Shown: positions 1 through 64,000 of the stretch, in pieces
How the letters are laid out: each line of letters begins with the position of its first letter
How positions within the stretch are numbered: the first letter of the stretch is position 1
NCBI GenBank assembly: GCA_035457485.1
Contig: DATIBO010000006.1
Coordinates: 370,659-434,658 of the forward strand
Length of the DNA stretch: 64,000 nucleotides
DNA from: Candidatus Saccharimonadales bacterium
GTDB taxonomy: Bacteria; Patescibacteriota; Saccharimonadia; Saccharimonadales; EFPC-124
Reading direction: 5' to 3'
Made by a program: the position numbers and the translations under genes
The notes under the pieces: generated by a model
The model's input: the letters and a program-made list of their open reading frames with translations, nothing else
Told to the model about the DNA's origin: nothing
Databases searched by the model: none

Positions 1-1015
1 CGACCCAAAATTCAGCCTAGAGCCTGTAGCTGAGCGGCTTAGTGAACTTCTAAAAGAACCTGTTGGTTTTGTGCCCGAATGCGTGGGCGACAAGGTCAAA
101 GTTGCGGTTAAGCACTTAAGGACTGGCGGGGTTTTACTACTCGAAAACTTACGCTTCCATCCTCAAGAAGAACAAAATGATCCGGAGTTTGCCAAAAAAC
201 TATCTACAAGTTGCGGTGCTGATTATTTTGTTCAGGATGGATTTGGAGTAGTCCATCGAGCTCATGCCAGCACAGATGTGATTACTCAATTTTTGCCAAG
301 CGTCGCGGGTTTATTGCTGCAAAAAGAGGTGACCACGATCACGCATGTTGTGCAAAACCCCAAACAGCCTGTTGTTGCTGTGGTCGGTGGAGCAAAAATT
401 GCTGACAAAATTAAGGTTCTTGAAAGGTTTATTCAAATCGCCGACCACATAATTATTGGCGGTGCTATGGCAAACACGTTTTTAAAGTATAAAGGTTTGC
501 CGATTGGGCAGAGTGTTTACGATGACGGTGAAGATGCGTTAATCTCTAAACTATATACCCAAGCTCGTAAAAAAGTCGGCGACAAAGTTGATGAATTTTT
601 AGTTCTACCCACCGATGTTGCGGTGGCAACTGAGATTGGCCCGGCTAAGCGACGCACTACAGTAAGTGTTCATGACGTGACGGAGGATGAATACATTTTG
701 GATATGGGTTCAAAAAGTACCGAAGCCATGTTGGCGATTGTAAAAAATGCCGGCACCGTAATTTGGAGCGGGACCTTAGGTGTGGCTGAATATGAAGCCT
801 TTGCGTATGCTTCGGCAAAATTGGCGCATGCCTTGGCCGTTCAAAAACATAGTACGTTTAGCTTAATCGGCGGTGGCGACACAGTGGACTTTGTTTTAGG
901 CTGGGATAGTCAAAAGGGCGACAGTTTCGGGTTGGTTTCCACTGGGGGAAGCGCTAGTCTTGAGCTGATGGCGGGAGAGACTCTTCCGGGCGTGGCCGCT
1001 CTAATGGATCGCTAA
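1..1015 (+). CDS. pgk: phosphoglycerate kinase, 5'-truncated by the window edge
   Basis: The frame is open from nt 2. It contains LLLENLRFHPQEE and the C-terminal STGGSASLELMAGETLPGVAAL typical of PGK. tpiA follows directly. Confidence 0.92.
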   Translation, partial: DPKFSLEPVAERLSELLKEPVGFVPECVGDKVKVAVKHLRTGGVLLLENLRFHPQEEQNDPEFAKKLSTSCGADYFVQDGFGVVHRAHASTDVITQFLPSVAGLLLQKEVTTITHVVQNPKQPVVAVVGGAKIADKIKVLERFIQIADHIIIGGAMANTFLKYKGLPIGQSVYDDGEDALISKLYTQARKKVGDKVDEFLVLPTDVAVATEIGPAKRRTTVSVHDVTEDEYILDMGSKSTEAMLAIVKNAGTVIWSGTLGVAEYEAFAYASAKLAHALAVQKHSTFSLIGGGDTVDFVLGWDSQKGDSFGLVSTGGSASLELMAGETLPGVAALMDR

Positions 1016-1245
1016 TTTTCATGGCGGCTGCAATGGCACAAAAACCACGAGCGCGACAGACGTAATTTTCTTCTATGCGTTCCAGTTTGCAAAACCGACT
1101 TTCACTTGCGCCCAAGATCTCTGGTGGACAAACTGGCAGTTCTTTTTCTCCGCGACCATCGTATTGTTTCATAAGTTAATTATTAGCGCTTTTTTGTATA
1201 AATCATAGTGCTTGTGCTAAGCTATTAAAAAAGCCATAGGGCATC

Positions 1246-2013
1246 ATGCGCAAGAAACTTATAGTAGCAAACTGGAAAATGAAATTTACAGTTGGGGAAT
1301 CCAGCCTATTTTTGAATAAGCTCCAAGAAAAAGTCGTGGCTAACCGTAATGTCGAAGTTGTGATTTGTCCTAATGTTTTAACTTTGCAATCGCTTTCATT
1401 ACAGATAGATCGACGCAAATTTAAACTTGGGGCGCAGAATTGCTACTACAAGGACGAGGGTGCATTTACTGGTGAAGTTTCTGCCAGTATGCTACGCGGG
1501 ATTGCAAACTATATAATTATTGGTCATTCCGAACGTCGACATATTTTTTGTGAGACCGACAAACTTATTACACAAAAAGTCCAGGCAGTTTTGCGTAGCG
1601 GCCTAAAGCCGATTTTATGCGTTGGCGAAACTAAAAACGAGCGAATCGCAGGCGAAACAGCCCACACCTTACACGCTCAGGTCACGGCGGGTTTGGCAAA
1701 CGTTACGTCCGAAGAAATCAAAGATGTGGTAATTGCATATGAACCAGTTTGGGCGATTGGAACCGGTGATTTTGCCAAATCCGAAGACGCCATGACCGCG
1801 GCAAAATATATCAGGCGACAAGTCGAAGGATTGTTTGGTAAAAAAGCGGCCGAAGAAATTCAGATTTTATACGGGGGTAGCGTAGATACAGATAACGCTG
1901 GATCGTACTTGGCGGCCGAAGATGTAGACGGTTTACTGGTGGGCGGAGCGAGCTTAAAGGCTGATGCTTTTGCTACAATAATAGGTAAAGCAAACGAAAT
2001 AGCAACGGCATAA
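1246..2013 (+). CDS. tpiA: triosephosphate isomerase
   Basis: Contains the ANWKMK, IIGHSERR, AYEPVWAIGTG and ILYGGSV motifs. Confidence 0.95.
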   Translation: MRKKLIVANWKMKFTVGESSLFLNKLQEKVVANRNVEVVICPNVLTLQSLSLQIDRRKFKLGAQNCYYKDEGAFTGEVSASMLRGIANYIIIGHSERRHIFCETDKLITQKVQAVLRSGLKPILCVGETKNERIAGETAHTLHAQVTAGLANVTSEEIKDVVIAYEPVWAIGTGDFAKSEDAMTAAKYIRRQVEGLFGKKAAEEIQILYGGSVDTDNAGSYLAAEDVDGLLVGGASLKADAFATIIGKANEIATA

Positions 2014-2024
2014 GGTGGTAACGA

Positions 2025-3074
2025 GTGGCTAACGACTTAGATTTAGACGAATTACATGAGGCAGTCAGTGCCTTGATGGATCAATCAAAGGAAAAGCGAG
2101 CAGCTAAGCCCGCCGAGCCGGCTGCTGTGCTCGACCCAGCCGAGAACGTGACGGTTAAAACGGCGCCACCGACAGTTGCGCCTGAGCCGAAGTCCGAACC
2201 AGAACCGATTGCCGACAAAATAGAGGTAAAGCGACCATTGCCGAACTTATCTATTAATCGTCCTAGGGGTAGAGCGATGGACGTGATCAGCCCTAAACCG
2301 GCTACTCCACCGCCGACAAAAATTAAGCGGCAAGGTGTGACTTTGCAACCAACTCAGGACGTAAAGCCTGAGCCACCTAAGGAAATTGTTAAAGCTGAGC
2401 CGGAAACGCCAAAGCCAGAGTCGGTTCCAGCTGAGCACGCGCGACCTGAAACGCCAGCTTTAAACTATCAAAAACCTGCCGAAACTGAATGGCCCGATCC
2501 ATTGGATGTGCACGGCTTTAAAGATGAGCTCGAGCCAAAAACAGATTCAGCGCCAACAATGACCGAGGACACTCAAACAAAACCTGACCAAATTGCGCAA
2601 ACGTCACCTTTTTTGAATACCAAAGTCGAAAAACGACCCCTCGGTGCCTATTCGTCAGAAGACGCTCCGATCGAGGTTGAACCAGAAGAAACTCCCCAGC
2701 CCGAACAACAAGATAACTGGTCTTTTGGTGATTTACCACAAAATCAACCCGATGTCAGGTCCGAGCAGCAACCCGAAGCGCCGCCAATTGATTCTCTCGA
2801 TCAAACTCAAGAAACTGACCTGGATGAAATGCGTCAGGCGACAATTCCACAGCAGTACAAAACTACACAAAAAGAACACAGTAGTGATAGCCGCCCAGTT
2901 TTTGATACAAAAGATTATCACCCGCCAATCCAAGCGGCACATGCTGCACATAGAAGTAATTCAGCAATGGGCTGGGTACTAATTTTAGTTTTTGCACTAA
3001 TTTTGATAGCTGCACTGATTTTTGCGTTTTACATGATGACGGGCAGCCTGGATTTTTCGGTTTTGTTTAAATAA
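2025..3074 (+). CDS. hypothetical Pro/Glu/Lys-rich protein with a C-terminal transmembrane anchor
   Basis: GTG start after a GGTGG SD. Codon usage looks native and the sequence is low-complexity. The C-terminal hydrophobic helix is WVLILVFALILIAALIFAFYMM. Confidence 0.6.
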   Translation: MANDLDLDELHEAVSALMDQSKEKRAAKPAEPAAVLDPAENVTVKTAPPTVAPEPKSEPEPIADKIEVKRPLPNLSINRPRGRAMDVISPKPATPPPTKIKRQGVTLQPTQDVKPEPPKEIVKAEPETPKPESVPAEHARPETPALNYQKPAETEWPDPLDVHGFKDELEPKTDSAPTMTEDTQTKPDQIAQTSPFLNTKVEKRPLGAYSSEDAPIEVEPEETPQPEQQDNWSFGDLPQNQPDVRSEQQPEAPPIDSLDQTQETDLDEMRQATIPQQYKTTQKEHSSDSRPVFDTKDYHPPIQAAHAAHRSNSAMGWVLILVFALILIAALIFAFYMMTGSLDFSVLFK

Positions 3075-3135
3075 GGTTTTAGCGTTCACTACAATACTGT
3101 GCCACGCAATTTGAACTCTGTATAAAGCTAAAATT

Positions 3136-3164
3136 TTGACACTAAATCAATTTTGTAGTATGGT
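3136..3164 (+). promoter_or_regulatory. sigma70-like promoter of cassette A
   Basis: TTGACA, 17-nt spacer, TATGGT. The 5' UTR carries the hairpin CTGCCA-tatggt-TGGCAG, followed by a GGAGGG SD. Confidence 0.5.
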
Positions 3165-3217
3165 TTTGTCTTAGTCGCTGCCATATGGTTGGCAGTAACT
3201 AGCTTCCGGAGGGAAGA

Positions 3218-3748
3218 ATGACCGCTCAGACGCGAGACTTCGCCGAGATCAGCGACAAGCAGATCTTGGAGGAGGCGATGGAGTCCGGCGAGACGATCTT
3301 CAACGATCTGTTCTGGCGGGACCTTCTCAACAGCGAGACGGTGTGCATCACGGTCGCGCTGGTCGACGCCCTCGGCAACTACACCTGGCTGGGCAGTCAG
3401 GTCTTCGGCGACAAGGTTCAGTGGGACGAGAGCAAGTTCAACAGCTCGCCCGACGACAACTTCTGGGCCTACGCCGGCGGCAAGGCGATCACCTCGGCGG
3501 TGCTTCGCAAGAACACCCGCGAGGCTCGCGAAGCCGGCGACCCGCTCCCCGTGGGTGGCCTCGACTGGAACGGCGGCGTCTTCCGCGCAGTGACGTTCGG
3601 TTCGGGTGACCAGAGCCGGCACGTCGCCGTCGCGGTCGGAACGTGTGGTGTTCAGGGTGACTTCGACGAGGTCATCTCGGCGGCGGTCGTCAACACCTTC
3701 TGCGCCGTGTGGTTGCAGCGCGAAGCTGCCCGCGCCGCGCAGAAGTAA
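3218..3748 (+). CDS. G+C-rich cassette A: hypothetical cytoplasmic protein (176 aa)
   Basis: GC3-rich codons and a GGAGGG SD 4 nt before the ATG. Off-frame ORFs on both strands are typical of high-GC DNA. I recognise no confident family; there is only a faint GlcG/DUF336-like pattern (VAVAVGTCGVQGDFDEVIS). Confidence 0.75.
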   Translation: MTAQTRDFAEISDKQILEEAMESGETIFNDLFWRDLLNSETVCITVALVDALGNYTWLGSQVFGDKVQWDESKFNSSPDDNFWAYAGGKAITSAVLRKNTREAREAGDPLPVGGLDWNGGVFRAVTFGSGDQSRHVAVAVGTCGVQGDFDEVISAAVVNTFCAVWLQREAARAAQK

Positions 3749-3757
3749 CGCCCGCAA

Positions 3758-3803
3758 GAAGCCCGCAAGAGGTAAACTCTTTGCACCGCTTCTTGCGGGC
3801 TTC
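3758..3803 (+). terminator. GC-rich hairpin 3' of cassette A
   Basis: GAAGCCCGCAAGA pairs with TCTTGCGGGCTTC (13 bp) and there is no U-tract. It is homologous to the hairpin after cassette B. Confidence 0.6.
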
Positions 3804-3814
3804 GTACATTGAGC

Positions 3815-4348
3815 TTATTTTAATTTTTTAACTAGTTCATCAAGTTTGATAGTAGCGTCGTCAGATGTATTGATCGTGATCAATTTATCTAAACCGATCG
3901 GGATGTGCTGGGCGGAACGTGAGTAATCGTCGATACGGTCAAAATCTCGGTGGCCAGGATGCCGCTCGCCAGTCTTGACTCGCTCAATAAACCGCTGTCT
4001 CGAAAGCTCGTATGGTACCTTGCAATAAATCTCGATAATTTCTACATCTGGGAAGTCTTCGACAATTTTTTTAATCTGTTTACCGGCAAAGTCTGGGTTA
4101 AAAGCGTTTTCAATAATTAAAGAACGTCCGCTTTTTAAAATCCCTCTGGCAAGTTCGATTAAAAAATCAGCCGACAAAGAACCAAGCAATTTTGACCACT
4201 CCACATCATCAATCCCAAGTCTGTCAAATAAAAACTCTTTTATGTCATCCTTTGAAATTAGCATAATCTTTGTTTGTGCAGACAAGTTTCGCGATAACGT
4301 CGTTTTACCAGATCCTGGGGCACCGTTGACAATAATTAGTTTGTTCAT
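3815..4348 (-). CDS. P-loop NTPase / small-molecule kinase-like (AAA_33-type) protein
   Basis: Walker A motif GAPGSGKTT near the N-terminus. Composition is native and low in GC. The gene is sandwiched between cassettes A and B. Confidence 0.8.
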   Translation of the reverse strand: MNKLIIVNGAPGSGKTTLSRNLSAQTKIMLISKDDIKEFLFDRLGIDDVEWSKLLGSLSADFLIELARGILKSGRSLIIENAFNPDFAGKQIKKIVEDFPDVEIIEIYCKVPYELSRQRFIERVKTGERHPGHRDFDRIDDYSRSAQHIPIGLDKLITINTSDDATIKLDELVKKLK

Positions 4349-4451
4349 GCGGTTATTATATCTAATTTCGATAGACTTTAGACAATTTGCAATTTTCGTT
4401 AAAAAAGTTTATATTATGGTCACTCTTACGCAAGAGACAACGGAGGTGTTT

Positions 4452-5000
4452 GTGACCGCCACGACTCCCACTCAACAAAGGTGGAAGCTTGACAAGGAGC
4501 TGCGCGAGGGCCCGATGTTCGTTCTCGTCGACGGCGAACCGTTCAAGGTTCTGAGTTCGCTCCGGAACAGCAAGCTGTATGTCGGGACCTTCATCGACGA
4601 ATCCTATGCAGGTTTGCTGATGAAGTTCAATCCCGAGACCAAGGCCGTGACTACGATCGATGCTAACGCCGGGCTTCAGGCACTCTACATGAACAGGCTG
4701 GCGATCCCTGACTTCGTATCGCACTTGGTCAGGGCGGTTCAATGTAGTGGCCGAGACTACCGAACAGTCAGCGATGAGATCGCGCGGTCCCTATACGGGG
4801 CTGGCTTAACGGCCGAGATGACGGTTGCTCAGTGGTCGGCGTGTGCGCCGGAGAACGCCATCGATCACATCCGGGCTGACATCGACTGGATCTGGGTCCA
4901 GGCTCGGGCACACAGTCGATGGATGACGCTCCAGATCACACTGGCCGTACTCGCCAAGCTACAGCTCGATAAGCGAAGGCCGGCCGGGGACGGCCAGTAG
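4452..5000 (+). CDS. G+C-rich cassette B: hypothetical protein (~182 aa)
   Basis: GTG start 5 nt after a GGAGG SD. The longer track ORF (4242) runs antisense through the kinase gene and across a TTGCAA-17-TATATT promoter, so I trimmed it. Codons are GC3-rich. Confidence 0.7.
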   Translation: MTATTPTQQRWKLDKELREGPMFVLVDGEPFKVLSSLRNSKLYVGTFIDESYAGLLMKFNPETKAVTTIDANAGLQALYMNRLAIPDFVSHLVRAVQCSGRDYRTVSDEIARSLYGAGLTAEMTVAQWSACAPENAIDHIRADIDWIWVQARAHSRWMTLQITLAVLAKLQLDKRRPAGDGQ

Positions 5001-5011
5001 TACCTGCCCGC

Positions 5012-5061
5012 GAAAAGCCCGCAAGGAGCAATCCTCGCGCCGTGCTTCTCGCGGGCTTTTC
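5012..5061 (+). terminator. GC-rich hairpin 3' of cassette B
   Basis: GAAAAGCCCGC pairs with GCGGGCTTTTC. The region aligns with the cassette A 3' module. Confidence 0.6.
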
Positions 5062-5116
5062 ATATGTTGTCATAAACACCTAGCGGCAAAACGCTAACAC
5101 TTGTTACAATAAAGCA

Positions 5117-7273
5117 GTGAGCGAAGCCGAACTACTCTTAAAAGACCTGAATCCAGAACAACGAAAAGCTGCTGAGACAACCGAGGGGCCAGTACTTATT
5201 TTAGCCGGCGCAGGATCTGGCAAAACTAAAACCTTAACACACAGAATCGCTTATTTAATTGCCAGCGGTAAGGCTAAGCCAAGCCAGATTTTAGCCGTAA
5301 CTTTTACCAACAAAGCCGCTAAAGAAATGCGCGAACGATTGGCGCACTTACTTGGCGCCAACGGAAATGATCGTGCGTTCATGCCATTTATGGGGACGTT
5401 TCACAGTATTTGTGTACGACTTTTACGTTTTGACGGCGAACATATTCAGATTCCAAAAAATTACGTAATTTTTGATGAGGGTGACCGTCAGAGCGCAGTA
5501 AAGCAAGCACTTAAAAAGCTTGGGGTAAGCGAAAAACAATACAGCTCAAATTCGGTCGCCGGTTTAATCAGTAGTGCCAAGAACGAACTTTTAAATCCGG
5601 CCGATTACGCAGCCCAAGCCCGTTTACCTCTACAAAAGGTTGCCGCTGACGCTTACGCGATTTATGAGCGAGTGAAAAAAGAAGCCTCTGCACTGGACTT
5701 TGATGATCTAATAGGTGAAACTGTAAAACTTTTAAAAACAGTGCCAGAGGTAAAAGATAAGTGGCGAAAACAATTCAAGTATGTTTTGATCGACGAGTAT
5801 CAAGATACAAACGCAGCGCAGTACAACTTGGTAAAAATGTTAGTAAACGATCAACAAAACCTCTGTGTAGTGGGCGATGACTGGCAAAGTATTTATAGCT
5901 GGCGCGGCGCTGATTTTAAAAATATTTTAAATTTTGAACATGACTACCCTAAGAGTTTAGTCGTAAAACTCGAAGAAAACTATCGCAGCACCAAAAGTAT
6001 TTTGGACGCGGCGCATAACGTAATTACAAAAAATACTCAACGCTCAAATAAGGCGTTATGGACAAAGGCAGGCGAGGGCAGCCCTGTTAGTATTCAGTAT
6101 GTAAGCAACGAGCATTATGAAGGCGAGGTTGTTGTCAGTAAGATTAAAAGTGCTGTTGCTATGCGTGCCAGGCGCTTTAAAGATTTTGCAGTTTTATACC
6201 GAACCAATGCGCAATCACGCAGCATAGAAGAAAGTTTTATACGTTACGGAATCCCATATAGGATTGTGGGTGGTGTGCGATTCTATGACCGCAAAGAAAT
6301 AAAAGACATAATCGCGTTTATGCGATTAATTTACCAGCCAGCTGACCGCGCTAGTTTTTTGAGAATTGTAAACGTGCCTTCGCGCGGATTAGGCAATATT
6401 TCGGTTCAACGATTTTTAGATTGGAAATCTGCCCGACTTGTTGACGACAGAACCAACATAATCAGTGCGCTTGAAGCCTGCGAAACGGCGCTTGGGATAA
6501 CTGCTAAAGCTAAAAAATCGTTTGCTGATTTGGGCGAAATGCTGGCCCGATTAAAAGAAGCATCCGAAACTATGAGCTTGCCTGATTTTATTGAAAAGAT
6601 TATTCAACGTGTCGACTATATGAACTACCTCGACGACGGCACGCCTCAGGCGGAAGATCGCCAAGAAAACGTTAAAGAGTTAATCTCGGTAGCTCGCGAG
6701 TATGCAGATTTGGGATTGGCTGGGTTTTTAGAAGAAGTTGCCTTAATTAGTGACCTTGATGTGATTCAGGCCGACCAGGATGCGGTTTTGCTCATGACTA
6801 TGCATGCTGCAAAAGGATTGGAATTTCCGTGCGTGTTTATGGTGGGCATGGAAGAAAGCATTTTCCCAAGCGCTCGGTCGCTTTATGACCAGGATGACCT
6901 GGAGGAAGAGCGCAGGCTTTGCTATGTAGGAATGACTCGGGCGCGAGAGGAACTTGTTTTGACCTGCGCAAGTAGCCGCATGATCTATGGATCGACTCAG
7001 CATAATCCACCGTCACGCTTTTTGGCCGACATTGACGGCAAGGCTGAAACGCATCAAGCAACAGCCTTCGGGTTTAATGGTCCGACCGATTATGGTAATG
7101 AGCCTCGGTATGTGCCTGACGATCTAGATTTGGCGGTTGGTGATAAAGTTAAGCACCGCGTTTTTGGTCAGGGGATAATAACCGAGATTGACGGTTCTAA
7201 TGTGGCGGTTAGCTTTGCCGGTCGCGGTATGAAACGTTTAAATGTTGAGTTCGCGCCACTAGAGAAACTTTGA
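5117..7273 (+). CDS. pcrA: ATP-dependent DNA helicase PcrA/UvrD (SF1)
   Basis: Contains AGAGSGKT, TFTNKAA, DEYQDTN, TMHAAKGLEF and VGMTRAREEL. Confidence 0.95.
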   Translation: MSEAELLLKDLNPEQRKAAETTEGPVLILAGAGSGKTKTLTHRIAYLIASGKAKPSQILAVTFTNKAAKEMRERLAHLLGANGNDRAFMPFMGTFHSICVRLLRFDGEHIQIPKNYVIFDEGDRQSAVKQALKKLGVSEKQYSSNSVAGLISSAKNELLNPADYAAQARLPLQKVAADAYAIYERVKKEASALDFDDLIGETVKLLKTVPEVKDKWRKQFKYVLIDEYQDTNAAQYNLVKMLVNDQQNLCVVGDDWQSIYSWRGADFKNILNFEHDYPKSLVVKLEENYRSTKSILDAAHNVITKNTQRSNKALWTKAGEGSPVSIQYVSNEHYEGEVVVSKIKSAVAMRARRFKDFAVLYRTNAQSRSIEESFIRYGIPYRIVGGVRFYDRKEIKDIIAFMRLIYQPADRASFLRIVNVPSRGLGNISVQRFLDWKSARLVDDRTNIISALEACETALGITAKAKKSFADLGEMLARLKEASETMSLPDFIEKIIQRVDYMNYLDDGTPQAEDRQENVKELISVAREYADLGLAGFLEEVALISDLDVIQADQDAVLLMTMHAAKGLEFPCVFMVGMEESIFPSARSLYDQDDLEEERRLCYVGMTRAREELVLTCASSRMIYGSTQHNPPSRFLADIDGKAETHQATAFGFNGPTDYGNEPRYVPDDLDLAVGDKVKHRVFGQGIITEIDGSNVAVSFAGRGMKRLNVEFAPLEKL

Positions 7274-7280
7274 TAATTTT

Positions 7281-7314
7281 GGTGCTCTCTGAGCACCGGC
7301 GCTCCCGACGGGAG
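7281..7314 (-). terminator. tandem hairpins 3' of cassette C, abutting the pcrA stop
   Basis: CTCCC-gtc-GGGAG is followed by GGTGCTC-aga-GAGCACC and then AAAATTA on the minus strand. The same hairpins could also terminate pcrA. Confidence 0.55.
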
Positions 7315-7333
7315 GCTAGTGCTCAGAGTGTGC

Positions 7334-7888
7334 TCAGCTGGAGGCCTTGGTTTTGCGCTTGTGGCTGAAGTAGCCGAAGATCCCTGCGATGGCCAGCCCG
7401 ATCGAGATGATCCAGCAGGCGCTCAGCGCCAGCTTCAGTCGGGTATCGTAGACGTTGTAGTAGATCGTCTGGATGAGGACGCCGATGGCGAGTGTGACGC
7501 AGGCCATCCAGAACTTGGTGGGCCATGTGACGCGCTTGTCGTCGATTGCGGGCCGTCCACTGTTGAACAGCATCATCCCGAACGCCACCATGAGCCATGC
7601 CGCCATCCAGCCGTTCAGACTGTTGGCTTTGGGCAGCATCCTGTCGGTCGCTGCCAGCTGCTGCTCGACCTCGATGAAGTCGATGGCCGCGGAGGCCGTA
7701 CCGCAGATAGGAATAGCGAGCATGAGCGTTACGATGATGTTCGTTGCGGTCGGCGAGACCGGGAGCCAGCTCGCCAGTCTCCAGATGCCGACGGCGACGA
7801 GAATCGCCGCCATCCACTTTCCGGTTGGCGGGTCGTACAAGGCATACGTCACCGGGTCGGTCCCGATACTCGCAATTGCGTTGAACAC
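7334..7888 (-). CDS. G+C-rich cassette C: multi-pass membrane protein (184 aa)
   Basis: GTG start within the GGAGGTAGCTGTG context. It has 4-5 hydrophobic helices and GC3-rich codons. Confidence 0.75.
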   Translation of the reverse strand: MFNAIASIGTDPVTYALYDPPTGKWMAAILVAVGIWRLASWLPVSPTATNIIVTLMLAIPICGTASAAIDFIEVEQQLAATDRMLPKANSLNGWMAAWLMVAFGMMLFNSGRPAIDDKRVTWPTKFWMACVTLAIGVLIQTIYYNVYDTRLKLALSACWIISIGLAIAGIFGYFSHKRKTKASS

Positions 7889-7972
7889 AGCTACCTCCAG
7901 TAGCTAGTCGTTTGACTGGTTGAATTTATACACTATTGTAAGAAAAAAGCAAGATTCAACAGGGGTAATGTA

Positions 7973-8001
7973 TTGACTATTTTATATAAATATGGTATAG
8001 T
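7973..8001 (+). promoter_or_regulatory. sigma70-like promoter of cassette D (divergent from the cassette C promoter)
   Basis: TTGACT, 17-nt spacer, TATAGT. On the other strand, TTGCTT-16-TATAAA (7925-7952) faces cassette C. The spacer between them is AT-rich. Confidence 0.55.
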
Positions 8002-8063
8002 CTCTTTTAGACTTATTTGCAAGCATCTGCTTAGCAAAAAGTTGACGAGGAGAGGAATTTGAC

Positions 8064-8399
8064 ATGAGCTGCATCGCCAACCCCATGTGGGGCGGAGAAG
8101 TCGTGCTCGGCATGCCGAATGGAGCCCTGTGGGCTTTCGCGGTACTGCTGCCGGTCATCGCGGCCGCGCTCGGGCTCGCCTGCCTGATCTTGCACGAGAA
8201 CGGCGACAACGCCGCTATCGTCGGCGTGATCAGCAGCGTCTTCGCGCCCGTCGCGGCCTACTGCACGTTCATGCTCGACACCGAGCTGATCTCGCGCATC
8301 GGCAGCGACCCCACGGCCACCGGGATCGGCATCATCGCCCAGATCGTAGCCATGGGCTTCGGTCTAGTGATGGGCCTGATCGCCACATTCGACAACTGA
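8064..8399 (+). CDS. G+C-rich cassette D: small 3-TM membrane protein (111 aa)
   Basis: The ATG follows a GAGGAGAGG SD. The protein is very Ala/Gly/Ile-rich and hydrophobic, with GC3-rich codons. Confidence 0.75.
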   Translation: MSCIANPMWGGEVVLGMPNGALWAFAVLLPVIAAALGLACLILHENGDNAAIVGVISSVFAPVAAYCTFMLDTELISRIGSDPTATGIGIIAQIVAMGFGLVMGLIATFDN

Positions 8400-8407
8400 C
8401 GGCGCAC

Positions 8408-8444
8408 GGCGCCCTGCTCACCCTACTTGGGGAAGCAGGGCGCC
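8408..8444 (+). terminator. GC-rich hairpin 3' of cassette D
   Basis: GGCGCCCTGC pairs with GCAGGGCGCC. There is no U-tract. Confidence 0.6.
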
Positions 8445-8464
8445 AAAGCCTCAGTCCTCTCCTT

Positions 8465-8522
8465 TAGCTGTCGATATTTTTACTAGTATCCTGATGAGTC
8501 CATATTTAGGACGAAACAGCTA
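8465..8522 (+). ncRNA. type III hammerhead ribozyme motif (HHR-1)
   Basis: The sequence reads UAGCUG-UC | GAUA-loop10-UAUC-CUGAUGA-GUCC-loop7-GGAC-GAAA-CAGCUA. All core nucleotides are present. Helix III is 6 bp plus A15.1:U16.1, helix II is 4 bp and helix I is 4 bp. The cleavage triplet is GUC, with predicted cleavage after C8472. Confidence 0.8.
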
Positions 8523-8527
8523 ACTAC

Positions 8528-8556
8528 TTGAAATTTTACTAATTTTATGGTATAAA
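8528..8556 (+). promoter_or_regulatory. sigma70-like promoter of cassette E
   Basis: TTGAAA, 17-nt spacer, TATAAA, immediately 3' of HHR-1. It is followed by a ~65-nt UTR and a GAGGAGG SD. Confidence 0.5.
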
Positions 8557-8621
8557 TACACAGTTGTTCAGCAAACCAGCTGATACGACAAAACGTACTG
8601 CATTGCCTGAGGAGGCTTGCA

Positions 8622-9245
8622 ATGTCCCTGTTCCGACGCGGCCAGCACTGCTGCTGCCAGCCAGCTTTCGCCACCATCATCGGCTTCGGGAGAATCCCGA
8701 TGACGAACGGTGGCCACAGCCACGACTGCACCTGCACGCACGGTCGCTGCATCGGTCCGGTCCGGATCGTCCACACCGCCGCCAACTGCACCTGCATCGA
8801 CGGCGAGTGCGACAAGACGGACTACGACCGCATCCAGCAGATGATCGACGCCGCCACGGCGCCGCTCACCATCCAGATCACCACGCTCACCAGTCGCCTC
8901 GACGAGGCCGGCCGGCGGATCGAGGACCTGGAGGCGCGGCCCATCGCCGGCATCACCGAGGTCGTGGGCGAGCGTCGCTCGTTCGTTACCCGGTGGACCC
9001 TGGTCGGAGCCATCATCGGCTTCGCTCTGGCGGTCATCGGGGCGCTCAGCGTCCCCGAGGGCATCTACCACCTGCTCGGCAACAAGACCTGGTTCTACAC
9101 CCAGAGCTTCCTGTTCTGGATGGAGATCATCATCGGTACGACGTTCATCGTCGCCGGACTCGGGTTCTTCTTCGGAATGGCCCGCAGTGCCGACGCCGTT
9201 CCGACGTACCGTGAGGTCACCCGCACGGACGGTGGTTCGCTGTGA
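8622..9245 (+). CDS. G+C-rich cassette E1: Cys/His-rich, coiled-coil, C-terminally membrane-anchored protein (207 aa)
   Basis: The N-terminus has CCCQ..HSHDCTCTHGRC..NCTCIDGEC. A heptad-like segment follows, then 2-3 C-terminal TM helices. Confidence 0.75.
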   Translation: MSLFRRGQHCCCQPAFATIIGFGRIPMTNGGHSHDCTCTHGRCIGPVRIVHTAANCTCIDGECDKTDYDRIQQMIDAATAPLTIQITTLTSRLDEAGRRIEDLEARPIAGITEVVGERRSFVTRWTLVGAIIGFALAVIGALSVPEGIYHLLGNKTWFYTQSFLFWMEIIIGTTFIVAGLGFFFGMARSADAVPTYREVTRTDGGSL

Positions 9246-9979
9246 ACCGTCGCCGTGTAGCGCTCGTTGGGTTGCTGGCGATTCCGCTGGCGTGCCTGGC
9301 GTTCGTGCTTTCGAACTCGGTGGTGATGGTCACCGGACCGGCTTCGGTTCCGGTGGCGATCGCGCCGAGTCCCTCTGTCGTCCCGTCCCCGGCCGTAGTG
9401 CCGCCGGACGACTACTGCCTGGTTAAGGCTCCGCCCGAGTATCTGGGCGAGTACACACCAGACAACGACTTCGGCTACCCTGCGGTTACCGATTGGGAGC
9501 GCAAGCACCCCAAGAAGTTCCTGCAGAACCCCGACAGTCTGCCCGACACGCTCACCGACCTGAAGATCCGCTGGTGCGGAGTCGATGGCGAGGGCGTGAG
9601 AGGCGGGGATCCGCTGCTTCAGAACGCACACTTCAGTGTGCCGGACGACAGCGACCCCAACCGCCCCTTCAACGAGGCCAGCTGGCGTGCCACCACGGAC
9701 GCCAACGTGAACCGCGTGAAGTGGGACCAGGCCGAGCTCAAGCTCGCGCCCGCGGGAGACTACTATGTCATGTACATGGTGGAATCCCGCAAGACCGGCA
9801 AGCTGGAAGTGCGAATCAGCCTCCAGTGGAAGCCGGACACCCTGGTGCTTATGCTGCCGATCGCGAGAGCGGACGGCACAGGCACCGAAACGCTGATGTT
9901 GCGACTGGAGTGTGGGTTCCAACCCATGTTCGAGAAGCGCAGCAGCGTCCCCCGGTGGCTGCAGAAGTTCCTGAACTGA
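9242..9979 (+). CDS. G+C-rich cassette E2: secreted protein with an N-terminal signal/TM segment (245 aa)
   Basis: GTG start overlaps the E1 stop (GTGA), suggesting translational coupling. The N-terminus is MNRRRVALVGLLAIPLACLAFVL, followed by a Pro-rich linker. Confidence 0.75.
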   Translation: MNRRRVALVGLLAIPLACLAFVLSNSVVMVTGPASVPVAIAPSPSVVPSPAVVPPDDYCLVKAPPEYLGEYTPDNDFGYPAVTDWERKHPKKFLQNPDSLPDTLTDLKIRWCGVDGEGVRGGDPLLQNAHFSVPDDSDPNRPFNEASWRATTDANVNRVKWDQAELKLAPAGDYYVMYMVESRKTGKLEVRISLQWKPDTLVLMLPIARADGTGTETLMLRLECGFQPMFEKRSSVPRWLQKFLN

Positions 9980-9995
9980 CGCCGCCACCAAGCGC

Positions 9996-10029
9996 GGGCC
10001 GCACCTGGACAAGTTCCCAGGTGCGGCCC
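9996..10029 (+). terminator. GC-rich hairpin 3' of cassette E
   Basis: GGGCCGCACCTGG pairs with CCAGGTGCGGCCC (13 bp perfect). Confidence 0.6.
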
Positions 10030-10094
10030 CGCCGCAACACCTTTGCCTCAGTAGGGCATTTTTTTATATCAAAAAATTGTGTCATAATTGAAGT

Positions 10095-10604
10095 ATGTTT
10101 AAAAGCAAAGACTCCAAAAAGAAAGTCGACAAAGTAAAAACCAGTAAATTCGAAGCTGTTGGCCGCATCGCTCACAAGGCGGCATCCCCATTCATGAAGT
10201 TCTATTTGCGCGATACACATGTTCGTGTGCGCGTTGTAATTATCAACGATCACAAAGAGGTTTTGTTGGTTCGTAGCTGGTTTAGTCATCAAAATTGGAG
10301 CTTACCAGGTGGCGGAATTAAGATTACAGAATCACCAGTAGAAGCCGGCGTGCGCGAGGTCTACGAAGAAACTGGTCTGCGGATAGCAGTGGATCATTTG
10401 CAAGATTTGGGAACGTTTAAAAATCCAAATCCGCAAGCTGGTTATACCGTCGCATGTTTTAAAGTTGACATTCCAAAGCGGCCGCCAAAAATCGCGCACC
10501 ATCGCCGCCTAGAGATGTTGGATGTGGCATGGTTTGATCTTGATACATTGCCAAAGAACCGCGCACCATCTGTAGACTTAGCTCTTGATTTGGCTAGTAA
10601 ATAG
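10095..10604 (+). CDS. Nudix hydrolase
   Basis: Nudix box GGGIKITESPVEAGVREVYEETGL. Confidence 0.85.
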   Translation: MFKSKDSKKKVDKVKTSKFEAVGRIAHKAASPFMKFYLRDTHVRVRVVIINDHKEVLLVRSWFSHQNWSLPGGGIKITESPVEAGVREVYEETGLRIAVDHLQDLGTFKNPNPQAGYTVACFKVDIPKRPPKIAHHRRLEMLDVAWFDLDTLPKNRAPSVDLALDLASK

Positions 10605-10696
10605 CGAAAATTTTACTACAATTTGCCGTTGACTTTTGTCTGACATAAGCATTATGCTTAAGGAAGTTTACTTTAAAAACACAAAAAGGCAAAAAA

Positions 10697-10828
10697 ATGA
10701 GTGAGGGTTTCGACGTACTACCGATAGTAGTTGTTTTGGCGTTAGTTGCATTTGGGGCAGCTCTAGCCATAATAGACAAAAAATATGCAAGGTTAAGCAC
10801 CGACTGGAACGAGTTTAAAAAACGCTAA
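10697..10828 (+). CDS. possible small membrane protein (43 aa)
   Basis: My own translation is MSEGFDVLPIVVVLALVAFGAALAIIDKKYARLSTDWNEFKKR. It lies downstream of TTGACT-18-TATGCT. It is below the ORF-track size cutoff and the SD is weak. Confidence 0.35.
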   Translation: MSEGFDVLPIVVVLALVAFGAALAIIDKKYARLSTDWNEFKKR

Positions 10829-10867
10829 ATCGGTCAAAGTTTGTTATAATAGTTCGCAGCACTACTT

Positions 10868-12007
10868 ATGCGAATTATTGAGTTTACAAAATTCAAGAGT
10901 TTTTGGTGGGCTGCAGCACTTTTTATGGTGCTTTTGGCAGGCGTATTTGCATTGAATTCTGGTAAAACCCATGCCGAAAACGAGCGTGTTATTACTATTT
11001 ATCATGACGGCGCAGAACAAACGATCGTAACAGATGCTCCAAACGTAGAAGAGGCTCTAAAACGGAGTGGAATTTCACTTGGAACTAGCGATTTTGTTGA
11101 ACCGGCATTAAACACGCAGTTTGAAGCACCTGCTTACAATATAAATATTTACCGTGCTCGGCCTATATTAATAGAAGATGGCGGCCAAAAACATTACGTT
11201 AGTAGCCCATTTTCTAGCCCCGAAAAAATCGCTGAGGCAGCCGGACTTAAATTACACGATGAAGACATAGCCGAGCTTACCCGAAGCAACGATTTAGTTG
11301 GTGATGGCGTTGGTCTAAAATTAACTATCCATCGTGCCACGCATGTTGTTTTAGTACTCTATGGCATGCAAAAAGATGTATATACTCAGTCGGCAACTGT
11401 GGGTGCGTTCTTGCAAGAAAAAGGCATAAAGCTTGGCGCCGAAGATGGAACTAGCTCTAGCCTACAGACCCTAATTACGGCCGACTTTAAAATAGAAGTT
11501 TGGCGTAATGGGGTGCAAACTATAACCGAAGAACAAGAGGTTAAATTTGCTACCGAGACAATCCGCGACACAAGCAAGCCAGTTGGATTTAAAGAAGTTA
11601 AAGAGCCGGGCAAAAATGGTAAAAAACTCGTCACATACGAAGTTGAACTACGTAACGGTGTCGAGCTAAGCCGAAAAGAAATTCAAAGCGTAGTGACCGA
11701 GGAGTCTAAAAAACAGGTAGAGGTTATTGGTGTCCAGCTTGGATTCACTGGCGCTTTCCAGGAAGCCCTTGCAAAACTTCGTTCTTGTGAGGCTGGCGGT
11801 AACTATGATCGTAATAGTGGAAACGGCTACTACGGCGCATATCAGTACGACATCTCTACTTGGGCTAATTGGCAAGGCTACGCACGCCCCGATCTTGCGC
11901 CGGCCGAGGTTCAGGATGCTAAGGCGTACGAGACTTATATGAGACGCGGTTGGCAGCCATGGCCATCGTGCACCTCTAAACTTGGTTTACAAGATATTTA
12001 TCGTTAG
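10868..12007 (+). CDS. RpfB/YabE-like cell-wall protein (DUF348 repeats, G5 domain, Rpf-type transglycosylase-like domain)
   Basis: N-terminal TM segment. The G5-like segment is KKLVTYEVELRNGVELSRKEIQSVV. The C-terminus has CEAGGNYDRNSGNGYYGAYQYDISTW. Confidence 0.85.
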   Translation: MRIIEFTKFKSFWWAAALFMVLLAGVFALNSGKTHAENERVITIYHDGAEQTIVTDAPNVEEALKRSGISLGTSDFVEPALNTQFEAPAYNINIYRARPILIEDGGQKHYVSSPFSSPEKIAEAAGLKLHDEDIAELTRSNDLVGDGVGLKLTIHRATHVVLVLYGMQKDVYTQSATVGAFLQEKGIKLGAEDGTSSSLQTLITADFKIEVWRNGVQTITEEQEVKFATETIRDTSKPVGFKEVKEPGKNGKKLVTYEVELRNGVELSRKEIQSVVTEESKKQVEVIGVQLGFTGAFQEALAKLRSCEAGGNYDRNSGNGYYGAYQYDISTWANWQGYARPDLAPAEVQDAKAYETYMRRGWQPWPSCTSKLGLQDIYR

Positions 12008-12016
12008 TATAAAAAC

Positions 12017-12442
12017 ATGACTTATAAATACGATGGTTTTAATTACGTTATTCGCTTAAATAAAGATGAGCGTTTGAGTGAAGCTCTTAAGGAGTTTTTG
12101 CAAAAAACCGAGGTTGATGGCGCTTGGATTTTAGGTATTGGTGGTGCTCAAGAGGCGACATTAGGCTTTTACAGTTTAAAAACTAAGCAGTACAACTGGC
12201 GAACATTTAGTGACTTAATGGAAGTCACTAGCTTACAGGGTAATATAGCAGTTGACGAGGATGGCGAACCGGTTTTTCATATGCACGGGACTTTCGCTGG
12301 CGAAGACTTCAATAGCTTTGGTGGCCATGTTAAAGATTTGATTGTGGGCGGGACTCTGGAAATTTTTGTTCATCGAACCGATGACATGCCTCTGAGCCGC
12401 AAGCACGATACTGAGGTTGGCTTGGATTTATTGGACTTGTAA
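12017..12442 (+). CDS. PPC (DUF296) domain protein
   Basis: The pattern MEVTSLQGNIAVDEDGEPVFHMHGTFAGEDFNSFGGHV matches my recollection of the PPC/DUF296 fold. Confidence 0.6.
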   Translation: MTYKYDGFNYVIRLNKDERLSEALKEFLQKTEVDGAWILGIGGAQEATLGFYSLKTKQYNWRTFSDLMEVTSLQGNIAVDEDGEPVFHMHGTFAGEDFNSFGGHVKDLIVGGTLEIFVHRTDDMPLSRKHDTEVGLDLLDL

Positions 12443-13035
12443 TGAATGTAGTTAATCTTGATCAGGCTGCCCAGCTGTTAAAAAGCGGTAAAATTGGAGT
12501 TATCCCAACCGATACTGTCTATGGACTAGTTGCTCTAGCGGCAAACGAACTGGCGGTTGCGCGAATTTACAAGGTAAAAAATCGTGTTAACAAACCCGGC
12601 CCCACAATTGCAGCTAGTGTTGATCAGTTGCGCGACCTAGGTTTGCTTGAGTCTGATCTTATAAAAGCTGCTAAATTTTGGCCCAATCCAATTAGTATTG
12701 TTTTAAAGCCTGGTGCAAACTTGGCTTATTTAAGTCAGGGCTTGCCAGATTTACCGTTTAGGGTAGTCGCCAATACAAAAACTAGCGAATTTTTGCAAAA
12801 AACTGGTGCTCTAGCCACTACAAGTGCCAATGCGCCAGGCGAACCAGCCGCCGAAAATTTGCAACAAGCAGTAGACTATTTTGGTGATGCAGTTGATTTT
12901 TATGTAGATGGCGGTGAAATTAGTAACGCTTTGCCGTCGACAATCATTGGATTTGATGGTGAAAATGTTAAAATTTATCGAGAAGGCGCTGTAACTAAAC
13001 AAAAAATAGAAAGTTTAAAAAATGCCAACTCCTAA
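12442..13035 (+). CDS. tsaC: L-threonylcarbamoyladenylate synthase (YrdC/Sua5 family)
   Basis: Contains GVIPTDTVYGLVA, TSAN and PSTII motifs. The start overlaps the upstream stop (ATGA-type coupling). Confidence 0.85.
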   Translation: MNVVNLDQAAQLLKSGKIGVIPTDTVYGLVALAANELAVARIYKVKNRVNKPGPTIAASVDQLRDLGLLESDLIKAAKFWPNPISIVLKPGANLAYLSQGLPDLPFRVVANTKTSEFLQKTGALATTSANAPGEPAAENLQQAVDYFGDAVDFYVDGGEISNALPSTIIGFDGENVKIYREGAVTKQKIESLKNANS

Positions 13036-13792
13036 AAAATCCCTGGGCCAACACTGGCTTTTCGACAGTAAGAGTCTAGGCGCAATTTGCGACGCAGCTG
13101 AGATTACTCCAGATGACACAATTTTAGAAATTGGCCCGGGTCTGGGGCCGCTTACAATAGAACTTACTCAGCGTGCAAAAAACGTTATAGCCGTGGAATT
13201 TGATGAACAATTAGCTCGCGAGTTACCGTCTCGGGTGCCGGCTGCTAACTTAAAAGTGATTCACGAAGATATTTTAAAGTTCAATTTAAATAATTTGCCT
13301 CAAAACTACAAGGTTGTGGCGAATGTGCCTTATTACATCACTAGCAGTCTAGTTCGATATTTATTAGAATCTAAAAATCCGCCAAAAACTACTGTAATGT
13401 TAATTCAAAAAGAAGTGGCAGAGCGAATCTGTGCTAAACCCGGAGACATGAGTATTTTAGCGATTAGCGCTCAGCTTTATGCTGAAACTGATTTGGGGGT
13501 TTTGGTCACGGCCGATAAATTTGATCCACCGCCAAAAGTGGATTCTCAGGTGGTAATTTTGAATAAACGCGAAAAACCACTGTTTAAAGATCTGGATGTT
13601 AAAAAGTTTTTTAGAATCGTTCGTGCTGGTTTTGGCGAAAAACGAAAAACGCTCCGCAACAGTTTAAGCGGGGGGTTGCAGCTTGATAAAACCAAAGTAG
13701 AAACGTTGTTAGATAAGTCTGGGATTGCGCAAACGACGCGAGCACAGCAACTTAGTCTAGAAGATTGGCATAAACTCTACATTGGGTTGTAG
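13022..13792 (+). CDS. rsmA: 16S rRNA (adenine1518/1519-N6)-dimethyltransferase
   Basis: Contains KKSLGQHWL, EIGPGLGPLT and VANVPYYITS. Confidence 0.95.
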   Translation: MPTPKKSLGQHWLFDSKSLGAICDAAEITPDDTILEIGPGLGPLTIELTQRAKNVIAVEFDEQLARELPSRVPAANLKVIHEDILKFNLNNLPQNYKVVANVPYYITSSLVRYLLESKNPPKTTVMLIQKEVAERICAKPGDMSILAISAQLYAETDLGVLVTADKFDPPPKVDSQVVILNKREKPLFKDLDVKKFFRIVRAGFGEKRKTLRNSLSGGLQLDKTKVETLLDKSGIAQTTRAQQLSLEDWHKLYIGL

Positions 13793-13796
13793 TAGG

Positions 13797-13831
13797 TTCG
13801 CCGCCCAGAGTCGAAAGCCCTGGGCGGCGAA
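13797..13831 (-). terminator. GC-rich hairpin 3' of cassette F, 5 nt from the rsmA stop
   Basis: TTCGCCGCCCAG pairs with CTGGGCGGCGAA (12 bp perfect). Confidence 0.6.
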
Positions 13832-13842
13832 CGGTGGTCGTT

Positions 13843-14106
13843 TTAGCTGCTTACATCTTCTCCCTGTTCATCCTGCCTGGCATCATTGCCAGAGATATCG
13901 GTCTCACCCTCGTCATCGGCAACTCCGGCCATCAGGGCTCGAATATCACCAACTCGGAAACGGTGGTGTCCACCCGGAGTTCTTTTTGAGCTAAGTCTTC
14001 CTGCCTTTACCCATCTGGGCACGGTTTTCGGATCAACCCGGAATAATGCTGCAACCTCCCCTGAGGTGAGTAGCTGGTCGTCTGGATCGATCAGTTCGCG
14101 TGGCAC
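13843..14106 (-). CDS. G+C-rich cassette F: BldC-like MerR/excisionase-family HTH DNA-binding protein (87 aa)
   Basis: LLTSGEVAALFRVDPKTVPRWVKAGRLSSKRTPGGHHRFRVGDIRALMAG closely follows the actinobacterial BldC/Xis-type wHTH pattern as I recall it. It has an acidic C-terminal tail and a GTG start after an AAGGAG SD. Confidence 0.85.
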   Translation of the reverse strand: MPRELIDPDDQLLTSGEVAALFRVDPKTVPRWVKAGRLSSKRTPGGHHRFRVGDIRALMAGVADDEGETDISGNDARQDEQGEDVSS

Positions 14107-14134
14107 ATGGCTCCTTACGTCGTTTGTGAAATAT

Positions 14135-14163
14135 ATAATAAAATAAAATTATGAGTTATGCAA
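14135..14163 (-). promoter_or_regulatory. sigma70-like promoter of cassette F
   Basis: On the minus strand: TTGCAT, 17-nt spacer, TATTAT, in an AT-rich spacer. Confidence 0.45.
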
Positions 14164-14287
14164 TATGTTCTTGTTAGGATCATGTTTTTGAAGTAATATT
14201 GGTTCATCATGTTATCGATGCAAATTATGGTTCGGTTTTAGCAGGCGTACAAAACTTGTATCTTATTAATTTTTTTGAGAACCAATT

Positions 14288-15934
14288 ATGATTGCATCTG
14301 TAAAAATAACCGAAAAATCTTTTGGGGCAACCCAACTTTATAAAAACTTAAACTTTAGTATTCAAAAAGGCGAAAAGCTGGCGATTATTGGCCGCAACGG
14401 AGTGGGCAAGTCTACGCTTTTTAATATAATGGACGGCAAAGATGGCGATTTTGTTGGAGATTTAATTTACAAAAAAGGCATAAAAATTGCCACGACTCGC
14501 CAAGAGCATCACGATGTGGATGATTTAACGGCGGTGGCATATATTTTGCAGGAATTGCCAGAATACTCGCGCCTAAAACATATAATCGAAACTTATCCGG
14601 CGCACATGGGCGACAATGAAGCGAAAATCACTAAATTTACTGAGGCGCTTGAACGTTTTGGCGAACTCGGTTTTTATCACGTAGAAGATGAAGTACGCAC
14701 AACCTTGGCGGATTACCAGATTGGCGATAAAGCCGACATGCCACTTAAAACTCTTTCGGGCGGTCAGCGCCGTTTTGTGGAGTTGGTAAAACTTACGCAC
14801 GCACGCGCCGATCTGTTATTGATCGACGAGCCAACCAACCACATGGACTACATTGCAAAAGAGCGTTTTATAAAATGGTTTAAAAACGCGCCTCAAGCCG
14901 TGGTTGTAATTTCGCACGATCGCGATATTTTGCAAACTGTGGATCAGATCATCGAGTTAACAGACGGCCTATCGTTAAAATTTGTAGGTAACTATGACGC
15001 TTATTTGCGTCAAAATGCGACCACAACGGTTAGCCAGCTTAACGATTACGAAACCGCTCTTAGAACAATCGAGAATTTAAACAAGCAAATTCAATCGGTT
15101 CGTGCCAAAAAAGCTAGCACAAGTAAAACGCCAAACCCATTCATACCGTTAGAGCGACGTTTGGTTAAGGAACGTGACGAACTAAAAGTTAATTTGCAAA
15201 AGCCTAATTTTTGGGTTGATCAAGAATCGCTTGCAGGCATGCAGGATAAAGTTAGCGAGAGGTACCATAAATATAAAGCTAAAAATATTTCGCTTAACAC
15301 AAAATCAATTTTGGCGAGCAAAGCAAATTATTTGGTCAGCGCTCTTGATCTTTCGCTGGGTTACAGCGAACCGCTTTTTACGGATGTAAACTTTACGATT
15401 TCGCCTGGTGATCGATTAGAGATTAGAGGACGCAATGGTGCCGGTAAATCCACGATTATTAATGCAATTATGGAGTTTGCGGCTGGCAATATCCCTGAAA
15501 CTCTTAAAGCCGGTGAAATAAAAGTTGATAAAAAATGTAAGATCGGCCGCTATGAACAAGAAATTAGCGGGAAGTTGCTTGATTTAAATTTGGTTCAGGC
15601 GATCGAACAGATTTATCGCGACTTTGGATTGAGTATAACTGATCAAGAGATCATGCGACTAATGAGTAACTATTTGTTCGATCCGCAGCTCGATAAAGAA
15701 AAAGAAGTTTCTAAACTCTCGGGCGGTCAAAAAGCGCGGCTGCAGCTGATTAGGTTGTTTGCAAATAACCCAGATTTGCTAATTTTGGACGAGCCGACCA
15801 ACCATTTAGATTTACCGAGTATCGAGGAATTAGAAAACGCCCTGTTAAAATTCGGTGGCGCGATCTTGTATGTCTCGCACGATAGTTATTTTACAAAAAA
15901 ATTGGCTGGGCAAGTTGTGAAAATCGGCAGGTAA
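14288..15934 (+). CDS. ABC-F family ATPase (two ABC domains, no TM domain)
   Basis: Walker A motifs GRNGVGKST and GRNGAGKST. ABC signature motifs LSGGQRR and LSGGQKAR. Confidence 0.9.
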   Translation: MIASVKITEKSFGATQLYKNLNFSIQKGEKLAIIGRNGVGKSTLFNIMDGKDGDFVGDLIYKKGIKIATTRQEHHDVDDLTAVAYILQELPEYSRLKHIIETYPAHMGDNEAKITKFTEALERFGELGFYHVEDEVRTTLADYQIGDKADMPLKTLSGGQRRFVELVKLTHARADLLLIDEPTNHMDYIAKERFIKWFKNAPQAVVVISHDRDILQTVDQIIELTDGLSLKFVGNYDAYLRQNATTTVSQLNDYETALRTIENLNKQIQSVRAKKASTSKTPNPFIPLERRLVKERDELKVNLQKPNFWVDQESLAGMQDKVSERYHKYKAKNISLNTKSILASKANYLVSALDLSLGYSEPLFTDVNFTISPGDRLEIRGRNGAGKSTIINAIMEFAAGNIPETLKAGEIKVDKKCKIGRYEQEISGKLLDLNLVQAIEQIYRDFGLSITDQEIMRLMSNYLFDPQLDKEKEVSKLSGGQKARLQLIRLFANNPDLLILDEPTNHLDLPSIEELENALLKFGGAILYVSHDSYFTKKLAGQVVKIGR

Positions 15935-15984
15935 ACCTAATGCTCACTATTAGTTATATCCTAATTATGATATAATGAGTGTAA

Positions 15985-16032
15985 ATGACACACAGTTTTG
16001 CTCAATTTTCGATGATGTACATGATGCGCTAG
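15985..16032 (+). promoter_or_regulatory. candidate Met-rich leader peptide ORF upstream of metG
   Basis: My own translation is MTHSFAQFSMMYMMR (5 Met in 15 codons). The ATG lies 9 nt after TATAAT (15971-15976). The stop overlaps the GC palindrome GCGCTAGCGCGC, which is followed by a T6 run (16040-16047). Confidence 0.3.
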
Positions 16033-16091
16033 CGCGCGAATGATTTTTTATACCCCAAATTTTGTTATCATCTTAAATAAGGACTATCACT

Positions 16092-17567
16092 GTGAATAAA
16101 TTCTATATTACAACCGCAATTCCATATGTTAACGCCGCGCCACACATTGGGCATGGACTTGATTTTACTTTGGCGGATGTTCTAGCCAGATTCCATCGTC
16201 AGCTTGGTGCAGACGTGTTTTTTGAAGTAGGTGTGGATGAACATGGCACGAAAATTGCTCAAAAAGCGCATGAATTCGGCAAAACCCCACAGCAGTATGT
16301 GGACGAAATCGTTCCGCTTTGGCAGGATTTTTATAAAAAATTAAACATAACACCGACCGGGTTTATTCGTACAACCAGCCCCGAACACGAGAAAGCTTCT
16401 CAGTTAATTTGGACGCAACTGGCTAAGTATATTTATAGAGGTAAGTACGAAGGCTGGTACTGCGTTGGCTGTGAAAGTTTTGTAACAGATCAGCAAGCGG
16501 CCGAGAACAACGGTGTTTGCCCAGATCACCAAAAGCCATACGAGCGACTAAGCGAGGAAAACTATTATTTTAAACTCAGTGCATTTGGCGAGCAACTTCG
16601 CCAAGGTATAGTTGCCGGTGAAGTTAAAATTGTACCAAGCTTTAGAAAGCACGAAATTTTAAACTTAATCGAAAAAGGTCTACAAGATATTAGTATTAGT
16701 CGTCCAAAAACGCAGCTAGCCTGGGGAATACCAGTGCCGGGTGATGACACCCAGGTAATGTACGTATGGTTCGAGGCCGTACTGAATTATCTGTCGGTTT
16801 TAGGTTACCCGAATGCTGACAACTTTAAGAAGTTCTGGCCAGCTGATGTTTGGGTGGGCGGAAAGGACATCTTGCGGTTCCATGGTGCGATTTTGCCTGC
16901 AATGCTAATTGGGCTGGATTTACCATTGCCAAAAACCTTGTTGGTACACGGTCACGTTTTAGCAGGTAATACTAAAATGAGCAAAACTTTAGGCAACGTA
17001 GTAAGTCCGATCGAGGTAATCGATACTTACGGGGCTGACGCTTTTAGGTATTTCTTTTTGCGCCATATCCCAACAGTTGACGATGGCGATTTTACGTGGG
17101 AAAAATTTGAAAACGCCTACAATAACGAGCTAGGTAACGAACTTGGTAACTTGGTGCAACGCGTTGCAAGTATGATCAACAGATATCAAAATGGTGTGAT
17201 TGGAGCATTACCGCCGTCCAAGCACGACACCAAGGCATTTTATGATGAGGTGAACGAGTTCAGATTTGATCGAGCGTTAGACGCAATCTGGGTAATGGTT
17301 CGCAATTTGAACATCTACTTAGAGGAAGTTAAGCCTTGGCAACTCGCAAAAAACCCTGAACAGGCGGATCATCTTCAAGAAGTTTTGGCATACTCTGCTG
17401 CTAGTTTGATTCAGATTGCAGATTTGTTACTACCGTTTTTGCCAACGACCGCCGAGGCAATTAAGCATGTGTTCGAAGGCGGGCAGGTTACTCCATATCA
17501 AGGTGTTTTATTTCCTAAGATTTACAAACATACAGTTGATCCGCGAGCTCAACAACCGGCAAAATAA
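16092..17567 (+). CDS. metG: methionine--tRNA ligase
   Basis: HIGH-type motif PHIGH and the KMSKT loop. The Cys cluster is CVGCESF..CPDH. Confidence 0.95.
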   Translation: MNKFYITTAIPYVNAAPHIGHGLDFTLADVLARFHRQLGADVFFEVGVDEHGTKIAQKAHEFGKTPQQYVDEIVPLWQDFYKKLNITPTGFIRTTSPEHEKASQLIWTQLAKYIYRGKYEGWYCVGCESFVTDQQAAENNGVCPDHQKPYERLSEENYYFKLSAFGEQLRQGIVAGEVKIVPSFRKHEILNLIEKGLQDISISRPKTQLAWGIPVPGDDTQVMYVWFEAVLNYLSVLGYPNADNFKKFWPADVWVGGKDILRFHGAILPAMLIGLDLPLPKTLLVHGHVLAGNTKMSKTLGNVVSPIEVIDTYGADAFRYFFLRHIPTVDDGDFTWEKFENAYNNELGNELGNLVQRVASMINRYQNGVIGALPPSKHDTKAFYDEVNEFRFDRALDAIWVMVRNLNIYLEEVKPWQLAKNPEQADHLQEVLAYSAASLIQIADLLLPFLPTTAEAIKHVFEGGQVTPYQGVLFPKIYKHTVDPRAQQPAK

Positions 17568-18346
17568 TGCAATTTGTCGATACGCATTGTCATATCCACG
17601 AACCAGGTTATAAGCTGGATACTTCTGAAGTTGAAAAAAACGCTGCAAAAGACGGGGTGACGCGGTTTATTTGTGTCGGAACTGATGTGATAACGAGTAG
17701 GCAGGCGGTCGAATTCGTAAAAAACCGGCCTAACGCCTGGGCGAGCGTGGGCTTGCATCCGCATGATGCGAAGAGTGAGGATTCGATTTCGGATTTAGGC
17801 GAGATTGTTGCGATAGCCAAACATGTTGCGCCGAACAAGATTGTCGCTATAGGCGAATGTGGCCTGGATTACTTTTACGAAAACTCTCCAAAAGCTGATC
17901 AAATAAGAATCCTGCGCCAACAGATTGAGCTAGCTCAAAAATACAATCTACCCATAATATTCCATGTTCGTGAAGCTTTTGACGATTTTTGGCCAATTTT
18001 TGACAGCTATAAGGGCCTGCGTGGAGTTCTGCACAGTTTTACCGATAATCAAGCGAACTTAGATAAGGCAATCGAGCGAGGCTTGTTTATTGGCGTGAAC
18101 GGAATCGCAACGTTTGCAAAAGACCCAAACCAACTGCAGGTTTATAAAAATATTCCGTTGGGTAAAATGCTGCTCGAAACAGATGCGCCGTTCTTGACTC
18201 CTAACCCATTTCGTGGTACAGTGAACGAGCCCGCGAAAGTTAAGGTTGTGGCAGAATTTTTAGCGAAACTTCGCGGCGAATCTATACAACAAATTGCCGA
18301 TTCCACAACCAAAAACGCACAAAATCTTTTTAGTCTAACAAAATAA
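17567..18346 (+). CDS. tatD: TatD family metal-dependent hydrolase
   Basis: Contains DTHCHI, GECGLDY, HSF and ETDAPFL. Confidence 0.9.
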   Translation: MQFVDTHCHIHEPGYKLDTSEVEKNAAKDGVTRFICVGTDVITSRQAVEFVKNRPNAWASVGLHPHDAKSEDSISDLGEIVAIAKHVAPNKIVAIGECGLDYFYENSPKADQIRILRQQIELAQKYNLPIIFHVREAFDDFWPIFDSYKGLRGVLHSFTDNQANLDKAIERGLFIGVNGIATFAKDPNQLQVYKNIPLGKMLLETDAPFLTPNPFRGTVNEPAKVKVVAEFLAKLRGESIQQIADSTTKNAQNLFSLTK

Positions 18347-18383
18347 ACATCCAAAAATAAAAATCTAACTTTAAGGATGTTTT

Positions 18384-18638
18384 ATGAATGAGCAACGAAT
18401 AAATTTTGGCGAAGTTACCCCGAGAACCCCCGAAGTTTTTGCCGAGACTGACCCTTTTAAGCTAAGCCAAATGGCCAACGAGCAAGCTGCAGAAATCCTT
18501 GGAATTGAAGATGCGCTAGACAATGCACATGCTCAATATCCGGAATCTAAAACAGGTGAACTTGACGGTGCTCATTTATACATTGGCCAAGTTGGCCGAA
18601 ACCTTGCAGAGGTACGCAACCAGCTTGCATCGAGGTAA
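18384..18638 (+). CDS. hypothetical protein (84 aa)
   Basis: AAGGA SD and native composition. No family recognised. Confidence 0.55.
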   Translation: MNEQRINFGEVTPRTPEVFAETDPFKLSQMANEQAAEILGIEDALDNAHAQYPESKTGELDGAHLYIGQVGRNLAEVRNQLASR

Positions 18639-18640
18639 AC

Positions 18641-19063
18641 ATGTCTAAATTTTTACAAAGCATTAAAACGTTTATAACCGGTCAGCAATCGGCGGGCTAT
18701 ACTCGTTTAACAATGCGTGATCTTATCAGAATGGAGTCTGCAATTGGCTCCAAACTTTTTGGCCCTGTCCCCAAAGGTCATCGGCGCGAATTTTTTTGCT
18801 TGGACGAACATGCGTGGGTTTGGTATGAAGAGTGGAAAGATCCAGCTACAAAAAAGAAAGTTAGCGTAACTACTCGCTACGAAATACATAATAACGGTAT
18901 TTTAAAAGTGCAAGATGGTCAGCCTTACCAGATTGTTAAGGGCGAAGAATTGCGCAACCTGGTGACCGCAATACAACTTTACTACGAACAAGTTGCTCGG
19001 CACGTTTACAAATTCGATGCCGCAACTGGCCAACCCTTGCCTCACCAACCTGCTAAAATATAG
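18641..19063 (+). CDS. hypothetical protein (140 aa)
   Basis: Tightly packed after the previous ORF and native in composition. Confidence 0.6.
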   Translation: MSKFLQSIKTFITGQQSAGYTRLTMRDLIRMESAIGSKLFGPVPKGHRREFFCLDEHAWVWYEEWKDPATKKKVSVTTRYEIHNNGILKVQDGQPYQIVKGEELRNLVTAIQLYYEQVARHVYKFDAATGQPLPHQPAKI

Positions 19064-19066
19064 TTA

Positions 19067-20206
19067 ATGAACAAGCAAGTTTATTTAGATTACGCAGCGG
19101 CGACCCCGCTTGACGGACGAGTTTTTAAGGCCATGGAGCCCTATTTTACAGATTTATTTTATAATCCATCAAGCTCGTATATAGCCGCAAAACAGGTTAA
19201 GTCAGATCTGGAAACTGCTCGCGCTAGAGTTGCGCACTGGCTTGGCGCAAAAAATGCCGAAGTGATTTTTACTGCGGGCGCAACTGAATCTATAAATTTG
19301 GCTATAAATGGTGTAATGCGTCAATTTGCAGACGCACAGCTTATTGCAAGCTCAATCGAGCATGAGGCAGTTTTGGCAACCGCTCGGCAGTACGACTATA
19401 TTTTAACGCCCGTCAAGCCAGACGGCGTGATCGATCTTGACGTTTTAAAGCAAAACATTACAGATAAAACTGTTTTAATCAGCGTTGGCTATGCAAACAA
19501 TGAACTGGGCGTAATTCAACCGTTGGGCGAAGTTGCGCAGATTATTAAGGAGATTCGCCGCTTACGGCAACTTAAGAACAACAAATTACCGCTTTATTTA
19601 CACACCGATGCCAGCCAGGCTGCTTGCTATTTGGACTTACATGCAAGTCGTTTGGGCGCTGATCTAATCACTCTTAACGGAGGTAAAATGTATGGCCCAA
19701 AGCAAACTGGCGTGCTTTTTGTAAGAGCTGGTGTAACTTTACAACCACAAGTTTACGGTGGCGGTCAGGAGATGGGTGTGCGGTCTGGCACAGAGAATGT
19801 TACCGGCGCAATCGGTTTGGCGGCGGCTTTGGATTTCGCTCAATCTGAACGAAAAGAGGCTATCGCTAAAGCCGGTGCCCTGCGCGATGAACTGCAGCGC
19901 CGAATAGTCGAGCTGCGCCCAGATGCAATTATTAACGGAAATCAAAAAAAGCGCTTGCCAAATATTTTGAACGTAAGCTTGCCTGGCGCTGATGGCGAGC
20001 GACTCTTAATGGAACTTGATGAGCTTGGGGTGATGATTAGTACCGGATCTGCCTGTGCGGCAAATAAGCAAACCGCCTCACACGTTTTGCAAGCGCTGGG
20101 GTGTGACGAGCAAACCGTGCAAGGAAGTCTGCGTTTTTCGGTTGGGCGGCGAACTTCTAAAGCAGATATAAATCGTGCGATTAAAGCGCTAGCGTCTGTA
20201 TTGTAA
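19067..20206 (+). CDS. cysteine desulfurase (class V aminotransferase, NifS/IscS-like)
   Basis: Contains HTDASQA, the PLP-lysine context LNGGKMYGPKQTG, and SGTENV. Confidence 0.9.
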   Translation: MNKQVYLDYAAATPLDGRVFKAMEPYFTDLFYNPSSSYIAAKQVKSDLETARARVAHWLGAKNAEVIFTAGATESINLAINGVMRQFADAQLIASSIEHEAVLATARQYDYILTPVKPDGVIDLDVLKQNITDKTVLISVGYANNELGVIQPLGEVAQIIKEIRRLRQLKNNKLPLYLHTDASQAACYLDLHASRLGADLITLNGGKMYGPKQTGVLFVRAGVTLQPQVYGGGQEMGVRSGTENVTGAIGLAAALDFAQSERKEAIAKAGALRDELQRRIVELRPDAIINGNQKKRLPNILNVSLPGADGERLLMELDELGVMISTGSACAANKQTASHVLQALGCDEQTVQGSLRFSVGRRTSKADINRAIKALASVL

Positions 20207-20229
20207 AAAACTTATTTTAATTGTATAAT
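20201..20229 (+). promoter_or_regulatory. sigma70-like promoter of cassette G
   Basis: TTGTAA (overlapping the desulfurase stop), 17-nt spacer, TATAAT. The ~95-nt leader contains an 8-bp stem, GTTTGAGA...TCTCAAAC (20244-20287). Confidence 0.5.
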
Positions 20230-20322
20230 AACCAAGCTAATTTGTTTGAGATGGGCTGTAAGACGTGGGTTTACACCTCGTCTCAAACAGGTTGAGGTGA
20301 GAGAGCTGAGAGGCTTCGTGCA

Positions 20323-20775
20323 ATGGAAGGTAGAATCCCCGACGGCCCCGAGGCCGTACTCGAGGGTGTGATCGCGGGTCGTAGAGCTGCAGGTCGCAAG
20401 TCCAAGATGACCGGCACGGGATGTCTCATCACTGTCGTCATCGTGGGCTTTCTGGTGGCCTGCTGCTGTGGCGCACCGAACTTCCCACTGTTCTTCAGTG
20501 GGACGGCCGTCGTCACGGTCTGCGACAAGGACCCAAAGCAGGACCAGTACCGGGTCAGTGTCAGTGACGGGGTCACCCGCGAGGTCTACGTGGTAGAGGA
20601 CATGCACCTCCCGATCGTGGCCTGGCGCACTGACGCCGCCGACCTATATTACCGCCTCGACAAGGGCAAGGTGTACGAGATCACGTACCGCGGTATCCGC
20701 TGGACGCCGGGATCGCGGTTCCGCAACATCGAGACCGCAACCCACCTGCCCAACGCAGTCCCCAAGGGCTGCTGA
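20323..20775 (+). CDS. G+C-rich cassette G: putative lipoprotein or membrane-anchored protein (150 aa, or 122 aa from the internal ATG)
   Basis: The hydrophobic segment CLITVVIVGFLVAC ends in a lipobox-like LVAC. Codons are GC3-rich. The start is uncertain (ATG 20323 or ATG 20407). Confidence 0.7.
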   Translation: MEGRIPDGPEAVLEGVIAGRRAAGRKSKMTGTGCLITVVIVGFLVACCCGAPNFPLFFSGTAVVTVCDKDPKQDQYRVSVSDGVTREVYVVEDMHLPIVAWRTDAADLYYRLDKGKVYEITYRGIRWTPGSRFRNIETATHLPNAVPKGC

Positions 20776-20786
20776 ACCCAAGAAGC

Positions 20787-20823
20787 GCGGCTCGGCCTGG
20801 ATGTTCATTCGGGCCGAGCCCGC
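20787..20823 (+). terminator. GC-rich hairpin 3' of cassette G
   Basis: GCGGCTCGGCC pairs with GGCCGAGCC(C)GC. There is no U-tract. Confidence 0.6.
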
Positions 20824-20833
20824 CCTTGGACGT

Positions 20834-20881
20834 GCTTACATGAATGTAGTTCATGCTGATGAGTCCAAAAGGACGAAAAGC
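20834..20881 (+). ncRNA. type III hammerhead ribozyme motif (HHR-2)
   Basis: The sequence reads GCU-UA | CAUGAA-loop5-UUCAUG-CUGAUGA-GUCC-AAAA-GGAC-GAAA-AGC. The core is complete. Helix I is 6 bp, helix II is 4 bp, and helix III is only 3 bp plus A15.1:U16.1. Predicted cleavage is after A20838. Confidence 0.6.
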
Positions 20882-20906
20882 TAAAAAGTATGAGAAAATA
20901 GAAGTA

Positions 20907-21506
20907 ATGAAATTAATTTTTACGATTGCAATCATTGCATTGGGTTTGTGGGCGGCGGTTACCGGTGTGAATAATCTTTTGACTGTAGATGATCTTAAGG
21001 AGTGTAGCGGCCCGAGTTCAACTAATACTACGTGTGCTCCCGCCGATGCGATCGTAGCGATCAGCGGTGGCGATACGCCGGCCCGCGTCGCCGAGGCCAT
21101 TAAACTCTACAAAGCTGGTTGGGCTAATGAATTAGTTTTTTCCGGCGCAGCTCTAGATGCCCAGAGCCCATCAAACGCCGAAGCCATGAAAGAGCAGGCT
21201 GTGACAGCTGGTGTTCCTGCGAGTGCAATTCTGTTAGAAGAAAACGCATTTGATACAACAGAGAATGCACTGCATACAAGCGTAATTTTAAGCGGCGCAG
21301 ACCGTGTTATAGTTGTGACTTCACCTTACCACCAGCGGCGGGCGGGACTTGAATTTAAACGCTTTTTAGGGCAAAATGTTCAAGTTGTTAACCATCCTAC
21401 TCCATATGACCGACTATGGCCGGATTATTGGTGGACGACTATGGCCGGTTGGTGGCTGGCAATGGCTGAAAGCGCAAAAACTTTAATTGTAATGATAAAA
21501 GCATGA
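20907..21506 (+). CDS. DUF218 (YdcF/ElyC-like) domain protein
   Basis: I moved the start to ATG 20907 (MKLIFTIAIIALG) because the track start at 20853 lies inside HHR-2. Contains the VVTSPYHQRRA motif. Confidence 0.8.
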   Translation: MKLIFTIAIIALGLWAAVTGVNNLLTVDDLKECSGPSSTNTTCAPADAIVAISGGDTPARVAEAIKLYKAGWANELVFSGAALDAQSPSNAEAMKEQAVTAGVPASAILLEENAFDTTENALHTSVILSGADRVIVVTSPYHQRRAGLEFKRFLGQNVQVVNHPTPYDRLWPDYWWTTMAGWWLAMAESAKTLIVMIKA

Positions 21507-22543
21507 ATATTTATGTAGGAATGAGCGGTGGCGTTGATAGTTCGCTGGCTGCGGCTTTGTTAAAAGAACAGGGTCACACAGTAACTGGCGTTTACATGAA
21601 AAACTGGACGCAAGATTTGCCCGGAATGAAATGCCCATGGGCCGATGATTTAGCCGACGCAAAACGCGTCGCTGTTCAGCTTGGAATTGATTTTAAAGTT
21701 TTTGATTTTCAAAAAGAATATCGCCAGCAAGTTGTAGATTACATGATTGCCGAATATAAAGCTGGTCGCACACCAAACCCCGACATTATGTGCAACCAAG
21801 AGATTAAGTTTAAGATTTTTTTAAAAACTGCGCTAGAAGATGGTGCCGATGCAATTGCAACCGGGCATTATTCGCGCGTAAAAGACGGCCAACTTTTGGT
21901 GGCGGCTGATAGTGCTAAAGACCAGACTTACTTTTTATACCGTGTTACCAAAGACGCCTTACTTAAAACATTCTTCCCGGTTGGCGAACTCACGAAACCC
22001 GAGGTACGCGCAGAAGCCGAAAAGCGTGGTTTAGTCACCGCTGGTAAAAAAGATAGCCAGGGTATTTGCTTTGTCGGCGAAGTTGGTATTAAAGACTTTT
22101 TAAGCCAGTATGTTACAGCCGAACCCGGCGATGTGATTGATAAAAAAACCGGCAAAATAATTGGCCAACACGAGGGCGCAATTTTTTACACAATCGGTCA
22201 GCGCCACGGGCTGGGGATCGGCGGCGGCTTGCCATATTATGTAACAAGCAAAGATATTGCCAAAAACGAGGTTTATGTTACCACAGATATCAACGACGCT
22301 GCTTTATGGCTAAATAAAGTTGAGCTCAATCAACCGCACTGGATTGATGAAAAGCCAAAAGTTGGTCATGAATATCAGGTTAGAACACGTTATCGTGCGC
22401 CACTCGTAACGGCGAAGATTACGAGAATCAGCGACAAAATCACCGAGCTTGAACTTAAGGATACGGCTAGGGCAATTACCGCTGGTCAATCAGTTGTAGT
22501 CTATAGTGGTGACAAAGTTTTGGGCGGCGGAATCGTAGCCTAA
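21503..22543 (+). CDS. mnmA: tRNA 2-thiouridine(34) synthase
   Basis: PP-loop GMSGGVDSS, plus ATGHY and CFVGE. Confidence 0.95.
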   Translation: MNIYVGMSGGVDSSLAAALLKEQGHTVTGVYMKNWTQDLPGMKCPWADDLADAKRVAVQLGIDFKVFDFQKEYRQQVVDYMIAEYKAGRTPNPDIMCNQEIKFKIFLKTALEDGADAIATGHYSRVKDGQLLVAADSAKDQTYFLYRVTKDALLKTFFPVGELTKPEVRAEAEKRGLVTAGKKDSQGICFVGEVGIKDFLSQYVTAEPGDVIDKKTGKIIGQHEGAIFYTIGQRHGLGIGGGLPYYVTSKDIAKNEVYVTTDINDAALWLNKVELNQPHWIDEKPKVGHEYQVRTRYRAPLVTAKITRISDKITELELKDTARAITAGQSVVVYSGDKVLGGGIVA

Positions 22544-22575
22544 AAACTTTAGCGTAAGCGTGTTACAATTGGCCT

Positions 22576-23805
22576 ATGCAATCAGGCCAGCATCACACGG
22601 TTGGAGTGAATAAGCCCGATAAAAAACTCAGGCCCTGGATTTATATTGGAATTCTAGTTTTAACAGCGCTTGCTGTAGCGTTTGCAATTTGGTGGTCGGT
22701 ACAGCAAACACCGGAGCAAATGGTGCAATCTGAACCTCCGATTGAGCAGGCTGTTCAAGATCAGCCCTTGGTTGTTCCAAAAATTGCTACCGAGGTTGTT
22801 TTAGGCGGGCGTGAACATATTTGGGATATTGGGTTTTTGCCCACTAAAGAAATGATTTTTACTGAACGCGGTGGTAAAATTAGCGCCTTTGTTGACGGCC
22901 AGGTTAGGGAACTTGCTAATGTAGACGATGTAAAAGTTGGTGGCGAAGGCGGCTTGTTAGGTTTGGCGATCGACCCTGATTTTGCTAATAACCGACTAAT
23001 TTACACCTGTTACGACAGTACCTCGGGCGACGTTAGAGTTGTTAAATTTAAAATTAACGACCAACTAAATGGTCTGCAAGGTAAGACAGACGTTGTTACT
23101 GGAATCCCAGCGAACCCGAGCGGACGGCATTCTGGCTGCAGAGTTGCCTTTGGACTTGACGGATATTTATGGGTGGCCACTGGCGACGCTGCAATGAACG
23201 GAACAATCCCTCAAGATCCTGAGAGCCTGGGTGGAAAAATTTTACGTGTTGATCGTGAGGGTAATGCTGCGCCTGGCAATTTAGGTGGAGAATTTGATGC
23301 GAGAATTTTTTCTTACGGCCATCGCAATTCGCAAGGTTTAGCATTTTTTAGCGAGCCAATAAATGGCATCCAAGGTATAAGTGTCGAGCACGGGAGCTAC
23401 CAAGATGACGAACTAAACCCTCTTTTGCCGGGTAACTTTGGTTGGTCTCCAGGCGCTGGCTACAACGAGCTTGGCGTGCCAATGACTGATAAGAGTCGGT
23501 TTACGGATGCCGTAAGTGCAATCTGGAGTTCCGGCGAGACTACAATTGCGCCTTCCGGTGCAGCAATCTTGCAAGGGCAAAATTGGGGTTTATGGCAGGG
23601 ACGCGTTGCTGTATCGGTTCTAAAGGATAAACACGTGCGCCTTTTTGAGCTTGATAAAGACTTAAAGCTAGTTAGCGAGCTTGAGTTATTTAAAAACGAA
23701 TTTGGGCGACTACGCGCGGCCACTCTGGGGCCAGATAACGCGCTTTATATTAGCACCAGCAACGGCAACGACGACAAGATCATTAGGGTTTTTACAACTG
23801 ATTAA
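22576..23805 (+). CDS. PQQ-dependent sugar (glucose/sorbosone) dehydrogenase-like beta-propeller, N-terminally anchored
   Basis: Contains GGLLGLAIDPDF, HSGCRVAFGLDGYLWV and GHRNSQGLAF. Confidence 0.8.
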   Translation: MQSGQHHTVGVNKPDKKLRPWIYIGILVLTALAVAFAIWWSVQQTPEQMVQSEPPIEQAVQDQPLVVPKIATEVVLGGREHIWDIGFLPTKEMIFTERGGKISAFVDGQVRELANVDDVKVGGEGGLLGLAIDPDFANNRLIYTCYDSTSGDVRVVKFKINDQLNGLQGKTDVVTGIPANPSGRHSGCRVAFGLDGYLWVATGDAAMNGTIPQDPESLGGKILRVDREGNAAPGNLGGEFDARIFSYGHRNSQGLAFFSEPINGIQGISVEHGSYQDDELNPLLPGNFGWSPGAGYNELGVPMTDKSRFTDAVSAIWSSGETTIAPSGAAILQGQNWGLWQGRVAVSVLKDKHVRLFELDKDLKLVSELELFKNEFGRLRAATLGPDNALYISTSNGNDDKIIRVFTTD

Positions 23806-23858
23806 ATTAAGTATGTGATATACTAACTTTGTAAGCATAAACATAATCGAGGGAAGTT

Positions 23859-24098
23859 ATGGATCCGCAACAAAATCCTGGTGCAACACCAACAGAAGGC
23901 ACGCAACCAACAACAGCTCCAACTCCGCCAAGCGGTGACACTGGCGCAACTCCACCAGCTCCAACAGAGGGCGGTAATTGGGAACAGCCCGCCGGTGGCA
24001 CTCCAACTGCAGGCGGCACAACACCTCCGCCTGCTGGCGGTGAGGCGACTCCTCCAGCCCCAGATGCAGGTGGCACTCCACCAGTAGCCGGTCAGTAA
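23859..24098 (+). CDS. low-complexity Pro/Thr/Gly/Ala-rich small protein (79 aa)
   Basis: The GC looks elevated only because of amino-acid bias. Third codon positions are A/T-rich, so the gene is native. There is a GAGGGAAG SD-like sequence. Confidence 0.45.
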   Translation: MDPQQNPGATPTEGTQPTTAPTPPSGDTGATPPAPTEGGNWEQPAGGTPTAGGTTPPPAGGEATPPAPDAGGTPPVAGQ

Positions 24099-24154
24099 GT
24101 CGGTGAACCAAAAAAGGGGTCGAGTTCTTTCGGCCTCTTTTTATATCTGTTATA

Positions 24155-26137
24155 ATGGCATCAAATATGAACGCACAACAAATTCGCAATAAATACATAG
24201 AGTTTTACAAGCAACGTGATCACAAAATTATTCCGCGTGCTCTTTTAGTGCCGCAAAACGACCCAACTACGCTTTTTACGGGTAGCGGCATGCAGCCAAT
24301 GGTGCCGTATTTGTTGGGCGAAGAACACCCCGAAGGCAAGCGAATTGCCGACAGCCAAACCTGTTTGCGTGTGCAAGACATCGAAGAGGTTGGTGATCCG
24401 CGCCACACAACCTTTTTTGAAATGCTCGGTAACTGGAGTTTGGGCGACTATTTTAAAAAAGAACAACTACCGTGGATTTTCGAATTTATGGTGGATGTCG
24501 TCGGGCTTGACCCAAACAAAATTTATGTAACTGCGTTTATAGGTGACAAAGAATTTAATGTTCCTAAAGACACCGAGTCGGGCGAAATCTGGAAGAGCTT
24601 ATTTAAGTCCAAAGGAATTGAGGCTGGCGAAGTCGATTCTGGCTCCGAGGCTAACGCCGCTAAAGTTGGGATGCCGGCTGGTGCGCGAATTTTTTACTAT
24701 GACGACAAAAAGAACTGGTGGTGGCGTGGTAGCATGATCAAAAATATGACCGTTGGAGAACCAGGCGGTCCGTCGACCGAGCTATTTTACGAGTTCGATT
24801 TTATCGAGCATGACACAAGCTACGGCGAAAAGTGTCATCCTAACTGCGATTGTGGCCGCTTTGTAGAGATTGGCAACAATGTACTAATGGAATATGTACG
24901 AACTGAAAAGGGTATTGAGCCATTGCCATCTAAAAATATTGACTTTGGTGGTGGCTTGGAACGTATTGCCCAAGCAGCAATTAACAGCCCAGACATGTTT
25001 AAAGTAAGCCTTTTGTGGCCGATCGTAGAAAAACTTGAGGAAATCAGCGGCAAAAAATACGAAAATCACACCAATGCGATGCGCGTAATTGCCGATCACT
25101 TGCGTGGTGCGGCGTTTTTGGCAGTAGATGGAGTGACACCAAGCAATAAAGAACAAGGCTACGTTATGCGTCGTTTAATGCGCCGTGCGATTCGTTTTGC
25201 GTTTGAACTTGGCGTCGAGCAAAACTTTATGCAACAAATTGTTCCGGTGATCGCCGAAATATACGAAAAAGATTTCCCTGAAGTGGCGAAGAATCGCGAT
25301 CACGTGGTTGAGGTTTTGGCGCGCGAAGAAAAAGTGTTCCGTCAGACCCTGAGGAACGGACTAAAAGTTTTTGAAAAACTTACAACCAAAGAAGTCGTTC
25401 CGAGCTCTGCGCATATTGGACTAGACGCTCGAGTTGATGGTGATACTCAGATAGGCAAAGTAAAGATAAGGTTGCTTAGGGGTGAAGATATATTTTTATT
25501 GTACGATACGTATGGTTTTCCAGTTGAGCTTAGTGTCGAAGAAGCATTTAAGCAAGAAGTTGAAGTTCCCGAAAACTGGCGCGAAGACTTTGAAAAACAT
25601 ATGCAAGAACAACGTGCTCGCAGCCAAACTGCCAGCAAAGGCGTGTTTAAGGGTGGTTTGGGTGGTCAGCAATTAATCCATAAAAAATATCACACTGCGA
25701 CTCACTTGCTTTACCAGGCTTTGCGCGATGTTTTAGGTAAGCACGTGATCCAGCGGGGCAGTAATATTACTGAAGAACGGTTACGTTTTGACTTTAGTCA
25801 CCCAGAAAAGGTAACTCCAGAACAGCTAAAACAAGCCGAAGACATTGTTAATGAGCAAATTGGCAAAGACTTAAAAATATCATGGGCCGAATATCCAACT
25901 ACCGAAGCAACCGGGCCTTTGGGTGCTTTGGGGCAGTTTGGCGATCGCTACGGCGAGACTGTTAAGGTCTACAAAATGATCGCCGATGGCGCCGAAAAAC
26001 CTTTTAGCTTTGAGATCTGTGGCGGTCCGCATGTTGATCATACTTTGCAGTTGTTCGAAGATGGTAAACGATTTAAGATCTTAAAAGAAGAAGCAAGCAG
26101 CGCCGGTGTGCGTCGAATAAAAGCAGTTTTGCAATAA
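24155..26137 (+). CDS. alaS: alanine--tRNA ligase (660 aa; ends after the editing domain with no C-Ala domain)
   Basis: Contains FTGSGMQP and HTTFFEMLGNWSLGDYFK. The editing-domain motifs HTATHLL and CGGPHV are present. The protein terminates at GVRRIKAVLQ. Confidence 0.95.
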   Translation: MASNMNAQQIRNKYIEFYKQRDHKIIPRALLVPQNDPTTLFTGSGMQPMVPYLLGEEHPEGKRIADSQTCLRVQDIEEVGDPRHTTFFEMLGNWSLGDYFKKEQLPWIFEFMVDVVGLDPNKIYVTAFIGDKEFNVPKDTESGEIWKSLFKSKGIEAGEVDSGSEANAAKVGMPAGARIFYYDDKKNWWWRGSMIKNMTVGEPGGPSTELFYEFDFIEHDTSYGEKCHPNCDCGRFVEIGNNVLMEYVRTEKGIEPLPSKNIDFGGGLERIAQAAINSPDMFKVSLLWPIVEKLEEISGKKYENHTNAMRVIADHLRGAAFLAVDGVTPSNKEQGYVMRRLMRRAIRFAFELGVEQNFMQQIVPVIAEIYEKDFPEVAKNRDHVVEVLAREEKVFRQTLRNGLKVFEKLTTKEVVPSSAHIGLDARVDGDTQIGKVKIRLLRGEDIFLLYDTYGFPVELSVEEAFKQEVEVPENWREDFEKHMQEQRARSQTASKGVFKGGLGGQQLIHKKYHTATHLLYQALRDVLGKHVIQRGSNITEERLRFDFSHPEKVTPEQLKQAEDIVNEQIGKDLKISWAEYPTTEATGPLGALGQFGDRYGETVKVYKMIADGAEKPFSFEICGGPHVDHTLQLFEDGKRFKILKEEASSAGVRRIKAVLQ

Positions 26138-26146
26138 TTATAAAAC

Positions 26147-26171
26147 AGCCCCAGAGAGTATCTGGGGCTTT
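26147..26171 (+). terminator. alaS intrinsic terminator
   Basis: AGCCCCAGA-gagta-TCTGGGGCT followed by TT. Confidence 0.6.
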
Positions 26172-26202
26172 CGCCGCCCATGACGCTATAGTCAGGGCGG
26201 CG
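26172..26202 (-). terminator. GC-rich hairpin at the distal end of cassette H
   Basis: CGCCGCCC pairs with GGGCGGCG, directly abutting the alaS terminator. Confidence 0.5.
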
Positions 26203-26324
26203 CGTCTTTTGGCTGTGAGATGCATGATCGCACTTATAGCCTGATGGTCGTCTTCTTAGGGCGAGGGAAGATCAATGTGATCCAGCTCGCCATTCGGCAG
26301 AATGAATGGAGTCGACAACGAGAA

Positions 26325-26561
26325 CTATCGCTTGGTGTGGTGGCGTCCCTTGCTGGGACTGCCGGACAGGAGTCCGTAAGCCGCAACGGCGATCAACACA
26401 AAGGTCGAAGTCACGCCGAAGAACATGAAGTTTTGAGCACTCTCGTCGTTCTGCGTAAGCGTGCAGGCCATGCTCCCACCATATCCTACGGCCGCACACG
26501 TCATCGAAACAATCAACGAGATGTACCAAAGCCAAGTCTTAAACTCCACAGCTTCCTCCAA
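26325..26561 (-). CDS. cassette H2: small 2-TM membrane protein (74-78 aa), intermediate GC
   Basis: The most likely start is GTG 26549, 5 nt after a GGAGG SD; the track uses TTG 26561. Hydrophobic helices are WLWYISLIVSMTCAAVGYGG and FFGVTSTFVLIAVAAYGLL. Confidence 0.6.
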   Translation of the reverse strand: MEEAVEFKTWLWYISLIVSMTCAAVGYGGSMACTLTQNDESAQNFMFFGVTSTFVLIAVAAYGLLSGSPSKGRHHTKR

Positions 26562-26586
26562 GGCTGCGATCCAATTAGACTTCTAT

Positions 26587-26614
26587 ATTATACCACAAGC
26601 ACTATAAAATTCAA
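26587..26614 (-). promoter_or_regulatory. sigma70-like promoter between H1 and H2
   Basis: On the minus strand: TTGAAT, 16-nt spacer, TATAAT, in a short AT-rich spacer between two GC-rich ORFs. Confidence 0.5.
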
Positions 26615-26667
26615 GGTATTGAGGGATGCGAGCGGCGAAATAGAACGCCGGCCCGCACCCCTGCTAC

Positions 26668-26832
26668 TCACGAGGCGAGGGAGGAGAAAAAGTCTCCGAA
26701 GCCCTCGGCGATGTCGATGAGCGTTCCGAACACCGACTTGACCACGTTGGCAGCACCGCTCGGGTTGTTGACAACCCAGGCAATTCCCAGGATCAGCAAG
26801 ATCCACGGCAGGAACTTTTTAAACTTGGCCAC
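26668..26832 (-). CDS. cassette H1: tiny single-TM protein (54 aa), below the track cutoff
   Basis: My own translation of the minus strand is VAKFKKFLPWILLILGIAWVVNNPSGAANVVKSVFGTLIDIAEGFGDFFSSLAS. It has a GTG start after GAAAGG and GC3-rich codons. The track ORF 26588..26806 is the wrong frame. Confidence 0.5.
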   Translation of the reverse strand: MAKFKKFLPWILLILGIAWVVNNPSGAANVVKSVFGTLIDIAEGFGDFFSSLAS

Positions 26833-26930
26833 GATGAGCCTTTCTCGAGAGGTGATCTATTAATATCACAACTAAGCTTTTGCGGCAACTGTTCAATTAA
26901 CAAATCAGCTTATGCTATACTTACCTGTAG

Positions 26931-28202
26931 ATGATTTTTAGTAAGCTCAAAAACGTCATTCCGGGTAGCGGTAACGGAGGGGATCAACACCTCGTAGCGT
27001 TAGATATTGGAACAGGATTTATTAAAGCACTTATCGCCAAAGTTGATGGCGACGATTTACGAATCATAGGCATGGGTCGCGAGAAGCAAGGTTTGAGCGA
27101 CATGCACGCGGGAGCGATCGCAGATATCGGCGCCGTTGTGCGTAATTGCGAAAAAGCTCTAAACGACGCCGAAAATCAGGCCGGCTTGCAGGCAAAACGT
27201 GTGGTAATTGGAATTGCCGGCGAACTTGTAAAAGGGATGACTAGCACGATTCGCTATAAGCGGCCTCAGCCAAATATGCCGCTGGACATGCGTGAAATGG
27301 AATTTATCATCGAAAAGGTTCAGGAACGCGCGCAAGCTAAAGCGCAAAAACAGATTGCCTGGGAGACCGGCAACGACGATGTCGAGATTAAACTGGTTAA
27401 CAGTGCAATTGTGAGCATACACATCGATGGGTATAAAGTTTCTAACCCAATTGGTTTTCAGGGTAAAGATGTAGCTATTCAAATTTACACAGCTTTTGCG
27501 CCAATGGTTCATATTGGAGCGCTGGAACGAACTGCTCAAGAATTAGATTTAGATTTAATTGCAGTGGCCGCGGAGCCTTTTGCGGTTAGTCGCAGTGTTC
27601 TAGGAACTGATGCAAGTACAAATTTTACGGCAGTTTTAGCCGACGTAGGCGCTGGAACGACCGATATTGCCGTTGTTAACGACGGTGGCGTCGAAGGCAC
27701 GAAAATGTTTGGAATCGGCGGCCGCAGCTTTACGCGCACAATTGCTACTGACCTTGATTTGCCTTACGATGATGCCGAAAAATTGAAACTTCACATTGAG
27801 GAGCCTAATTTAAAAGCGGACATTAAGAGCAAGGTTGAAGATTCCATTGATAAGACTTTGGATGTTTGGATTAACGGAGTAGAGCTTGCGCTTAGTGAGT
27901 TCGATGCGATTGATCATTTGCCGAATCGTATATTACTTTGTGGTGGCGGATCATCACTAAAAAAACTTGTGACGGCACTTGAGACTCGTGATTGGTATAA
28001 AGAGTTGCCATTTACTCGTAAGCCCAGTATTCATCACATAAAACCAACCGACGTGGCCGGAATTATTGACGAAACGGGCAATGTAAACGATCATACATAC
28101 ATAACCGCAATGGGTTTGCTCCGAGTAGGATATGATACGATTGTAGGCAGTGCCGGCCCCGAGGGCGTAAAAGAAACATTTAACAGAATTTTAAGGGTAT
28201 AA
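26931..28202 (+). CDS. ftsA: FtsA/PilM-family actin-like ATPase (probable cell-division protein FtsA)
   Basis: Phosphate-binding motifs ALDIGTGFIKALIA and ADVGAGTTDIAV. Confidence 0.75.
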   Translation: MIFSKLKNVIPGSGNGGDQHLVALDIGTGFIKALIAKVDGDDLRIIGMGREKQGLSDMHAGAIADIGAVVRNCEKALNDAENQAGLQAKRVVIGIAGELVKGMTSTIRYKRPQPNMPLDMREMEFIIEKVQERAQAKAQKQIAWETGNDDVEIKLVNSAIVSIHIDGYKVSNPIGFQGKDVAIQIYTAFAPMVHIGALERTAQELDLDLIAVAAEPFAVSRSVLGTDASTNFTAVLADVGAGTTDIAVVNDGGVEGTKMFGIGGRSFTRTIATDLDLPYDDAEKLKLHIEEPNLKADIKSKVEDSIDKTLDVWINGVELALSEFDAIDHLPNRILLCGGGSSLKKLVTALETRDWYKELPFTRKPSIHHIKPTDVAGIIDETGNVNDHTYITAMGLLRVGYDTIVGSAGPEGVKETFNRILRV

Positions 28203-28203
28203 C

Positions 28204-29847
28204 GTGCAAAAAGATGTAATTTACATCGACACAGAAGACGACGTAACCGCCATAATTGGCAAAGTTAAGGCCACTAAAAATAAGATTGTCGCGCTAGTTC
28301 CGCCAAAACGAATCGGCGTTTTGCAGAGTGCCGTTAACTTGAAATTGTTGCAAAAAGCGGCGGCAGGTTCACAAAAACACATCGTGTTAATTACTAACGA
28401 ACACAGTTTGGTTGCGCTTGCGGCTGGTTTGAGTATGCCTGTGGCAAAAAATCTGCAATCTAAGCCCGAAATTCCAAAAATTGATCTTTTGAACGACACC
28501 GAAGAAGAAGTTATTGATGGAGAATCGATCCCAGTTGGCGATTTTGCCAGTAAGATTGGTTTGGCTGCGGCGGTTAAAAAAGATAAATCGGCGGCAGATG
28601 AAATTAGTGAAAAAGTGGATATCGGTGAAGTCGCGGTAGAAGCGGTTAAAGAGGGAAAGGGCAAGGTTAAGTCTGCGGTTCCAAACTTTAACACCTTTCG
28701 TAAAAGATTCTTTTTGATAGGTGGTGGTGTTTTGGTTTTGATTTTGTTCATGGTGTGGGCATTTGTGTTTGCGCCACGCGCCACAGTTACAATTACTGCG
28801 AGAACTACTGCTGTCAACATAGATAAAAATTTAAAGCTCGACCCATCAATTCAGGCAAGTGATACAAACGCGTTATTACTAAAATCAACCGAACAATCTG
28901 TTAAAAAAACAGTAGCGGTTGAATTCGATGCCACGGGCACCAAAGAAATTGGCAATAAATCCAGCGGCACTATAACAATCCGGAACTGCGATTTTTCGGA
29001 TGACACGGTAATTCCTTCCGGAACAAAGTTCACCGCCACGGGTGGGCAGGTTTTCGTGAGCACCCAATCTGTAACCGTGCCGGACTTCACAGGGCCTTCT
29101 AGTTCGTGTACACAGGCAGGATCTGAATCTGGTAAGGCGACCGTTTCGGTTGAGGCTACGGCCGTTGGTCCAGACTACAACATTGCTGCACAAGCCTACT
29201 CGATTAGTGGTTACTCTAACAAAGTTGATGGCGTGGGATCGGCCATGACTGGTGGGACAAAAGAAACTGTGAAAGTTGTTTCGCAACAAGATGTAGACAA
29301 GGCGCGTGAGCAGTTGCCAAAGCCAGATGACAATGCGGCTAAAGTTGAATTAAAACAATTATTTACTGCTGATCAAATTGTGATCAATGAGAGTTTTGAA
29401 ACATCGAAAGCTCCCGAGGTTGTTGCTCCAAATGTTGGTGAACAGGCAACTCGAGCCAAACTTAGCCAGGAAACCACTTATAAGCTTACCGGAGTCCAGC
29501 GCACAGATGTTGATGCAATTCTAAAACAAACTGTGGACGCTGTTTTGCAAAGTAAGTCCGATCAACAAGCGTATAGCTATGGTCAAGACACGATTGTATT
29601 TCAAACTTTCCAACGCATCGACGACCATACAGTAATGTCACGAATGGTCACGACAGCTTACATTGGCCCTAGAATTGACACAAACCAGCTGGCGCAACAG
29701 CTAGAGGGTAAGCGCTACGGTGAGATACAGGAGATTGTTAACCTAATTCCAGGTGTAGAAAATGTAGAAATTAATCTATCGCCATTCTGGGTTACTAAGG
29801 CGCCTAAAGCTGAAAAAATAGATATTAAATTTAGCGTAGAGAACTAG
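28204..29847 (+). CDS. hypothetical single-pass membrane protein (547 aa)
   Basis: GTG start 1 nt after the ftsA-like stop. There is a TM helix near residue 170. Composition is native. Confidence 0.65.
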   Translation: MQKDVIYIDTEDDVTAIIGKVKATKNKIVALVPPKRIGVLQSAVNLKLLQKAAAGSQKHIVLITNEHSLVALAAGLSMPVAKNLQSKPEIPKIDLLNDTEEEVIDGESIPVGDFASKIGLAAAVKKDKSAADEISEKVDIGEVAVEAVKEGKGKVKSAVPNFNTFRKRFFLIGGGVLVLILFMVWAFVFAPRATVTITARTTAVNIDKNLKLDPSIQASDTNALLLKSTEQSVKKTVAVEFDATGTKEIGNKSSGTITIRNCDFSDDTVIPSGTKFTATGGQVFVSTQSVTVPDFTGPSSSCTQAGSESGKATVSVEATAVGPDYNIAAQAYSISGYSNKVDGVGSAMTGGTKETVKVVSQQDVDKAREQLPKPDDNAAKVELKQLFTADQIVINESFETSKAPEVVAPNVGEQATRAKLSQETTYKLTGVQRTDVDAILKQTVDAVLQSKSDQQAYSYGQDTIVFQTFQRIDDHTVMSRMVTTAYIGPRIDTNQLAQQLEGKRYGEIQEIVNLIPGVENVEINLSPFWVTKAPKAEKIDIKFSVEN

Positions 29848-29848
29848 A

Positions 29849-30244
29849 GTGTATATTGCTTTCGACGTAGGTGAAAAACGCATTGGTGTCGCATTGGCCG
29901 ATCCGGCAATTAAAGTTACTTGGCCTCTAAAAACCGTTGATGTCACCGAAAATATAAAGCAGGTTTTACAGGACTTAGTGAACGACAGCAGTGTTAGTGA
30001 TATTGTGGTTGGTCGGCCGTTAAATCAGTCCGGCCAGACTACGCGGCAGACAGAAAAAGTTGAAGAATTTGTTCAGGACAACCTAGTCGATCTTGGCCTA
30101 CCAATTCACTGGCAAGAGGAATCACTAACGTCTGTTTTGGCCGAAGAACGTCTGACTAAATCTAAAAAGAGCTTTCAAAAACATGAAATCGACGCTGAAG
30201 CTGCCGCAATTATTTTACAAGATTACCTGGAGACCTTGCATTGA
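29849..30244 (+). CDS. ruvX: Holliday-junction resolvase-like pre-16S rRNA nuclease YqgF/RuvX
   Basis: N-terminal AFDVGEKRIGVALAD motif. Confidence 0.9.
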   Translation: MYIAFDVGEKRIGVALADPAIKVTWPLKTVDVTENIKQVLQDLVNDSSVSDIVVGRPLNQSGQTTRQTEKVEEFVQDNLVDLGLPIHWQEESLTSVLAEERLTKSKKSFQKHEIDAEAAAIILQDYLETLH

Positions 30245-31431
30245 ACGATATTAGGCGATCTCCCAAGCAAATAAAAAAGGCTGATATTTTACCAGCGCCT
30301 AGATCATATGAGGCACCCGAAAGTCAACGATCATCTAGTTCTAAAAAACAGGCTGAATCTATCTTGGGAAATCTTGATTTGCCTAGAGTTGAGCCCGTTA
30401 AACCTACCGAAAAGCGCAAATTAATAAATTGGATAGCAGGCACAATCCTGCTTGGCATATTACTAAGTATGGTAGCGGCCGCGTTTGGTTATTTTTGGTA
30501 TCAAGAAGCATTAAAACCTAAAACTCAGGACTATGTTCAGGTCGAAGTTGAAATACCACAAGGCGCTTCGATAGATCAAAGTTCAGCAATTTTGCAAAAT
30601 TCAGGCGTTGTTAAAAGCTCTCTGGCTACCCAGCTTTACATGACATTTACTGGTAAAACTAGTGTAAAAGCCGGGCATTATTTATTGTCACCTAACCAAT
30701 CGGTTGCCGAAGTCGTTGACTGGTTAAATGAAGGGCGTGTTGACACGATTGAGATTACCATTTTACCGGGTAAAACCCTCGCTGACATTAAAGCCTTATT
30801 CTTAACTTACGGTTATTCTCAGCAAGATATCGACGCTGCCTTTGCGAAAAACTATCAGTTCGATCTTTTCGAAGGCAAGCCAGCCGATGCTAATCTCGAG
30901 GGTTATATTTATCCTGACACGTATTTTGCTTTATCGGGCGACTCCGTAGAAGACGTGCTAAGTAGTGCATTTGCTGAATTTGATGCGCTTATTAAGCAAA
31001 ATAACTTAAAAGAGCAACTTGCGCGGCAAGGTCTTAATCTTTATCAAGGCATAACGTTGGGTTCGATTGTCTACAAAGAAGTTAATGGTCCAGAAGATCA
31101 ACGCAAAGTGGCTCAAGTATTTTTAAAGCGTATGTCCGAGGGTATGCCTTTAGGATCTGATGTAACTTTTATTTACGGCGCTAAGCTTTTGGGTGTAGCG
31201 CCAACTCCAACACTTAATTCACTTTATAACACTCGTATTGTATTAGGTTTGCCACCGGGACCGATAAGTAATTTTACGATTGGCGCGCTCGAGGCCGTAG
31301 CCAATCCCGCTAACACCGAGTATTTATATTTTGTCGCCGGCGATGATGGCATTACGCGCTTTTCTTATACAAATGAAGAACATGAGCAAAATGTAAACTT
31401 GTACTGTCGAGTTTTGTGCGAGCTTGAGTAG
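30241..31431 (+). CDS. mltG: endolytic murein transglycosylase (YceG-like)
   Basis: N-terminal TM segment, plus GSIVYKEV and YNTRIVLGLPPGPISN. Confidence 0.9.
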   Translation: MNDIRRSPKQIKKADILPAPRSYEAPESQRSSSSKKQAESILGNLDLPRVEPVKPTEKRKLINWIAGTILLGILLSMVAAAFGYFWYQEALKPKTQDYVQVEVEIPQGASIDQSSAILQNSGVVKSSLATQLYMTFTGKTSVKAGHYLLSPNQSVAEVVDWLNEGRVDTIEITILPGKTLADIKALFLTYGYSQQDIDAAFAKNYQFDLFEGKPADANLEGYIYPDTYFALSGDSVEDVLSSAFAEFDALIKQNNLKEQLARQGLNLYQGITLGSIVYKEVNGPEDQRKVAQVFLKRMSEGMPLGSDVTFIYGAKLLGVAPTPTLNSLYNTRIVLGLPPGPISNFTIGALEAVANPANTEYLYFVAGDDGITRFSYTNEEHEQNVNLYCRVLCELE

Positions 31432-31487
31432 TTAACTATATTACGTAATATATTGACACTTTAGGCAATAACGACTAGAATTGATAT

Positions 31488-31706
31488 ATGCACTTGAGGT
31501 AGGGTGGGATACCTAAAACCTTAAGGCTCTTCCGTAGCCCCAAAAGCGAGTAAATTACAAATTAGTAATTAAAGGCGGCCGCACGGAAGTGAATCCTGGC
31601 AACAGGCATTCCGGAGAAGCATATTATTACCCAACGTGTACGAGAAAAATTCTCGAACATATTACCAAAACGTGATTCGACTTTCGTAGTCGATAGTGAT
31701 GGTAAT
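31488..31706 (+). promoter_or_regulatory. long structured 5' leader; candidate ydaO-type (c-di-AMP) riboswitch
   Basis: The promoter is TTGACA-17-TAGAAT (31453-31481), followed by a ~220-nt leader. Two similar half-elements are present: GGUAGGG..CCGUAGCCCCAAAAGCG and ACGGAAGUGAAUCC..CCGGAGAAGC. The downstream gene is a LysM-CHAP hydrolase, a typical ydaO regulon member. Confidence 0.35.
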
Positions 31707-32792
31707 TTGGTAACACCAGAGACGCGCAACAGCTCTCGCAATAAAAAATTGAATATTGCTCTGCTCAGTTCCCATGTAGCAGTTGTACTTGGTATTATCG
31801 GTCTAATTGGCCTTAACTATCGCGCGCCCGTCGAAGCGGGCAGTTCTTCACAAGCACGTTCGTTCGGTGTGTTAGACGAAGCCGCTGCTCCTTCAGTTGA
31901 CCAAATTGTGGCAGCGGACGTTGCTACGGCCGTTGCTCAGGTAGCTAAACTGCCTGTGGAGTCTAACGTTCAAAGCCTGTCTATTTCGCTTGCTGGTAAA
32001 ACCGAGCTTGCGCAAACCGAGTCTGACTATGTAACTAAACCTCAGATCGTGCAAACCGAAACAGGCCGAGCACCGATCACTACTTACGTTACTGTGGATG
32101 GCGACAATGTTAATTCGGTGGCCGCTAAATTTGGAATCTCAGAAGATACAGTTCGTTGGGCTAACAACCTAACTTCCGACGCCTTGACCTCTGGTAAAGA
32201 GTTGAAAATTGCTGGCACAACGGGTGTAGTTTACACTGTTAAAGCAGGTGACGCTGTCGACGGCTTAGCATCAAAGTACCAAAGTGACAAAGATCGAATC
32301 GTCTCTTATAACGACCTCGAGCTAAGTGGTTTGATCGTGGGCTCTCAAATTGTCTTGCCTGGTGGTGTGTTGCCTGAAAACGAGCGTCCCGGTTATGTTG
32401 CTCCGCGCACTTCCGGAAGTGTTAACGTAGCTTACGTGGCCGTTCAGCCTACAGTTTACGCAGGAAATAAGTACGCCTATGGGTACTGTACTTGGTATGC
32501 ATACAACAGGCGTGCGGAACTGGGTCAACCAATTGGTAGTAACTGGGGCAACGCCGCTACTTGGGCAACTTACGCGCGCGCTGGCGGATTCCGAGTTGAC
32601 AAAACTCCTGAACCAGGAGCTGTATTCCAGACTGCTGCAGGATGGTATGGATTTGGTCACGTTGGTATCGTCGAGCGTGTAAACGGCGACGGAAGCTTTG
32701 TGACTAGTGAGATGAACTATGGTGGTTGGAACCGAATTTCTAGTCGAACAATTTCTGCTGCTGAAGCTGGCCAGTACAACTACATCCACTAG
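31707..32792 (+). CDS. secreted peptidoglycan hydrolase with two LysM domains and a C-terminal CHAP domain
   Basis: LysM segments are VTVDGDNVNSVAAKFGISEDTVRWANNL and YTVKAGDAVDGLASKY. The CHAP domain shows YGYCTWYAYNRR and GHVGIVERV. The start codon is uncertain. Confidence 0.85.
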   Translation: MVTPETRNSSRNKKLNIALLSSHVAVVLGIIGLIGLNYRAPVEAGSSSQARSFGVLDEAAAPSVDQIVAADVATAVAQVAKLPVESNVQSLSISLAGKTELAQTESDYVTKPQIVQTETGRAPITTYVTVDGDNVNSVAAKFGISEDTVRWANNLTSDALTSGKELKIAGTTGVVYTVKAGDAVDGLASKYQSDKDRIVSYNDLELSGLIVGSQIVLPGGVLPENERPGYVAPRTSGSVNVAYVAVQPTVYAGNKYAYGYCTWYAYNRRAELGQPIGSNWGNAATWATYARAGGFRVDKTPEPGAVFQTAAGWYGFGHVGIVERVNGDGSFVTSEMNYGGWNRISSRTISAAEAGQYNYIH

Positions 32793-32833
32793 TCCTATCG
32801 CAAACTAATTCATAAGATGTTATAATTAGCAAA

Positions 32834-34114
32834 ATGTTTGTTGATAAAGTTTTAGTTAAGGTGATTGCGGGCAATGGCGGAAACGGCGTTGTTAGTTGGC
32901 GCAAAGAAAAATTCATTGATCGCGGCGGCCCAGATGGCGGCGATGGCGGGAGAGGTGGTGATGTTATTTTTGTTGCCGATCCTAACGAAAATACTCTTGT
33001 ATCTTTTAGGTTTAAACAAGAACTTAAAGCGCAAAATGGTGTAAACGGTGCTCATCGCAATCAGCATGGCCGCAATGGTGACGATTTATTTGTTAAAGTA
33101 CCTGTCGGAACACAAGTTTGGCAAGACGATAAAATTATTGCCGACTTAGTTGCCAACGGTCAGCAAGTTGTCATTGCTAAGGGTGGTGATGGCGGTTTTG
33201 GCAACGCTCACTTTAAATCGTCGGTGCGACGTGCCCCAAAAGTTGCGGAAGTCGGTGAGCAGGGTGAGGAAAAAGATCTTACGTTAGAGCTTAAAATTTT
33301 AGCCGATGTTGGTTTACTTGGTTTTCCTAACGCAGGAAAATCAACGTTTTTATCCGTTATTAGCAATGCAAAGCCTGAAATCGGCGATTATGCTTTTACA
33401 ACGTTAACTCCAAACCTAGGTGTCGCGGTTATCGATAATTCTAGTTTGTTGGTGGCGGATATTCCTGGATTGATCGAAGGTGCAAGCCAAGGCAAAGGTT
33501 TGGGTGATGCTTTTTTGCGACATGTCGAGAGAACCGAAGTTCTGATCCATCTAATTGATATTTACGAAGATGATGTTGCAAAAGCATATCAAACTATAAA
33601 TGCTGAGCTCGTGGCTTACAATAAACAGATGTCGAAACGTCCGCAGATTGTGGCTTTGACTAAAATTGAAGGTTTGCCGCAAGACGGAATTGACCAAAAA
33701 ATCGCCGAACTTAAAAAAGTAGTGCCGAAAGGAACGCAGATTTTTGCGATTTCGTCGCAGGCGCACATTGGTGTGACCGAACTTTTACGAGCTGCACAAA
33801 AATTAGTCACAAAGGTTAAGTCTAAAGCGGCTAAAAATCCTGCTAAAACAGACGAATTACCAACTATTAGCCTTGGTGAACAGCAAAAGGAGAATGCCTG
33901 GAAAGTTACTAAAAAAGAAGGCTACTTTGTGGTTGTGGGTAATAAAATTGAAAAGTTTGCAGCTAGAACCAACTTCGACACGGAGCCTGGTCTGCGCAGA
34001 TTACGTGACATTATGAAAAAAATGGGCATAATGCATGAGCTTGAACGACAAGGTGTGAAACACGGTGATAAAATTGTAATTGGTCGCCGAACTGATTATA
34101 GTTTGACGTTTTAA
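32834..34114 (+). CDS. obg: GTPase Obg/CgtA
   Basis: Gly-rich Obg fold (GGNGGNG, GGDGGRGGDV), plus GFPNAGKST and DIPGLIEGA. Confidence 0.95.
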   Translation: MFVDKVLVKVIAGNGGNGVVSWRKEKFIDRGGPDGGDGGRGGDVIFVADPNENTLVSFRFKQELKAQNGVNGAHRNQHGRNGDDLFVKVPVGTQVWQDDKIIADLVANGQQVVIAKGGDGGFGNAHFKSSVRRAPKVAEVGEQGEEKDLTLELKILADVGLLGFPNAGKSTFLSVISNAKPEIGDYAFTTLTPNLGVAVIDNSSLLVADIPGLIEGASQGKGLGDAFLRHVERTEVLIHLIDIYEDDVAKAYQTINAELVAYNKQMSKRPQIVALTKIEGLPQDGIDQKIAELKKVVPKGTQIFAISSQAHIGVTELLRAAQKLVTKVKSKAAKNPAKTDELPTISLGEQQKENAWKVTKKEGYFVVVGNKIEKFAARTNFDTEPGLRRLRDIMKKMGIMHELERQGVKHGDKIVIGRRTDYSLTF

Positions 34115-34167
34115 TACGTGCTTAGCTGGTTCACCTTTTTTAGGCAGTTGATGTTACACTTATTCCA

Positions 34168-35574
34168 ATGAGCAATTTCTTTTTTTACGATCTAGAGACC
34201 TCCGGTTTTGACCCCAAAAGTCAGCGTATTATGCAATTTGCTGGGCAGCGGACTGACGAAAATCTAAGTCCAATTGGCGAGCCGGTTAACGTTTTGGTTA
34301 AGCTGACAGACGAAATCTTGCCTGACCCTCAGGCTGTTTTAATCACTGGGATCACGCCGCAGCAGACTTTGCAAGATGGCTACACGGAAGCTGATTTTTT
34401 GAAATTATTACATGATCAAGTTTTTTTGCCGGATACTATAATTTTAGGCTTTAACAGTGTTAGATTCGACGACGAATTTATGCGGTATACACTTTATCGC
34501 AATTTTTATGACCCTTACGAGTGGGCATGGCAGGATGGTCGAAGTCGTTGGGATATGTTAGACGTCGTGCGAATGACTCGTGCGCTGCGGCCAGAGGGCA
34601 TAAACTGGCCGGTCACCGAAGACGGCCAAGCAATAAATAAGCTTGAATTATTATCGAGCCACAATGGGCTAGATCACGAAAAAGCTCACGACGCTCTAAG
34701 TGACGTCCTTGCATTAATCGCTGTGGCAAGACTAATTAAGCAAAAACAGCCTAAACTTTTTGAGTATTTATTAAAAATGCGCAGTAAAAAAGAAGTTGCC
34801 AATTTGGTTAACTTAGATGATCCGCAGCCGTTTATTTATACTTCTGGGCGCTTACCTAAGGGTACCGGCCATACCACGATAGCCTATCCGTTAGCTCCAG
34901 GGGGCACGCCGGGTACTGTGATTGTTTATGATTTGCGTCACGACCCCACAGACTGGGATGAAATGAGCGTAGCTGAACTGCAAGAAGTACGATTCGCTAA
35001 CTACGAAAAACGCCAAATGGAAGGTTTTGTCCCGTTGCCAGCAAAGGAACTTAATTACGGAAAGTGCCCAGCGGTCGCTCCTGTCGGAGTGCTGGATGAA
35101 GCCGCCCGCGACCGTATTAAGATTGACATGAAACTGGTTCAGCAAAACCTGAATAAACTTAAAAGAAGTGGCTTGGCCGATAAACTGCGTGAGGTCTTTG
35201 CTCGCGGTGAGTTTGCTAAAACATCAGATGTGGACGCGCGTTTATATGATGGTTTTGTGGGCGATAAAGATAAAATTAAAATGGCTGCGGTCCGGGCGGC
35301 CGATGAAAAAATACTAGCCGATTTTAATCCTGATTTTACCGATGAACGTCTAAGTGACTTGCTTCTACGCTATAAAGCGCGTAATTTTGCTAAAAGCTTG
35401 GCCGAACACGAGCAAGCAAGCTGGGAATCTTACCGCAAAGAACGCCTGCAACGAGATTTGCCTGTGTTCGCGCAGAACCTGCAGACTCTAGGCTCACAAG
35501 CTCAAACTACAAACTCACACTTTTTGCTCAGCGAACTTCAGCTTTGGGCCGAAAGCATTGCACCGGCTGACTAA
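34168..35574 (+). CDS. sbcB: exodeoxyribonuclease I
   Basis: DEDDh motifs FFFYDLETSGFDP, GFNSVRFDDEF and AHDALSDV. Confidence 0.9.
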   Translation: MSNFFFYDLETSGFDPKSQRIMQFAGQRTDENLSPIGEPVNVLVKLTDEILPDPQAVLITGITPQQTLQDGYTEADFLKLLHDQVFLPDTIILGFNSVRFDDEFMRYTLYRNFYDPYEWAWQDGRSRWDMLDVVRMTRALRPEGINWPVTEDGQAINKLELLSSHNGLDHEKAHDALSDVLALIAVARLIKQKQPKLFEYLLKMRSKKEVANLVNLDDPQPFIYTSGRLPKGTGHTTIAYPLAPGGTPGTVIVYDLRHDPTDWDEMSVAELQEVRFANYEKRQMEGFVPLPAKELNYGKCPAVAPVGVLDEAARDRIKIDMKLVQQNLNKLKRSGLADKLREVFARGEFAKTSDVDARLYDGFVGDKDKIKMAAVRAADEKILADFNPDFTDERLSDLLLRYKARNFAKSLAEHEQASWESYRKERLQRDLPVFAQNLQTLGSQAQTTNSHFLLSELQLWAESIAPAD

Positions 35575-35828
35575 CGCTTTTTTATGTGTTTTTTGTACCA
35601 GGCTAGGATTACCTGAAATTTTTGGATAAACAGCTCTTTAACCTGCCTTGCAGATGTAAACTCGGTTGCTAAAATTGCAAAACCTAAAAATATTGCCGCC
35701 CAACCCGGACCAGGTAGAGCGAGCATGGCAACGCCGGCAACAACTGTTAACCAGCCGGCCACAAACACGAAAATTTTACGCACTGACTGCGGTATTTTTT
35801 TCCAGTTCTGCTCTAGCAAGTTTTTCAT
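35571..35828 (-). CDS. PGPGW-domain small membrane protein
   Basis: Contains ALPGPGWAAIFLGFAILATEF. Confidence 0.7.
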   Translation of the reverse strand: MKNLLEQNWKKIPQSVRKIFVFVAGWLTVVAGVAMLALPGPGWAAIFLGFAILATEFTSARQVKELFIQKFQVILAWYKKHIKKR

Positions 35829-35876
35829 TTAATTGTATTATAACTTAATTATCAAAATTTTGTGAGTCTGGGCATT

Positions 35877-35902
35877 GGGCCAGCGCCTCTCGACGCTGGC
35901 CC
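35877..35902 (-). terminator. GC-rich hairpin 3' of cassette I
   Basis: GGGCCAGCG pairs with CGCTGGCCC. Confidence 0.55.
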
Positions 35903-35915
35903 GCCCACCGAATGG

Positions 35916-36425
35916 TCAGATCGCAATGCCCTCCGCGGTGATGTGCTCTTCCCAGTTCTGGTTAGGGCGAGGCAAAGAGAAGACCAGTTTCCATCCTTCG
36001 AAGCTGCTGGGAGGGCAAACGGTAATATGATCGCACACGATTTTTCCGTGTAGGGAAACTGCTACGGCCTCGACCTGCTCAGCGGTGAACTCGTTGCCGT
36101 ACAGACTGAGAGTACGCCACCAGTTGCGGGGATACCGCGATACCGCGTATTCAACGTAATCGAGCGTGCCAGTGTACGGCATCTCGGTTCCGAAGTAGTG
36201 ACGCAGGGAATCGATTTGAGCATTTAAGTTGGCGCGAGCTACCTTGGCGACACGGATTACACATCCGTCGGCGGAAATCTCGGGCAGAAACCGATTTTGC
36301 TCAATTAGCCACTCTACGAATGCTCCCATTCTTAGTGTGGCGATATTCTCGCGGAACGTCACCACAACGTACCTGTAGTTTACTGTGATCTTGACTGCCT
36401 TGGGCGGTTCGCTGTTCTCTGTCAC
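35916..36425 (-). CDS. cassette I: hypothetical cytoplasmic protein (169 aa), intermediate-to-high GC
   Basis: GTG start in the GGAGTAGCTGTG context, the same string as cassette C. No family recognised. Confidence 0.7.
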   Translation of the reverse strand: MTENSEPPKAVKITVNYRYVVVTFRENIATLRMGAFVEWLIEQNRFLPEISADGCVIRVAKVARANLNAQIDSLRHYFGTEMPYTGTLDYVEYAVSRYPRNWWRTLSLYGNEFTAEQVEAVAVSLHGKIVCDHITVCPPSSFEGWKLVFSLPRPNQNWEEHITAEGIAI

Positions 36426-36451
36426 AGCTACTCCATTCTTTGGGCAAACAT

Positions 36452-36480
36452 ATTTTAAGACTTAAGTTATATTTTGTCAA
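36452..36480 (-). promoter_or_regulatory. sigma70-like promoter of cassette I
   Basis: On the minus strand: TTGACA, 17-nt spacer, TAAAAT. Confidence 0.5.
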
Positions 36481-36557
36481 AAATGCGAGCAATATGGCTG
36501 TATGCAGTCAAGCCTAACCTATCTAAATACTTAATTTTGATGTATAATTTTTGGGTT

Positions 36558-39368
36558 ATGTCAGGAAGTTTAACGGTTCGTGGCGCGCGCGAACATAACT
36601 TAAAAAATGTTAGTGTAAGTATTCCGCGCGATAAATTAGTTGTAATTACGGGCTTATCTGGATCAGGTAAGTCTAGCCTTGCTTTTGACACGATTTACGC
36701 CGAAGGGCAGCGGCGTTACGTCGAAAGTTTAAGCAGTTATGCCAGACAATTCTTGGGGCTAATGGAAAAACCTGATGTTGACCAAATTGACGGCTTAAGC
36801 CCGGCTATCAGCATTGACCAAAAATCCACAAGCCGAAACCCCCGCTCAACAGTTGCAACTGTTACCGAGATCTACGACTACTTGCGTTTATTGTTTGCGC
36901 GAATAGGCACCCCGCATTGTCCGGTTTGCGCCAAAGAGGTTACACGTCGCAGTCCGCAGCAAATTGTGGACGAAATTGTTGGAACCGTTGAGGGTGCGCG
37001 ATTAATTATTTTAGCTCCGATAATTGTGGATAAAAAAGGTGAGTTTGCTCACATCCCAGATCAGTATCAGCGAGCAGGCTTTGCGCGCGTTCGCGTGGAT
37101 GGAATTATTTATGCGCTCGATGAGTTTCCGACGCTAGATAAAAAGAAGAAGCACACAATCGAGATCGTGGTGGATCGAGTAGTTAATAATGCTGATAACA
37201 AGGGGCGAATTACTCAGTCCGTCGAGCAGTCACTCGAAGTTGCCGAGGGTGTGGTTAAAGTTTTAAATGCAGATGATGAAACTGAGCGAACTTACAGCGA
37301 GCGATATGCTTGTGTTGACCACCCAGAGGTTGAGATTCCGGAGCTCGCGCCGCGATTATTCAGCTTTAACTCGCCACATGGAGCTTGCCCGGTTTGCACT
37401 GGCTTGGGTAATAGGCTTGAAGTTGATCCCGATTTAATCTTAAATCCAAGTTTAACGATTGCCGAAGGTGCGATTCGCCCTTGGAACCGAATCAGGATCG
37501 ACACTTGGTATATGAAACAAGTTGCGGCAATGGCCGAAGCGAACGGTTTTTCGATCCAAGTTCCTGTGCGTGAATTAACCGTAGATCAGTTAAATAAAAT
37601 TCTATACGGAACAGGTAGTCAAAAATATAGGATTTCGCTCACGAGTGGTCGCAGCTTTGAGTCGACTTTTGAAGGAATTATTCCAAATCTCGAACGTCGT
37701 CATAAAGAAACCGAAAGTGAATTTATGCGTCGCGACATCGAGCGCTTTATGCGCGAGCGCAAATGTCACGCTTGCGGTGGCGCACGATTAAAACCCGAGG
37801 CTTTAGCCGTAACTGTGCAAAACCTAAACATAATGGATGTTTGTGGTTTAAGTGTGGCTGATGGCTTGGAACTTTTTGATAAGGGCCTAAAGTTTACCGA
37901 ACAAGAACTATTTATTGCTAAGCAAATTTTGCGAGAAGTTAGTTCCCGGTTAGGGTTTTTGAATGACGTTGGCCTAGGTTACATTGAACTTGCCCGCAGT
38001 GCCAACACTTTAAGCGGTGGTGAAGCGCAGAGAATCCGTTTGGCGACTCAGATTGGATCAGGACTGCAGGGTGTGCTTTACGTTTTGGACGAGCCATCAA
38101 TTGGTTTGCATCAGCGCGACAACGATCGATTAATCGCAACTCTTAAGCATTTGCGCGATTTAGGCAACTCGGTGATTGTGGTTGAACATGACGAAGACAC
38201 AATTCGTGCCGCCGACTATTTACTCGACATTGGCCCAGGTGCTGGTGTTCACGGTGGGCAAATCGTATCCGAAGGTACGCCGGCCGAGGTTGCTGCCGAC
38301 AAGAACAGCTTAACGGGCGCGTATTTAAGTGGTCGCGAAAAAATCGCAGTGCCAAAACGTCGCCGAATTAGCAATGGCAAAGAATTGGCTATTAAAGGTG
38401 CGCGCGAGCACAACTTAAAAAACATCGATGTTAAAATTCCGCTGGGTGTTTTAACAGTTGTTTCAGGCGTTTCAGGGTCTGGTAAATCTACATTAGTTAA
38501 TGACATTCTAGCTAAAGAACTTGCTCATCGCTTGCACCGGGCCAACGAAGTTGCTGGCAAGCATGACGCAATCGACGGAATTGAGAGTTTAGATAAAGTT
38601 ATTACTATTGACCAGTCGGCTATTGGTCGCACGCCGCGCAGTAACCCGGCAACCTACACCGGTGTATTTACGCCAATTCGCGAACTTTTTGCTAGCACGC
38701 CAGAGGCGAATATTCGTGGCTACAAATCGGGCCGCTTTAGTTTTAACGTAAAAGGCGGACGCTGCGAAAATTGCCAAGGTGATGGTGTAATTAAAATTGA
38801 AATGCACTTTTTGCCGGACGTCTACGTAACCTGCGAGGTCTGCAAGGGTAAACGCTATAACCGCGAGGCACTAGAAATCCATTTTAAAGGCAAAACTATT
38901 GCCGACGTACTCGAGATGACGGTAGAACAGGCGGCAGAATTTTTTGTTAACGTGCCTGTAATTGCTAAAAAAATGCAAACCTTAAACGAAGTGGGTTTGG
39001 GTTATATTAAACTGGGTCAACCGGCAACAACTTTAAGTGGTGGTGAGGCACAGCGTATTAAGCTTGCCAGTGAGCTGAGTCGCCGCGCAACCGGCCGGAC
39101 TTTATATATTTTAGATGAGCCAACAACTGGCCTACATAGTGCTGACGTTAAAAAGTTACTTCATGTGTTGCAGGCATTGGTAAACGCCGGCAACAGTATG
39201 GTGATTATTGAACACAACCTAGATGTCATTAAAAGCGCTGACAACGTGATCGACATGGGTCCAGAAGGCGGCGAGGGCGGTGGAACTGTAGTTGCTCAGG
39301 GCACGCCCGAAGACATTGCTAAAAACTCGAAATCTTACACCGGTAAATACCTTGCACCGTTGCTCTAG
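36558..39368 (+). CDS. uvrA: excinuclease ABC subunit A
   Basis: I trimmed the start to ATG 36558 ([17 protein letters not shown]), 9 nt after TATAAT, which looks leaderless. Contains [25 protein letters not shown] and LSGGEAQRI (twice), plus zinc-finger cysteines. Confidence 0.95.
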
Positions 39369-39386
39369 AGCCGTGTTATCTGGAAG

Positions 39387-39866
39387 CTAGCCAAGTAAAT
39401 AATCAACTTTCGTATTGGCGATCTTATCTACGAAATTTTGTAGGTCTAGATTGTTCATTTTAAGAAGCCCTGTAACATAAACCTTGCTAAGGTTATTTTC
39501 AATCGTCTGTCGCCACGCCAGAGGCACGTCAACGCTAAAATACGGCTTATTGGTGATAACTATTGGTTTTTTGTAATCGAACGCCAGTAAGATGCTCTCA
39601 GCCATTCTAAGATCGATTAGTCCGCCAATCTCGTTACTAACAACATGGAAAGAGCTATGTTTGATTGATTCAAATAGATCATTGATCATTTGCTCTTCGG
39701 TGATTTTTGCAGGGTCGTAAGTTAGGGTACTGTCTATTTTTAAATTAAGTCTGTTTTGGATTGGGAATTTTACATCAACGCCAACTAGCTTAAGGCGATC
39801 CTTAAGCCTGAATAACATTACTGTCGCCCCCCTATTTTGTCCGATTACTTGACTTGATTTGGGCAT
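39387..39866 (-). CDS. hypothetical protein, nucleoside 2-deoxyribosyltransferase-like fold; paralog of 41465..42013
   Basis: FHVVSNEIGGLIDLRMAESILLAFDYKKPIVI resembles the NDT-like motif (D/E-G-T..E.G.A.a.gKPv). It aligns with the other copy at LVGVDVKFP/AAGVDVRQP and KKPIVITNKP/NKPIMLLNEP. Confidence 0.55.
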   Translation of the reverse strand: MPKSSQVIGQNRGATVMLFRLKDRLKLVGVDVKFPIQNRLNLKIDSTLTYDPAKITEEQMINDLFESIKHSSFHVVSNEIGGLIDLRMAESILLAFDYKKPIVITNKPYFSVDVPLAWRQTIENNLSKVYVTGLLKMNNLDLQNFVDKIANTKVDYLLG

Positions 39867-39979
39867 GGAATTTCTTTGTTATACTGTATATACATATAAC
39901 ATACGCATATTATGTTTGTAAAGTTGCTATAAGGCGTGATTGGTATGCAAATAAGATGTAGTATAGAATTGGGGTTTAT

Positions 39980-40828
39980 ATGTCCGAGCTAGTCCATCCG
40001 AAAGATCTGCATGATTCTCCGTTCCATGTTCAAGAAGCCGCGTACACCAAGAATGCTGGGCGACTAAAGTATGACGCTGAGCGCGTAATTAAAAACACCA
40101 AGGTACCGAAGGGCGCAAAAATTCCAAAAATTTTAGGCTGGTCGGGACCAGCCAGGTCTGGTACAACTGCACTTTTATTTTTGATGGGCGGCCATGCGCA
40201 AGTTGACCGCTTGTATTTTCAGCCGCAAAAATCAATCATGCGCCAGGCTGATGTGAAGTTTGAGCTTTTTGAAACTGATAATTTTGTATGTATGAAAGAA
40301 GTTTTTGGTCAGTTTTATAGCGCTGAAAATTACGATCCAATTGATCTTCTGCTAAAAGCTGGCGTACCTGAGGCGAACATAGCGTGGATCTCATTATTAC
40401 GTGATCCCATGCAATGTATGGCTTCTTGGTACCATAAAGATCCACGAATTCTAAAGGCTGCGCAAGATCATACTTTGGACATTTATCAAAAATACCAAGG
40501 TCGAGTAAAAATGGTTCCGTTTGTATACGAGCTCTTGCGCGGCAACGAATTAAAAACAATTAAGGCTTTGTTGAGGGCTGTTGGTCTTGACGACGAAATC
40601 GACCTTAAGTTTAACATTAGAGAAATTGGCAAAAAGTTAGTGCCGTTTCAGGCAGGTGATGAATCGTTTTATAAAGTTCACGTTCAGGCGATTTTTGAAC
40701 GCGAGAATTTTACATTTGGCCAAAATAACTATTCCATGAATCCAGAAACAATACTGAAAGTTAAAAAAATCTGCCTACCTGCTTATGAGGATTTTTATAG
40801 GCACTCTAAAAAGGTACTGATGTTGTAA
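39980..40828 (+). CDS. sulfotransferase-like protein
   Basis: GWSGPARSGTTAL resembles the PAPS-binding 5'-PSB loop P(K/R)SGTT. This is weak evidence from a single motif. Confidence 0.45.
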   Translation: MSELVHPKDLHDSPFHVQEAAYTKNAGRLKYDAERVIKNTKVPKGAKIPKILGWSGPARSGTTALLFLMGGHAQVDRLYFQPQKSIMRQADVKFELFETDNFVCMKEVFGQFYSAENYDPIDLLLKAGVPEANIAWISLLRDPMQCMASWYHKDPRILKAAQDHTLDIYQKYQGRVKMVPFVYELLRGNELKTIKALLRAVGLDDEIDLKFNIREIGKKLVPFQAGDESFYKVHVQAIFERENFTFGQNNYSMNPETILKVKKICLPAYEDFYRHSKKVLML

Positions 40829-40895
40829 AGAGCTTGAGCTTGAAAAAATCGACCTAAGATGGTATTACTTAATAAAGTTATTTTAAGGAATTCCA

Positions 40896-41468
40896 ATGAT
40901 AGTTCATCTGATAGGCTCTCGTTATCAAGTTGATAAAAACATTAACCATTTGCGAATTTTAGTCGACGCGATCCATGATGGCGCGCATACGCTTGCTTGG
41001 GATTGGGTTGAACCAACTTTTGCAAACGTAAAGCGCGGCGGGAAAAACGAAATTGACTGGCACGCGGTCTACAAAGAATCTATGGAAGCAATCAACAAGG
41101 CTGACGTTATTATCGCCGATGCGACCATTCGTGGGTTTGGAATTGGCTATCAGGTTGCCGTTGCGGTTCAAATGAAAAAACCGGTTTTGGTTTTGCGCCA
41201 CGAAGAAATTGACGATTCGCTGTTTGCTAGCGGCATTGATACGGGGGTTTCTTATAAATCTTTTAAATCTGCGGCCAACCTCAAAAATATAATCAAAGAA
41301 TTTCTAGAAGAAAACGACATCAAGTTAAAAGACATGCGCTTCAACTTCTTTATCGATCGTCCGATTTACAACTATTTGCGCTGGGCATCCTTTAAAACTG
41401 GTAAAACCAAGGCCGAAATCCTACGTGATTTAGTTAGTAAAGAGATCGAAAAACAAACCCTAAACTAA
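40896..41468 (+). CDS. NDT-like domain fused to a C-terminal ribbon-helix-helix (CopG-like) domain
   Basis: The NDT-like part is INKADVIIADATIRGFGIGYQVAVAVQMKKPVLVL. The RHH-like C-terminus is MRFNFFIDRPIYNYLRWASFKTGKTKAEILRDLVSKEI. Confidence 0.55.
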   Translation: MIVHLIGSRYQVDKNINHLRILVDAIHDGAHTLAWDWVEPTFANVKRGGKNEIDWHAVYKESMEAINKADVIIADATIRGFGIGYQVAVAVQMKKPVLVLRHEEIDDSLFASGIDTGVSYKSFKSAANLKNIIKEFLEENDIKLKDMRFNFFIDRPIYNYLRWASFKTGKTKAEILRDLVSKEIEKQTLN

Positions 41469-42013
41469 AGCAAATCGCTTATATTCTTTTGCGAAATCAC
41501 GCGAACTAATGTCTTTTGTGCTGCGTTCAAATTGTATGCAGGCGTGGTTCTCCGGGCTTTTAAGAAAGTTCTTAAGATGGTTGGCGTAGTATGCTTGCGT
41601 GGGTCAAAAATTATAAACTTATCTTGGCATTCTCTTAAGATTTGCTTAATGTCTGGCGCAACAGTGTTTGCGTACCGAGGCTCATTAAGTAGCATGATAG
41701 GTTTGTTTTTGCGTATCGCATAAAGCATACCTTTTGCTGTATTTTCGCCTATGTGACCTTTTGCCGTACCTAATTCGTTGCAAACAAAGTGCAGGTCGCA
41801 GGTTGCTATCGATCTTAAAAAGTCTAGTTCAACTTGCTTTAGGGTTGCTGCGAGCGGGTGAAACCCATAGCTCTTGCCATCGTCGCCGATTACGAAGTTA
41901 TCGCCCATTGGTTGGCGCACGTCAACTCCGGCCGCCACCAGTTTGTTCTTTACCTCGAAAAGGGCGTGATTCTCGGGCCGGTAAGGGCCACCTAATTGTG
42001 TATTTATGTCCAT
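41465..42013 (-). CDS. hypothetical protein, NDT-like fold; paralog of 39387..39866
   Basis: Contains LHFVCNELGTAKGHIGENTAKGMLYAIRKNKPIMLL. It overlaps the stop of 40896..41468 by 4 nt in convergent orientation. Confidence 0.55.
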   Translation of the reverse strand: MDINTQLGGPYRPENHALFEVKNKLVAAGVDVRQPMGDNFVIGDDGKSYGFHPLAATLKQVELDFLRSIATCDLHFVCNELGTAKGHIGENTAKGMLYAIRKNKPIMLLNEPRYANTVAPDIKQILRECQDKFIIFDPRKHTTPTILRTFLKARRTTPAYNLNAAQKTLVRVISQKNISDLL

Positions 42014-42123
42014 TTTAAAAATCCGTTTATGACTGGAATACTTACAGGCACAAAGTTTTTTATACCACGAGCTGGGGAACTAAAAAAAGTCTTGATTTTT
42101 GAGGATAAATAAGTTTAACCAAC

Positions 42124-42789
42124 TTAGTTATCTGTTTTACTTGATTTTATTTTCAATTTTTTTAGTAAAATTTCGCGACTGTCTTTGTCTTTTAAAATGT
42201 GATAAATAGGCGAAGCGACTGTAACTAAGACAGCTAATGCGATTATTGGCAAGACTAATGCGTCAACGTTAATACCTTTGGAATCTAAAAAAGCACCGCC
42301 ATAAAAACCGAACAAGGTTAAACTGGTCGTCCAAAGTGCACCGCCAATTACGTTATATGTTAAAAATGTTGAGTATTTCATTTGGGCGATGCCGGCAACG
42401 GTTGGGGCAAAAGTTCTAACCAGCGGTGTAAAGCGAGCTAGAATAATCGTAATTGGACCGTATTTTTCGTAAAATTTTTCGGCTCGCTCTAGGTTTTTGT
42501 GGCTAAAAAATAACGAATCAGGCTTTTTGAAAAGTCTGCGACCAAAGCGATATCCAATAGAATATCCTACGCTATCGCCAATTACTGCCGCAAAAAACAG
42601 AATACTGATTAAACCGACCAAGTTTATTTGAACGACGCCTTGCGATGCTAAAAATCCAACTGTAAAAAGCAACGTGTCGCCTGGCAAGAAAAATCCAATC
42701 AAAAGTCCGGACTCGGCAAAAATTATTGCGGCGATTCCAAGAACGCCGATCGTGCGTAAAATTTCTTCAATGTCTAAATCATGCAACAT
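42124..42789 (-). CDS. dedA: DedA family (SNARE-associated) membrane protein
   Basis: Contains ESGLLIGFFLPGDTLLF and ARFTPLVRTFAPTVAG. Confidence 0.9.
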   Translation of the reverse strand: MLHDLDIEEILRTIGVLGIAAIIFAESGLLIGFFLPGDTLLFTVGFLASQGVVQINLVGLISILFFAAVIGDSVGYSIGYRFGRRLFKKPDSLFFSHKNLERAEKFYEKYGPITIILARFTPLVRTFAPTVAGIAQMKYSTFLTYNVIGGALWTTSLTLFGFYGGAFLDSKGINVDALVLPIIALAVLVTVASPIYHILKDKDSREILLKKLKIKSSKTDN

Positions 42790-42848
42790 GAGTTTATTCT
42801 AACATGCTATACTTTATAGGTAAGCAATTTGGTGGAGAAGGACGGAAT

Positions 42849-43529
42849 ATGGGTGAAAAAGTAGTTCTTGAAGTTAAACAGCGGAAACTTGTAGGTAAGA
42901 AAGTTTCTAAATTGCGAAAAGAAGGCTTAGTGCCTGGTGTTATTTATGGCGAACATCTTAAATCTAAAGCCGTTGAAGCTAGTTACATTGATGTTCAAAA
43001 AGTTTGGCGAGTTGCTGGCCGTCGACAGCCGATTGAAGTAAGCGTTGACGGTGCAAAGCACTTGGCGATGATTAAGTCTGCTGATATTGATCCTGTTAAG
43101 CATAGGATTCGCCATTTGGGTATTCACGTAGTTAATAAAAATGAAAAGGTCGAGACCGAGGTTCCTGTCAAGATCAAACTTGATGAAGGTAACGAAACTA
43201 CTCCCGCCGAGCGAGCCGGCTTAGTGGTCCTGACTGCACTCGAGAAAGTTGAGATTGAAGCGCTACCGAATGATTTACCTGAAGCAATTTATGTTAATGG
43301 TGAAGTTTTGGCAGAAGAAGGCCAGCATGTTTCAGTTAGTGATTTAATTGTTCCAAAGGGTGTCAAGGTTTTAACCGACCCAGAGATTGTGATTGCTACG
43401 GTTTATGAACCGAGTGCGATTGCTGCTCAAAACGAAGAAACTGCCGGCGCGGGCGAAAGTCCTGCTGAAGTCGAATCCGAGAACGGTTCGGCTGAGCCGG
43501 AGGCTGAATCTAAAAAAGAAGAAAAGTAA
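42849..43529 (+). CDS. rplY: 50S ribosomal protein L25 / general stress protein Ctc
   Basis: Start placed at the ATG after GGAGAAGGA. Contains LRKEGLVPGVIYG and an acidic C-terminal tail. Confidence 0.9.
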   Translation: MGEKVVLEVKQRKLVGKKVSKLRKEGLVPGVIYGEHLKSKAVEASYIDVQKVWRVAGRRQPIEVSVDGAKHLAMIKSADIDPVKHRIRHLGIHVVNKNEKVETEVPVKIKLDEGNETTPAERAGLVVLTALEKVEIEALPNDLPEAIYVNGEVLAEEGQHVSVSDLIVPKGVKVLTDPEIVIATVYEPSAIAAQNEETAGAGESPAEVESENGSAEPEAESKKEEK

Positions 43530-43536
43530 ACAAAGA

Positions 43537-43566
43537 AATCACCTCATAAAACTGGGGTGATTTTTT
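43537..43566 (+). terminator. rplY intrinsic terminator
   Basis: AATCACC...GGTGATT followed by a T-run. Confidence 0.6.
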
Positions 43567-43588
43567 GTTTGGATAAATTTGGATGGGT

Positions 43589-43612
43589 GGCGACTGTGGA
43601 GGAACAGTCGCC
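43589..43612 (-). terminator. GC-rich hairpin 3' of cassette J
   Basis: GGCGACTG pairs with CAGTCGCC, about 20 nt from the rplY terminator. Confidence 0.55.
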
Positions 43613-43681
43613 GCACCACCTCTCATCTTGCTTGTCTTGCTCGTTCTTGTTACGGCTCAGGCCGCCGGCGCCGCGTGGGCG

Positions 43682-44119
43682 TCAGGGCTTGATGTTCACG
43701 CAGATCTTGCCGATCTCCGTGCCGTACGACATGAACTGGAAGCACGCGCTGCCGGTCCGGGCCTTGCCGCTGATCGACGACCACCAGTGGCGGTAGCCCC
43801 AGGTGCGACCGTAGCCGCGGTAGGTGATCGCGCTCAGGTAGGCGGTGCCGTTGGTGTCGTAGAACGTCGTGCGCTCGGTCGGGTACTCCACGAAGAGCCC
43901 GTGCCAGCTGCCGCTGGTGCTGTTGACCTGCAGCCCGCTCCCGCTGACCGAGATGCAGTACTGGCCGGTGGGCACGGTGTAGCCCTGGATCCGGATCGAG
44001 CTGGTCAGCGCGCAGCGGGTGACGTCGGCGTGGGCCGGCGCAGCAGCGACGACCGACAGACCGATCATCAGACCGATCGCGGTCATCAGGACGCCGAAGC
44101 GTCGGAACATCGTCCTCAT
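43682..44119 (-). CDS. G+C-rich cassette J: secreted Cys-containing beta-rich protein (~145 aa precursor)
   Basis: Start at the ATG after GAAGGG (MRTMFRRFGVLMTAIGLMIGLSVVAAAPAHA|DV), a classic signal peptide with an AHA cleavage site. The mature part has 4 Cys. Confidence 0.7.
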   Translation of the reverse strand: MRTMFRRFGVLMTAIGLMIGLSVVAAAPAHADVTRCALTSSIRIQGYTVPTGQYCISVSGSGLQVNSTSGSWHGLFVEYPTERTTFYDTNGTAYLSAITYRGYGRTWGYRHWWSSISGKARTGSACFQFMSYGTEIGKICVNIKP

Positions 44120-44189
44120 AGCGGTTAACCCTTCAGACGGCGCAATTTGCGCAGATGGGTGGTGCATGCCGCAGGTAGCGGCTCGAACT

Positions 44190-44219
44190 ATTTTAAACTT
44201 ATTCTGTTAAATAAGTCAA
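44190..44219 (-). promoter_or_regulatory. sigma70-like promoter of cassette J
   Basis: On the minus strand: TTGACT, 17/18-nt spacer, TTAAAAT, starting 3 nt after the ABC exporter stop. The UTR carries the hairpin GCGCAAATTGCGC. Confidence 0.5.
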
Positions 44220-44221
44220 CT

Positions 44222-45988
44222 TTATTCTTCTATAAACCCACCTGATTGATGCGCCCAGAGATTAGCATAAACGCCTTTTTGTTCGATTAGCTTTTTGTGG
44301 CTGCCTTGTTCTACGATCTTTCCGTTGTCCAAAACTATGATCCTATCCATTTTTTGTACAGTGCTTAACCGGTGAGCAATCACAATTGCTGTTCGATCAT
44401 TCATTAACTTCCAAAGTGCATCCTGGATCAAGACCTCGCTTTCGCTGTCCAGTGCGCTGGTCGCTTCGTCTAGAACTAAAATAGGCGCATCTTTTAACAT
44501 TGCGCGTGCAATTGCTATTCGTTGACGCTGTCCGCCGCTTAATTTAACTCCGCGTTCCCCAACTAAAGTGTCGTAGCCGTCCTTTAGTCCTTCTATGAAC
44601 TCATGAGCATTAGCTCGGCGGGCAGCCTTTTCGATATCTGCTTTAGATGCGCTAGGTCTGCCGTAAGCAATGTTCTCGCGGATAGAGCGATGGAACAACA
44701 AAGGCTCCTGTGGTACATATGCAATTTGCGACCTAAGATCATCTTGTGTGATTTTAGCGATATTTTGTCCATCGATTAAAATTTCGCCGCCATTAACATC
44801 TGCAAAACGTAAAAGCAAGCGAGTTAAGCTGGTTTTACCAGATCCACTGTGACCAACCAAGCCGATTTTTTCGCCTGGTTCAATCTGTAAGTTTAAATCA
44901 TCGAATAATTTGTCTGATCCTTCGTGGTTAAAATCAACGTTGTTTATGCTGATTTTACCTTTAGTTACTTTTAGTTTTTCTGGCGCTTCCAAGTCTTCAA
45001 CTTCGGGTTTTTGGTCTAAAATTTTAATCATCGCTTCACTGTCGCCAAAAGCACGGTTGTAGTTTCGCATGCCGGTATGGCAAAAGTCCCACAAGTTTCT
45101 GATTACAATACCAGTAAAGTTTAAAACCAAAAATACGGTTGCAATTTGCGCATCAAATAAAGCCACGCTTAATATTGCCGCTAAAAAGGCCACAATGTTA
45201 AGTGTTGAGGTTATTGTGCTAAAAAATGCATCACGCTTAATTACCGCGCTCATCACATCCATTGTCGAATTCAGGCTGTCTTCGGCTGCGGCAGCGTAAC
45301 GTTTGATTTCTTTTTGGCTAGAGGCAAAGCTTTTAACGGCCATTATGTTGGTTATTGCATCGGCTAGAAATCCGGTTTGCTTATTTTGTTTTTTTGCCTC
45401 TATGCTGGTTAGTTTACGCACATTTTTTGTTAAAAATATACAGGCATACACGAAGATAACTGAAAAAACAAAGAGCGCTAAAACGTAAACTGGTACAACC
45501 GGCAGTAAGAATATTGCCGTAAAAACAATACTCAACACCAGCTGGCCGACGGTGAAAAGCGTGGTGTCGGTAAAACGCACGTATGATCCTGCCAGTTTTC
45601 CAACCTGGCTTACAAGCGAACCACCAAAATTATTTGCGTGAAAGTTGGCACTCATTTTTATTAAGTGATTAAAAACCTCTATGTTGATATCGCGCAAAAC
45701 CTTAGCTTCTAAGCGCCAAATTAAAGCAATAACCACTCGCCAGGCAACAACTCCACCTAATACACTCACAATTGCGTACAAAATTATGCTTGAGCCAAAA
45801 CTTCCCCAAAGATTGTTAGCGTCAAATTGACCCGTGCTTAAACGATCAAGCGCGCCGGCTGCAATTAATGAAGGGAAAAACTGCAACGAAATTGTTACAG
45901 GCATTGCAATTAAAAGCGCGATCACGAACTTGGGATATTTCCATGCATGGCGCCAAAAATATTTAATAGTGCTTTGTGTTGTGTCCAT
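44222..45988 (-). CDS. ABC exporter, fused permease-ATPase (MsbA/type I exporter-like)
   Basis: Contains GHSGSGKTSL, LSGGQRQRIAIARA and LVLDEATSALD, with six N-terminal TM helices. I prefer the ATG at 45988 after GAGG over the track's TTG at 46012. Confidence 0.9.
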   Translation of the reverse strand: MDTTQSTIKYFWRHAWKYPKFVIALLIAMPVTISLQFFPSLIAAGALDRLSTGQFDANNLWGSFGSSIILYAIVSVLGGVVAWRVVIALIWRLEAKVLRDINIEVFNHLIKMSANFHANNFGGSLVSQVGKLAGSYVRFTDTTLFTVGQLVLSIVFTAIFLLPVVPVYVLALFVFSVIFVYACIFLTKNVRKLTSIEAKKQNKQTGFLADAITNIMAVKSFASSQKEIKRYAAAAEDSLNSTMDVMSAVIKRDAFFSTITSTLNIVAFLAAILSVALFDAQIATVFLVLNFTGIVIRNLWDFCHTGMRNYNRAFGDSEAMIKILDQKPEVEDLEAPEKLKVTKGKISINNVDFNHEGSDKLFDDLNLQIEPGEKIGLVGHSGSGKTSLTRLLLRFADVNGGEILIDGQNIAKITQDDLRSQIAYVPQEPLLFHRSIRENIAYGRPSASKADIEKAARRANAHEFIEGLKDGYDTLVGERGVKLSGGQRQRIAIARAMLKDAPILVLDEATSALDSESEVLIQDALWKLMNDRTAIVIAHRLSTVQKMDRIIVLDNGKIVEQGSHKKLIEQKGVYANLWAHQSGGFIEE

Positions 45989-46132
45989 TTTTTGCCTCGT
46001 TAAAAATACCAAAATTGGTTTATTTTTGTGTTAAAAATGCGTGACTAAGTTCTTCCGTTTCGAAGGACGATCTAACGACCAGAGGACATTCCACCTAAAA
46101 TGTCGTAATCCATCAATTATAATGTATAATAT

Positions 46133-47047
46133 ATGTCGATGCAAAAAGTTTTACTTTATTACAAATTTGCGCCCCTCTCTGATCCGCAGGCAGTAATGTT
46201 TTGGCAGCGGGCTTTATGTGAACGCCTCAACCTAAAAGGTCGTATTTTGATTTCTAAACATGGGATCAACGGCACTGTCGGCGGCGAAATTGATGATCTA
46301 AAAGCCTATATTAAAGAAACCAAAGCTTTTACAGGCTTCAAAGGCACTGTGTTTAAATGGTCCGACGGCGGTAGAGAAGACTTTCCACGCTTAAGCGTTA
46401 AAGTTCGCGACGAAATTGTAACTTTTGGAGCTCCAGACGAGCTTAAAGTCGACGAGAAAGGTGTAGTGGGTGGCGGCAAGCACTTAAAGCCCGAGCAAGT
46501 TCACGAACTTATTAAAGAACGTGGCGATGAAGTAGTGTTTTTTGACGGTCGCAATGCATATGAAGCTGCAGTTGGTAAATTTAAAAACGCAGTGGTGCCC
46601 GACACTCGCACCACTCGCGACTTTTTAAACGATCTGGAAAGCGACAAATATAACGACATCAAAGATAAGCCGGTAGTAACCTACTGTACGGGTGGTATAC
46701 GATGTGAGGTTTTGAGCTCGCTAATGAAAAACCGTGGGTTTAAAGAGGTTTATCAAATCGACGGCGGGATTGCAAAGTACGGCGAGACTTTCAAGGATGA
46801 GGGCCTGTGGGAAGGTAGTATGTACGTTTTTGATAAGCGTATGGGTATAAAGTTTAGCGACAAAGCTAAGGATATTGGTGTTTGCATACATTGCCAAGGT
46901 AAAACCAGTAACTATGAAAACTGTGCTTATATGCCGTGTAACAACTTAGTTTTGATTTGCGAAGACTGTAAAACTTCAGATTTAACCTGCTCGCAAGAAT
47001 GCGCTAAAAGTTTAAACGCCGTACAACAAAACGTGCAATCCGCATAA
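46133..47047 (+). CDS. trhO: rhodanese-domain tRNA uridine(34) hydroxylase (UPF0176/YceA)
   Basis: Rhodanese active-site loop CTGGIRCE and a C-terminal Cys cluster. Confidence 0.85.
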
Positions 47048-47713
47048 GATCAACAGATGCGCTGGGTAGAACCAGTAAAACCACCATTTAGAGATTTTTA
47101 TTCCTTGTTTTCCGTTGTAACAGTACATAAGTGGCAAAGCGATTATACTGTAGAGTTGGATCAATCCTACCTGAAGCGGAACCATAAGTGCATTAAACAT
47201 TGAAGTTCCAACAAATAAAAAGCCGCCCAAAATCGGCTTGAATAGAATCACGAAGCATGACGCGATCATCCAGATTCCGTATGCACCGTAGTCTATGTTT
47301 GTCAGAGTTGCAAAAGCACCAGCCAAAAGAATTATTATAATTTTTACAAGTATATTCTTGTATCGTTGCGTCAAATAAAGCGCGCCTAGCCCAAGTGCCA
47401 GTAAAAAGAAAATATTCAAGTTGGCGATATTGTTGCCAGTTAAATAGCTCGCCAGGCTATATGGAATCTGCGAGATTAGCGCAAATACCATTAGCCTAAG
47501 CAGGTAATTTTTAACGCTACTGGTTTTTAGGAGTCCTTGAGCAAGTAGGAACGCAAAAAGCGGTAACGCTAGCCGACCGATTTCGCGTAGCCATAGTTGG
47601 TCTGGAAAAATTAAAAAGCCAATATGGTCAACTAGCATCGTTACGACAGCGATTACTTTTAAAGTGAATGCGTCGATAATTTTAGAGTTGCCAAATATGT
47701 TAATCTGTTTCAT
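47012..47713 (-). CDS. TraX family membrane protein
   Basis: Contains [18 protein letters not shown] and is polytopic. Confidence 0.75.
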
Positions 47714-47742
47714 TAAAACCTTTGCCCCATTATAATATCGTT

Positions 47743-49245
47743 ATGACCGACAAGCTTCAACAAAAATTAAAATCTTTGCCGCTATCCGCTGGCGTGTATT
47801 TTCATAAAAACGCCAAGGGTCAGATTATATATGTTGGAAAAGCCGCTGTACTTAAAAATCGCGTGCGTCAGTACTTTCAGAAAACTCGTGATCAAGATGC
47901 AAAAACTAAAGTTTTAGTAAGTGAAATTGCGGACACCGACTGGATTACGACTGAGTCCGAAATTGATGCGCTGTTTTTAGAAAGTGAAATGGTTAAACGG
48001 TATAAGCCGCGCTACAACATTTTGTTGCAAGACGACAAATCGCAGCTGTTTGTGCGGATTAATATGCGTGACGCCTACCCATTCATCAGTTTTACTCGTC
48101 AGCCAATGGATGACGGCGCTGAATATTTTGGCCCATACTATAATGGCTTTGCTGTTAAAAAAGCATTGCGATTTTTACGAAAAGTGTTTCCATATTCAAC
48201 TCACGCAACTATGCCAAAACGACTTTGCTTGCAATACCATTTAGGCTTGTGTCCTGGAGTAGAAGAGCAAAAAATAAGTTCTACCGATTATAAAAAGACG
48301 CTTCGAAGTCTAATCTTGTATCTAAAAGGTGAGCGCGTAAAACTTGTAAATCAGCTGGAATCCGAGATGAATGTGGCTGCAAAACATCACAACTTCGAGC
48401 TGGCGGCAACACGACGTAACCAAATTTACAATTTAAAAGAGCTACAAAAACAAATCTTGTTTAGTGATCGTGAATTTATGGATATAAGTAAAGATCAGGC
48501 GTTGGCTGGTTTGGATCAGATTCTAAGCCTAAAGGGCGCGCCCCATAGAATCGAAGGTTACGACATCAGTCACATGAGTGGAACAAATAATGTAGCCAGC
48601 ATGGTGGTGGCGACTAATGGTTTGGCCGATAAGGCCGAGTACCGCAAGTTTAAAATGCGGCTTCCTGGCAACAACGATTTTGCCCATATGCACGAAACAA
48701 TAAGTCGCAGGTTTAGCGGGCGTCATTTAGATTGGCCAAAGCCTGATTTGATTTTGATTGACGGAGGTAAAGGGCAGTTGGCGAGTGCGATCCAAGCTTT
48801 GCAGGAGCGGGGAATTCAGATCCCGGTAATTGGTCTTGCCAAACGCTTAGAGGAGATTGTTATAAGTAAGAATGGTTCGAATGTCACCCTTGATTTGCAA
48901 AATTATCCGGACGCATTTTTAAGTGAGTTCGAAGACTTTTATGTGGTTTTATTGCCCAAAGATTCACATATTATTAAGTTGTTGCAGCGCCTGCGCGATG
49001 AATCTCATAGGTTTGCCGTGAGTTACCATACTGTTTTAAAGCGAGCAAAGCAGACCGAAAGTGAAGTCGACAGTATTCCGGGGATTGGACCGGCAACTCG
49101 TAAAAAACTTATTTTATCATTCGGAAGCTTGCGTGCAGCCAAACAAGCCAGTAAGCAAAAACTCGTTGCGGTTCTAGGTAAAAGTAAGGCCGAGATTTTT
49201 TATAAATATGTGGCCGGCGATATTGCTAATGCTAACAAAACGTAG
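47743..49245 (+). CDS. uvrC: excinuclease ABC subunit C (compact, ~500 aa)
   Basis: Start at the ATG 6 nt after TATAAT (leaderless-like). GIY-YIG motif GVYFHKNAKGQIIYVGKA, UVR domain FELAATRRNQIYNLKEL, IDGGKGQL, and HhH motif IPGIGPATRKKL. Confidence 0.95.
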   Translation: MTDKLQQKLKSLPLSAGVYFHKNAKGQIIYVGKAAVLKNRVRQYFQKTRDQDAKTKVLVSEIADTDWITTESEIDALFLESEMVKRYKPRYNILLQDDKSQLFVRINMRDAYPFISFTRQPMDDGAEYFGPYYNGFAVKKALRFLRKVFPYSTHATMPKRLCLQYHLGLCPGVEEQKISSTDYKKTLRSLILYLKGERVKLVNQLESEMNVAAKHHNFELAATRRNQIYNLKELQKQILFSDREFMDISKDQALAGLDQILSLKGAPHRIEGYDISHMSGTNNVASMVVATNGLADKAEYRKFKMRLPGNNDFAHMHETISRRFSGRHLDWPKPDLILIDGGKGQLASAIQALQERGIQIPVIGLAKRLEEIVISKNGSNVTLDLQNYPDAFLSEFEDFYVVLLPKDSHIIKLLQRLRDESHRFAVSYHTVLKRAKQTESEVDSIPGIGPATRKKLILSFGSLRAAKQASKQKLVAVLGKSKAEIFYKYVAGDIANANKT

Positions 49246-49274
49246 TTAAATTGGATTAACTAAGGATAGATTCT

Positions 49275-49826
49275 ATGGAAGATTTATATAGCTCTCAACC
49301 TCAACAACCAATACCAACTCCTACGCCGTCGCCTGCGCCTCAGATTGGCGGCGGATCTAACTCAAAAATGGTTTGGACGATCATTTTGGCTGTACTTTTG
49401 TTGGCTGCAGTTGGTTTTGCTGGTTGGCAATGGTACACAGGTTCTAAAAAGAATCAAGAGATCAGCGATTTACAGGCTTCTAACACGCAGTTGCAGTCAC
49501 AGGTTTCAACACTTGAGCAGCAAGTTGAATCTGACCAAGGCGGAGCTGCTGCCGCTCCAAGCGATACCGATAAAATTTTGGCGGCCGTCGATGCTTATAC
49601 GCGTGCTCCCATCGCAGCAAATGGCAAAGTTTTTAAATACACGGTTGCCGAAAACAATGGAACTTTTGCAAAAGTCAACGTAGAAGTTGAAGGCGACCAA
49701 GGTTACACTTTAGCCTTAAAGAAAATTGATAACGCCTGGACTGTAGTCGTGTCCAGTAAAGACTCCCCGACACAGGCTGACCTTGATGCCTACGGGGTTC
49801 CTGCTGGCTACATTACAGTTAGCTAG
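49275..49826 (+). CDS. hypothetical N-terminally anchored protein (183 aa)
   Basis: TM helix MVWTIILAVLLLAAVGFAGW followed by a coiled-coil-like segment. Composition is native. Confidence 0.6.
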   Translation: MEDLYSSQPQQPIPTPTPSPAPQIGGGSNSKMVWTIILAVLLLAAVGFAGWQWYTGSKKNQEISDLQASNTQLQSQVSTLEQQVESDQGGAAAAPSDTDKILAAVDAYTRAPIAANGKVFKYTVAENNGTFAKVNVEVEGDQGYTLALKKIDNAWTVVVSSKDSPTQADLDAYGVPAGYITVS

Positions 49827-49853
49827 TGCTGTGTTATACTTAAAATTAACGAT

Positions 49854-50246
49854 ATGCAAAAACAATTCTTATTATTTTTGCTGCGCTGGTTGCTAAACAG
49901 CTTCTCCCTTTGGGTGGCCGCAAGCTTGTTAACTGGTGTAGAATATGATCCTGGCGAAGTTCTTTTAACATTCTTGCTAGCAGGAGTAGTCTTGACGATT
50001 ATAAATGCGGTGATCCGGCCGATCTTGCTAATCTTATCGTTGCCAGCAATTGTTTTGAGCCTTGGCTTATTCATGCTTATTGTTAATGGTGTGTTGATCT
50101 GGTTGGTTGGTCTAATTGTTCCTGGACTCGAAATTAGTTTCTGGGAGTCGATAATTGCTGGTATAATTGTAAGCGTATTGAACTTTGTGTTTACCCTTTT
50201 AGTTGACTACGATTGGGAAAGCTCAAAAAGAAAAGGCAAAAGATGA
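49854..50246 (+). CDS. DUF360 / phage-holin-family-4-like membrane protein
   Basis: Four TM helices. The pattern LAGVVLTIINAVIRPILLILSLPAIVLSLGLF matches my recollection of PF04020. Confidence 0.6.
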   Translation: MQKQFLLFLLRWLLNSFSLWVAASLLTGVEYDPGEVLLTFLLAGVVLTIINAVIRPILLILSLPAIVLSLGLFMLIVNGVLIWLVGLIVPGLEISFWESIIAGIIVSVLNFVFTLLVDYDWESSKRKGKR

Positions 50247-50458
50247 ATATTATAAATTACGTCACAATTGTTTCGGCCGTTTTAATGATATTGGCTATTT
50301 TGTTGCAACAACGTGGTGCCAGTTTAGGTGCGGGCTTTGGTAGTTCGGGGGAACTTTTTACGACTCGCCGAGGAGTAGATAAGAGTCTTTTTGACACGAC
50401 AATTGTTTTGGCAGTTATTTTTGTTGGATCACTGGTTGTAGGTTTATTAATAATTTAG
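50243..50458 (+). CDS. secG: preprotein translocase subunit SecG
   Basis: The ATG overlaps the upstream stop (ATGA). There are two TM helices, and the loop LLQQRGASLGAGFGSSGE is typical of SecG. Confidence 0.8.
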   Translation: MNIINYVTIVSAVLMILAILLQQRGASLGAGFGSSGELFTTRRGVDKSLFDTTIVLAVIFVGSLVVGLLII

Positions 50459-50465
50459 GGGGCAA

Positions 50466-52244
50466 ATGTTACGCGCGCCGCTTAATCAGCTTCAAGAGAT
50501 GACGCCAAGCAAGCGTACTATTAAAGGTCATTTAAGACGGGTTGAGCGCGTTACCCTGCGTCACGCGCACCGGTTTATTGTGCAGCGCGCCGCAAACCTA
50601 CGTGACGTAAGTCGTAAGGCGACTGCCTGGATTATTTTGATTTTGATGTTCATTGGAGTTACGGTTTGGCAGCAAACTGTGACAGCGAAAACTTATACAG
50701 CCGATATCCCTAGCTCTGGCGGAGTTTACTCCGAAGGTGTTTTTGGTACCCTCGATAACTTAAACCCAATTTTAGCTAGCTCGGCGGCTGAAAGATCAGG
50801 CTCACGTTTATTATTCGCACAATTGGTAACCTACAACGAACAGGGTAACTTGGTTGGCGAACTCGCACGAACTTGGCACTCGACTGACGACGGAAAAACT
50901 TACATTGTCACGTTGCGCGATGATGCGCTTTGGCAGGACGGTACTCCGATTACCGCCGACGACGTTTTATTTACCTTTAATCTGATAAAAAACGCCGATA
51001 CGCGCTCCCCACTTTATAGTAGCTGGCGAAACATTGTAGTAGAGAAGGTAGACGACAAAAATATTAGATTTATATTGCCCAATCCTCTCGCATCTTTCGA
51101 GAATTCATTAACGGTGGGAATCTTGCCGATGCAGGCGTTAAAAGATTTACTACCGTCGGAGCTTAGAACTGCCGATTTTAATCTTAGACCAACAATGGCT
51201 AGTGGTCCGTTTGTGTTTCAGGACTCAAACGTCATCGAGCCTGGCGTACATGAACTTTTGCGCTTAAAGGCAAATCCCAATTATTTTTTGGGAAAACCAA
51301 GCTTGGACGGATTCAACCTGCATGCTTACCAGGATCGTGACGTTATGACGACGGCATTTAGGACGCACGAGGTTGCAAGTATCAGCGATGCAAATGCTGA
51401 GCAAATTAAAGCTTTGCAGGGTGTGGATTTTGTTGAGACAAACTCACCGCTTTATCACGGCACCTTCGCATTTTTAAAGAATGATTCAACAATTTTGTCT
51501 GATATTAGAGTACGGCGTGCCCTGCAGGCTGCGACTGATCAACAAAAGATTCTTGATTTACTACAAGGACGACCTCAATCTCTTAGTGGTCCACTTTTGC
51601 CAGGTCAGCTGGGGTATAGGGCAGACTATGGTCAGCCGGGCTACGATTTGGCACGAGCTAACCAATTACTTGATGAAGCCGGCTGGGTAAAAGGTCCGGA
51701 TGGGATAAGAAGCAAAGATGGTCGACCACTAGTTTTGCGAATAGTTACGACGAGTAGTGGTGATTTTCCGGCTATCGCTCAGGCAATAATGAATCAGTGG
51801 CAAGAGCTTGGAATTACATTTGACTCGCAAATTGTACGCTCCGAAGATATTCAAGAAAATGTAATTGCCCCTCGTAGTTACGATGTTCTAATTTACGAGA
51901 TTGCAATTGGTCGCGACCCTGATGTTTTTGCATTTTGGGACACTAGTCAGGCGACCGAACGCGGCTTTAACTTGTCGGATTATAAGTCTGGTCGCGCCGA
52001 CGAAGCCCTGCAATCAGCAAGGATTCGTTTAGATGCGGCGTTGCGAGCTGCCAAGTATCAGTCATTTGTAAGCATATGGACGACAGACGCCGCGGCCGTT
52101 GCGTTGTTTAGACCAACATTAACATATGTGCAAAGCGAAAACGCTGTAACCTTTTTACCACACCCTATGGTTGACCAAACAGATCGCTATTACAATGTTC
52201 GATATTGGGCGCCAACCCGAGTCCCTGGTAATCCAACCCGATAG
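50466..52244 (+). CDS. ABC transporter substrate-binding protein, family 5 (peptide/nickel type), N-terminally anchored
   Basis: Length and motif pattern (e.g. TWHSTDDGKTYIVTLRDDALWQDGTPITADDV) are typical of SBP_bac_5. Confidence 0.8.
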   Translation: MLRAPLNQLQEMTPSKRTIKGHLRRVERVTLRHAHRFIVQRAANLRDVSRKATAWIILILMFIGVTVWQQTVTAKTYTADIPSSGGVYSEGVFGTLDNLNPILASSAAERSGSRLLFAQLVTYNEQGNLVGELARTWHSTDDGKTYIVTLRDDALWQDGTPITADDVLFTFNLIKNADTRSPLYSSWRNIVVEKVDDKNIRFILPNPLASFENSLTVGILPMQALKDLLPSELRTADFNLRPTMASGPFVFQDSNVIEPGVHELLRLKANPNYFLGKPSLDGFNLHAYQDRDVMTTAFRTHEVASISDANAEQIKALQGVDFVETNSPLYHGTFAFLKNDSTILSDIRVRRALQAATDQQKILDLLQGRPQSLSGPLLPGQLGYRADYGQPGYDLARANQLLDEAGWVKGPDGIRSKDGRPLVLRIVTTSSGDFPAIAQAIMNQWQELGITFDSQIVRSEDIQENVIAPRSYDVLIYEIAIGRDPDVFAFWDTSQATERGFNLSDYKSGRADEALQSARIRLDAALRAAKYQSFVSIWTTDAAAVALFRPTLTYVQSENAVTFLPHPMVDQTDRYYNVRYWAPTRVPGNPTR

Positions 52245-52276
52245 CGTGATAATATTTTTACGTAATGAGGTAGGGT

Positions 52277-52606
52277 ATGAGTAAGCTTAAATTTTCAGAT
52301 GCACCAACTTTAAAAGAGGTTCAACAATATACCCTAGACATGGAACGCGAACGCGGATTCGCTGATGAGCATGTTTCGGGCAAATGTTTGTTACTTGTAG
52401 AAGAAGTGGGTGAGTTAGTGAAAGCGATTCGTAAGTCACATTTTGGAATCGCTCAAGATGTAAATAAAAAGTATGAACACGATGTCGAAGGCGAAATTGC
52501 CGACATTTTGATTGTGTTAAATTGCATTGCCAATAAACTTGGGGTCGATGTAGAACAGGCACTACGCGACAAAGAAGAGAAAAATAAAAAGCGCGTTTGG
52601 AAATAG
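52277..52606 (+). CDS. MazG-like nucleotide pyrophosphohydrolase
   Basis: Contains EEVGELVKAIRK and EGEIADILIVL (EEXXE/EXXD-type motifs). Confidence 0.8.
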   Translation: MSKLKFSDAPTLKEVQQYTLDMERERGFADEHVSGKCLLLVEEVGELVKAIRKSHFGIAQDVNKKYEHDVEGEIADILIVLNCIANKLGVDVEQALRDKEEKNKKRVWK

Positions 52607-52651
52607 CGTGGTAAAATAAACATAAATACAATAAGTTTTGTGAGGGTATAA

Positions 52652-54289
52652 GTGAATAAGGTTGCAAATTATCTGCAAGAACATATCGTTGGTGAAGTTT
52701 TAGCAGCTAACGAAGTGCGCAAATATTTTTCTACTGACGGTGGTGTTTTCGAGGTAATGCCTGCGCTGGTGGTTTATCCTAAGAATGTTCAGGATGTGCG
52801 CAAAGTCGCTCGCTTTAGTTGGCAATTGGCCGAAAAAGGTCACAACTTACCGATTACAGCTCGTGGTCGAGGTAGCGACCAAGGTGGAGCGGCGATTGGT
52901 CGAGGTGTAATTATGGTCTTTCCTGCCCACATGAACCGTCTACTGGAACTCGATAATAAGCGAAAACTTGCCAGGATCCAACCGGGTATGAACTATCGTG
53001 CCTTTCAGGAGTCAATGCATAGCCATTCTTTGTTTTTGCCGCCGTATCCGAGTTCAATCGACTACGCAACTTTGGGTGGCGCAATCGCTAACAATACCGC
53101 TGGTGAAAAAACCGTAAAGTATGGATCGATCCGAAATTACGTAGAAAACTTGGAAGTGGTTTTGGCTAACGGAGAAGTTATTCAAACCGGGCGAATTAAT
53201 AAAAAAGAACTCGAAAAGCGCAAAGGTTTAACAACTTTTGAGGGTGAGATTTATCGTCAGCTAGATGGTTTAATTACTGATAACTGGGAATTGATCCAGA
53301 CACACTTGGGTTCGCCAAAAGTTAGTAAAAATTCCGCTGGCTACGCTCTGGGGCAAGTAAAGCTTAAAGACGGTTCCATTGATTTGACACCGCTTTTTGT
53401 TGGTTCGCAAGGGACGCTCGGAATTGTTACGGAGGCGATTTTGCGCCTAGAACAGTACACGCCCGAGACTACTTTATTTAAAATTAATCTGGAAAACTTA
53501 GAGCAAGCGGTGGCGGTGGTTCAAAGTATTATGCGGCTTGAGCCGAGCGCTCTTGAGGTAGTGGATAGCAATTTACTAGGGTTCCTCGATAAGGTGAGTC
53601 CTAATAGACTAAAAGGTCTGGTTGAAAAACCTTTCCCATCACTTGTTCTGCTCGCTGAGTTCGACGACGTAAATAGCCGTGCGCAAGCTAAAAAATCTAA
53701 AAAAGTCCAAAAATGGCTCCAGCAACAACAGATGAGCTTTGTGGTTACGCAAGACGCAGAAGAGCAGCAACGGTTATGGTCAATCCGGCATTCCGCTGCA
53801 GCGGTTATTTGGCATGTAGAAGGTAATAAAAAGGCTTTGCCAATCATCGAAGACGGAGTGGTTCCGCGCGAAAAGTTTGGTGAGTTTGTAAAAAATATTT
53901 ACGATTTGTTCCAAAAATACGGACTACAAGTTGCAATATGGGGTCACGCAGGCGATGCAAATCTGCACTTACAGCCATTTTTAGACTTGAGTTTAATTGG
54001 TGACCGTCAAAAGGTGTTCAAGATTATGGAAGAGTACTACGACATGGTTTTAAAGATGGGCGGAAGCACTTGTGGAGAACATAACGACGGTCGTTTACGT
54101 GCGCCGTTTTTGCCAAAAGTTTATGGCGCCGAGGTTTACGAATTGTTCCGGCAGGTTAAACGAATTTTCGATCCGTATAACATACTGAACCCGGGAGTAA
54201 AAATTGACGTAAACTTAAAAGATTTAGTACCAATTTTACGTCACGAATATTCGATGGAACATTTGGCGGATCATTTGCCGCGATCGTAA
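52652..54289 (+). CDS. FAD-binding (PCMH-type) oxidoreductase, GlcD/D-lactate dehydrogenase-like
   Basis: Contains VVYPKNVQDVRKV, ARGRGSDQGG and LGGAIANNTAGEKTVKYGSIRNYV. Confidence 0.85.
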   Translation: MNKVANYLQEHIVGEVLAANEVRKYFSTDGGVFEVMPALVVYPKNVQDVRKVARFSWQLAEKGHNLPITARGRGSDQGGAAIGRGVIMVFPAHMNRLLELDNKRKLARIQPGMNYRAFQESMHSHSLFLPPYPSSIDYATLGGAIANNTAGEKTVKYGSIRNYVENLEVVLANGEVIQTGRINKKELEKRKGLTTFEGEIYRQLDGLITDNWELIQTHLGSPKVSKNSAGYALGQVKLKDGSIDLTPLFVGSQGTLGIVTEAILRLEQYTPETTLFKINLENLEQAVAVVQSIMRLEPSALEVVDSNLLGFLDKVSPNRLKGLVEKPFPSLVLLAEFDDVNSRAQAKKSKKVQKWLQQQQMSFVVTQDAEEQQRLWSIRHSAAAVIWHVEGNKKALPIIEDGVVPREKFGEFVKNIYDLFQKYGLQVAIWGHAGDANLHLQPFLDLSLIGDRQKVFKIMEEYYDMVLKMGGSTCGEHNDGRLRAPFLPKVYGAEVYELFRQVKRIFDPYNILNPGVKIDVNLKDLVPILRHEYSMEHLADHLPRS

Positions 54290-54340
54290 AAAATGCATTT
54301 TTGGTGTAATATTTTTTAGGCACTTAACTAAGGTGGTCGT

Positions 54341-54745
54341 TTGGTGAAAGATTTGAGCGCTCTGGCAGACGCTCTTCGGGTTGTCTACGGGCTTGGCTCT
54401 GAGGAGGCGGCTAGTTGGGCGACTAAGGTTGATGTCTCGCTCGAGGATGTCATTAACCGGCGAGTTGACCCTGCGGAAGTGGAACTAAGAGCTCGTGTTG
54501 TAATGCAGAACCCACTGGCAGTGGCGCTAGTGAGACTGCGCAAAGAAGCAAAACTTTCTGCCGAGGAGGTGGTTGATAAGGCCTCATGGTCACGAAGCAA
54601 GCTGGCGAACATTGAAAAAGGCGCCGTAAAAGTTAGCAAAAATGACTTGGAGTTCTTGCTCAAGCTGTATGGCGCCTCAGCAGAGTTAATGATTGAACTT
54701 GAGGAACTTCGCTCTGAGCTTAAAGCGGCCTCCAAGATCGGTTAG
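54341..54745 (+). CDS. cassette K: XRE-family HTH protein of actinobacterial type (HTH_31-like), intermediate GC
   Basis: LRKEAKLSAEEVVDKASWSRSKLANIEKGAVKVSKNDLEFLLKLYG follows the WS.SK.S.IE.G...LL.LYG pattern of Streptomyces-type regulators. The start is TTG 54341 or GTG 54344, after an AAGGTGG SD. Confidence 0.7.
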   Translation: MVKDLSALADALRVVYGLGSEEAASWATKVDVSLEDVINRRVDPAEVELRARVVMQNPLAVALVRLRKEAKLSAEEVVDKASWSRSKLANIEKGAVKVSKNDLEFLLKLYGASAELMIELEELRSELKAASKIG

Positions 54746-54750
54746 GTGCT

Positions 54751-54771
54751 AGCCCCACGTTGTGGGGCTTT
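54751..54771 (+). terminator. intrinsic terminator of cassette K
   Basis: AGCCCCAC-gtt-GTGGGGCT followed by TT. Confidence 0.6.
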
Positions 54772-54827
54772 AGCATATCTGTAAACTTGATTTTCATCTG
54801 TTAAAAAGGTATGCTTACTTAGGTTCC

Positions 54828-54913
54828 GCGCGAGTGGTGGAATGGTAGACACGCTACCTTGAGGTGGTAGTGGGAGCAATCCTGTGGAGGTTCAAGTCCT
54901 CTCTCGCGCACCA
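54828..54913 (+). tRNA. tRNA-Leu (anticodon GAG), class II with a long variable arm, CCA encoded
   Basis: The acceptor stem is GCGCGAG/CTCGCGC. The anticodon stem-loop is CTACC-TTGAGGT-GGTAG. The T-arm is GGAGG-TTCAAGT-CCTCT. Confidence 0.9.
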
Positions 54914-54933
54914 AACAGTTCTTGTGCAAACCA

Positions 54934-54961
54934 AGCCGGACGAGCGATTCGTCCGGCTTTT
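54934..54961. terminator. bidirectional hairpin between tRNA-Leu and the GC-rich remnant
   Basis: AGCCGGACGA-gcgat-TCGTCCGGCT followed by TTT. Confidence 0.55.
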
Positions 54962-55054
54962 GCGTTTTCGACAGATACGCGAAGACCTTTTCTTGCTGGC
55001 CAGAACCCGGCACAGCAGGATGCGACACCGTCGCAACCTGCGGCTGACCACCGT

Positions 55055-55306
55055 TCATCTCACCTTCCGCCTCACGCTCGGCTCGCTCCTCGGCGATGTC
55101 GCCGCAGCGGCGACGCTCTTCTCGGCGTCGACCATCTCCCGCGTCAGCCGATCCATCTCGGTCTTGAGCATGTCCAGCGGCACAGCGCCGGCGTAGTGGG
55201 CGTTGAGCAGCTTCTCGCGGTCCTCGCTGATCTCCGGAACGGGACATTCGAGCTCCTGCCGACCGGAACCGGCGGAGTCAGTTCGGCAGTAATCAGCGGC
55301 GATGGC
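55055..55306 (-). pseudogene. GC-rich remnant resembling the C-terminal coiled-coil region of a recombinase-family (large serine recombinase-like) protein
   Basis: My minus-strand translation is ...QELECPVPEISEDREKLLNAHYAGAVPLDMLKTEMDRLTREMVDAEKSVAAAA. There is no start codon in frame. The frame then shifts into ...DIAEERAEREAEGE, which runs into the tRNA. The family assignment is from memory only. Confidence 0.4.
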
Positions 55307-55344
55307 TCAACCATCTCCAATCTCAGCCAAGCGCTAATCGTTGG

Positions 55345-55896
55345 CTAATTTGGCGCCGGTGCCACATTGACACCCAGCGAAACCCACTCTTTTGTGCCGA
55401 TGTCTGGATAAGAAGGATCTTGCGCCATGTCTTGATAATCCAGGACGAGTCGCATCATTAAACCATCACGAAAGGCAAAGACTGGACAGATTCCTAGCCG
55501 TCTGGCCGTACAACGCTCAACGTCTTCCGGAGAGTCGCCTGGAGCCATCCGATAGCCAAGCGTATTAAGGGTGTTCAGCAGAAAGGCTGCTCCATCTTTT
55601 GGCTCAAGTGGCACGTACCACTCCTGGTCATAACTAGGGCAAGTTATATCTATACAAAACAGAGGTTGCCCAACATGTACACCCTGGATTACTTCTCGTC
55701 CGGTGTATATCGCCCCTGCAGGTTTTAGAACTTCATCTTGCAGTCGGCCCATTTCATGTTGCACTTCCGAAAACTTACTTTGAATCACTTGCTCAGCCAT
55801 AACAAGGCCAAACCCGAGAAGCCCCAAAGAGAGGAACAAAACGATCAAGGTTCTACGAATATAACGATTAGCGGTTGTTTGCATATGCATTAACAT
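55345..55896 (-). CDS. hypothetical N-terminally anchored protein (183 aa), intermediate GC
   Basis: TM helix LIVLFLSLGLLGFGLVMA. No family recognised. Confidence 0.55.
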   Translation of the reverse strand: MLMHMQTTANRYIRRTLIVLFLSLGLLGFGLVMAEQVIQSKFSEVQHEMGRLQDEVLKPAGAIYTGREVIQGVHVGQPLFCIDITCPSYDQEWYVPLEPKDGAAFLLNTLNTLGYRMAPGDSPEDVERCTARRLGICPVFAFRDGLMMRLVLDYQDMAQDPSYPDIGTKEWVSLGVNVAPAPN

Positions 55897-55905
55897 AATG
55901 CATAT
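55883..55905. promoter_or_regulatory. perfect 10-bp inverted repeat (operator-like) in a divergent intergenic region
   Basis: ATATGCATTA-aca-TAATGCATAT overlaps the start region of 55345..55896. Confidence 0.35.
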
Positions 55906-55956
55906 CGATCATTAGTTCAAGACTAGGAATTCATCACTCAAGGAAGAGGTACGCAA

Positions 55957-56436
55957 GTGAAGACAACGCATCGATTGGCGCCGCGCCTACGTTATTTGAT
56001 TCTGCTATCAGTTTTAGCAGGATTAGTACTACCAAGCTGGATAGGAGTACCGCCAACCAGTGCCGCCGAGGTTCCCGGCTGCATGAACGGAGGCTTCCTG
56101 GTGGTTTTCCTGCGAGGAACCAACGGAACTCTTAACCGTTCAGGCGAGTACGAACGATTTACCTCAGGATTGACTAGTTCATTCGGCGATACTGCTAGGG
56201 TCGTAGAAATCGGCGACCAAGATGGAAATGGGCAGATCGATGTGCCGGGTTATAGCTACCCGGCGATCGGCCTACTTAGCCTGCCGGATTACGTAACCAG
56301 CGTGGCACTGGGCGTTAAGGAATTGACTGAACTCCTCAACTATCGAGCAGCCACCCTGAAATTATATAAATTCAAGTCTCTGCGTCGACCAGCCCACGCG
56401 GTCTGCGGGGCTGATCGACGACAGCGACGTCAGTAA
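55957..56436 (+). pseudogene. 5' fragment of a secreted cutinase/alpha-beta-hydrolase-like gene, truncated at the cassette L junction
   Basis: There is a signal peptide and then PGCMNGGFLVVFLRGTNGT (cutinase-like C..VVFARGT pattern). The sequence is lost before any GxSxG nucleophile. The last ~25 codons read through AT-rich junction DNA into the cassette L hairpin. Confidence 0.45.
56384..56419 (-). terminator. GC-rich hairpin 3' of cassette L
   Basis: GTCGACCAGCCC pairs with GGGCTGATCGAC (one mismatch). Confidence 0.5.
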
Positions 56437-57086
56437 ACGCCGGTTCGCAGTGGGAACTGCTCGGCGAGCATCATGAAGGTGGACGGGTAGTCGGTCATGG
56501 CCTGCGCGGTCAGAACGACCCTGATGTGCGAGGGCTTGTTCGGCCGTCGCACCCACTCGACGCTCACACACAGGCCGGTGGCCATCATGCGCGTCACGGT
56601 GGCGGGGATATATTGCTGGCCGGATTCCCCGAAGTTGAGGAATCCGTGCGTGATCTTGAACGAGTCGCCCAGGCCGGGCAGGAATCTGCCGGTTGGGGTG
56701 ATGTCAATCGTGTCCCTGTCGGGCTCACCCGCGAACTCGTTGTAAGTCGTGTCCTCCGGGTTCGCGGCACGCTGGAAGTAGCTGAACGTGATTCGATCCG
56801 GCGTGCTTACCGATCGGTCCATGTCCAGCAGGCTGAGCGTGGCCTCGATCATGTTGTTCACGTCGATTGTGAACTGAGCGTTGTTGCCGCTTGTCACGAC
56901 CACGGTTCCACGTTCGACGAGCCGACGGACGATCCGCCGCCGTCGGGGTGTTGCCTCTGCATTGTACAGCGTCACGTTGAAGCTGCGGCCTCGTAGTGAG
57001 TGGGTGATCTCGGCAATTGCTCTGGCGTCGTCTTGTCCGTAGCGCAGTTGAACTGTGCCGGGGCGGACGATTGCGCGCTCTCCCAT
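56430..57086 (-). CDS. G+C-rich cassette L: hypothetical protein (218 aa)
   Basis: ATG start 4 nt after a GGAGGG SD (GGAGGGAAAAATG). Codons are GC3-rich. No family recognised. Confidence 0.7.
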   Translation of the reverse strand: MGERAIVRPGTVQLRYGQDDARAIAEITHSLRGRSFNVTLYNAEATPRRRRIVRRLVERGTVVVTSGNNAQFTIDVNNMIEATLSLLDMDRSVSTPDRITFSYFQRAANPEDTTYNEFAGEPDRDTIDITPTGRFLPGLGDSFKITHGFLNFGESGQQYIPATVTRMMATGLCVSVEWVRRPNKPSHIRVVLTAQAMTDYPSTFMMLAEQFPLRTGVY

Positions 57087-57116
57087 TTTTCCCTCCATGG
57101 GCTTGACGTCGAATAT

Positions 57117-57184
57117 ACCATAACACCTTTTACATCATCGTACAAACCTAAACTATTTACTTTTTTTGTTTTTGGTTTTATAAT
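57117..57184. promoter_or_regulatory. divergent promoter pair for cassettes L and M in a ~130-nt AT-rich spacer
   Basis: Minus strand: TTGTAC-17-TATGGT (57117-57145). Plus strand: TTTACT-17-TATAAT (57156-57184). Confidence 0.5.
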
Positions 57185-57217
57185 ATTTAAATCAGCCACT
57201 TTCGTGAAGGATGTGAC

Positions 57218-57697
57218 ATGAGTACCTCGCGTCACCGCAAGGGTATTGTCGTGACTCGCACGCCGCGAACCTTCCCTGTTCCGGCCGCCGACGCGTTCAT
57301 CGGTACCGTCGGTACCCGCGCCAACAACGTCTCGATCTGGGAGCAGGTCGTCGCGAACATGCTGGTGATCCAGCAGCGCGCACGCTACATGGTCACCTGG
57401 ACCGAGGAGCAGGGCAAGAACATCAGCATGCGCTGGTGGATCGGCGACCAGGAGGTCTGTGCCCGGGCCTACAAGACCGTCTTGCACGACCGCTTCTGCA
57501 ACTACAACGACTGCCCGGGCTGCTACATCTACTGGGACCTGCGCCTTGAGCGGTTCGGCCCTAGCGGCCAGATCGCGGCGCAGTCCATGCCCGCGCTGCT
57601 CTACGGTGAGTGGCGCCAGGAGAGCTGGTCCGAGTTCCTCGACCGCCTCAACACCCAGCTCGACGCGGCCACGCGCGCCAACAACGGCCGCCGCTGA
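57218..57697 (+). CDS. G+C-rich cassette M: hypothetical protein (159 aa)
   Basis: ATG after a GAAGGA SD. Contains the Cys cluster CNYNDCPGC. No family recognised. Confidence 0.7.
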   Translation: MSTSRHRKGIVVTRTPRTFPVPAADAFIGTVGTRANNVSIWEQVVANMLVIQQRARYMVTWTEEQGKNISMRWWIGDQEVCARAYKTVLHDRFCNYNDCPGCYIYWDLRLERFGPSGQIAAQSMPALLYGEWRQESWSEFLDRLNTQLDAATRANNGRR

Positions 57698-57702
57698 TCT
57701 AA

Positions 57703-57756
57703 ACTCCGCTGACCCTTCGTGAGCAAGCATTCCGCTGGCCCAAGGGTCGGCGGAGT
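57703..57756 (+). terminator. long GC-rich hairpin 3' of cassette M
   Basis: ACTCCGCTGACCCTT pairs with AAGGGTCGGCGGAGT (one G:U), followed by GTTTTG. Confidence 0.6.
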
Positions 57757-57816
57757 GTTTTGCTATAAGGGGCTTTTTTTATAGCCAATAAAGTGTTATA
57801 CTACATAAGTTCTTAA

Positions 57817-57893
57817 GGGTTGTTAGCTCAGCTGGCTAGAGCATCTCGTTTACACCGAGAGGGTCGGGGGTTCGAATCCCTCACAACCCACCA
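57817..57893 (+). tRNA. tRNA-Val (anticodon TAC), CCA encoded
   Basis: The acceptor stem is GGGTTGT/ACAACCC. The anticodon loop is TTTACAC. The T-loop is TTCGAAT. Confidence 0.9.
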
Positions 57894-57896
57894 TAG

Positions 57897-57928
57897 AAAA
57901 AAGTCACCGGTAAAATGGTGACTTTTTT
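57897..57928. terminator. bidirectional terminator after tRNA-Val
   Basis: AAAAAAGTCACC...GGTGACTTTTTT. Confidence 0.6.
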
Positions 57929-57973
57929 CTATGGTTGCGATTATTGAGTTTTTTTACCAGAGTGATTTGCAAA

Positions 57974-58004
57974 TGCAGGCAGGCGCTCACCGCGCCTGCC
58001 TGCA
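57974..58004 (-). terminator. GC-rich hairpin 3' of cassette N
   Basis: TGCAGGCAGGCGC pairs with GCGCCTGCCTGCA (13 bp perfect). Confidence 0.6.
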
Positions 58005-58008
58005 GAGT

Positions 58009-58455
58009 CTACCTGCTCCGCACCCTGAGTTCGTGTAGAATCAGGACGCCGGTGACGAAGGCCGCCGCGAAGCACGCAAGCTCGAACATGCCAACCAGTA
58101 CACCTGATGACAGGCGAAGTTGGTAGGCGCCCTGAGCCGCCGTGGTGGTCGGACCTATGATACATAGCAGCATCACCGACCCAGTCCTTGCGTTGAAGTC
58201 TTCGGCTGAGCGTAGGTAGAGTAGCCACCAGGTAATGACTGTGGCTACTAGTGTGCACGCGATTGTCGCGGCCCAGTTGACGGGTCTGCTGACGCTCGAA
58301 ATTACGGCAGCGCTGCCGCCGATTCCGATGATTGCGAGCGCAAGGCTCAGCCACGCGGACGCGGCTTCGCGGATGGCGCGGAGGCTGAGGATGACGAGCA
58401 TGATCGATATGATCAGTCCAAACCAGCCGCCGTTGACAACAGGCGTTGATGGCAC
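58009..58455 (-). CDS. G+C-rich cassette N: 4-TM membrane protein (148 aa)
   Basis: GTG start 4 nt after a GGAGGG SD. There are four hydrophobic helices. Confidence 0.7.
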   Translation of the reverse strand: MPSTPVVNGGWFGLIISIMLVILSLRAIREAASAWLSLALAIIGIGGSAAVISSVSRPVNWAATIACTLVATVITWWLLYLRSAEDFNARTGSVMLLCIIGPTTTAAQGAYQLRLSSGVLVGMFELACFAAAFVTGVLILHELRVRSR

Positions 58456-58530
58456 GATGCCCTCCTGTGGTGTGTTTTGTCAAAATCACTCTGGAAGGTG
58501 CAAACCCAAAGCAATTTTGGATGCCAAGAT

Positions 58531-58559
58531 ACTATACAATAATTATTAAATTAATTCAA
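58531..58559 (-). promoter_or_regulatory. sigma70-like promoter of cassette N
   Basis: On the minus strand: TTGAAT, 17-nt spacer, TATAGT, followed by a ~70-nt leader. Confidence 0.5.
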
Positions 58560-58609
58560 TATGCTGCAGTGGTGCACAAGATGCTATACTTAGCGCATCA
58601 AGGAGTAGT

Positions 58610-59362
58610 ATGGATACATTTGTGGTTTTTTGGTTAGTGGTTTTGGGCGCGGTTTTACTTAGTGGCATTAAAGTTGTCAATCAATACGAACGCGGCGTGG
58701 TTTTAACTCTGGGTAAGTTTACAGGAATTCGTTCACCTGGCTTACGGTTGGTTATTCCAGTTTTTCAGCGAATGATCCGCGTTGATGTGCGTTCGTTGCC
58801 GGTTGATGTGCCTCGCCAAGAAGTAATCACCAAAGATAACGTAACCATCAACGTTGACGCTGTGGTTTATTTTAAAGTTCTAGATGCAGCCAAAGCTGTG
58901 CTTGAAATTAACAACTATATTTATGCAACTTCGCAGTTTGCCCAAGCTGCTCTGCGCGACGTAGTCGGTAACGTTGAATTAGATGCACTCTTGAGTAAAC
59001 GCGAAGAAATCAGCCAAGAAATTAAAGCAATTGTAGATTCCGAAACAAACAAATGGGGGATCGACGTTGAGAATGTTAAGATCCAAAACATCGAATTACC
59101 TCAAGATATGAAACGCGCAATGGCAAAGCAAGCCGAAGCTGAACGTGAGCGTCGTGCTGTGATAATTACCGCGGCCGCTGAAAAGTCTGCTGCTCAAGAA
59201 GTCTCGGAGGCTGCCGAAATGCTCAGCAAAATCCCGGGTGGAATAAGTTTGCGAACTCTGCAGACCCTAGAGAAGATTGCGAGCGAGCCATCGCAAAAGA
59301 CTTTGATCGTGCTGCCAACAGACCTCGGCAGCGTGGTTAGCAGTTTTATTAAAAAACAATAG
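58610..59362 (+). CDS. SPFH/band-7 (stomatin/slipin-like) membrane protein
   Basis: N-terminal TM segment, then VNQYERGVVLTLGKF and the Ala/Glu-rich region AEAERERRA. Confidence 0.9.
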   Translation: MDTFVVFWLVVLGAVLLSGIKVVNQYERGVVLTLGKFTGIRSPGLRLVIPVFQRMIRVDVRSLPVDVPRQEVITKDNVTINVDAVVYFKVLDAAKAVLEINNYIYATSQFAQAALRDVVGNVELDALLSKREEISQEIKAIVDSETNKWGIDVENVKIQNIELPQDMKRAMAKQAEAERERRAVIITAAAEKSAAQEVSEAAEMLSKIPGGISLRTLQTLEKIASEPSQKTLIVLPTDLGSVVSSFIKKQ

Positions 59363-59365
59363 TCG

Positions 59366-59917
59366 CTATTTTTCCAATAAGGCTTCGAGTTTTTTGGTGG
59401 TGTTCCAGTTGCGGATTGTAATATTTTGGTAAATCGGCATACCTATTAACCGTCCCAGGTAGCTTTGCGTTGCTCGGGCTTCGACGCGACTGTGAAAAAC
59501 TACCCCCTCAGCGCCTGGCCATGCTTCGTCCACATCTTGTCTGATTGGGATTTCTTTCATGGCTTGTTGAGTTGTTAGTGGCCCTTTTAAAAATAAAACA
59601 TAGTATCTAAAGTTGGCTGGATCGGTACCGAAACTTTTTGGAGCGCTCGCTACAATTTTTTTAAGTTGGTCGGCTGATCTGACCACAACGCTGGCGTTGT
59701 AATTAAAGTTGGTTGACAGCATTTCTTCTAGTTTTTTAGATAAATCGTCGGCACTTTGGTTGGGCGCTTCAAAGATTACATTGCCGCTTTGAATGTAAGT
59801 CGAAACGTTCTCGTAGCCGTGGTGCTCAAAGCAAAACTTAAGCTCGGCCATTTTTATAATGTTTTTCCCGCCAACATTGATGCCGCGTAAAAGTGCTAAA
59901 TATTTTTGTGTTGCCAT
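59366..59917 (-). CDS. DUF1697 family protein
   Basis: N-terminal YLALLRGINVGGKNIIKMAEL. Confidence 0.8.
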   Translation of the reverse strand: MATQKYLALLRGINVGGKNIIKMAELKFCFEHHGYENVSTYIQSGNVIFEAPNQSADDLSKKLEEMLSTNFNYNASVVVRSADQLKKIVASAPKSFGTDPANFRYYVLFLKGPLTTQQAMKEIPIRQDVDEAWPGAEGVVFHSRVEARATQSYLGRLIGMPIYQNITIRNWNTTKKLEALLEK

Positions 59918-59983
59918 ACATGGATTTTAGCAACAGCAAGCAATTGATAAAAGACTAGAATTTAGTTATAATACATCAGTCGT

Positions 59984-60059
59984 GGCTCTTTAGCTCAGTT
60001 GGTAGAGCAGAGGCCTGAAGAGCCTTGTGTCCCCAGTTCGAGTCTGGGAGGAGCCACCA
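59984..60059 (+). tRNA. tRNA-Phe (anticodon GAA), CCA encoded
   Basis: The acceptor stem is GGCTCTT/AGGAGCC. The anticodon loop is CTGAAGA. The T-loop is TTCGAGT. Confidence 0.9.
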
Positions 60060-60113
60060 CGAAATTATTATGATAAAAGTTCCAGGAGACTGGAGCTTTT
60101 TTATGAGGAAAAA

Positions 60114-60767
60114 ATGGCGGAGATCCCAAATCTTAATAGCGTAGGTAAAGATTTTAAAGTTTTTCTTGATCAAGATGACACTTTGGCGCCTTCGAACGCG
60201 TTTAGCAGATTGTACGAAGTTATTGGTGCATCAGAGAGGCTAGAGGCTGAGCGTGAACATCAGCGCAAAGCCAGTCGTGAGGCGGCAAAAAGTGGGGGAA
60301 CTTTGATTGTTCCGCCGTATGATATCGTAGAGCATCTAGGCCCGAACCCGGACCCATCTTATGGCGTCGAGATTCCTTACAATCTATCACCTCAAGATAT
60401 TATGGCGATGGCGCTACGGGCTCGCGAAAGTCAACCAAATCCGCTTTTTCCAGATGCACGGAGACTGCTGGCGCGCCTAGCAATTATCGGGATCACTCCG
60501 ACAATCCTAACTTATGGTGACGATTTTACGCAGCGCCTAAAAGCCGCCTTGAACGGCTTAGATATCTACCCGATTGAGGTTGTTAATAAACTAAAACCAG
60601 AATATCTGGCCGATGTTGAAGGGCTGGGAATTCTTGTCGAAGATCGCATTAAGCACTTGCCAAAAATCGGTGAGAGCCAAATAGCTGGAGTTTTATATGA
60701 TCGAAACGGCAACCATCCGGATTTTGAGGGTGTGATAATTAAAAGCCATGACGAACTTTTTAGATAA
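60114..60767 (+). CDS. HAD-superfamily-like hydrolase
   Basis: Start placed at ATG 60114, because the track start at 60027 lies inside tRNA-Phe. Motif I-like sequence FLDQDDTL. Confidence 0.55.
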   Translation: MAEIPNLNSVGKDFKVFLDQDDTLAPSNAFSRLYEVIGASERLEAEREHQRKASREAAKSGGTLIVPPYDIVEHLGPNPDPSYGVEIPYNLSPQDIMAMALRARESQPNPLFPDARRLLARLAIIGITPTILTYGDDFTQRLKAALNGLDIYPIEVVNKLKPEYLADVEGLGILVEDRIKHLPKIGESQIAGVLYDRNGNHPDFEGVIIKSHDELFR

Positions 60768-60850
60768 TTTATCCCTTCGTCAATTCCCTGACGAACCAAG
60801 AAGGCGAAACTGTTAAAGTCAACCGTGTTCAAACGCTAAAATTAGATAAT

Positions 60851-60879
60851 AATAAATCCAGTCGCTAGCTGGATTTATT
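60851..60879. terminator. bidirectional AT-rich terminator
   Basis: AATAAATCCAG-tcgctag-CTGGATTTATT lies between convergent genes. Confidence 0.55.
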
Positions 60880-60890
60880 ATCGATTGTTG

Positions 60891-61445
60891 TTACTGAGCT
60901 GGAACTGATTCAACCGATCGAGCTAACTCTTCTAAGGCTGGCCCGTACTGGTTCATGATCTCGATGTTGGCTTGAGTCGGCTCTGTGCACGGTGCGTCCG
61001 TTGGTTGCCAGAGGTAGTAATAGTCGCCGATTTTTATTGCAGACGAGTTTTCTTCGATTTTAGATCCAAACCAATTGTAATCGTAACCGGCAACTCCGCG
61101 AACTAATTGACCAGTGCTGCCGTCAGCTTTACAATCTCCGTTAGTTTTTTCTAGGTAGACCGCAGTAGTCAAGTAAAGTTTGTTGTCGCTTACTGTGTAT
61201 AGTGTATCGGCCGTGGCTGCAGTTGGCTTAAGCCGCACACCCCATTCACTCACAACGATGTAGCCTTCGTTTGGATCTTGCGAACTTTGCGTTTGTTGAG
61301 TCGGAGTATCTGCTTGGGGGTTCGTGCTAGGCGATTGTTTATTGCTGTTGTAAATATAAATTCCTCCCATTATAATCGCCGCAACGACTATAATACCGAT
61401 AATAATCTCGATTACCCCAAAGCCAGACACGTTTTGTTTTTGCAT
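60891..61445 (-). CDS. type IV pilin-like (prepilin-type N-terminal) protein
   Basis: MQKQNVSG|FGVIEIIIGIIVVAAII shows a G/F cleavage context with Glu at +5 and a hydrophobic helix. Confidence 0.7.
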   Translation of the reverse strand: MQKQNVSGFGVIEIIIGIIVVAAIIMGGIYIYNSNKQSPSTNPQADTPTQQTQSSQDPNEGYIVVSEWGVRLKPTAATADTLYTVSDNKLYLTTAVYLEKTNGDCKADGSTGQLVRGVAGYDYNWFGSKIEENSSAIKIGDYYYLWQPTDAPCTEPTQANIEIMNQYGPALEELARSVESVPAQ

Positions 61446-61605
61446 AGAATTCCTTGATTTAAGTTAATTGTACATTAGTTGTACGTAGATTTTGGCAAAA
61501 AGTTTCAAAATATATGTATTTTGGACAAATTTATTCAGCGAATTTAGTTGCCACTTAGCACCCTTGTAAAAAGTGCCAAACTTGGGTAAAATATTAAATT
61601 GTTAC

Positions 61606-61681
61606 GCGGGTGTAGCTCAGTTGTTAGAGCGCTGCCTTGCCAAGGCAGAGGCCACGAGTTAGAGTCTCGTCACCCGCACCA
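61606..61681 (+). tRNA. tRNA-Gly (anticodon GCC), CCA encoded, with an unusual U19:A56 elbow pair
   Basis: The acceptor stem is GCGGGTG/CACCCGC. The anticodon loop is TTGCCAA. The D-loop is AGTTGTTA (T at position 19) and the T-loop is TTAGAGT (A at position 56). Confidence 0.85.
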
Positions 61682-63212
61682 TTTGGACATTTTTAGACAC
61701 TTCGGTGTCTTTTTTTGTTGTCGCTAAGGTGATGAGGGGGCTTATTTTGGGGGTGTAAACATTTTTATCGGCGTCCATGTAAAAACCAGCGGGAAATATG
61801 ATTTGTTTACACTTTTCACGGTTCTCCTCTGTTATGGTCATGAAGTTGTCACCCATATTACTGGCGAAGTTAAAGGCAAACTTAAGGAACTTATCTTTAT
61901 CTGTGTCCATCTTTTGCTCTAGGGAATGTAATTCTTCTTTTAATTCTTCAACCTGCGTTTTCATTTTCTCTATGTTCGCAAGTATCTCAGGCTTGATTTT
62001 GATGTTTGACGGGTCTATGGCTGCTATAGCACGATTGTCTATATCATCACTCAGTGCCTTTATTTTCTGGCCGATACGAACGCTGTCCTGTCTAGCTTGG
62101 GCTTCTTTCTTTTTCCAGACAACATCAAGTGCTTCTATAAAATCTTTGGCCCCATCTTCATTTATGGGGTTGTCCTTAAAGAGCTGAGCAACTTTTGGAT
62201 GCAACTCGGCACGAGTAAGGTAAAATCCACACGAACGACAACGGTACTTCTCATAGATTAAGTTAGGATTTTTGCCATTGCCATGGTCGTATCCAACGAA
62301 CTTGCCTTTGTTTTTTAATTCCAGGCAGGTGTCGTGCAAAGTTATGCGATTAAGAGGAAATTTCGGATTGCCATTTTTGCGTGGACCCGTCTGAGTCTTC
62401 TTTTTCGCATCGAATATTCTTAGCAATTCCTCGTGTTGCTCAAACGTAATCAGTGGCTCGTGCTCACCATTCTCATTGCGAACCTTAACCTGTTTGTTAA
62501 TCTCAACAATTCCAGCGTAGAAGGGATCAGTTGCTATCTTACGAAACTTATCCATCTTCAATGGTGAACGCTCTAATGTATAGTCGCTTTTGTTCAATTC
62601 GATGAGCCCCTCTGTCGGCGTTACAACGTGCTCCGCCATACGAACAAACACCTCACGTAATGCAATACCTCTGACAGGGTGGACATCTGGTACACCCTTG
62701 TTAGTGCCACGCATGTAACCAGCCTTCGGGTGGAATGGATAACGGCCATCTTTCAGAGCGGTTGTTTGGCCTGATATTGACTTGTGTATACGTTCTTCGT
62801 TACTGCCTTCTGCTTTATATGCTTCCAGCATTAAAAGCAATGTATTAGCAGCAGTATCCGTCTTAAGATTTGGCTGTGAAGCAAAAACAACCTCTACGCC
62901 TTGTTGCTTGAAAAGAACTAAAAAATATCCGATTTCAAGTATTGAACGCATAAAACGGTCAAGTTCGTCAATGATTACAAACTTTATACGTTTATCTTTC
63001 TTGCATAGGTTGAGCATTTCTTCTAGGTCTTTACGGTCAACATTTGAGCCTTTTTTACTACTAACGCTCCCCGACCATACTTTGATAATTTCTACCCCTA
63101 GCTCTTTGGCTGCTGCATATACTGAGCTCTCCTGTCTAGGTAAGCTATTATTTAACAGTTGCTCTATGCTGGATACACGACAGTTCGCTATTGCGAATAC
63201 TTTTTTAGTCAT
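61659..63212 (-). CDS. large serine recombinase (integrase)
   Basis: Start at the ATG after GGGGA (MTKKVFAIANCRVSSIEQ, with the catalytic Ser context). Resolvase domain motif DELDRFMRS, a recombinase domain, the zinc-ribbon-like YRCRSCGFY, and a long coiled coil. The 3' end of the ORF overlaps the last 23 nt of tRNA-Gly in antisense. Confidence 0.9.
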   Translation of the reverse strand: MTKKVFAIANCRVSSIEQLLNNSLPRQESSVYAAAKELGVEIIKVWSGSVSSKKGSNVDRKDLEEMLNLCKKDKRIKFVIIDELDRFMRSILEIGYFLVLFKQQGVEVVFASQPNLKTDTAANTLLLMLEAYKAEGSNEERIHKSISGQTTALKDGRYPFHPKAGYMRGTNKGVPDVHPVRGIALREVFVRMAEHVVTPTEGLIELNKSDYTLERSPLKMDKFRKIATDPFYAGIVEINKQVKVRNENGEHEPLITFEQHEELLRIFDAKKKTQTGPRKNGNPKFPLNRITLHDTCLELKNKGKFVGYDHGNGKNPNLIYEKYRCRSCGFYLTRAELHPKVAQLFKDNPINEDGAKDFIEALDVVWKKKEAQARQDSVRIGQKIKALSDDIDNRAIAAIDPSNIKIKPEILANIEKMKTQVEELKEELHSLEQKMDTDKDKFLKFAFNFASNMGDNFMTITEENREKCKQIIFPAGFYMDADKNVYTPKISPLITLATTKKDTEVSKNVQMVRVTRL

Positions 63213-63453
63213 TTTCGTTCCCCTCGATACCCGTTTTATTTGCTGGTATTGGACAATTCTCATTATATATTTTATAAATAAGTTCTGCTAGTTCCATAGC
63301 GTCTCTTTTCCTCTGCTGTAAAGGAGTTAATTGTGGGGTGTCTGTTGTTTCGTTTTGATTTTTTTGTATTTGCCCTGAGACATTTTGGGCTTCTTTTTTC
63401 GAGATAGCTAAATCGCCACTCGTGTTCATAGAAGTAAGCATTAAAAAATCCAA
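63205..63453 (-). CDS. hypothetical small protein upstream of the recombinase
   Basis: It overlaps the recombinase start by 8 nt. No family recognised. Confidence 0.4.
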   Translation of the reverse strand: MDFLMLTSMNTSGDLAISKKEAQNVSGQIQKNQNETTDTPQLTPLQQRKRDAMELAELIYKIYNENCPIPANKTGIEGNEND

Positions 63454-63773
63454 TACTATACTTACCTCGTTGAACGGACGAGGGGTTTAATATTGGTTTA
63501 ATGCAGTTCGCCTCTAAAAAATGTGTTTACTTCACGCCGCCTATCGTTGCTGTTTCGCCGAATGACGTCGCAATCCCGAAAATCTGGCCAGAAAAAATCC
63601 GTAATGTCGCACATAAAGTCCAAGAAGCAAAAGATGAACGGTTATTTATACCCCCCTGGAGGCTCTCCAGAATCGGCTGGAGATGTTTTAGGACAAAAGA
63701 TGGGTAAAGTATCGTCCCAAGGTTACAATGGTTGGTTTGACTGACAAATATACGGGCTTAGGAGCCTAGCGCA

Positions 63774-64000
63774 ATGGGGAGTGGTCGCACCAACGGTCAC
63801 TCCTACGGAGGGAGCAACGGAGGCAAATGTGTCTTCTGTGAGCAGCCAACCGTCTCAAAGCCATTACGTTCAGCCAAGGACATCCTAGCTTGTTTGGAAT
63901 TCTTCAGGGACAAAAATCAAGAATGGCTCGTAAGCCTTAGTCTGGATGGAGCTGGCAATCTGATTCTGCGCCGTATTGTCACTATTGGGCTATTGGATAT
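63774..64000 (+). CDS. RadC-like JAB-domain protein, 3'-truncated by the window edge
   Basis: ATG 9 nt after a GGAG SD. KDILACLEFFRDKNQEWLVSLSLDGAGNLILRRIVTIG resembles the RadC N-terminal core. Confidence 0.55.
   Translation, partial: MGSGRTNGHSYGGSNGGKCVFCEQPTVSKPLRSAKDILACLEFFRDKNQEWLVSLSLDGAGNLILRRIVTIGLLD

What the first reader, a model, noticed from the sequence alone, without database searches (positions are those of the whole stretch)
13797..14163. An orphan BldC-like (MerR/excisionase-type) regulator is inserted between rsmA and an ABC-F gene
The 87-aa product matches, nearly residue for residue over the wHTH, what I recall of Streptomyces BldC and related actinobacterial Xis-like proteins (LLT..EVA..FRVDPKTV.RW.KAG.L.S.RT.GGH.R....). 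It carries an added acidic tail. It has its own promoter and hairpin, and there is no integrase nearby. A developmental or nucleoid-type regulator of the presumed host lineage, expressed by a reduced-genome bacterium, could regulate the other captured GC-rich cassettes. More speculatively, it could act on host DNA.
Basis: partly seen in the sequence, partly recalled or inferred. Interest (0 to 1): 0.6.

Follow-up and report, generated by a model that had tools for sequence, protein, structure and literature searches.

The report
BldC-family regulator gene in a Saccharimonadales genome
A small DNA-binding regulator of the BldC type, typical of Actinobacteria and their phages, sits between two housekeeping genes of a soil Saccharimonadales bacterium; it is a real but old acquisition already annotated as BldC, and related genomes carry their own BldC-like genes at the same locus, so it is a modest finding.

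Summary
The ORF is real: 13843-14106, minus strand, 87 aa, GTG start with an AAGGAG ribosome-binding site. It passes the curated BldC model (NF033787, 83.3 bits against a cutoff of 77). It models onto Streptomyces BldC at 0.8 A over 52 residues and keeps the tested DNA-contact and head-to-tail interface residues. GenBank already names it BldC family (HSE29378.1, Candidatus Saccharimonadales bacterium).

"Inserted" is supported. Two close relatives have rsmA directly followed by ABC-F, 87-99 bp apart. No integrase was found among the 44 other ORFs scanned.

"Captured GC-rich cassette" is not supported. GC3 is 0.47, at the level of the host genes. The 54% GC follows from the amino-acid composition (expected 53% with host codons).

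The gene groups with a BldC subtype found in high-GC Actinomycetota and actinophage contigs (up to 73-75% identity). More distant Saccharimonadales relatives carry a different BldC subtype, a tandem-fused BldC or multi-wHTH proteins at the same rsmA/metS locus.

Best reading: an old horizontal acquisition, now a resident regulator that probably binds AT-rich direct repeats as head-to-tail multimers. No target sites could be predicted. It is a new member of a known kind and of modest interest.

The parts
13843..14106 (-). bldC-family gene, 87 aa, GTG start (identical to GenBank HSE29378.1)
13930..14076 (-). wHTH core, residues 11-59: strand-helix-helix-wing-helix
   Evidence: NF033787 match over residues 11-59. 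AF2 pLDDT about 90. Foldseek to 6ama/6amk gives rmsd 0.8 A.
13846..13929 (-). Acidic C-terminal tail, residues 60-87 (10 D/E, 1 R), mostly low-confidence and unstructured in the model beyond residue 65
   Evidence: Sequence composition; mean pLDDT 55-61 over residues 61-87; similar acidic stretches in Micromonosporaceae BldC proteins.
13796..13832 (.). G+C-rich hairpin between the convergent stops of rsmA and bldC; terminator-like and shared by both genes. There is no U-run on the minus strand; on the plus strand UUUU lies 9 nt after the stem.
14111..14116 (-). Shine-Dalgarno AAGGAG, 4 nt before the GTG start
   Evidence: read
14107..14287 (.). AT-rich (27-33% GC) divergent intergenic region between bldC and ABC-F. 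It contains one weak sigma-70-like match for bldC (14177..14148).
   Evidence: the match count is not above chance

Best explanation
This is a resident, probably functional BldC-family regulator: a stand-alone MerR-like winged helix-turn-helix with no dimerisation or effector domain.

It belongs to a BldC subtype I call 'type B' (PGEVAALF ... AGR[IL] ... TPGGH[HR]RF, then an acidic stretch). That subtype is found in Micromonosporaceae and related Actinomycetota and in actinophages.

The window's lineage acquired it horizontally, ultimately from Actinomycetota or one of their phages. It was inserted between rsmA and the ABC-F gene. This happened long enough ago that its codon usage is now indistinguishable from the host's.

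It sits at a locus (rsmA ... metS) where related Saccharimonadales carry other small wHTH genes: type-A BldC, tandem-fused BldC or multi-HTH_17 proteins. It may therefore have replaced an ancestral wHTH regulator.

By inference from Streptomyces BldC, it binds AT-rich direct repeats (about 9 bp, AATTNNNN(C)-like) as head-to-tail multimers. This would bend DNA and modulate transcription as a small global or nucleoid-type regulator. The acidic tail probably modulates DNA binding or partner contacts.

Shown: family membership, fold, residue conservation, the empty site in relatives and the codon amelioration. Inferred: donor, direction and age of the transfer, DNA-binding mode, targets and the role of the tail.
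For: **Family and fold**
- NF033787: 83.3 bits against a cutoff of 77.
- PDB sequence search: 6amk/6ama at E 1e-19.
- AF2 model plus Foldseek: top 7 hits are all BldC chains, rmsd 0.8 A, TM 0.86-0.95 normalised to the target. RacA comes next. Pukovnik Xis reaches only E 0.046.

**Functional residues named in PMC5859096**
- Conserved at a +1 offset: E16, R22, D24, K26, T27, R30, W31, K33, G44, H46, R48.
- Changed: T29 to P, L43 to P, R47 to H. All three variants also occur in other family members.

**Insertion**
- L169 (RsmA 72-74%, MetRS 76-80%, UvrD 77% identical) is collinear with the window from UvrD to MnmA. It has 87 bp between rsmA and ABC-F.
- The JGI contig of P0179 has 99 bp there.

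**Subtype and origin**
- Core identity (52 columns): P0002 73%, P0010 71%, Micromonospora 69%, S. venezuelae BldC 65%.
- The Saccharimonadales copies in L084/L167 reach only 56%, and the L161 domains 42%.
- In 300 NJ bootstraps the sister group was never Saccharimonadales-only. It was type-B-only in 108.
- The top 80 genome hits are all Actinomycetota.
- The nearest metagenomic homologs lie on 66-72% GC contigs with Lsr2, DUF2510 and runs of small ORFs.
- 17 IMG/VR viral contigs carry homologs of up to 73% identity. One of them sits in a phage replication module.

**Age**
- GC3 is 0.466, against 0.72-0.96 in type-B homologs and about 0.41 in host genes.

**Position**
- In L168 the wHTH gene lies between ABC-F and metS.
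- In L084, L167 and L161 it is divergent from metS.
- In the window it lies on the other side of ABC-F.
Against: - The phylogenetic signal rests on about 52 columns, and bootstrap support is weak (108 of 300).
- The genome scan used exact peptide patterns such as ALFRVDPK, which favours type-B sequences.
- Only one of the Saccharimonadales contigs with a BldC gene exceeds 10 kb, and the window's lineage has no close relative (at most 78% identity in housekeeping proteins). Loss in L169 and the P0179 contig, rather than gain in the window, cannot be excluded.
- Native codon usage is equally compatible with long vertical residence.
- No BldC-type operator array was found. Tandem AATTN4C-like sites: 1 strict against 0.6 expected; 20 relaxed against 12-17 for three of four composition-matched control motifs.
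- Expression and DNA binding are untested.
Confidence: 0.6

Rival explanations
1. Vertical ortholog. The gene descends from the same ancestral bldC as the type-A copies of L083, L084, L167 and L161. It has diverged quickly and moved to the other side of ABC-F. Nothing was newly acquired in this lineage.
For: - BldC-family genes that pass the NF033787 cutoff lie in the same rsmA/metS neighbourhood, on the same relative strand, in L084 (78.1 bits), L167 (81.2) and L161 (145.7, two domains). A partial copy lies there in L083.
- Codon usage is native.
- The observed 56% identity between the window and L084 copies is about what two independent 25-30% divergences from a consensus-like ancestor would give.
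Against: - All five subtype signature positions are type B: G16, R37, P44, H48, F50.
- The acidic stretch after the wHTH is also type B.
- The window copy never groups with the Saccharimonadales copies (0 of 300 bootstraps).
- The closest genomes, L169 and the P0179 contig, have an empty rsmA/ABC-F junction. L168 keeps its wHTH gene on the metS side of ABC-F.
Confidence: 0.2
2. Remnant excisionase (Xis/RDF), or phage early regulator, of a degraded prophage or integrative element. It would have no current host function.
For: - The HTH_17 and 'excise' models give weak hits (TIGR01764 27.0 bits).
- Close homologs occur in actinophage genomes, annotated as excisionase or HTH proteins.
- PMC5859096 notes the structural similarity of BldC and Xis.
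Against: - TIGR01764 is below its cutoff (27.0 against 28.8), while HTH_BldC is above its own.
- Foldseek gives BldC at rmsd 0.8 A, against Pukovnik Xis at E 0.046.
- No integrase or phage gene was found among the 44 other ORFs scanned.
- Both flanks are housekeeping genes collinear with relatives.
- The ORF is intact, has a strong ribosome-binding site, and has been fully ameliorated without decaying.
Confidence: 0.07
3. Host-directed effector. The epibiont delivers a mimic of the host's BldC into its actinobacterial host to alter the host's developmental programme.
For: Circumstantial only.
- Cultivated Saccharibacteria have host ranges restricted to Actinobacteria (PMC11659515).
- The protein retains the DNA-reading residues of actinobacterial BldC.
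Against: - The sequence shows no hydrophobic N-terminal (signal-peptide-like) segment, and no secretion genes adjoin the gene.
- It is embedded among housekeeping genes.
- Relatives have their own divergent BldC-like and multi-wHTH genes, as expected for internal regulators.
Confidence: 0.03

Closest known systems
Streptomyces venezuelae/coelicolor BldC (PDB 6AMA, 6AMK; Schumacher et al. 2018, PMC5859096)
   Same: - Stand-alone MerR-like wHTH with the same fold (rmsd 0.8 A over 51-52 residues, 63-67% identity).
- The mutationally tested residues E16, R30, G44 and H46 are conserved, as are R22, K26, W31, K33 and R48.
- It passes the NF033787 cutoff.
   Different: - The host is a reduced-genome Saccharimonadales bacterium with no Streptomyces-type development.
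- It has a 28-residue, strongly acidic tail, so the whole protein is net acidic.
- Three substitutions: T29P in the recognition helix, and L43P and R47H in the wing.
- It belongs to the type-B rather than the canonical type-A sequence subtype.
Micromonosporaceae/Pseudonocardiales-type BldC-family proteins ('type B'; e.g. loci L004, L013, L025; proteins P0002, P0004, P0010)
   Same: - Shared signature: GEVAALF ... AGR[IL] ... TPGGH[HR]RF.
- An acidic stretch directly follows helix 3.
- 69-73% identity over the core.
   Different: - Their genes have GC3 of 0.72-0.96, against 0.47 here.
- Their tails continue into Gly/Pro-rich segments that are absent here.
- The genomic context is unrelated.
Actinophage MerR-like HTH / 'excisionase and transcriptional regulator' proteins (phrog_66; Gordonia, Arthrobacter and Mycobacterium phages; IMG/VR loci L170-L186)
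   Same: - Same wHTH family.
- Up to 73% identity in uncultivated viral contigs.
- Often placed in early or replication modules rather than next to integrases.
   Different: - Cultured-phage homologs are at most 53% identical.
- The window gene has no phage genes around it.
BldC-family genes of related Saccharimonadales (L084/P0053, L167/P0055, L083, tandem-fused L161/P0056)
   Same: - Same family (NF033787 at 78-146 bits).
- Same neighbourhood and relative orientation.
- Native-like codon usage.
   Different: - Type-A signature (TLGGHRRY), some with a wing insertion.
- No acidic tail.
- They lie next to metS without an intervening ABC-F gene.
- Only 42-56% identical to the window protein.

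Membership tests
BldC family (NCBIfam NF033787) | Scores above the curated cutoff of the family HMM | tested here: met
   83.3 bits against a cutoff of 77, E 7.8e-24, residues 11-59 covering model positions 1-49
BldC family (NCBIfam NF033787) | Consists only of a MerR-like wHTH, with no coiled-coil dimerisation helix and no effector domain | tested here: met
   87 aa. The AF2 model shows strand 12-14, helices 15-22 and 28-34, a wing, and helix 52-65. The remainder has low confidence and no secondary structure. No other Pfam domain was found.
BldC family (NCBIfam NF033787) | Fold superposes on the BldC crystal structures better than on other wHTH proteins | tested here: met
   The top 7 Foldseek hits are 6ama/6amk chains (rmsd 0.8 A, target TM 0.86-0.95). 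RacA has E 1e-3 and Xis E 0.046.
BldC family (NCBIfam NF033787) | Conservation of the DNA-reading residues (K26, R30, H46, R47/R48, W31) and the head-to-tail interface residues (E16, R22, G44) | tested here: met
   Alignment to S. venezuelae BldC, with residue roles taken from PMC5859096. All are conserved except R47 to H. T29 to P and L43 to P are further changes.
BldC family (NCBIfam NF033787) | Binds DNA direct repeats cooperatively as head-to-tail multimers | not testable with these tools
   This needs EMSA, footprinting or a structure. The in-silico scan for AATTN4C arrays was uninformative.
Excisionase / recombination directionality factor (TIGR01764, phage Xis) | Scores above the curated cutoff of the excisionase domain model | tested here: not met
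   27.0 bits against a cutoff of 28.8
Excisionase / recombination directionality factor (TIGR01764, phage Xis) | Encoded next to its cognate integrase within a mobile element | tested here: not met
   No integrase or recombinase domain in any of the 44 other ORFs scanned. The flanks are collinear housekeeping genes.
Classical MerR transcription activators | wHTH followed by a long antiparallel coiled-coil helix and a C-terminal effector-binding domain | tested here: not met
   The MerR and MerR_1 Pfam matches cover only the HTH (residues 14-58). The protein ends in a low-confidence acidic tail with no secondary structure.

The most novel reading that the evidence does not exclude
The epibiont carries a mimic of its actinobacterial host's developmental regulator BldC and uses it on host DNA, for example delivered during the epibiotic contact, to hold the host in a favourable growth state. 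A weaker variant: soil Saccharimonadales repeatedly recruit host or phage BldC genes into one hot-spot locus (rsmA/metS) and elaborate them into covalent tandem and multi-wHTH proteins. That would be a lineage-specific regulator radiation built on the head-to-tail binding mode.
Probability: 0.04. Interest if true: 0.8.

Novelty: new member of a known kind. Interest (0 to 1): 0.3.

Why it matters
BldC is known as a developmental regulator of filamentous Actinobacteria. Finding bona fide BldC-family genes in reduced-genome Saccharimonadales has two consequences.

- It adds a likely case of gene flow from the host phylum or its phages into epibionts whose cultivated members live on Actinobacteria.
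- It shows that the BldC scaffold works as a general small regulator outside any sporulation programme.

The gene types at this locus vary between related genomes:
- single type-A BldC;
- single type-B BldC;
- tandem-fused BldC;
- multi-wHTH proteins.

This variety gives BldC specialists natural covalent head-to-tail variants to test.

The gene itself is already correctly annotated in GenBank, and nothing about it departs from the family. The practical value is modest.

Tried and rejected
- **Exact-protein contig look-up** found nothing.
- **Foreign DNA composition** was tested by codon position and rejected. The high GC lies in codon positions 1 and 2 only.
- **BldC operator scan** (AATTNNNNC, strict and relaxed, spacing 8-11 bp). 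The strict form gave 1 site against 0.6 expected. The relaxed form gave 20 against 10 in local shuffles, but three of four composition-matched control motifs gave 12-17 (the fourth gave 2). There is no usable signal and no array in the bldC/ABC-F spacer.
- **Upstream-region alignment** of the window, L084, L161 and L167. Only L084 and L167 resemble each other, and no conserved motif includes the window.
- **Flanking repeats or target-site duplications.** Only a 15-nt, 87% inverted repeat with one arm inside rsmA was found; I treat it as chance.
- **Cultured-phage database.** Only hits of 53% identity or less, so there is no identifiable donor phage.
- **Cluster look-up for organism names** of the nearest homologs returned none.
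- **The 2.7-kb high-GC3 island.** tblastn of two of its ORFs against plasmids and phages gave no match.
- **Exhaustive representative search.** I did not run it. Its clustering at 50% identity would collapse this highly conserved family, and it carries no taxonomy.

Full report
**Observation**

The window is a 42-45% GC genome with conserved housekeeping genes. The exact protein of the finding is in GenBank as HSE29378.1, 'BldC family transcriptional regulator [Candidatus Saccharimonadales bacterium]', on an 889,392-bp contig.

The ORF is 13843..14106 on the minus strand and encodes 87 aa from a GTG start. An AAGGAG lies 4 nt upstream of the start.

It is the only minus-strand gene in a plus-strand run: Nudix, an RpfB-like DUF348-G5-transglycosylase gene, PCC, Sua5/YrdC, RsmA, [bldC], ABC-F, MetRS, TatD.

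A perfect 13-bp G+C-rich hairpin (13796-13832) lies between the convergent stops of rsmA and bldC. Its fold gives dG -31.3 kcal/mol and z -6.5.

Upstream of bldC is a 181-bp spacer of 27-33% GC, shared with the divergent ABC-F gene. It holds one weak sigma-70-like match, and the region has no more such matches than chance gives.

**What the protein is**

- It exceeds the curated cutoff of NCBIfam NF033787 HTH_BldC (83.3 against 77 bits). It stays below the cutoff of the excisionase model TIGR01764 (27.0 against 28.8).
- The best solved-structure relatives are the two BldC-DNA complexes 6AMK and 6AMA, at E 1e-19.
- An AlphaFold model built on a 60-sequence alignment has pLDDT of about 90 for residues 11-60. 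Mean pLDDT is 55-61 over residues 61-87, and no secondary structure is modelled after helix 52-65.
- The top seven Foldseek hits are BldC chains at rmsd 0.8 A over 51-52 residues. RacA, CarH and Xis follow far behind.

PMC5859096 shows that E16, R30, G44 and H46 are required for DNA binding. It describes K26, T27, W31, K33 and R47/R48 as DNA contacts and R22 as the contact partner of E16.

Apart from R47, which is His, all of these residues and D24 are conserved at a +1 offset in the window protein. T29 is Pro and L43 is Pro. All three variants occur in other family members.

The tail, residues 60-87, has 10 acidic residues and 1 basic residue.

**Is it foreign DNA?**

The local GC peak is 52-57%. 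It is a consequence of the amino-acid composition.

| Measure | bldC (window) | Comparison |
|---|---|---|
| GC1 / GC2 / GC3 | 0.69 / 0.47 / 0.47 | GC3 of neighbouring genes 0.29-0.43 |
| Overall GC | 0.542 observed | 0.529 expected with host codon usage |
| GC3 of other gene sets | n/a | 0.83-0.90 in the truly deviant ORFs at 7.3-10 kb; 0.72-0.96 in the nearest BldC homologs |

Of the 38 residues identical to the nearest homolog, 24 use different codons. The gene is therefore not a recent capture.

**Relatives and synteny**

I found relatives by a metagenome scan with RsmA, by protein searches and by contig look-ups. By RsmA and MetRS identity, the genomes nearest to the window are L168 and L169. 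L081 to L084 and L167 come next, and L161 and L085 are further out.

| Locus | Identity to window | Gene order at the locus |
|---|---|---|
| L169 | RsmA 72-74%, MetRS 76-80%, UvrD 77% | Collinear from UvrD to MnmA; rsmA and ABC-F 87 bp apart; no wHTH gene |
| JGI contig of P0179 | ABC-F 67% | Same order; 99-bp gap |
| L168 | RsmA 78% | rsmA, a 190-aa gene, ABC-F, then a 241-aa multi-HTH_17 gene divergent from metS |
| L084, L167, L083 | RsmA 63-68%; MetRS 75-78% (L084, L167) | Single BldC gene in each. In L084 and L083 it is convergent with rsmA; in L084 and L167 it is divergent from metS, with no ABC-F in between. NF033787 78.1 bits (L084) and 81.2 bits (L167); the L083 copy is cut by the contig end. 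|
| L161 | MetRS 67-69% | 131-aa tandem double BldC (145.7 bits) at the metS-divergent position |
| L081, L082 | RsmA 67-73% | Large multi-HTH_17 proteins in that place |

Sources. A BldC HMM found no such ORF in the loci of more distant genomes (RsmA 57% or less).

The rsmA/metS interval is thus a variable slot for small wHTH genes in this clade. The window's arrangement, with bldC on the rsmA side of ABC-F, is unique among the sampled genomes.

**Origin**

The window protein carries the signature of a subtype I call type B: GEVAALF ... AGR[IL] ... TPGGH[HR]RF, followed by an acidic stretch. Micromonosporaceae, Pseudonocardiales and many high-GC metagenomic contigs share it. The other Saccharimonadales copies carry the canonical type-A signature (TLGGHRRY).

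Core identities over 52 columns:

| Compared with | Identity |
|---|---|
| P0002 | 73% |
| P0010 | 71% |
| Micromonospora | 69% |
| S. venezuelae BldC | 65% |
| L084 / L167 | 56% |
| L161 domains | 42% |

In 300 NJ bootstraps the window protein never had a Saccharimonadales-only sister group. It had a type-B-only sister group in 108.

- All 80 best genome hits are Actinomycetota. The scan's exact-peptide patterns favour type B, so this is weak evidence.
- The nearest metagenomic homologs lie on 66-72% GC contigs with Lsr2, DUF2510 and phage-like runs of small ORFs.
- 17 IMG/VR viral contigs carry homologs of up to 73% identity. One of them lies in a helicase-exonuclease-Sak4-SSB module.
- Cultured actinophages reach only 53% identity.

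Together with the empty site in L169 and the P0179 contig, this favours an old, separate acquisition of a type-B gene. The source would ultimately be Actinomycetota or their phages, possibly replacing an ancestral metS-adjacent wHTH gene. Vertical descent with fast divergence remains possible; I give it about 0.2.

**Mechanism**

This part is inferred. Because the specificity and interface residues are conserved, the protein most likely binds AT-rich direct repeats as cooperative head-to-tail multimers and bends DNA, as Streptomyces BldC does (PMC5859096).

In a 44% GC genome such sites are common. A scan for tandem AATTN4C-like sites showed no enrichment over composition-matched control motifs and no array in its own upstream region. 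No regulon can be proposed.

The acidic tail is a subtype-B trait, exaggerated here. By analogy with other acidic tails on DNA-binding proteins, it may damp DNA binding or contact a partner. That is untested.

- 'No integrase nearby' holds. None of the 44 other ORFs scanned has an integrase domain. Both flanks are collinear housekeeping genes.
- Regulation of the 'GC-rich cassettes' has no support. The cassettes are real: GC3 is 0.70-0.90 in about ten ORFs. They occupy the same UvrD-Nudix gap in relatives, including L169, which has no bldC.
- Action on host DNA is pure speculation. The sequence shows no hydrophobic N-terminal segment.

**Novelty**

No paper in the searchable library mentions BldC together with Saccharibacteria. 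The gene is nevertheless already correctly named by the NCBI pipeline. PMC5859096 already states that BldC-like proteins occur widely across bacteria.

It is a new member of a known kind. The locus-level turnover and the fused variants add modest interest.

Noticed in passing
window 3218-3748(+), 7334-7888(-), 8064-8399(+), 8622-9245(+), 9242-9979(+), 20323-20775(+), 43682-44167(-), 56430-57098(-), 57218-57697(+), 58009-58455(-): About ten small ORFs have GC3 of 0.70-0.90, against about 0.41 for housekeeping genes. Several are predicted membrane proteins. None has a Pfam match above its curated cutoff. Two that were tested have no plasmid or phage homolog. The UvrD-Nudix gap also holds high-GC3 ORFs in relatives L169, L084, L082 and L081. 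Window 9242-9979 has 26%-identical homologs at the same position in L084 and L082. The deviant codon usage is therefore a persistent, positional feature of the clade rather than a one-off capture.
   Followed up: partly
L161 8001-8396 (P0056), L166 248-640 (P0054), P0086: These are single polypeptides made of two BldC wHTH domains in tandem (118-131 aa; NF033787 146 and 189 bits for P0056 and P0054). They are natural covalent versions of the head-to-tail BldC dimer. The L161 copy sits at the metS-divergent position of a Saccharimonadales contig collinear with the window.
   Followed up: partly
L081 5518-10460, L082 3990-5812, L168 3039-3764: In place of bldC, the closest RsmA relatives carry proteins of 241-494 aa. 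They contain several HTH_17/'excise'-type wHTH modules. L081 has four paralogs in a row and L082 has two. This is a lineage-specific expansion of multi-wHTH proteins of unknown function.
   Followed up: partly
window 14288-15934 and relatives L084, L161, L167, L168, L169: The ABC-F gene is present between rsmA and metS only in the window, L168, L169 and the P0179 contig. In L084, L167 and L161 metS directly follows the wHTH gene. PCC and Sua5 (12017-13035) are also absent from this position in L169 and L084. The 'housekeeping' block is rearranged repeatedly within the clade.
   Followed up: partly
window 54828-58489: tRNA-Leu (54828) and tRNA-Val (57817) bracket a 53-58% GC stretch that extends beyond tRNA-Val to 58.5 kb. 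It holds six ORFs with no Pfam hit and looks like a tRNA-associated island. No integrase was found in it.
   Followed up: partly
window 10868-12007, 13022-13792, 16092-18346: An RpfB-like gene (DUF348-G5-transglycosylase) lies close to rsmA, metS and tatD. From my own knowledge, not tested here, this neighbourhood recalls the metS-tatD-rpfB-ksgA cluster of Actinobacteria and the yabD-yabE-ksgA cluster of Bacillus.
   Followed up: no
window 3815-4348(-): An AAA_33/zeta-toxin-like kinase ORF (PF13671 58.6 bits, PF06414 41.9 bits) sits next to a high-GC3 ORF (3218-3748).
   Followed up: no
window 13724-13738 and 14118-14132: A 15-nt, 87%-complementary inverted repeat brackets the bldC gene. One arm lies inside the rsmA coding sequence, so it is probably chance.
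   Followed up: no

Follow-up and report, generated by a model that had tools for sequence, protein, structure and literature searches.

A candidate self-cleaving hammerhead ribozyme at the 3' end of an inserted expression cassette in a Saccharibacterium

Introduction

What does a small self-cleaving RNA do between a GC-rich inserted gene and a native operon? The question is raised by a locus of a Candidatus Saccharimonadales bacterium (contig DATIBO010000006.1 of assembly GCA_035457485.1), where a hammerhead-like motif, here called HHR-2, lies between an orphan expression unit, cassette G, and the native genes DUF218 and mnmA. We analysed it within the window, the whole 64-kb stretch of DNA to which all coordinates refer. 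Since bacterial hammerheads were catalogued in 2011 it has been unclear what most of them do, and the HHR-2 site suggests a concrete, falsifiable role, which predicts RNA ends at 20838|20839 and a dependence of DUF218-mnmA on read-through.

Parts of this picture are already known: hammerheads are an established class, and the processing of transcripts around variable genes has been proposed before. Clustered hammerheads flank variable genes in prophages or genomes of Clostridium scindens, Azorhizobium caulinodans and Agrobacterium tumefaciens ardA (PMC3088659), and Perreault et al. (2011, PMC3088659) demonstrated cleavage for three such sets, both in vitro and in E. coli. Our literature search returned no relevant paper joining hammerheads with Saccharibacteria, Patescibacteria or the candidate phyla radiation, and neither a compact hammerhead sub-family below the Rfam threshold and concentrated in Patescibacteria nor a systematic placement of hammerheads after GC-elevated orphan ORFs with their own host-type promoters appears to have been described in the papers covered.

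Sequence and structure of HHR-2

HHR-2 reads GCUUA|CAUGAAUGUAGUUCAUGCUGAUGAGUCCAAAAGGACGAAAAGC, the bar marking the predicted cut, and by direct reading divides into GCUU, A|C, AUGAAU, GUA, GUUCAUG, CUGAUGA, GUCC, AAAA, GGAC, GAA and AAGC. Every position that defines a hammerhead core is present: C3-A9 is CUGAUGA (20856-20862), G12-A14 is GAA (20875-20877), the A15.1-U16.1 pair is A20878-U20837, and H17 is A20838, not G, as required, which puts the predicted scissile bond at 20838|20839. UUA ranks among the slower NUH triplets for hammerhead cleavage kinetics. Helix III (G20834-C20881, C20835-G20880, U20836-A20879 and U20837(16.1)-A20878(15.1)) has 4 bp and is open, and the motif is therefore of type III; helices I and II are capped by loops, a topology found both in the minimum free energy (MFE) fold of 20831-20884 and in the assignment to Rfam Hammerhead_3 within its clan. 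Helix I runs from C20839-G20855 through U20845-G20849, 7 bp including the closing U-G, and carries a loop of 3 nt (GUA) against the usual 4, as do the relatives L111 and L067. Helix II pairs 20863-66 with 20871-74 (GUCC/GGAC, 4 bp) around AAAA, the family-typical loop II. In type III hammerheads a tertiary contact of loop I with loop II permits rapid cleavage at the Mg2+ levels of the cell; for such a contact HHR-2 would have the conserved loop II and the shortened loop I. The core-adjacent pairs G20863-C20874 (N10.1-N11.1) and C20839-G20855 (N1.1-N2.1) are Watson-Crick, with no mispair, in keeping with the published acceptance rule that excludes core-adjacent mispairs at these two places (Perreault et al. 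2011, PMC3088659).

As an isolated 54-nt RNA (20831-20884), HHR-2 has an MFE structure that is exactly the three-way junction; in a 161-nt context the MFE fold swaps helix III for a competing pairing of 20831-20837 to 20886-20892. Judged by its sequence, HHR-2 is a complete and genuine type III hammerhead, for which self-cleavage is predicted. A first-pass annotation of this DNA, made from the letters alone, had called a hammerhead at 20834-20881, and the call is confirmed by the sequence as written, the full core, the fold, and the model score and family covariation given below. It had rightly noted that the core and helix II match those of the sister ribozyme HHR-1, that HHR-2 starts 11 nt after the hairpin core of cassette G (which ends at 20823) and ends 25 nt before the DUF218 ATG (20907), and that the cut would leave a 5'-OH end at 20839, where the motif does place it. 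The six pairs that it gave for helix I stand, and become seven if the closing U-G is counted; its worry that helix III may be too short to fold is a weak objection, 4-bp helices III being present in 22 of the 115 listed members of the family.

How far does this resemblance go beyond chance? Across the 64-kb window the bare core pattern has 5 matches against 3.5 expected, which is not significant. The Rfam model Hammerhead_3 (RF00008, clan CL00010) aligns to HHR-2 end to end with 31.5 bits, E being 0.0086 over the whole window and 4e-5 locally, and this score does not reach the gathering score of 48.5 bits. The latter figure is a curation threshold and not a structural feature. Because the bare core pattern is not significant and the Rfam score is low, we scanned other genomes for relatives. 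A covariance model built from 90 aligned hammerheads of other genomes, which we call R1 and which contains no sequence of the window, scores HHR-2 at 60.8 bits (rough E ~1e-16); run over the 64-kb window with filters off, it returns HHR-2 and HHR-1 (8457-8524, 44.7 bits), with the remainder at noise.

Table 1. Features around HHR-2, and the sister ribozyme HHR-1, in the 64-kb window.
Feature	Position	Strand	Basis and remarks
HHR-1, sister ribozyme	8465..8522	+	Rfam 47.3 bits; R1 44.7 bits
iscS, native cysteine desulfurase (IscS/NifS-like), upstream flank	19067..20206	+	Pfam Aminotran_5, E = 8.6e-62
Promoter-like site of cassette G, TTGTAA-17-TATAAT, overlapping the iscS stop codon	20201..20229	+	Consensus scan, 10/12; function inferred
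Long hairpin in the cassette G 5' UTR (GUUUGAGAUGG...CCUCGUCUCAAAC)	20243..20292	+	Sequence reading
Cassette G ORF, 150 aa, N-terminal transmembrane helix, conserved domain of unknown function	20323..20775	+	
GC-rich hairpin past the cassette G ORF, core 20785-20823, no U-tract	20778..20829	+	Fold
HHR-2, type III hammerhead ribozyme	20834..20881	+	Core reading, Rfam, R1 model, fold, family covariation
DUF218 leader, 25 nt	20882..20906	+	Native sequence resumes; AGTATGAGAAAATA common to the L122 empty site
DUF218 (YdcF family), native	20907..21506	+	Pfam DUF218, E = 1.6e-26; homologues 198-202 aa
mnmA (tRNA 2-thiouridine synthase), native, 4-nt overlap with DUF218	21503..22543	+	Pfam tRNA_Me_trans, E = 1.7e-76

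A hammerhead sub-family across genomes

Scanning one genome per GTDB species with the pattern CTGATGAGTCC-N4-8-GGACGAAA gave at least 136 matches in at least 120 loci. Among the 136 matches listed, 115 show the type III arrangement, with U16.1 present and with helices I and III both paired. Titles are available for 80 of the listed loci, and 57 of these are named as Saccharibacteria or other Patescibacteria, an enrichment that is indicative only, as it may reflect the order of the scan. Where this core pattern occurs in viral contigs, it mostly belongs to hammerheads whose helix III is closed by a hairpin and which are therefore mostly not of type III.

Do the helices of these relatives covary as those of a functional RNA would? 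Of the 136 raw matches, 114 were kept after pre-filtering for pairing of helices I and III, and 90 were aligned; 93% of the pairs in the alignment are standard, a figure that the filter inflates somewhat, as against 34-42% with partners slid. Changes on both sides occur at 6 of the 7 pairs of helix I and 5 of the 6 pairs of helix III among the 90 relatives, and the covariation score is 0.72, compared with 0.08-0.11 for slid partners. Helix II is uninformative in this respect because the search pattern fixed it.

The sub-family is compact and uniform. Its 115 listed members have in general a 7-bp helix I with the loop GUGU, a 4-bp helix II (GUCC/GGAC) with the loop AAAA, and 4-6 bp in helix III; loop I is conserved as U-GUGU-A and loop II as AAAA or GAAA, AAAA occurring in 69 of the 115. 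H17 is A in 5 of the 115 listed members, allowed and rare, and each variant trait of HHR-2 (the 4-bp helix III, H17 = A and the 3-nt GUA loop) is found in other members. With type III hammerheads as modelled in RF00008, HHR-2 shares the identical core CUGAUGA...GAAA, the A15.1-U16.1 pair, an H17 that is not G, the loop-closed helices I and II and the open helix III; it differs, as the sub-family does, in score, the gathering threshold having been reached by no member in the 20 loci tested. The sub-family is therefore invisible to routine annotation. Taken together, the sequences indicate that HHR-2 is one of a large family that lacks annotation and occurs mostly in genomes of Patescibacteria, Saccharibacteria among them, so that annotation by Rfam threshold misses a compact group of hammerheads at well over 100 loci.

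An insertion between iscS and DUF218

The genes around HHR-2 are, in order, iscS-like, the 150-aa GC-rich ORF of cassette G, DUF218, mnmA and GSDH (Table 1). The cassette G ORF has a GC content of 0.63 and a GC3 of 0.79, against a GC3 of about 0.40 in native genes. In four relative lineages the site is empty and iscS adjoins DUF218-mnmA, with a gap of 34 nt in L122 (DUF218 identity 83%), a gap of 10 nt in L124 (70%; L125 and L126 have the same DUF218 protein), an overlap of 4 nt in L127 (70%) and a gap of 10 nt in L129 (65%). This adjacency implies that the ancestral state was one tight tRNA-modification operon, iscS-DUF218-mnmA, and the four empty-site lineages thus show that the block from promoter to ribozyme is a single insertion of ~678 bp, which splits that operon and has HHR-2 as its last element, and that DUF218 lacks its own promoter. 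Comparison with L122 places the return to native sequence at AGTATGAGAAAATA, from 20887 onward. A 6-nt direct repeat, TAAAAA, flanks the insertion (20204-20209 and 20882-20887), the right junction falling at the 3' end of HHR-2 within 6 nt; it is weak evidence of a boundary, because the hexamer is common in AT-rich DNA. The organism was also assembled independently in Logan (L121), with 100% identity over 801 bases, so the cassette junctions are not an assembly chimera; it occurs in SRR25158331 as well. The junction was recovered through DUF218 homologues and the contigs that encode them, a related-locus search with DUF218 among genome contigs having found no relatives.

How is DUF218-mnmA transcribed across this insertion? 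A promoter scan of the plus strand from 19900 to 21300 found a single site, at 20201-20229, which is absent at the L122 empty site. The first-pass annotation had seen no room for a promoter in the gap between HHR-2 and DUF218 and had suggested transcription from the cassette or by read-through, and both points agree with what we find: since no promoter fits in those 25 nt and DUF218 lacks its own, DUF218-mnmA would be transcribed through the cassette. It had also dismissed an ORF start at 20853 as an artefact of translating the ribozyme, which is borne out by the length of DUF218 homologues (Table 1) and by the gene call in L121, which starts at the equivalent of 20907. A terminator scan of 19900-21300 found no terminator-like or T-tract site, and the stem at 20785-20823 is followed by CCUUGGACGU, which is not the U-tract of an intrinsic terminator. 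The same scan over 20 kb of native sequence showed no enrichment over shuffles and is for that reason unusable as a host baseline.

Cassettes also occur without a ribozyme. L123 and L128 have other GC-rich cassettes at the iscS/DUF218 site, with no ribozyme, and within the window two co-directional cassette-to-gene junctions (near 5060 -> 5117 and near 10040 -> 10095) are likewise ribozyme-less. Upstream of HHR-1 stands the GC-rich cassette D, with its ORF at 8064-8399 and a hairpin, and downstream of it comes the cassette E promoter. To judge from the same-site cassettes in L123 and L128 and the other window cassettes that lack one, the ribozyme is generally dispensable.

The source of cassette G was sought in several ways. 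Its protein has no Pfam match and no match in a phage tblastn search, which was equally empty for all three cassette proteins used as queries; word-index searches with two cassette proteins returned essentially the self-match only, and a cluster look-up gave no names. HMMER found 16 weak relatives of the cassette G protein, which were aligned. Metagenome scans with the exact HHR-2 40-mer and with the cassette G family alignment were empty, and Rfam gave only generic miRNA-like matches below threshold for the leader hairpin, with no match to RAGATH-10. As the phage, word-index, cluster and metagenome searches named no source, an actinobacterial origin of cassette G is unproven, composition alone speaking for it. 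Exact-sequence look-ups of mnmA and of the protein P0001 found neither on record. Among the genes neighbouring cassette G there is no integrase, reverse transcriptase or transposase.

Gene context of the family

What do the ribozymes follow, and what do they precede? The nearest upstream ORF is co-directional with the ribozyme in 81 of 100 cases among the listed members; counting only upstream ORFs that lie within 200 nt and have 100 aa or more, 65 are co-directional and 10 opposite (65/75, from 115 listed members), and the median distance from the upstream stop codon to the ribozyme is 81 nt among the listed members. Upstream ORFs exceed the average GC of their locus by 6.3 points, compared with about 0 to +1 for downstream genes. 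The 83 upstream proteins fall into 77 clusters, and the cargo is therefore diverse. Structure is stronger in the 80 nt upstream of the ribozyme than in the 80 nt that follow it (mean z -3.5 vs -1.6, p = 1e-7), and a T-tract follows only 6 of the 58 clear upstream hairpins in the family.

Downstream, the picture is mixed. Among the 115 listed members, 34 have a co-directional and 23 a convergent next gene within 200 nt, figures that become 20 and 18 within 65 nt; some of the convergent genes are 400-900 aa long and end 0-20 nt past the ribozyme. In 20 of the 115 listed members, as in HHR-2, a co-directional start codon follows at no more than 65 nt. At L055, read base by base, two tandem units of promoter, GC-rich ORF, hairpin and ribozyme are followed by a native gene, and the promoter of the second unit stands directly 3' of the first ribozyme, an arrangement shared by HHR-1 in the window. 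Identical or near-identical ribozymes bracket single cassettes in L055, L113, L057, L003 and L067.

Because the ribozyme is polar to the upstream ORF and about 40% of downstream genes are convergent, we regard it as a 3'-end module of the cassette and not specifically as an insulator of co-directional genes. By its position across these genomes, the ribozyme belongs with the 3' end of the upstream cassette, and what lies downstream varies.

Discussion

Our best explanation, which we hold to be rather probable, is that HHR-2 is a genuine hammerhead that ends an inserted expression cassette and cuts read-through RNA, primarily defining the 3' end of the cassette. The unit begins with an AT-rich promoter of host-like type and a leader hairpin, continues with the GC-rich orphan ORF and its GC hairpin lacking a U-tract, and closes with HHR-2. 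Polymerase coming from the cassette promoter or the iscS operon would be poorly stopped at this hairpin and, assuming read-through, would continue into DUF218-mnmA. HHR-2 would fold once the 3' strand of helix III (20878-20881) has been made and, as its complete core and the family covariation suggest, would cut at A20838|C20839. The cassette mRNA would then end ~15 nt past a stable hairpin with a 2',3'-cyclic phosphate, and the DUF218-mnmA mRNA would carry a 5'-OH and start with the compact ribozyme body of 43 nt, followed by its native 25-nt leader; the 4-bp helix III may let both cleavage products separate fast. Definition of the cassette 3' end would be the primary role, and the uncoupling of foreign and native messages its local consequence. 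Points against this mechanism are the rare H17 = A, the 4-bp helix III, the 3-nt loop I, the competing 161-nt fold, the sub-threshold Rfam score and the general dispensability of the ribozyme.

The proposed mechanism matches what Perreault et al. (2011, PMC3088659) suggested for clustered hammerheads flanking variable genes. In those clusters, as here, ribozymes bracket single genes or short blocks of inconstant identity, tandem arrangements occur (in our set L055, L067 and L113), and processing of long transcripts into gene-length mRNAs was proposed (PMC3088659). The HHR-2 site differs in its host, a Saccharibacterium, and in that no prophage or integrase adjoins cassette G; the family differs in its cargo, GC-elevated orphan ORFs with a host-type promoter and a U-tract-less hairpin, and in the polarity of the ribozyme to the upstream ORF.

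Could the downstream gene be what the ribozyme serves? If it were selected specifically as an insulator of a co-directional downstream gene, giving it a standard 5' end whatever is inserted upstream, it would act much as RiboJ does, a part engineered from a satellite-RNA ribozyme and placed after a promoter. Like RiboJ, HHR-2 is a hammerhead between an upstream unit and a downstream coding region, with a predicted fixed 5'-OH end and structured element; unlike RiboJ, it is a natural element that follows a coding region and a hairpin, and its relatives often stand before a convergent gene or another promoter. That HHR-2 and HHR-1 each precede a co-directional gene, that the 20 of 115 listed members within 65 nt of a co-directional start codon leave no room for a promoter, and that DUF218 has none of its own all fit such an insulator, which we nevertheless consider distinctly unlikely. 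Of the 57 downstream neighbours within 200 nt, 23 are convergent, as are 18 of the 38 within 65 nt, and a promoter directly follows both HHR-1 and the first L055 ribozyme, so that the downstream primary transcript there would contain no ribozyme. Co-directional junctions that lack a ribozyme, both in the window (near 5060 and 10040) and at the same site in L123 and L128, speak against it too, and they contradict the claim of the first-pass annotation that ribozymes sit "exactly" at the junctions between a cassette and a co-directional gene after it. The reading given there is thus partly supported: read-through and processing at the HHR-2 site are supported, and natural insulation of co-directional genes is not.

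A second alternative, quite improbable in our judgement, is that HHR-2 is a relic, brought along with the cassette or from the lineage that donated it, inactive or inconsequential, with DUF218-mnmA tolerating a long upstream RNA. The rarity of H17 = A, a helix III of minimum length, the short loop I and the ambiguous long-context fold would all suit a decaying element, as would the ribozyme-less cassettes tolerated at the same site in relatives. Against decay, no core position or core-adjacent pair is damaged, HHR-2 outscores HHR-1 on the family model, and all its variant features recur among other members.

Alternatively, the ribozyme might serve mainly the mobility of the cassette, either as an attC-like boundary for DNA or single-strand recombination or as a processing site on an RNA intermediate, as in retrozymes; this we think improbable. 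As with the attC cassettes of integrons, the cargo ORFs are diverse, often orphan and nearly all unrelated, the 3' element is conserved and structured, and tandem arrays are possible; HHR-2 stands last in its insertion, with the right junction at its 3' end within the TAAAAA repeat, and the iscS/DUF218 site has been struck independently in L123 and L128. However, attC is a DNA recombination site read by IntI, whereas the element here is a catalytic RNA motif with RNA-type covariation, its invariant core and covarying helices I and III answering the needs of catalysis and not those of recombinase binding; each cassette here, moreover, has its own promoter. No integrase was found near 20 kb, which sets cassette G apart from integron cassettes, and neither a reverse transcriptase nor a transposase lies beside it. 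For the RNA branch, direct-orientation type III hammerheads do bound units of 0.5-1 kb in some family loci (713 nt in L055, 990 nt in L113), as they do in retrozymes, and RNAs released between two such ribozymes, including the identical or near-identical ones around single cassettes, would have 5'-OH and cyclic-phosphate ends and be circularisable. Yet these units are protein-coding and have promoters, unlike retrozymes, and the 64-kb window holds no retrozyme-like unit, its only two hammerheads lying 12.3 kb apart and differing in helices I and III and in their loops. Most of the ribozyme would also be missing from a cleaved linear RNA, TAAAAA is frequent in AT-rich DNA, and no spliced or circular products of tandem bacterial hammerheads were seen when sought (Perreault et al., PMC3088659).

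A chance resemblance of HHR-2 to a hammerhead has a practically negligible probability, for even though the bare core pattern is no commoner in the window than in shuffled sequence and the Rfam score lies under the gathering threshold, the score on an independent, structure-aware model, a second hammerhead 12 kb away in equivalent context and more than 100 relatives of the same architecture oppose it, and the family covariation and the R1 score effectively refute it.

Beyond the 3'-end role that we favour for HHR-2, a wider reading is speculative and, in our estimate, rather unlikely: expression cassettes in Patescibacteria could form a widespread modular system that is shuffled horizontally, with the ribozyme as its conserved 3' module. 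Each unit would open with a host-type promoter and a leader that carries a long hairpin, in some lineages with a boxA-like motif ahead of it; a GC-rich orphan ORF and a hairpin lacking a U-tract would follow, and then a tail that can pair with the cassette's own 5' UTR or ribosome-binding site, and the hammerhead. Self-cleavage combined with 5'-3' pairing would yield end-protected single-gene mRNAs. If this were true, the insertion of cassettes into essential operons would be tolerable, the system would stand as nature's equivalent to synthetic insulators, and the hammerhead might also be a boundary for cassette exchange. The link of the family to GC-elevated orphan genes bears on how foreign DNA is taken up and expressed in tiny episymbionts.

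A tail with complementarity to the 5' UTR occurs in roughly 24% of members; at HHR-2 itself, pairing between the 5' UTR and the tail is not significant (p ~0.2). The boxA-like motif shows no enrichment in the window, our literature search found no paper with the motif, and none of the fetched loci contains a 16S gene for comparison; the boxA idea is kept as a lead for other loci only. A motif, tgtctgcttgtcat, lies upstream of many of the ribozymes; the idea that it marks the start of a divergent gene was rejected, reverse-strand frames there being 5-50 codons long, and the motif is complementary to the cassette's own 5' UTR.

Complementarity between the ribozyme-side tail and the cassette 5' UTR

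Among loci carrying the hammerhead core pattern (L001-L120, one genome per GTDB species), some type III family members are complementary to the beginning of their own cassette. Of 100 family loci, 24 have, in the final 32 nt ahead of the cleavage site, a stretch with a perfect reverse complement (10 nt or longer) 430-1550 nt upstream, within the same cassette's 5' UTR (examples are L009, L055, L058, L075, L102 and L110), compared with 2 of 78 in the downstream control; with the minimum raised to 12 nt, the figures become 12 and 0. Because the paired segments differ in sequence from cassette to cassette, this complementarity suggests that pairing between the 5' and 3' regions of the RNA is under selection. 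The tail (8447-8470) of HHR-1, the window's first hammerhead ribozyme, is predicted to pair with a segment of the GC-rich cassette D upstream of it that spans the ribosome-binding and start region (8043-8075; -23.1 kcal/mol, p ~0.02), and the same test in the window found no comparable 5' pairing for the tail of the second, HHR-2.

Leader elements of the cassettes

One of these leaders matches a known RNA family: at L058, an Rfam RAGATH-10 match (1223-1309; 48.2 bits, threshold 41.2) falls within a cassette leader, and the cassette ends in a family hammerhead (1844). Long leader hairpins of a similar kind are present in L013, L075, L076, L104 and L120, and the Rfam search returned zero RAGATH-10 matches in the window. 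A second recurrent element is a short motif, found as GTTCTTTGACAAG, TTCTTTAACAA or GTTCTTTGAAA, which seems to resemble the boxA antitermination element of rRNA operons and phage lambda; a literature search for it turned up no paper. It occupies two positions among family loci, either between the cassette promoter and the long hairpin in 5' UTRs (L009, L020, L058, L070, L075, L100), or within about 5 nt 3' of the ribozyme at Parcubacteria-type loci (L003, L007, L010, L050, L096, L105). It is not enriched in the window.

The core pattern in viral contigs

IMG/VR viral contigs (L130-L249) carry the hammerhead core pattern in abundance too, with at least 126 matches. Of the 126 listed, about 95 depart from the type III arrangement, many of them with helix III visibly closed by a hairpin. 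Among the roughly 31 type III matches listed, two shared motifs are common, TTCAAAGACAC upstream and CGGAAAC downstream.

GC-rich islands and their insertion sites

Cassette G, which ends in HHR-2, lies between iscS and DUF218-mnmA, a junction that looks like an insertion hot spot when relatives are compared: unrelated GC-rich cassettes fill it independently in L123 (3500-3990) and L128 (2300-3000), the latter adjoining an IS1595-family transposase. The cassette G insertion is flanked by the 6-nt direct repeat TAAAAA (20204-20209 and 20882-20887), which may reflect target duplication, microhomology or a coincidence in AT-rich DNA. The cassette G protein (P0001) forms a small unannotated family with P0122-P0137, whose members combine a transmembrane helix at the N-terminus with a conserved ~100-aa domain (signature TVCDKE..YRVYT..WRTDSADVY..G.R..FSWF.NI); K69, Y76, D107, G124, R126, S131 and N135 are invariant in their alignment (A3).

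Many further islands exceed the genome GC of 0.46 (see table). In each of the four whose flanks were read (the first four listed), there is a GC hairpin, in most cases lacking a U-tract, together with a promoter that is short, AT-rich and sigma-70-like. Those island-encoded proteins that were examined are small orphans, either membrane or secreted, and only two GC-rich islands in the window end in a hammerhead.

Further GC-rich islands and other features of the window
Feature	Position	Strand	Remarks
GC-rich island	3128-3825		GC 0.58-0.64 (all islands)
GC-rich island	4400-5060
GC-rich island	8064-8450
GC-rich island	8560-10040
GC-rich island	54800-58500
GC-rich island	7290-7900	-
GC-rich island	43600-44220	-
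87-aa ORF	13843-14106	-	Elevated GC (0.54); matches solved structures 6AMK, 6AMA
tRNA gene	61606-61678	+	Overlapped by end of 534-aa ORF
534-aa ORF	61659-63263	-	N-terminus serine recombinase-like by eye

The 87-aa ORF matches its two structures, titled 'Putative DNA-binding protein', with E = 1e-19. Both are probably BldC, an actinobacterial regulator known from Streptomyces. In that case the match would be one concrete hint that the GC-rich inserts of this genome originated in Actinobacteria, the group that usually hosts Saccharibacteria. Distant from both ribozymes, the overlap of the 534-aa ORF with the tRNA gene could mark the boundary of an integrative element.
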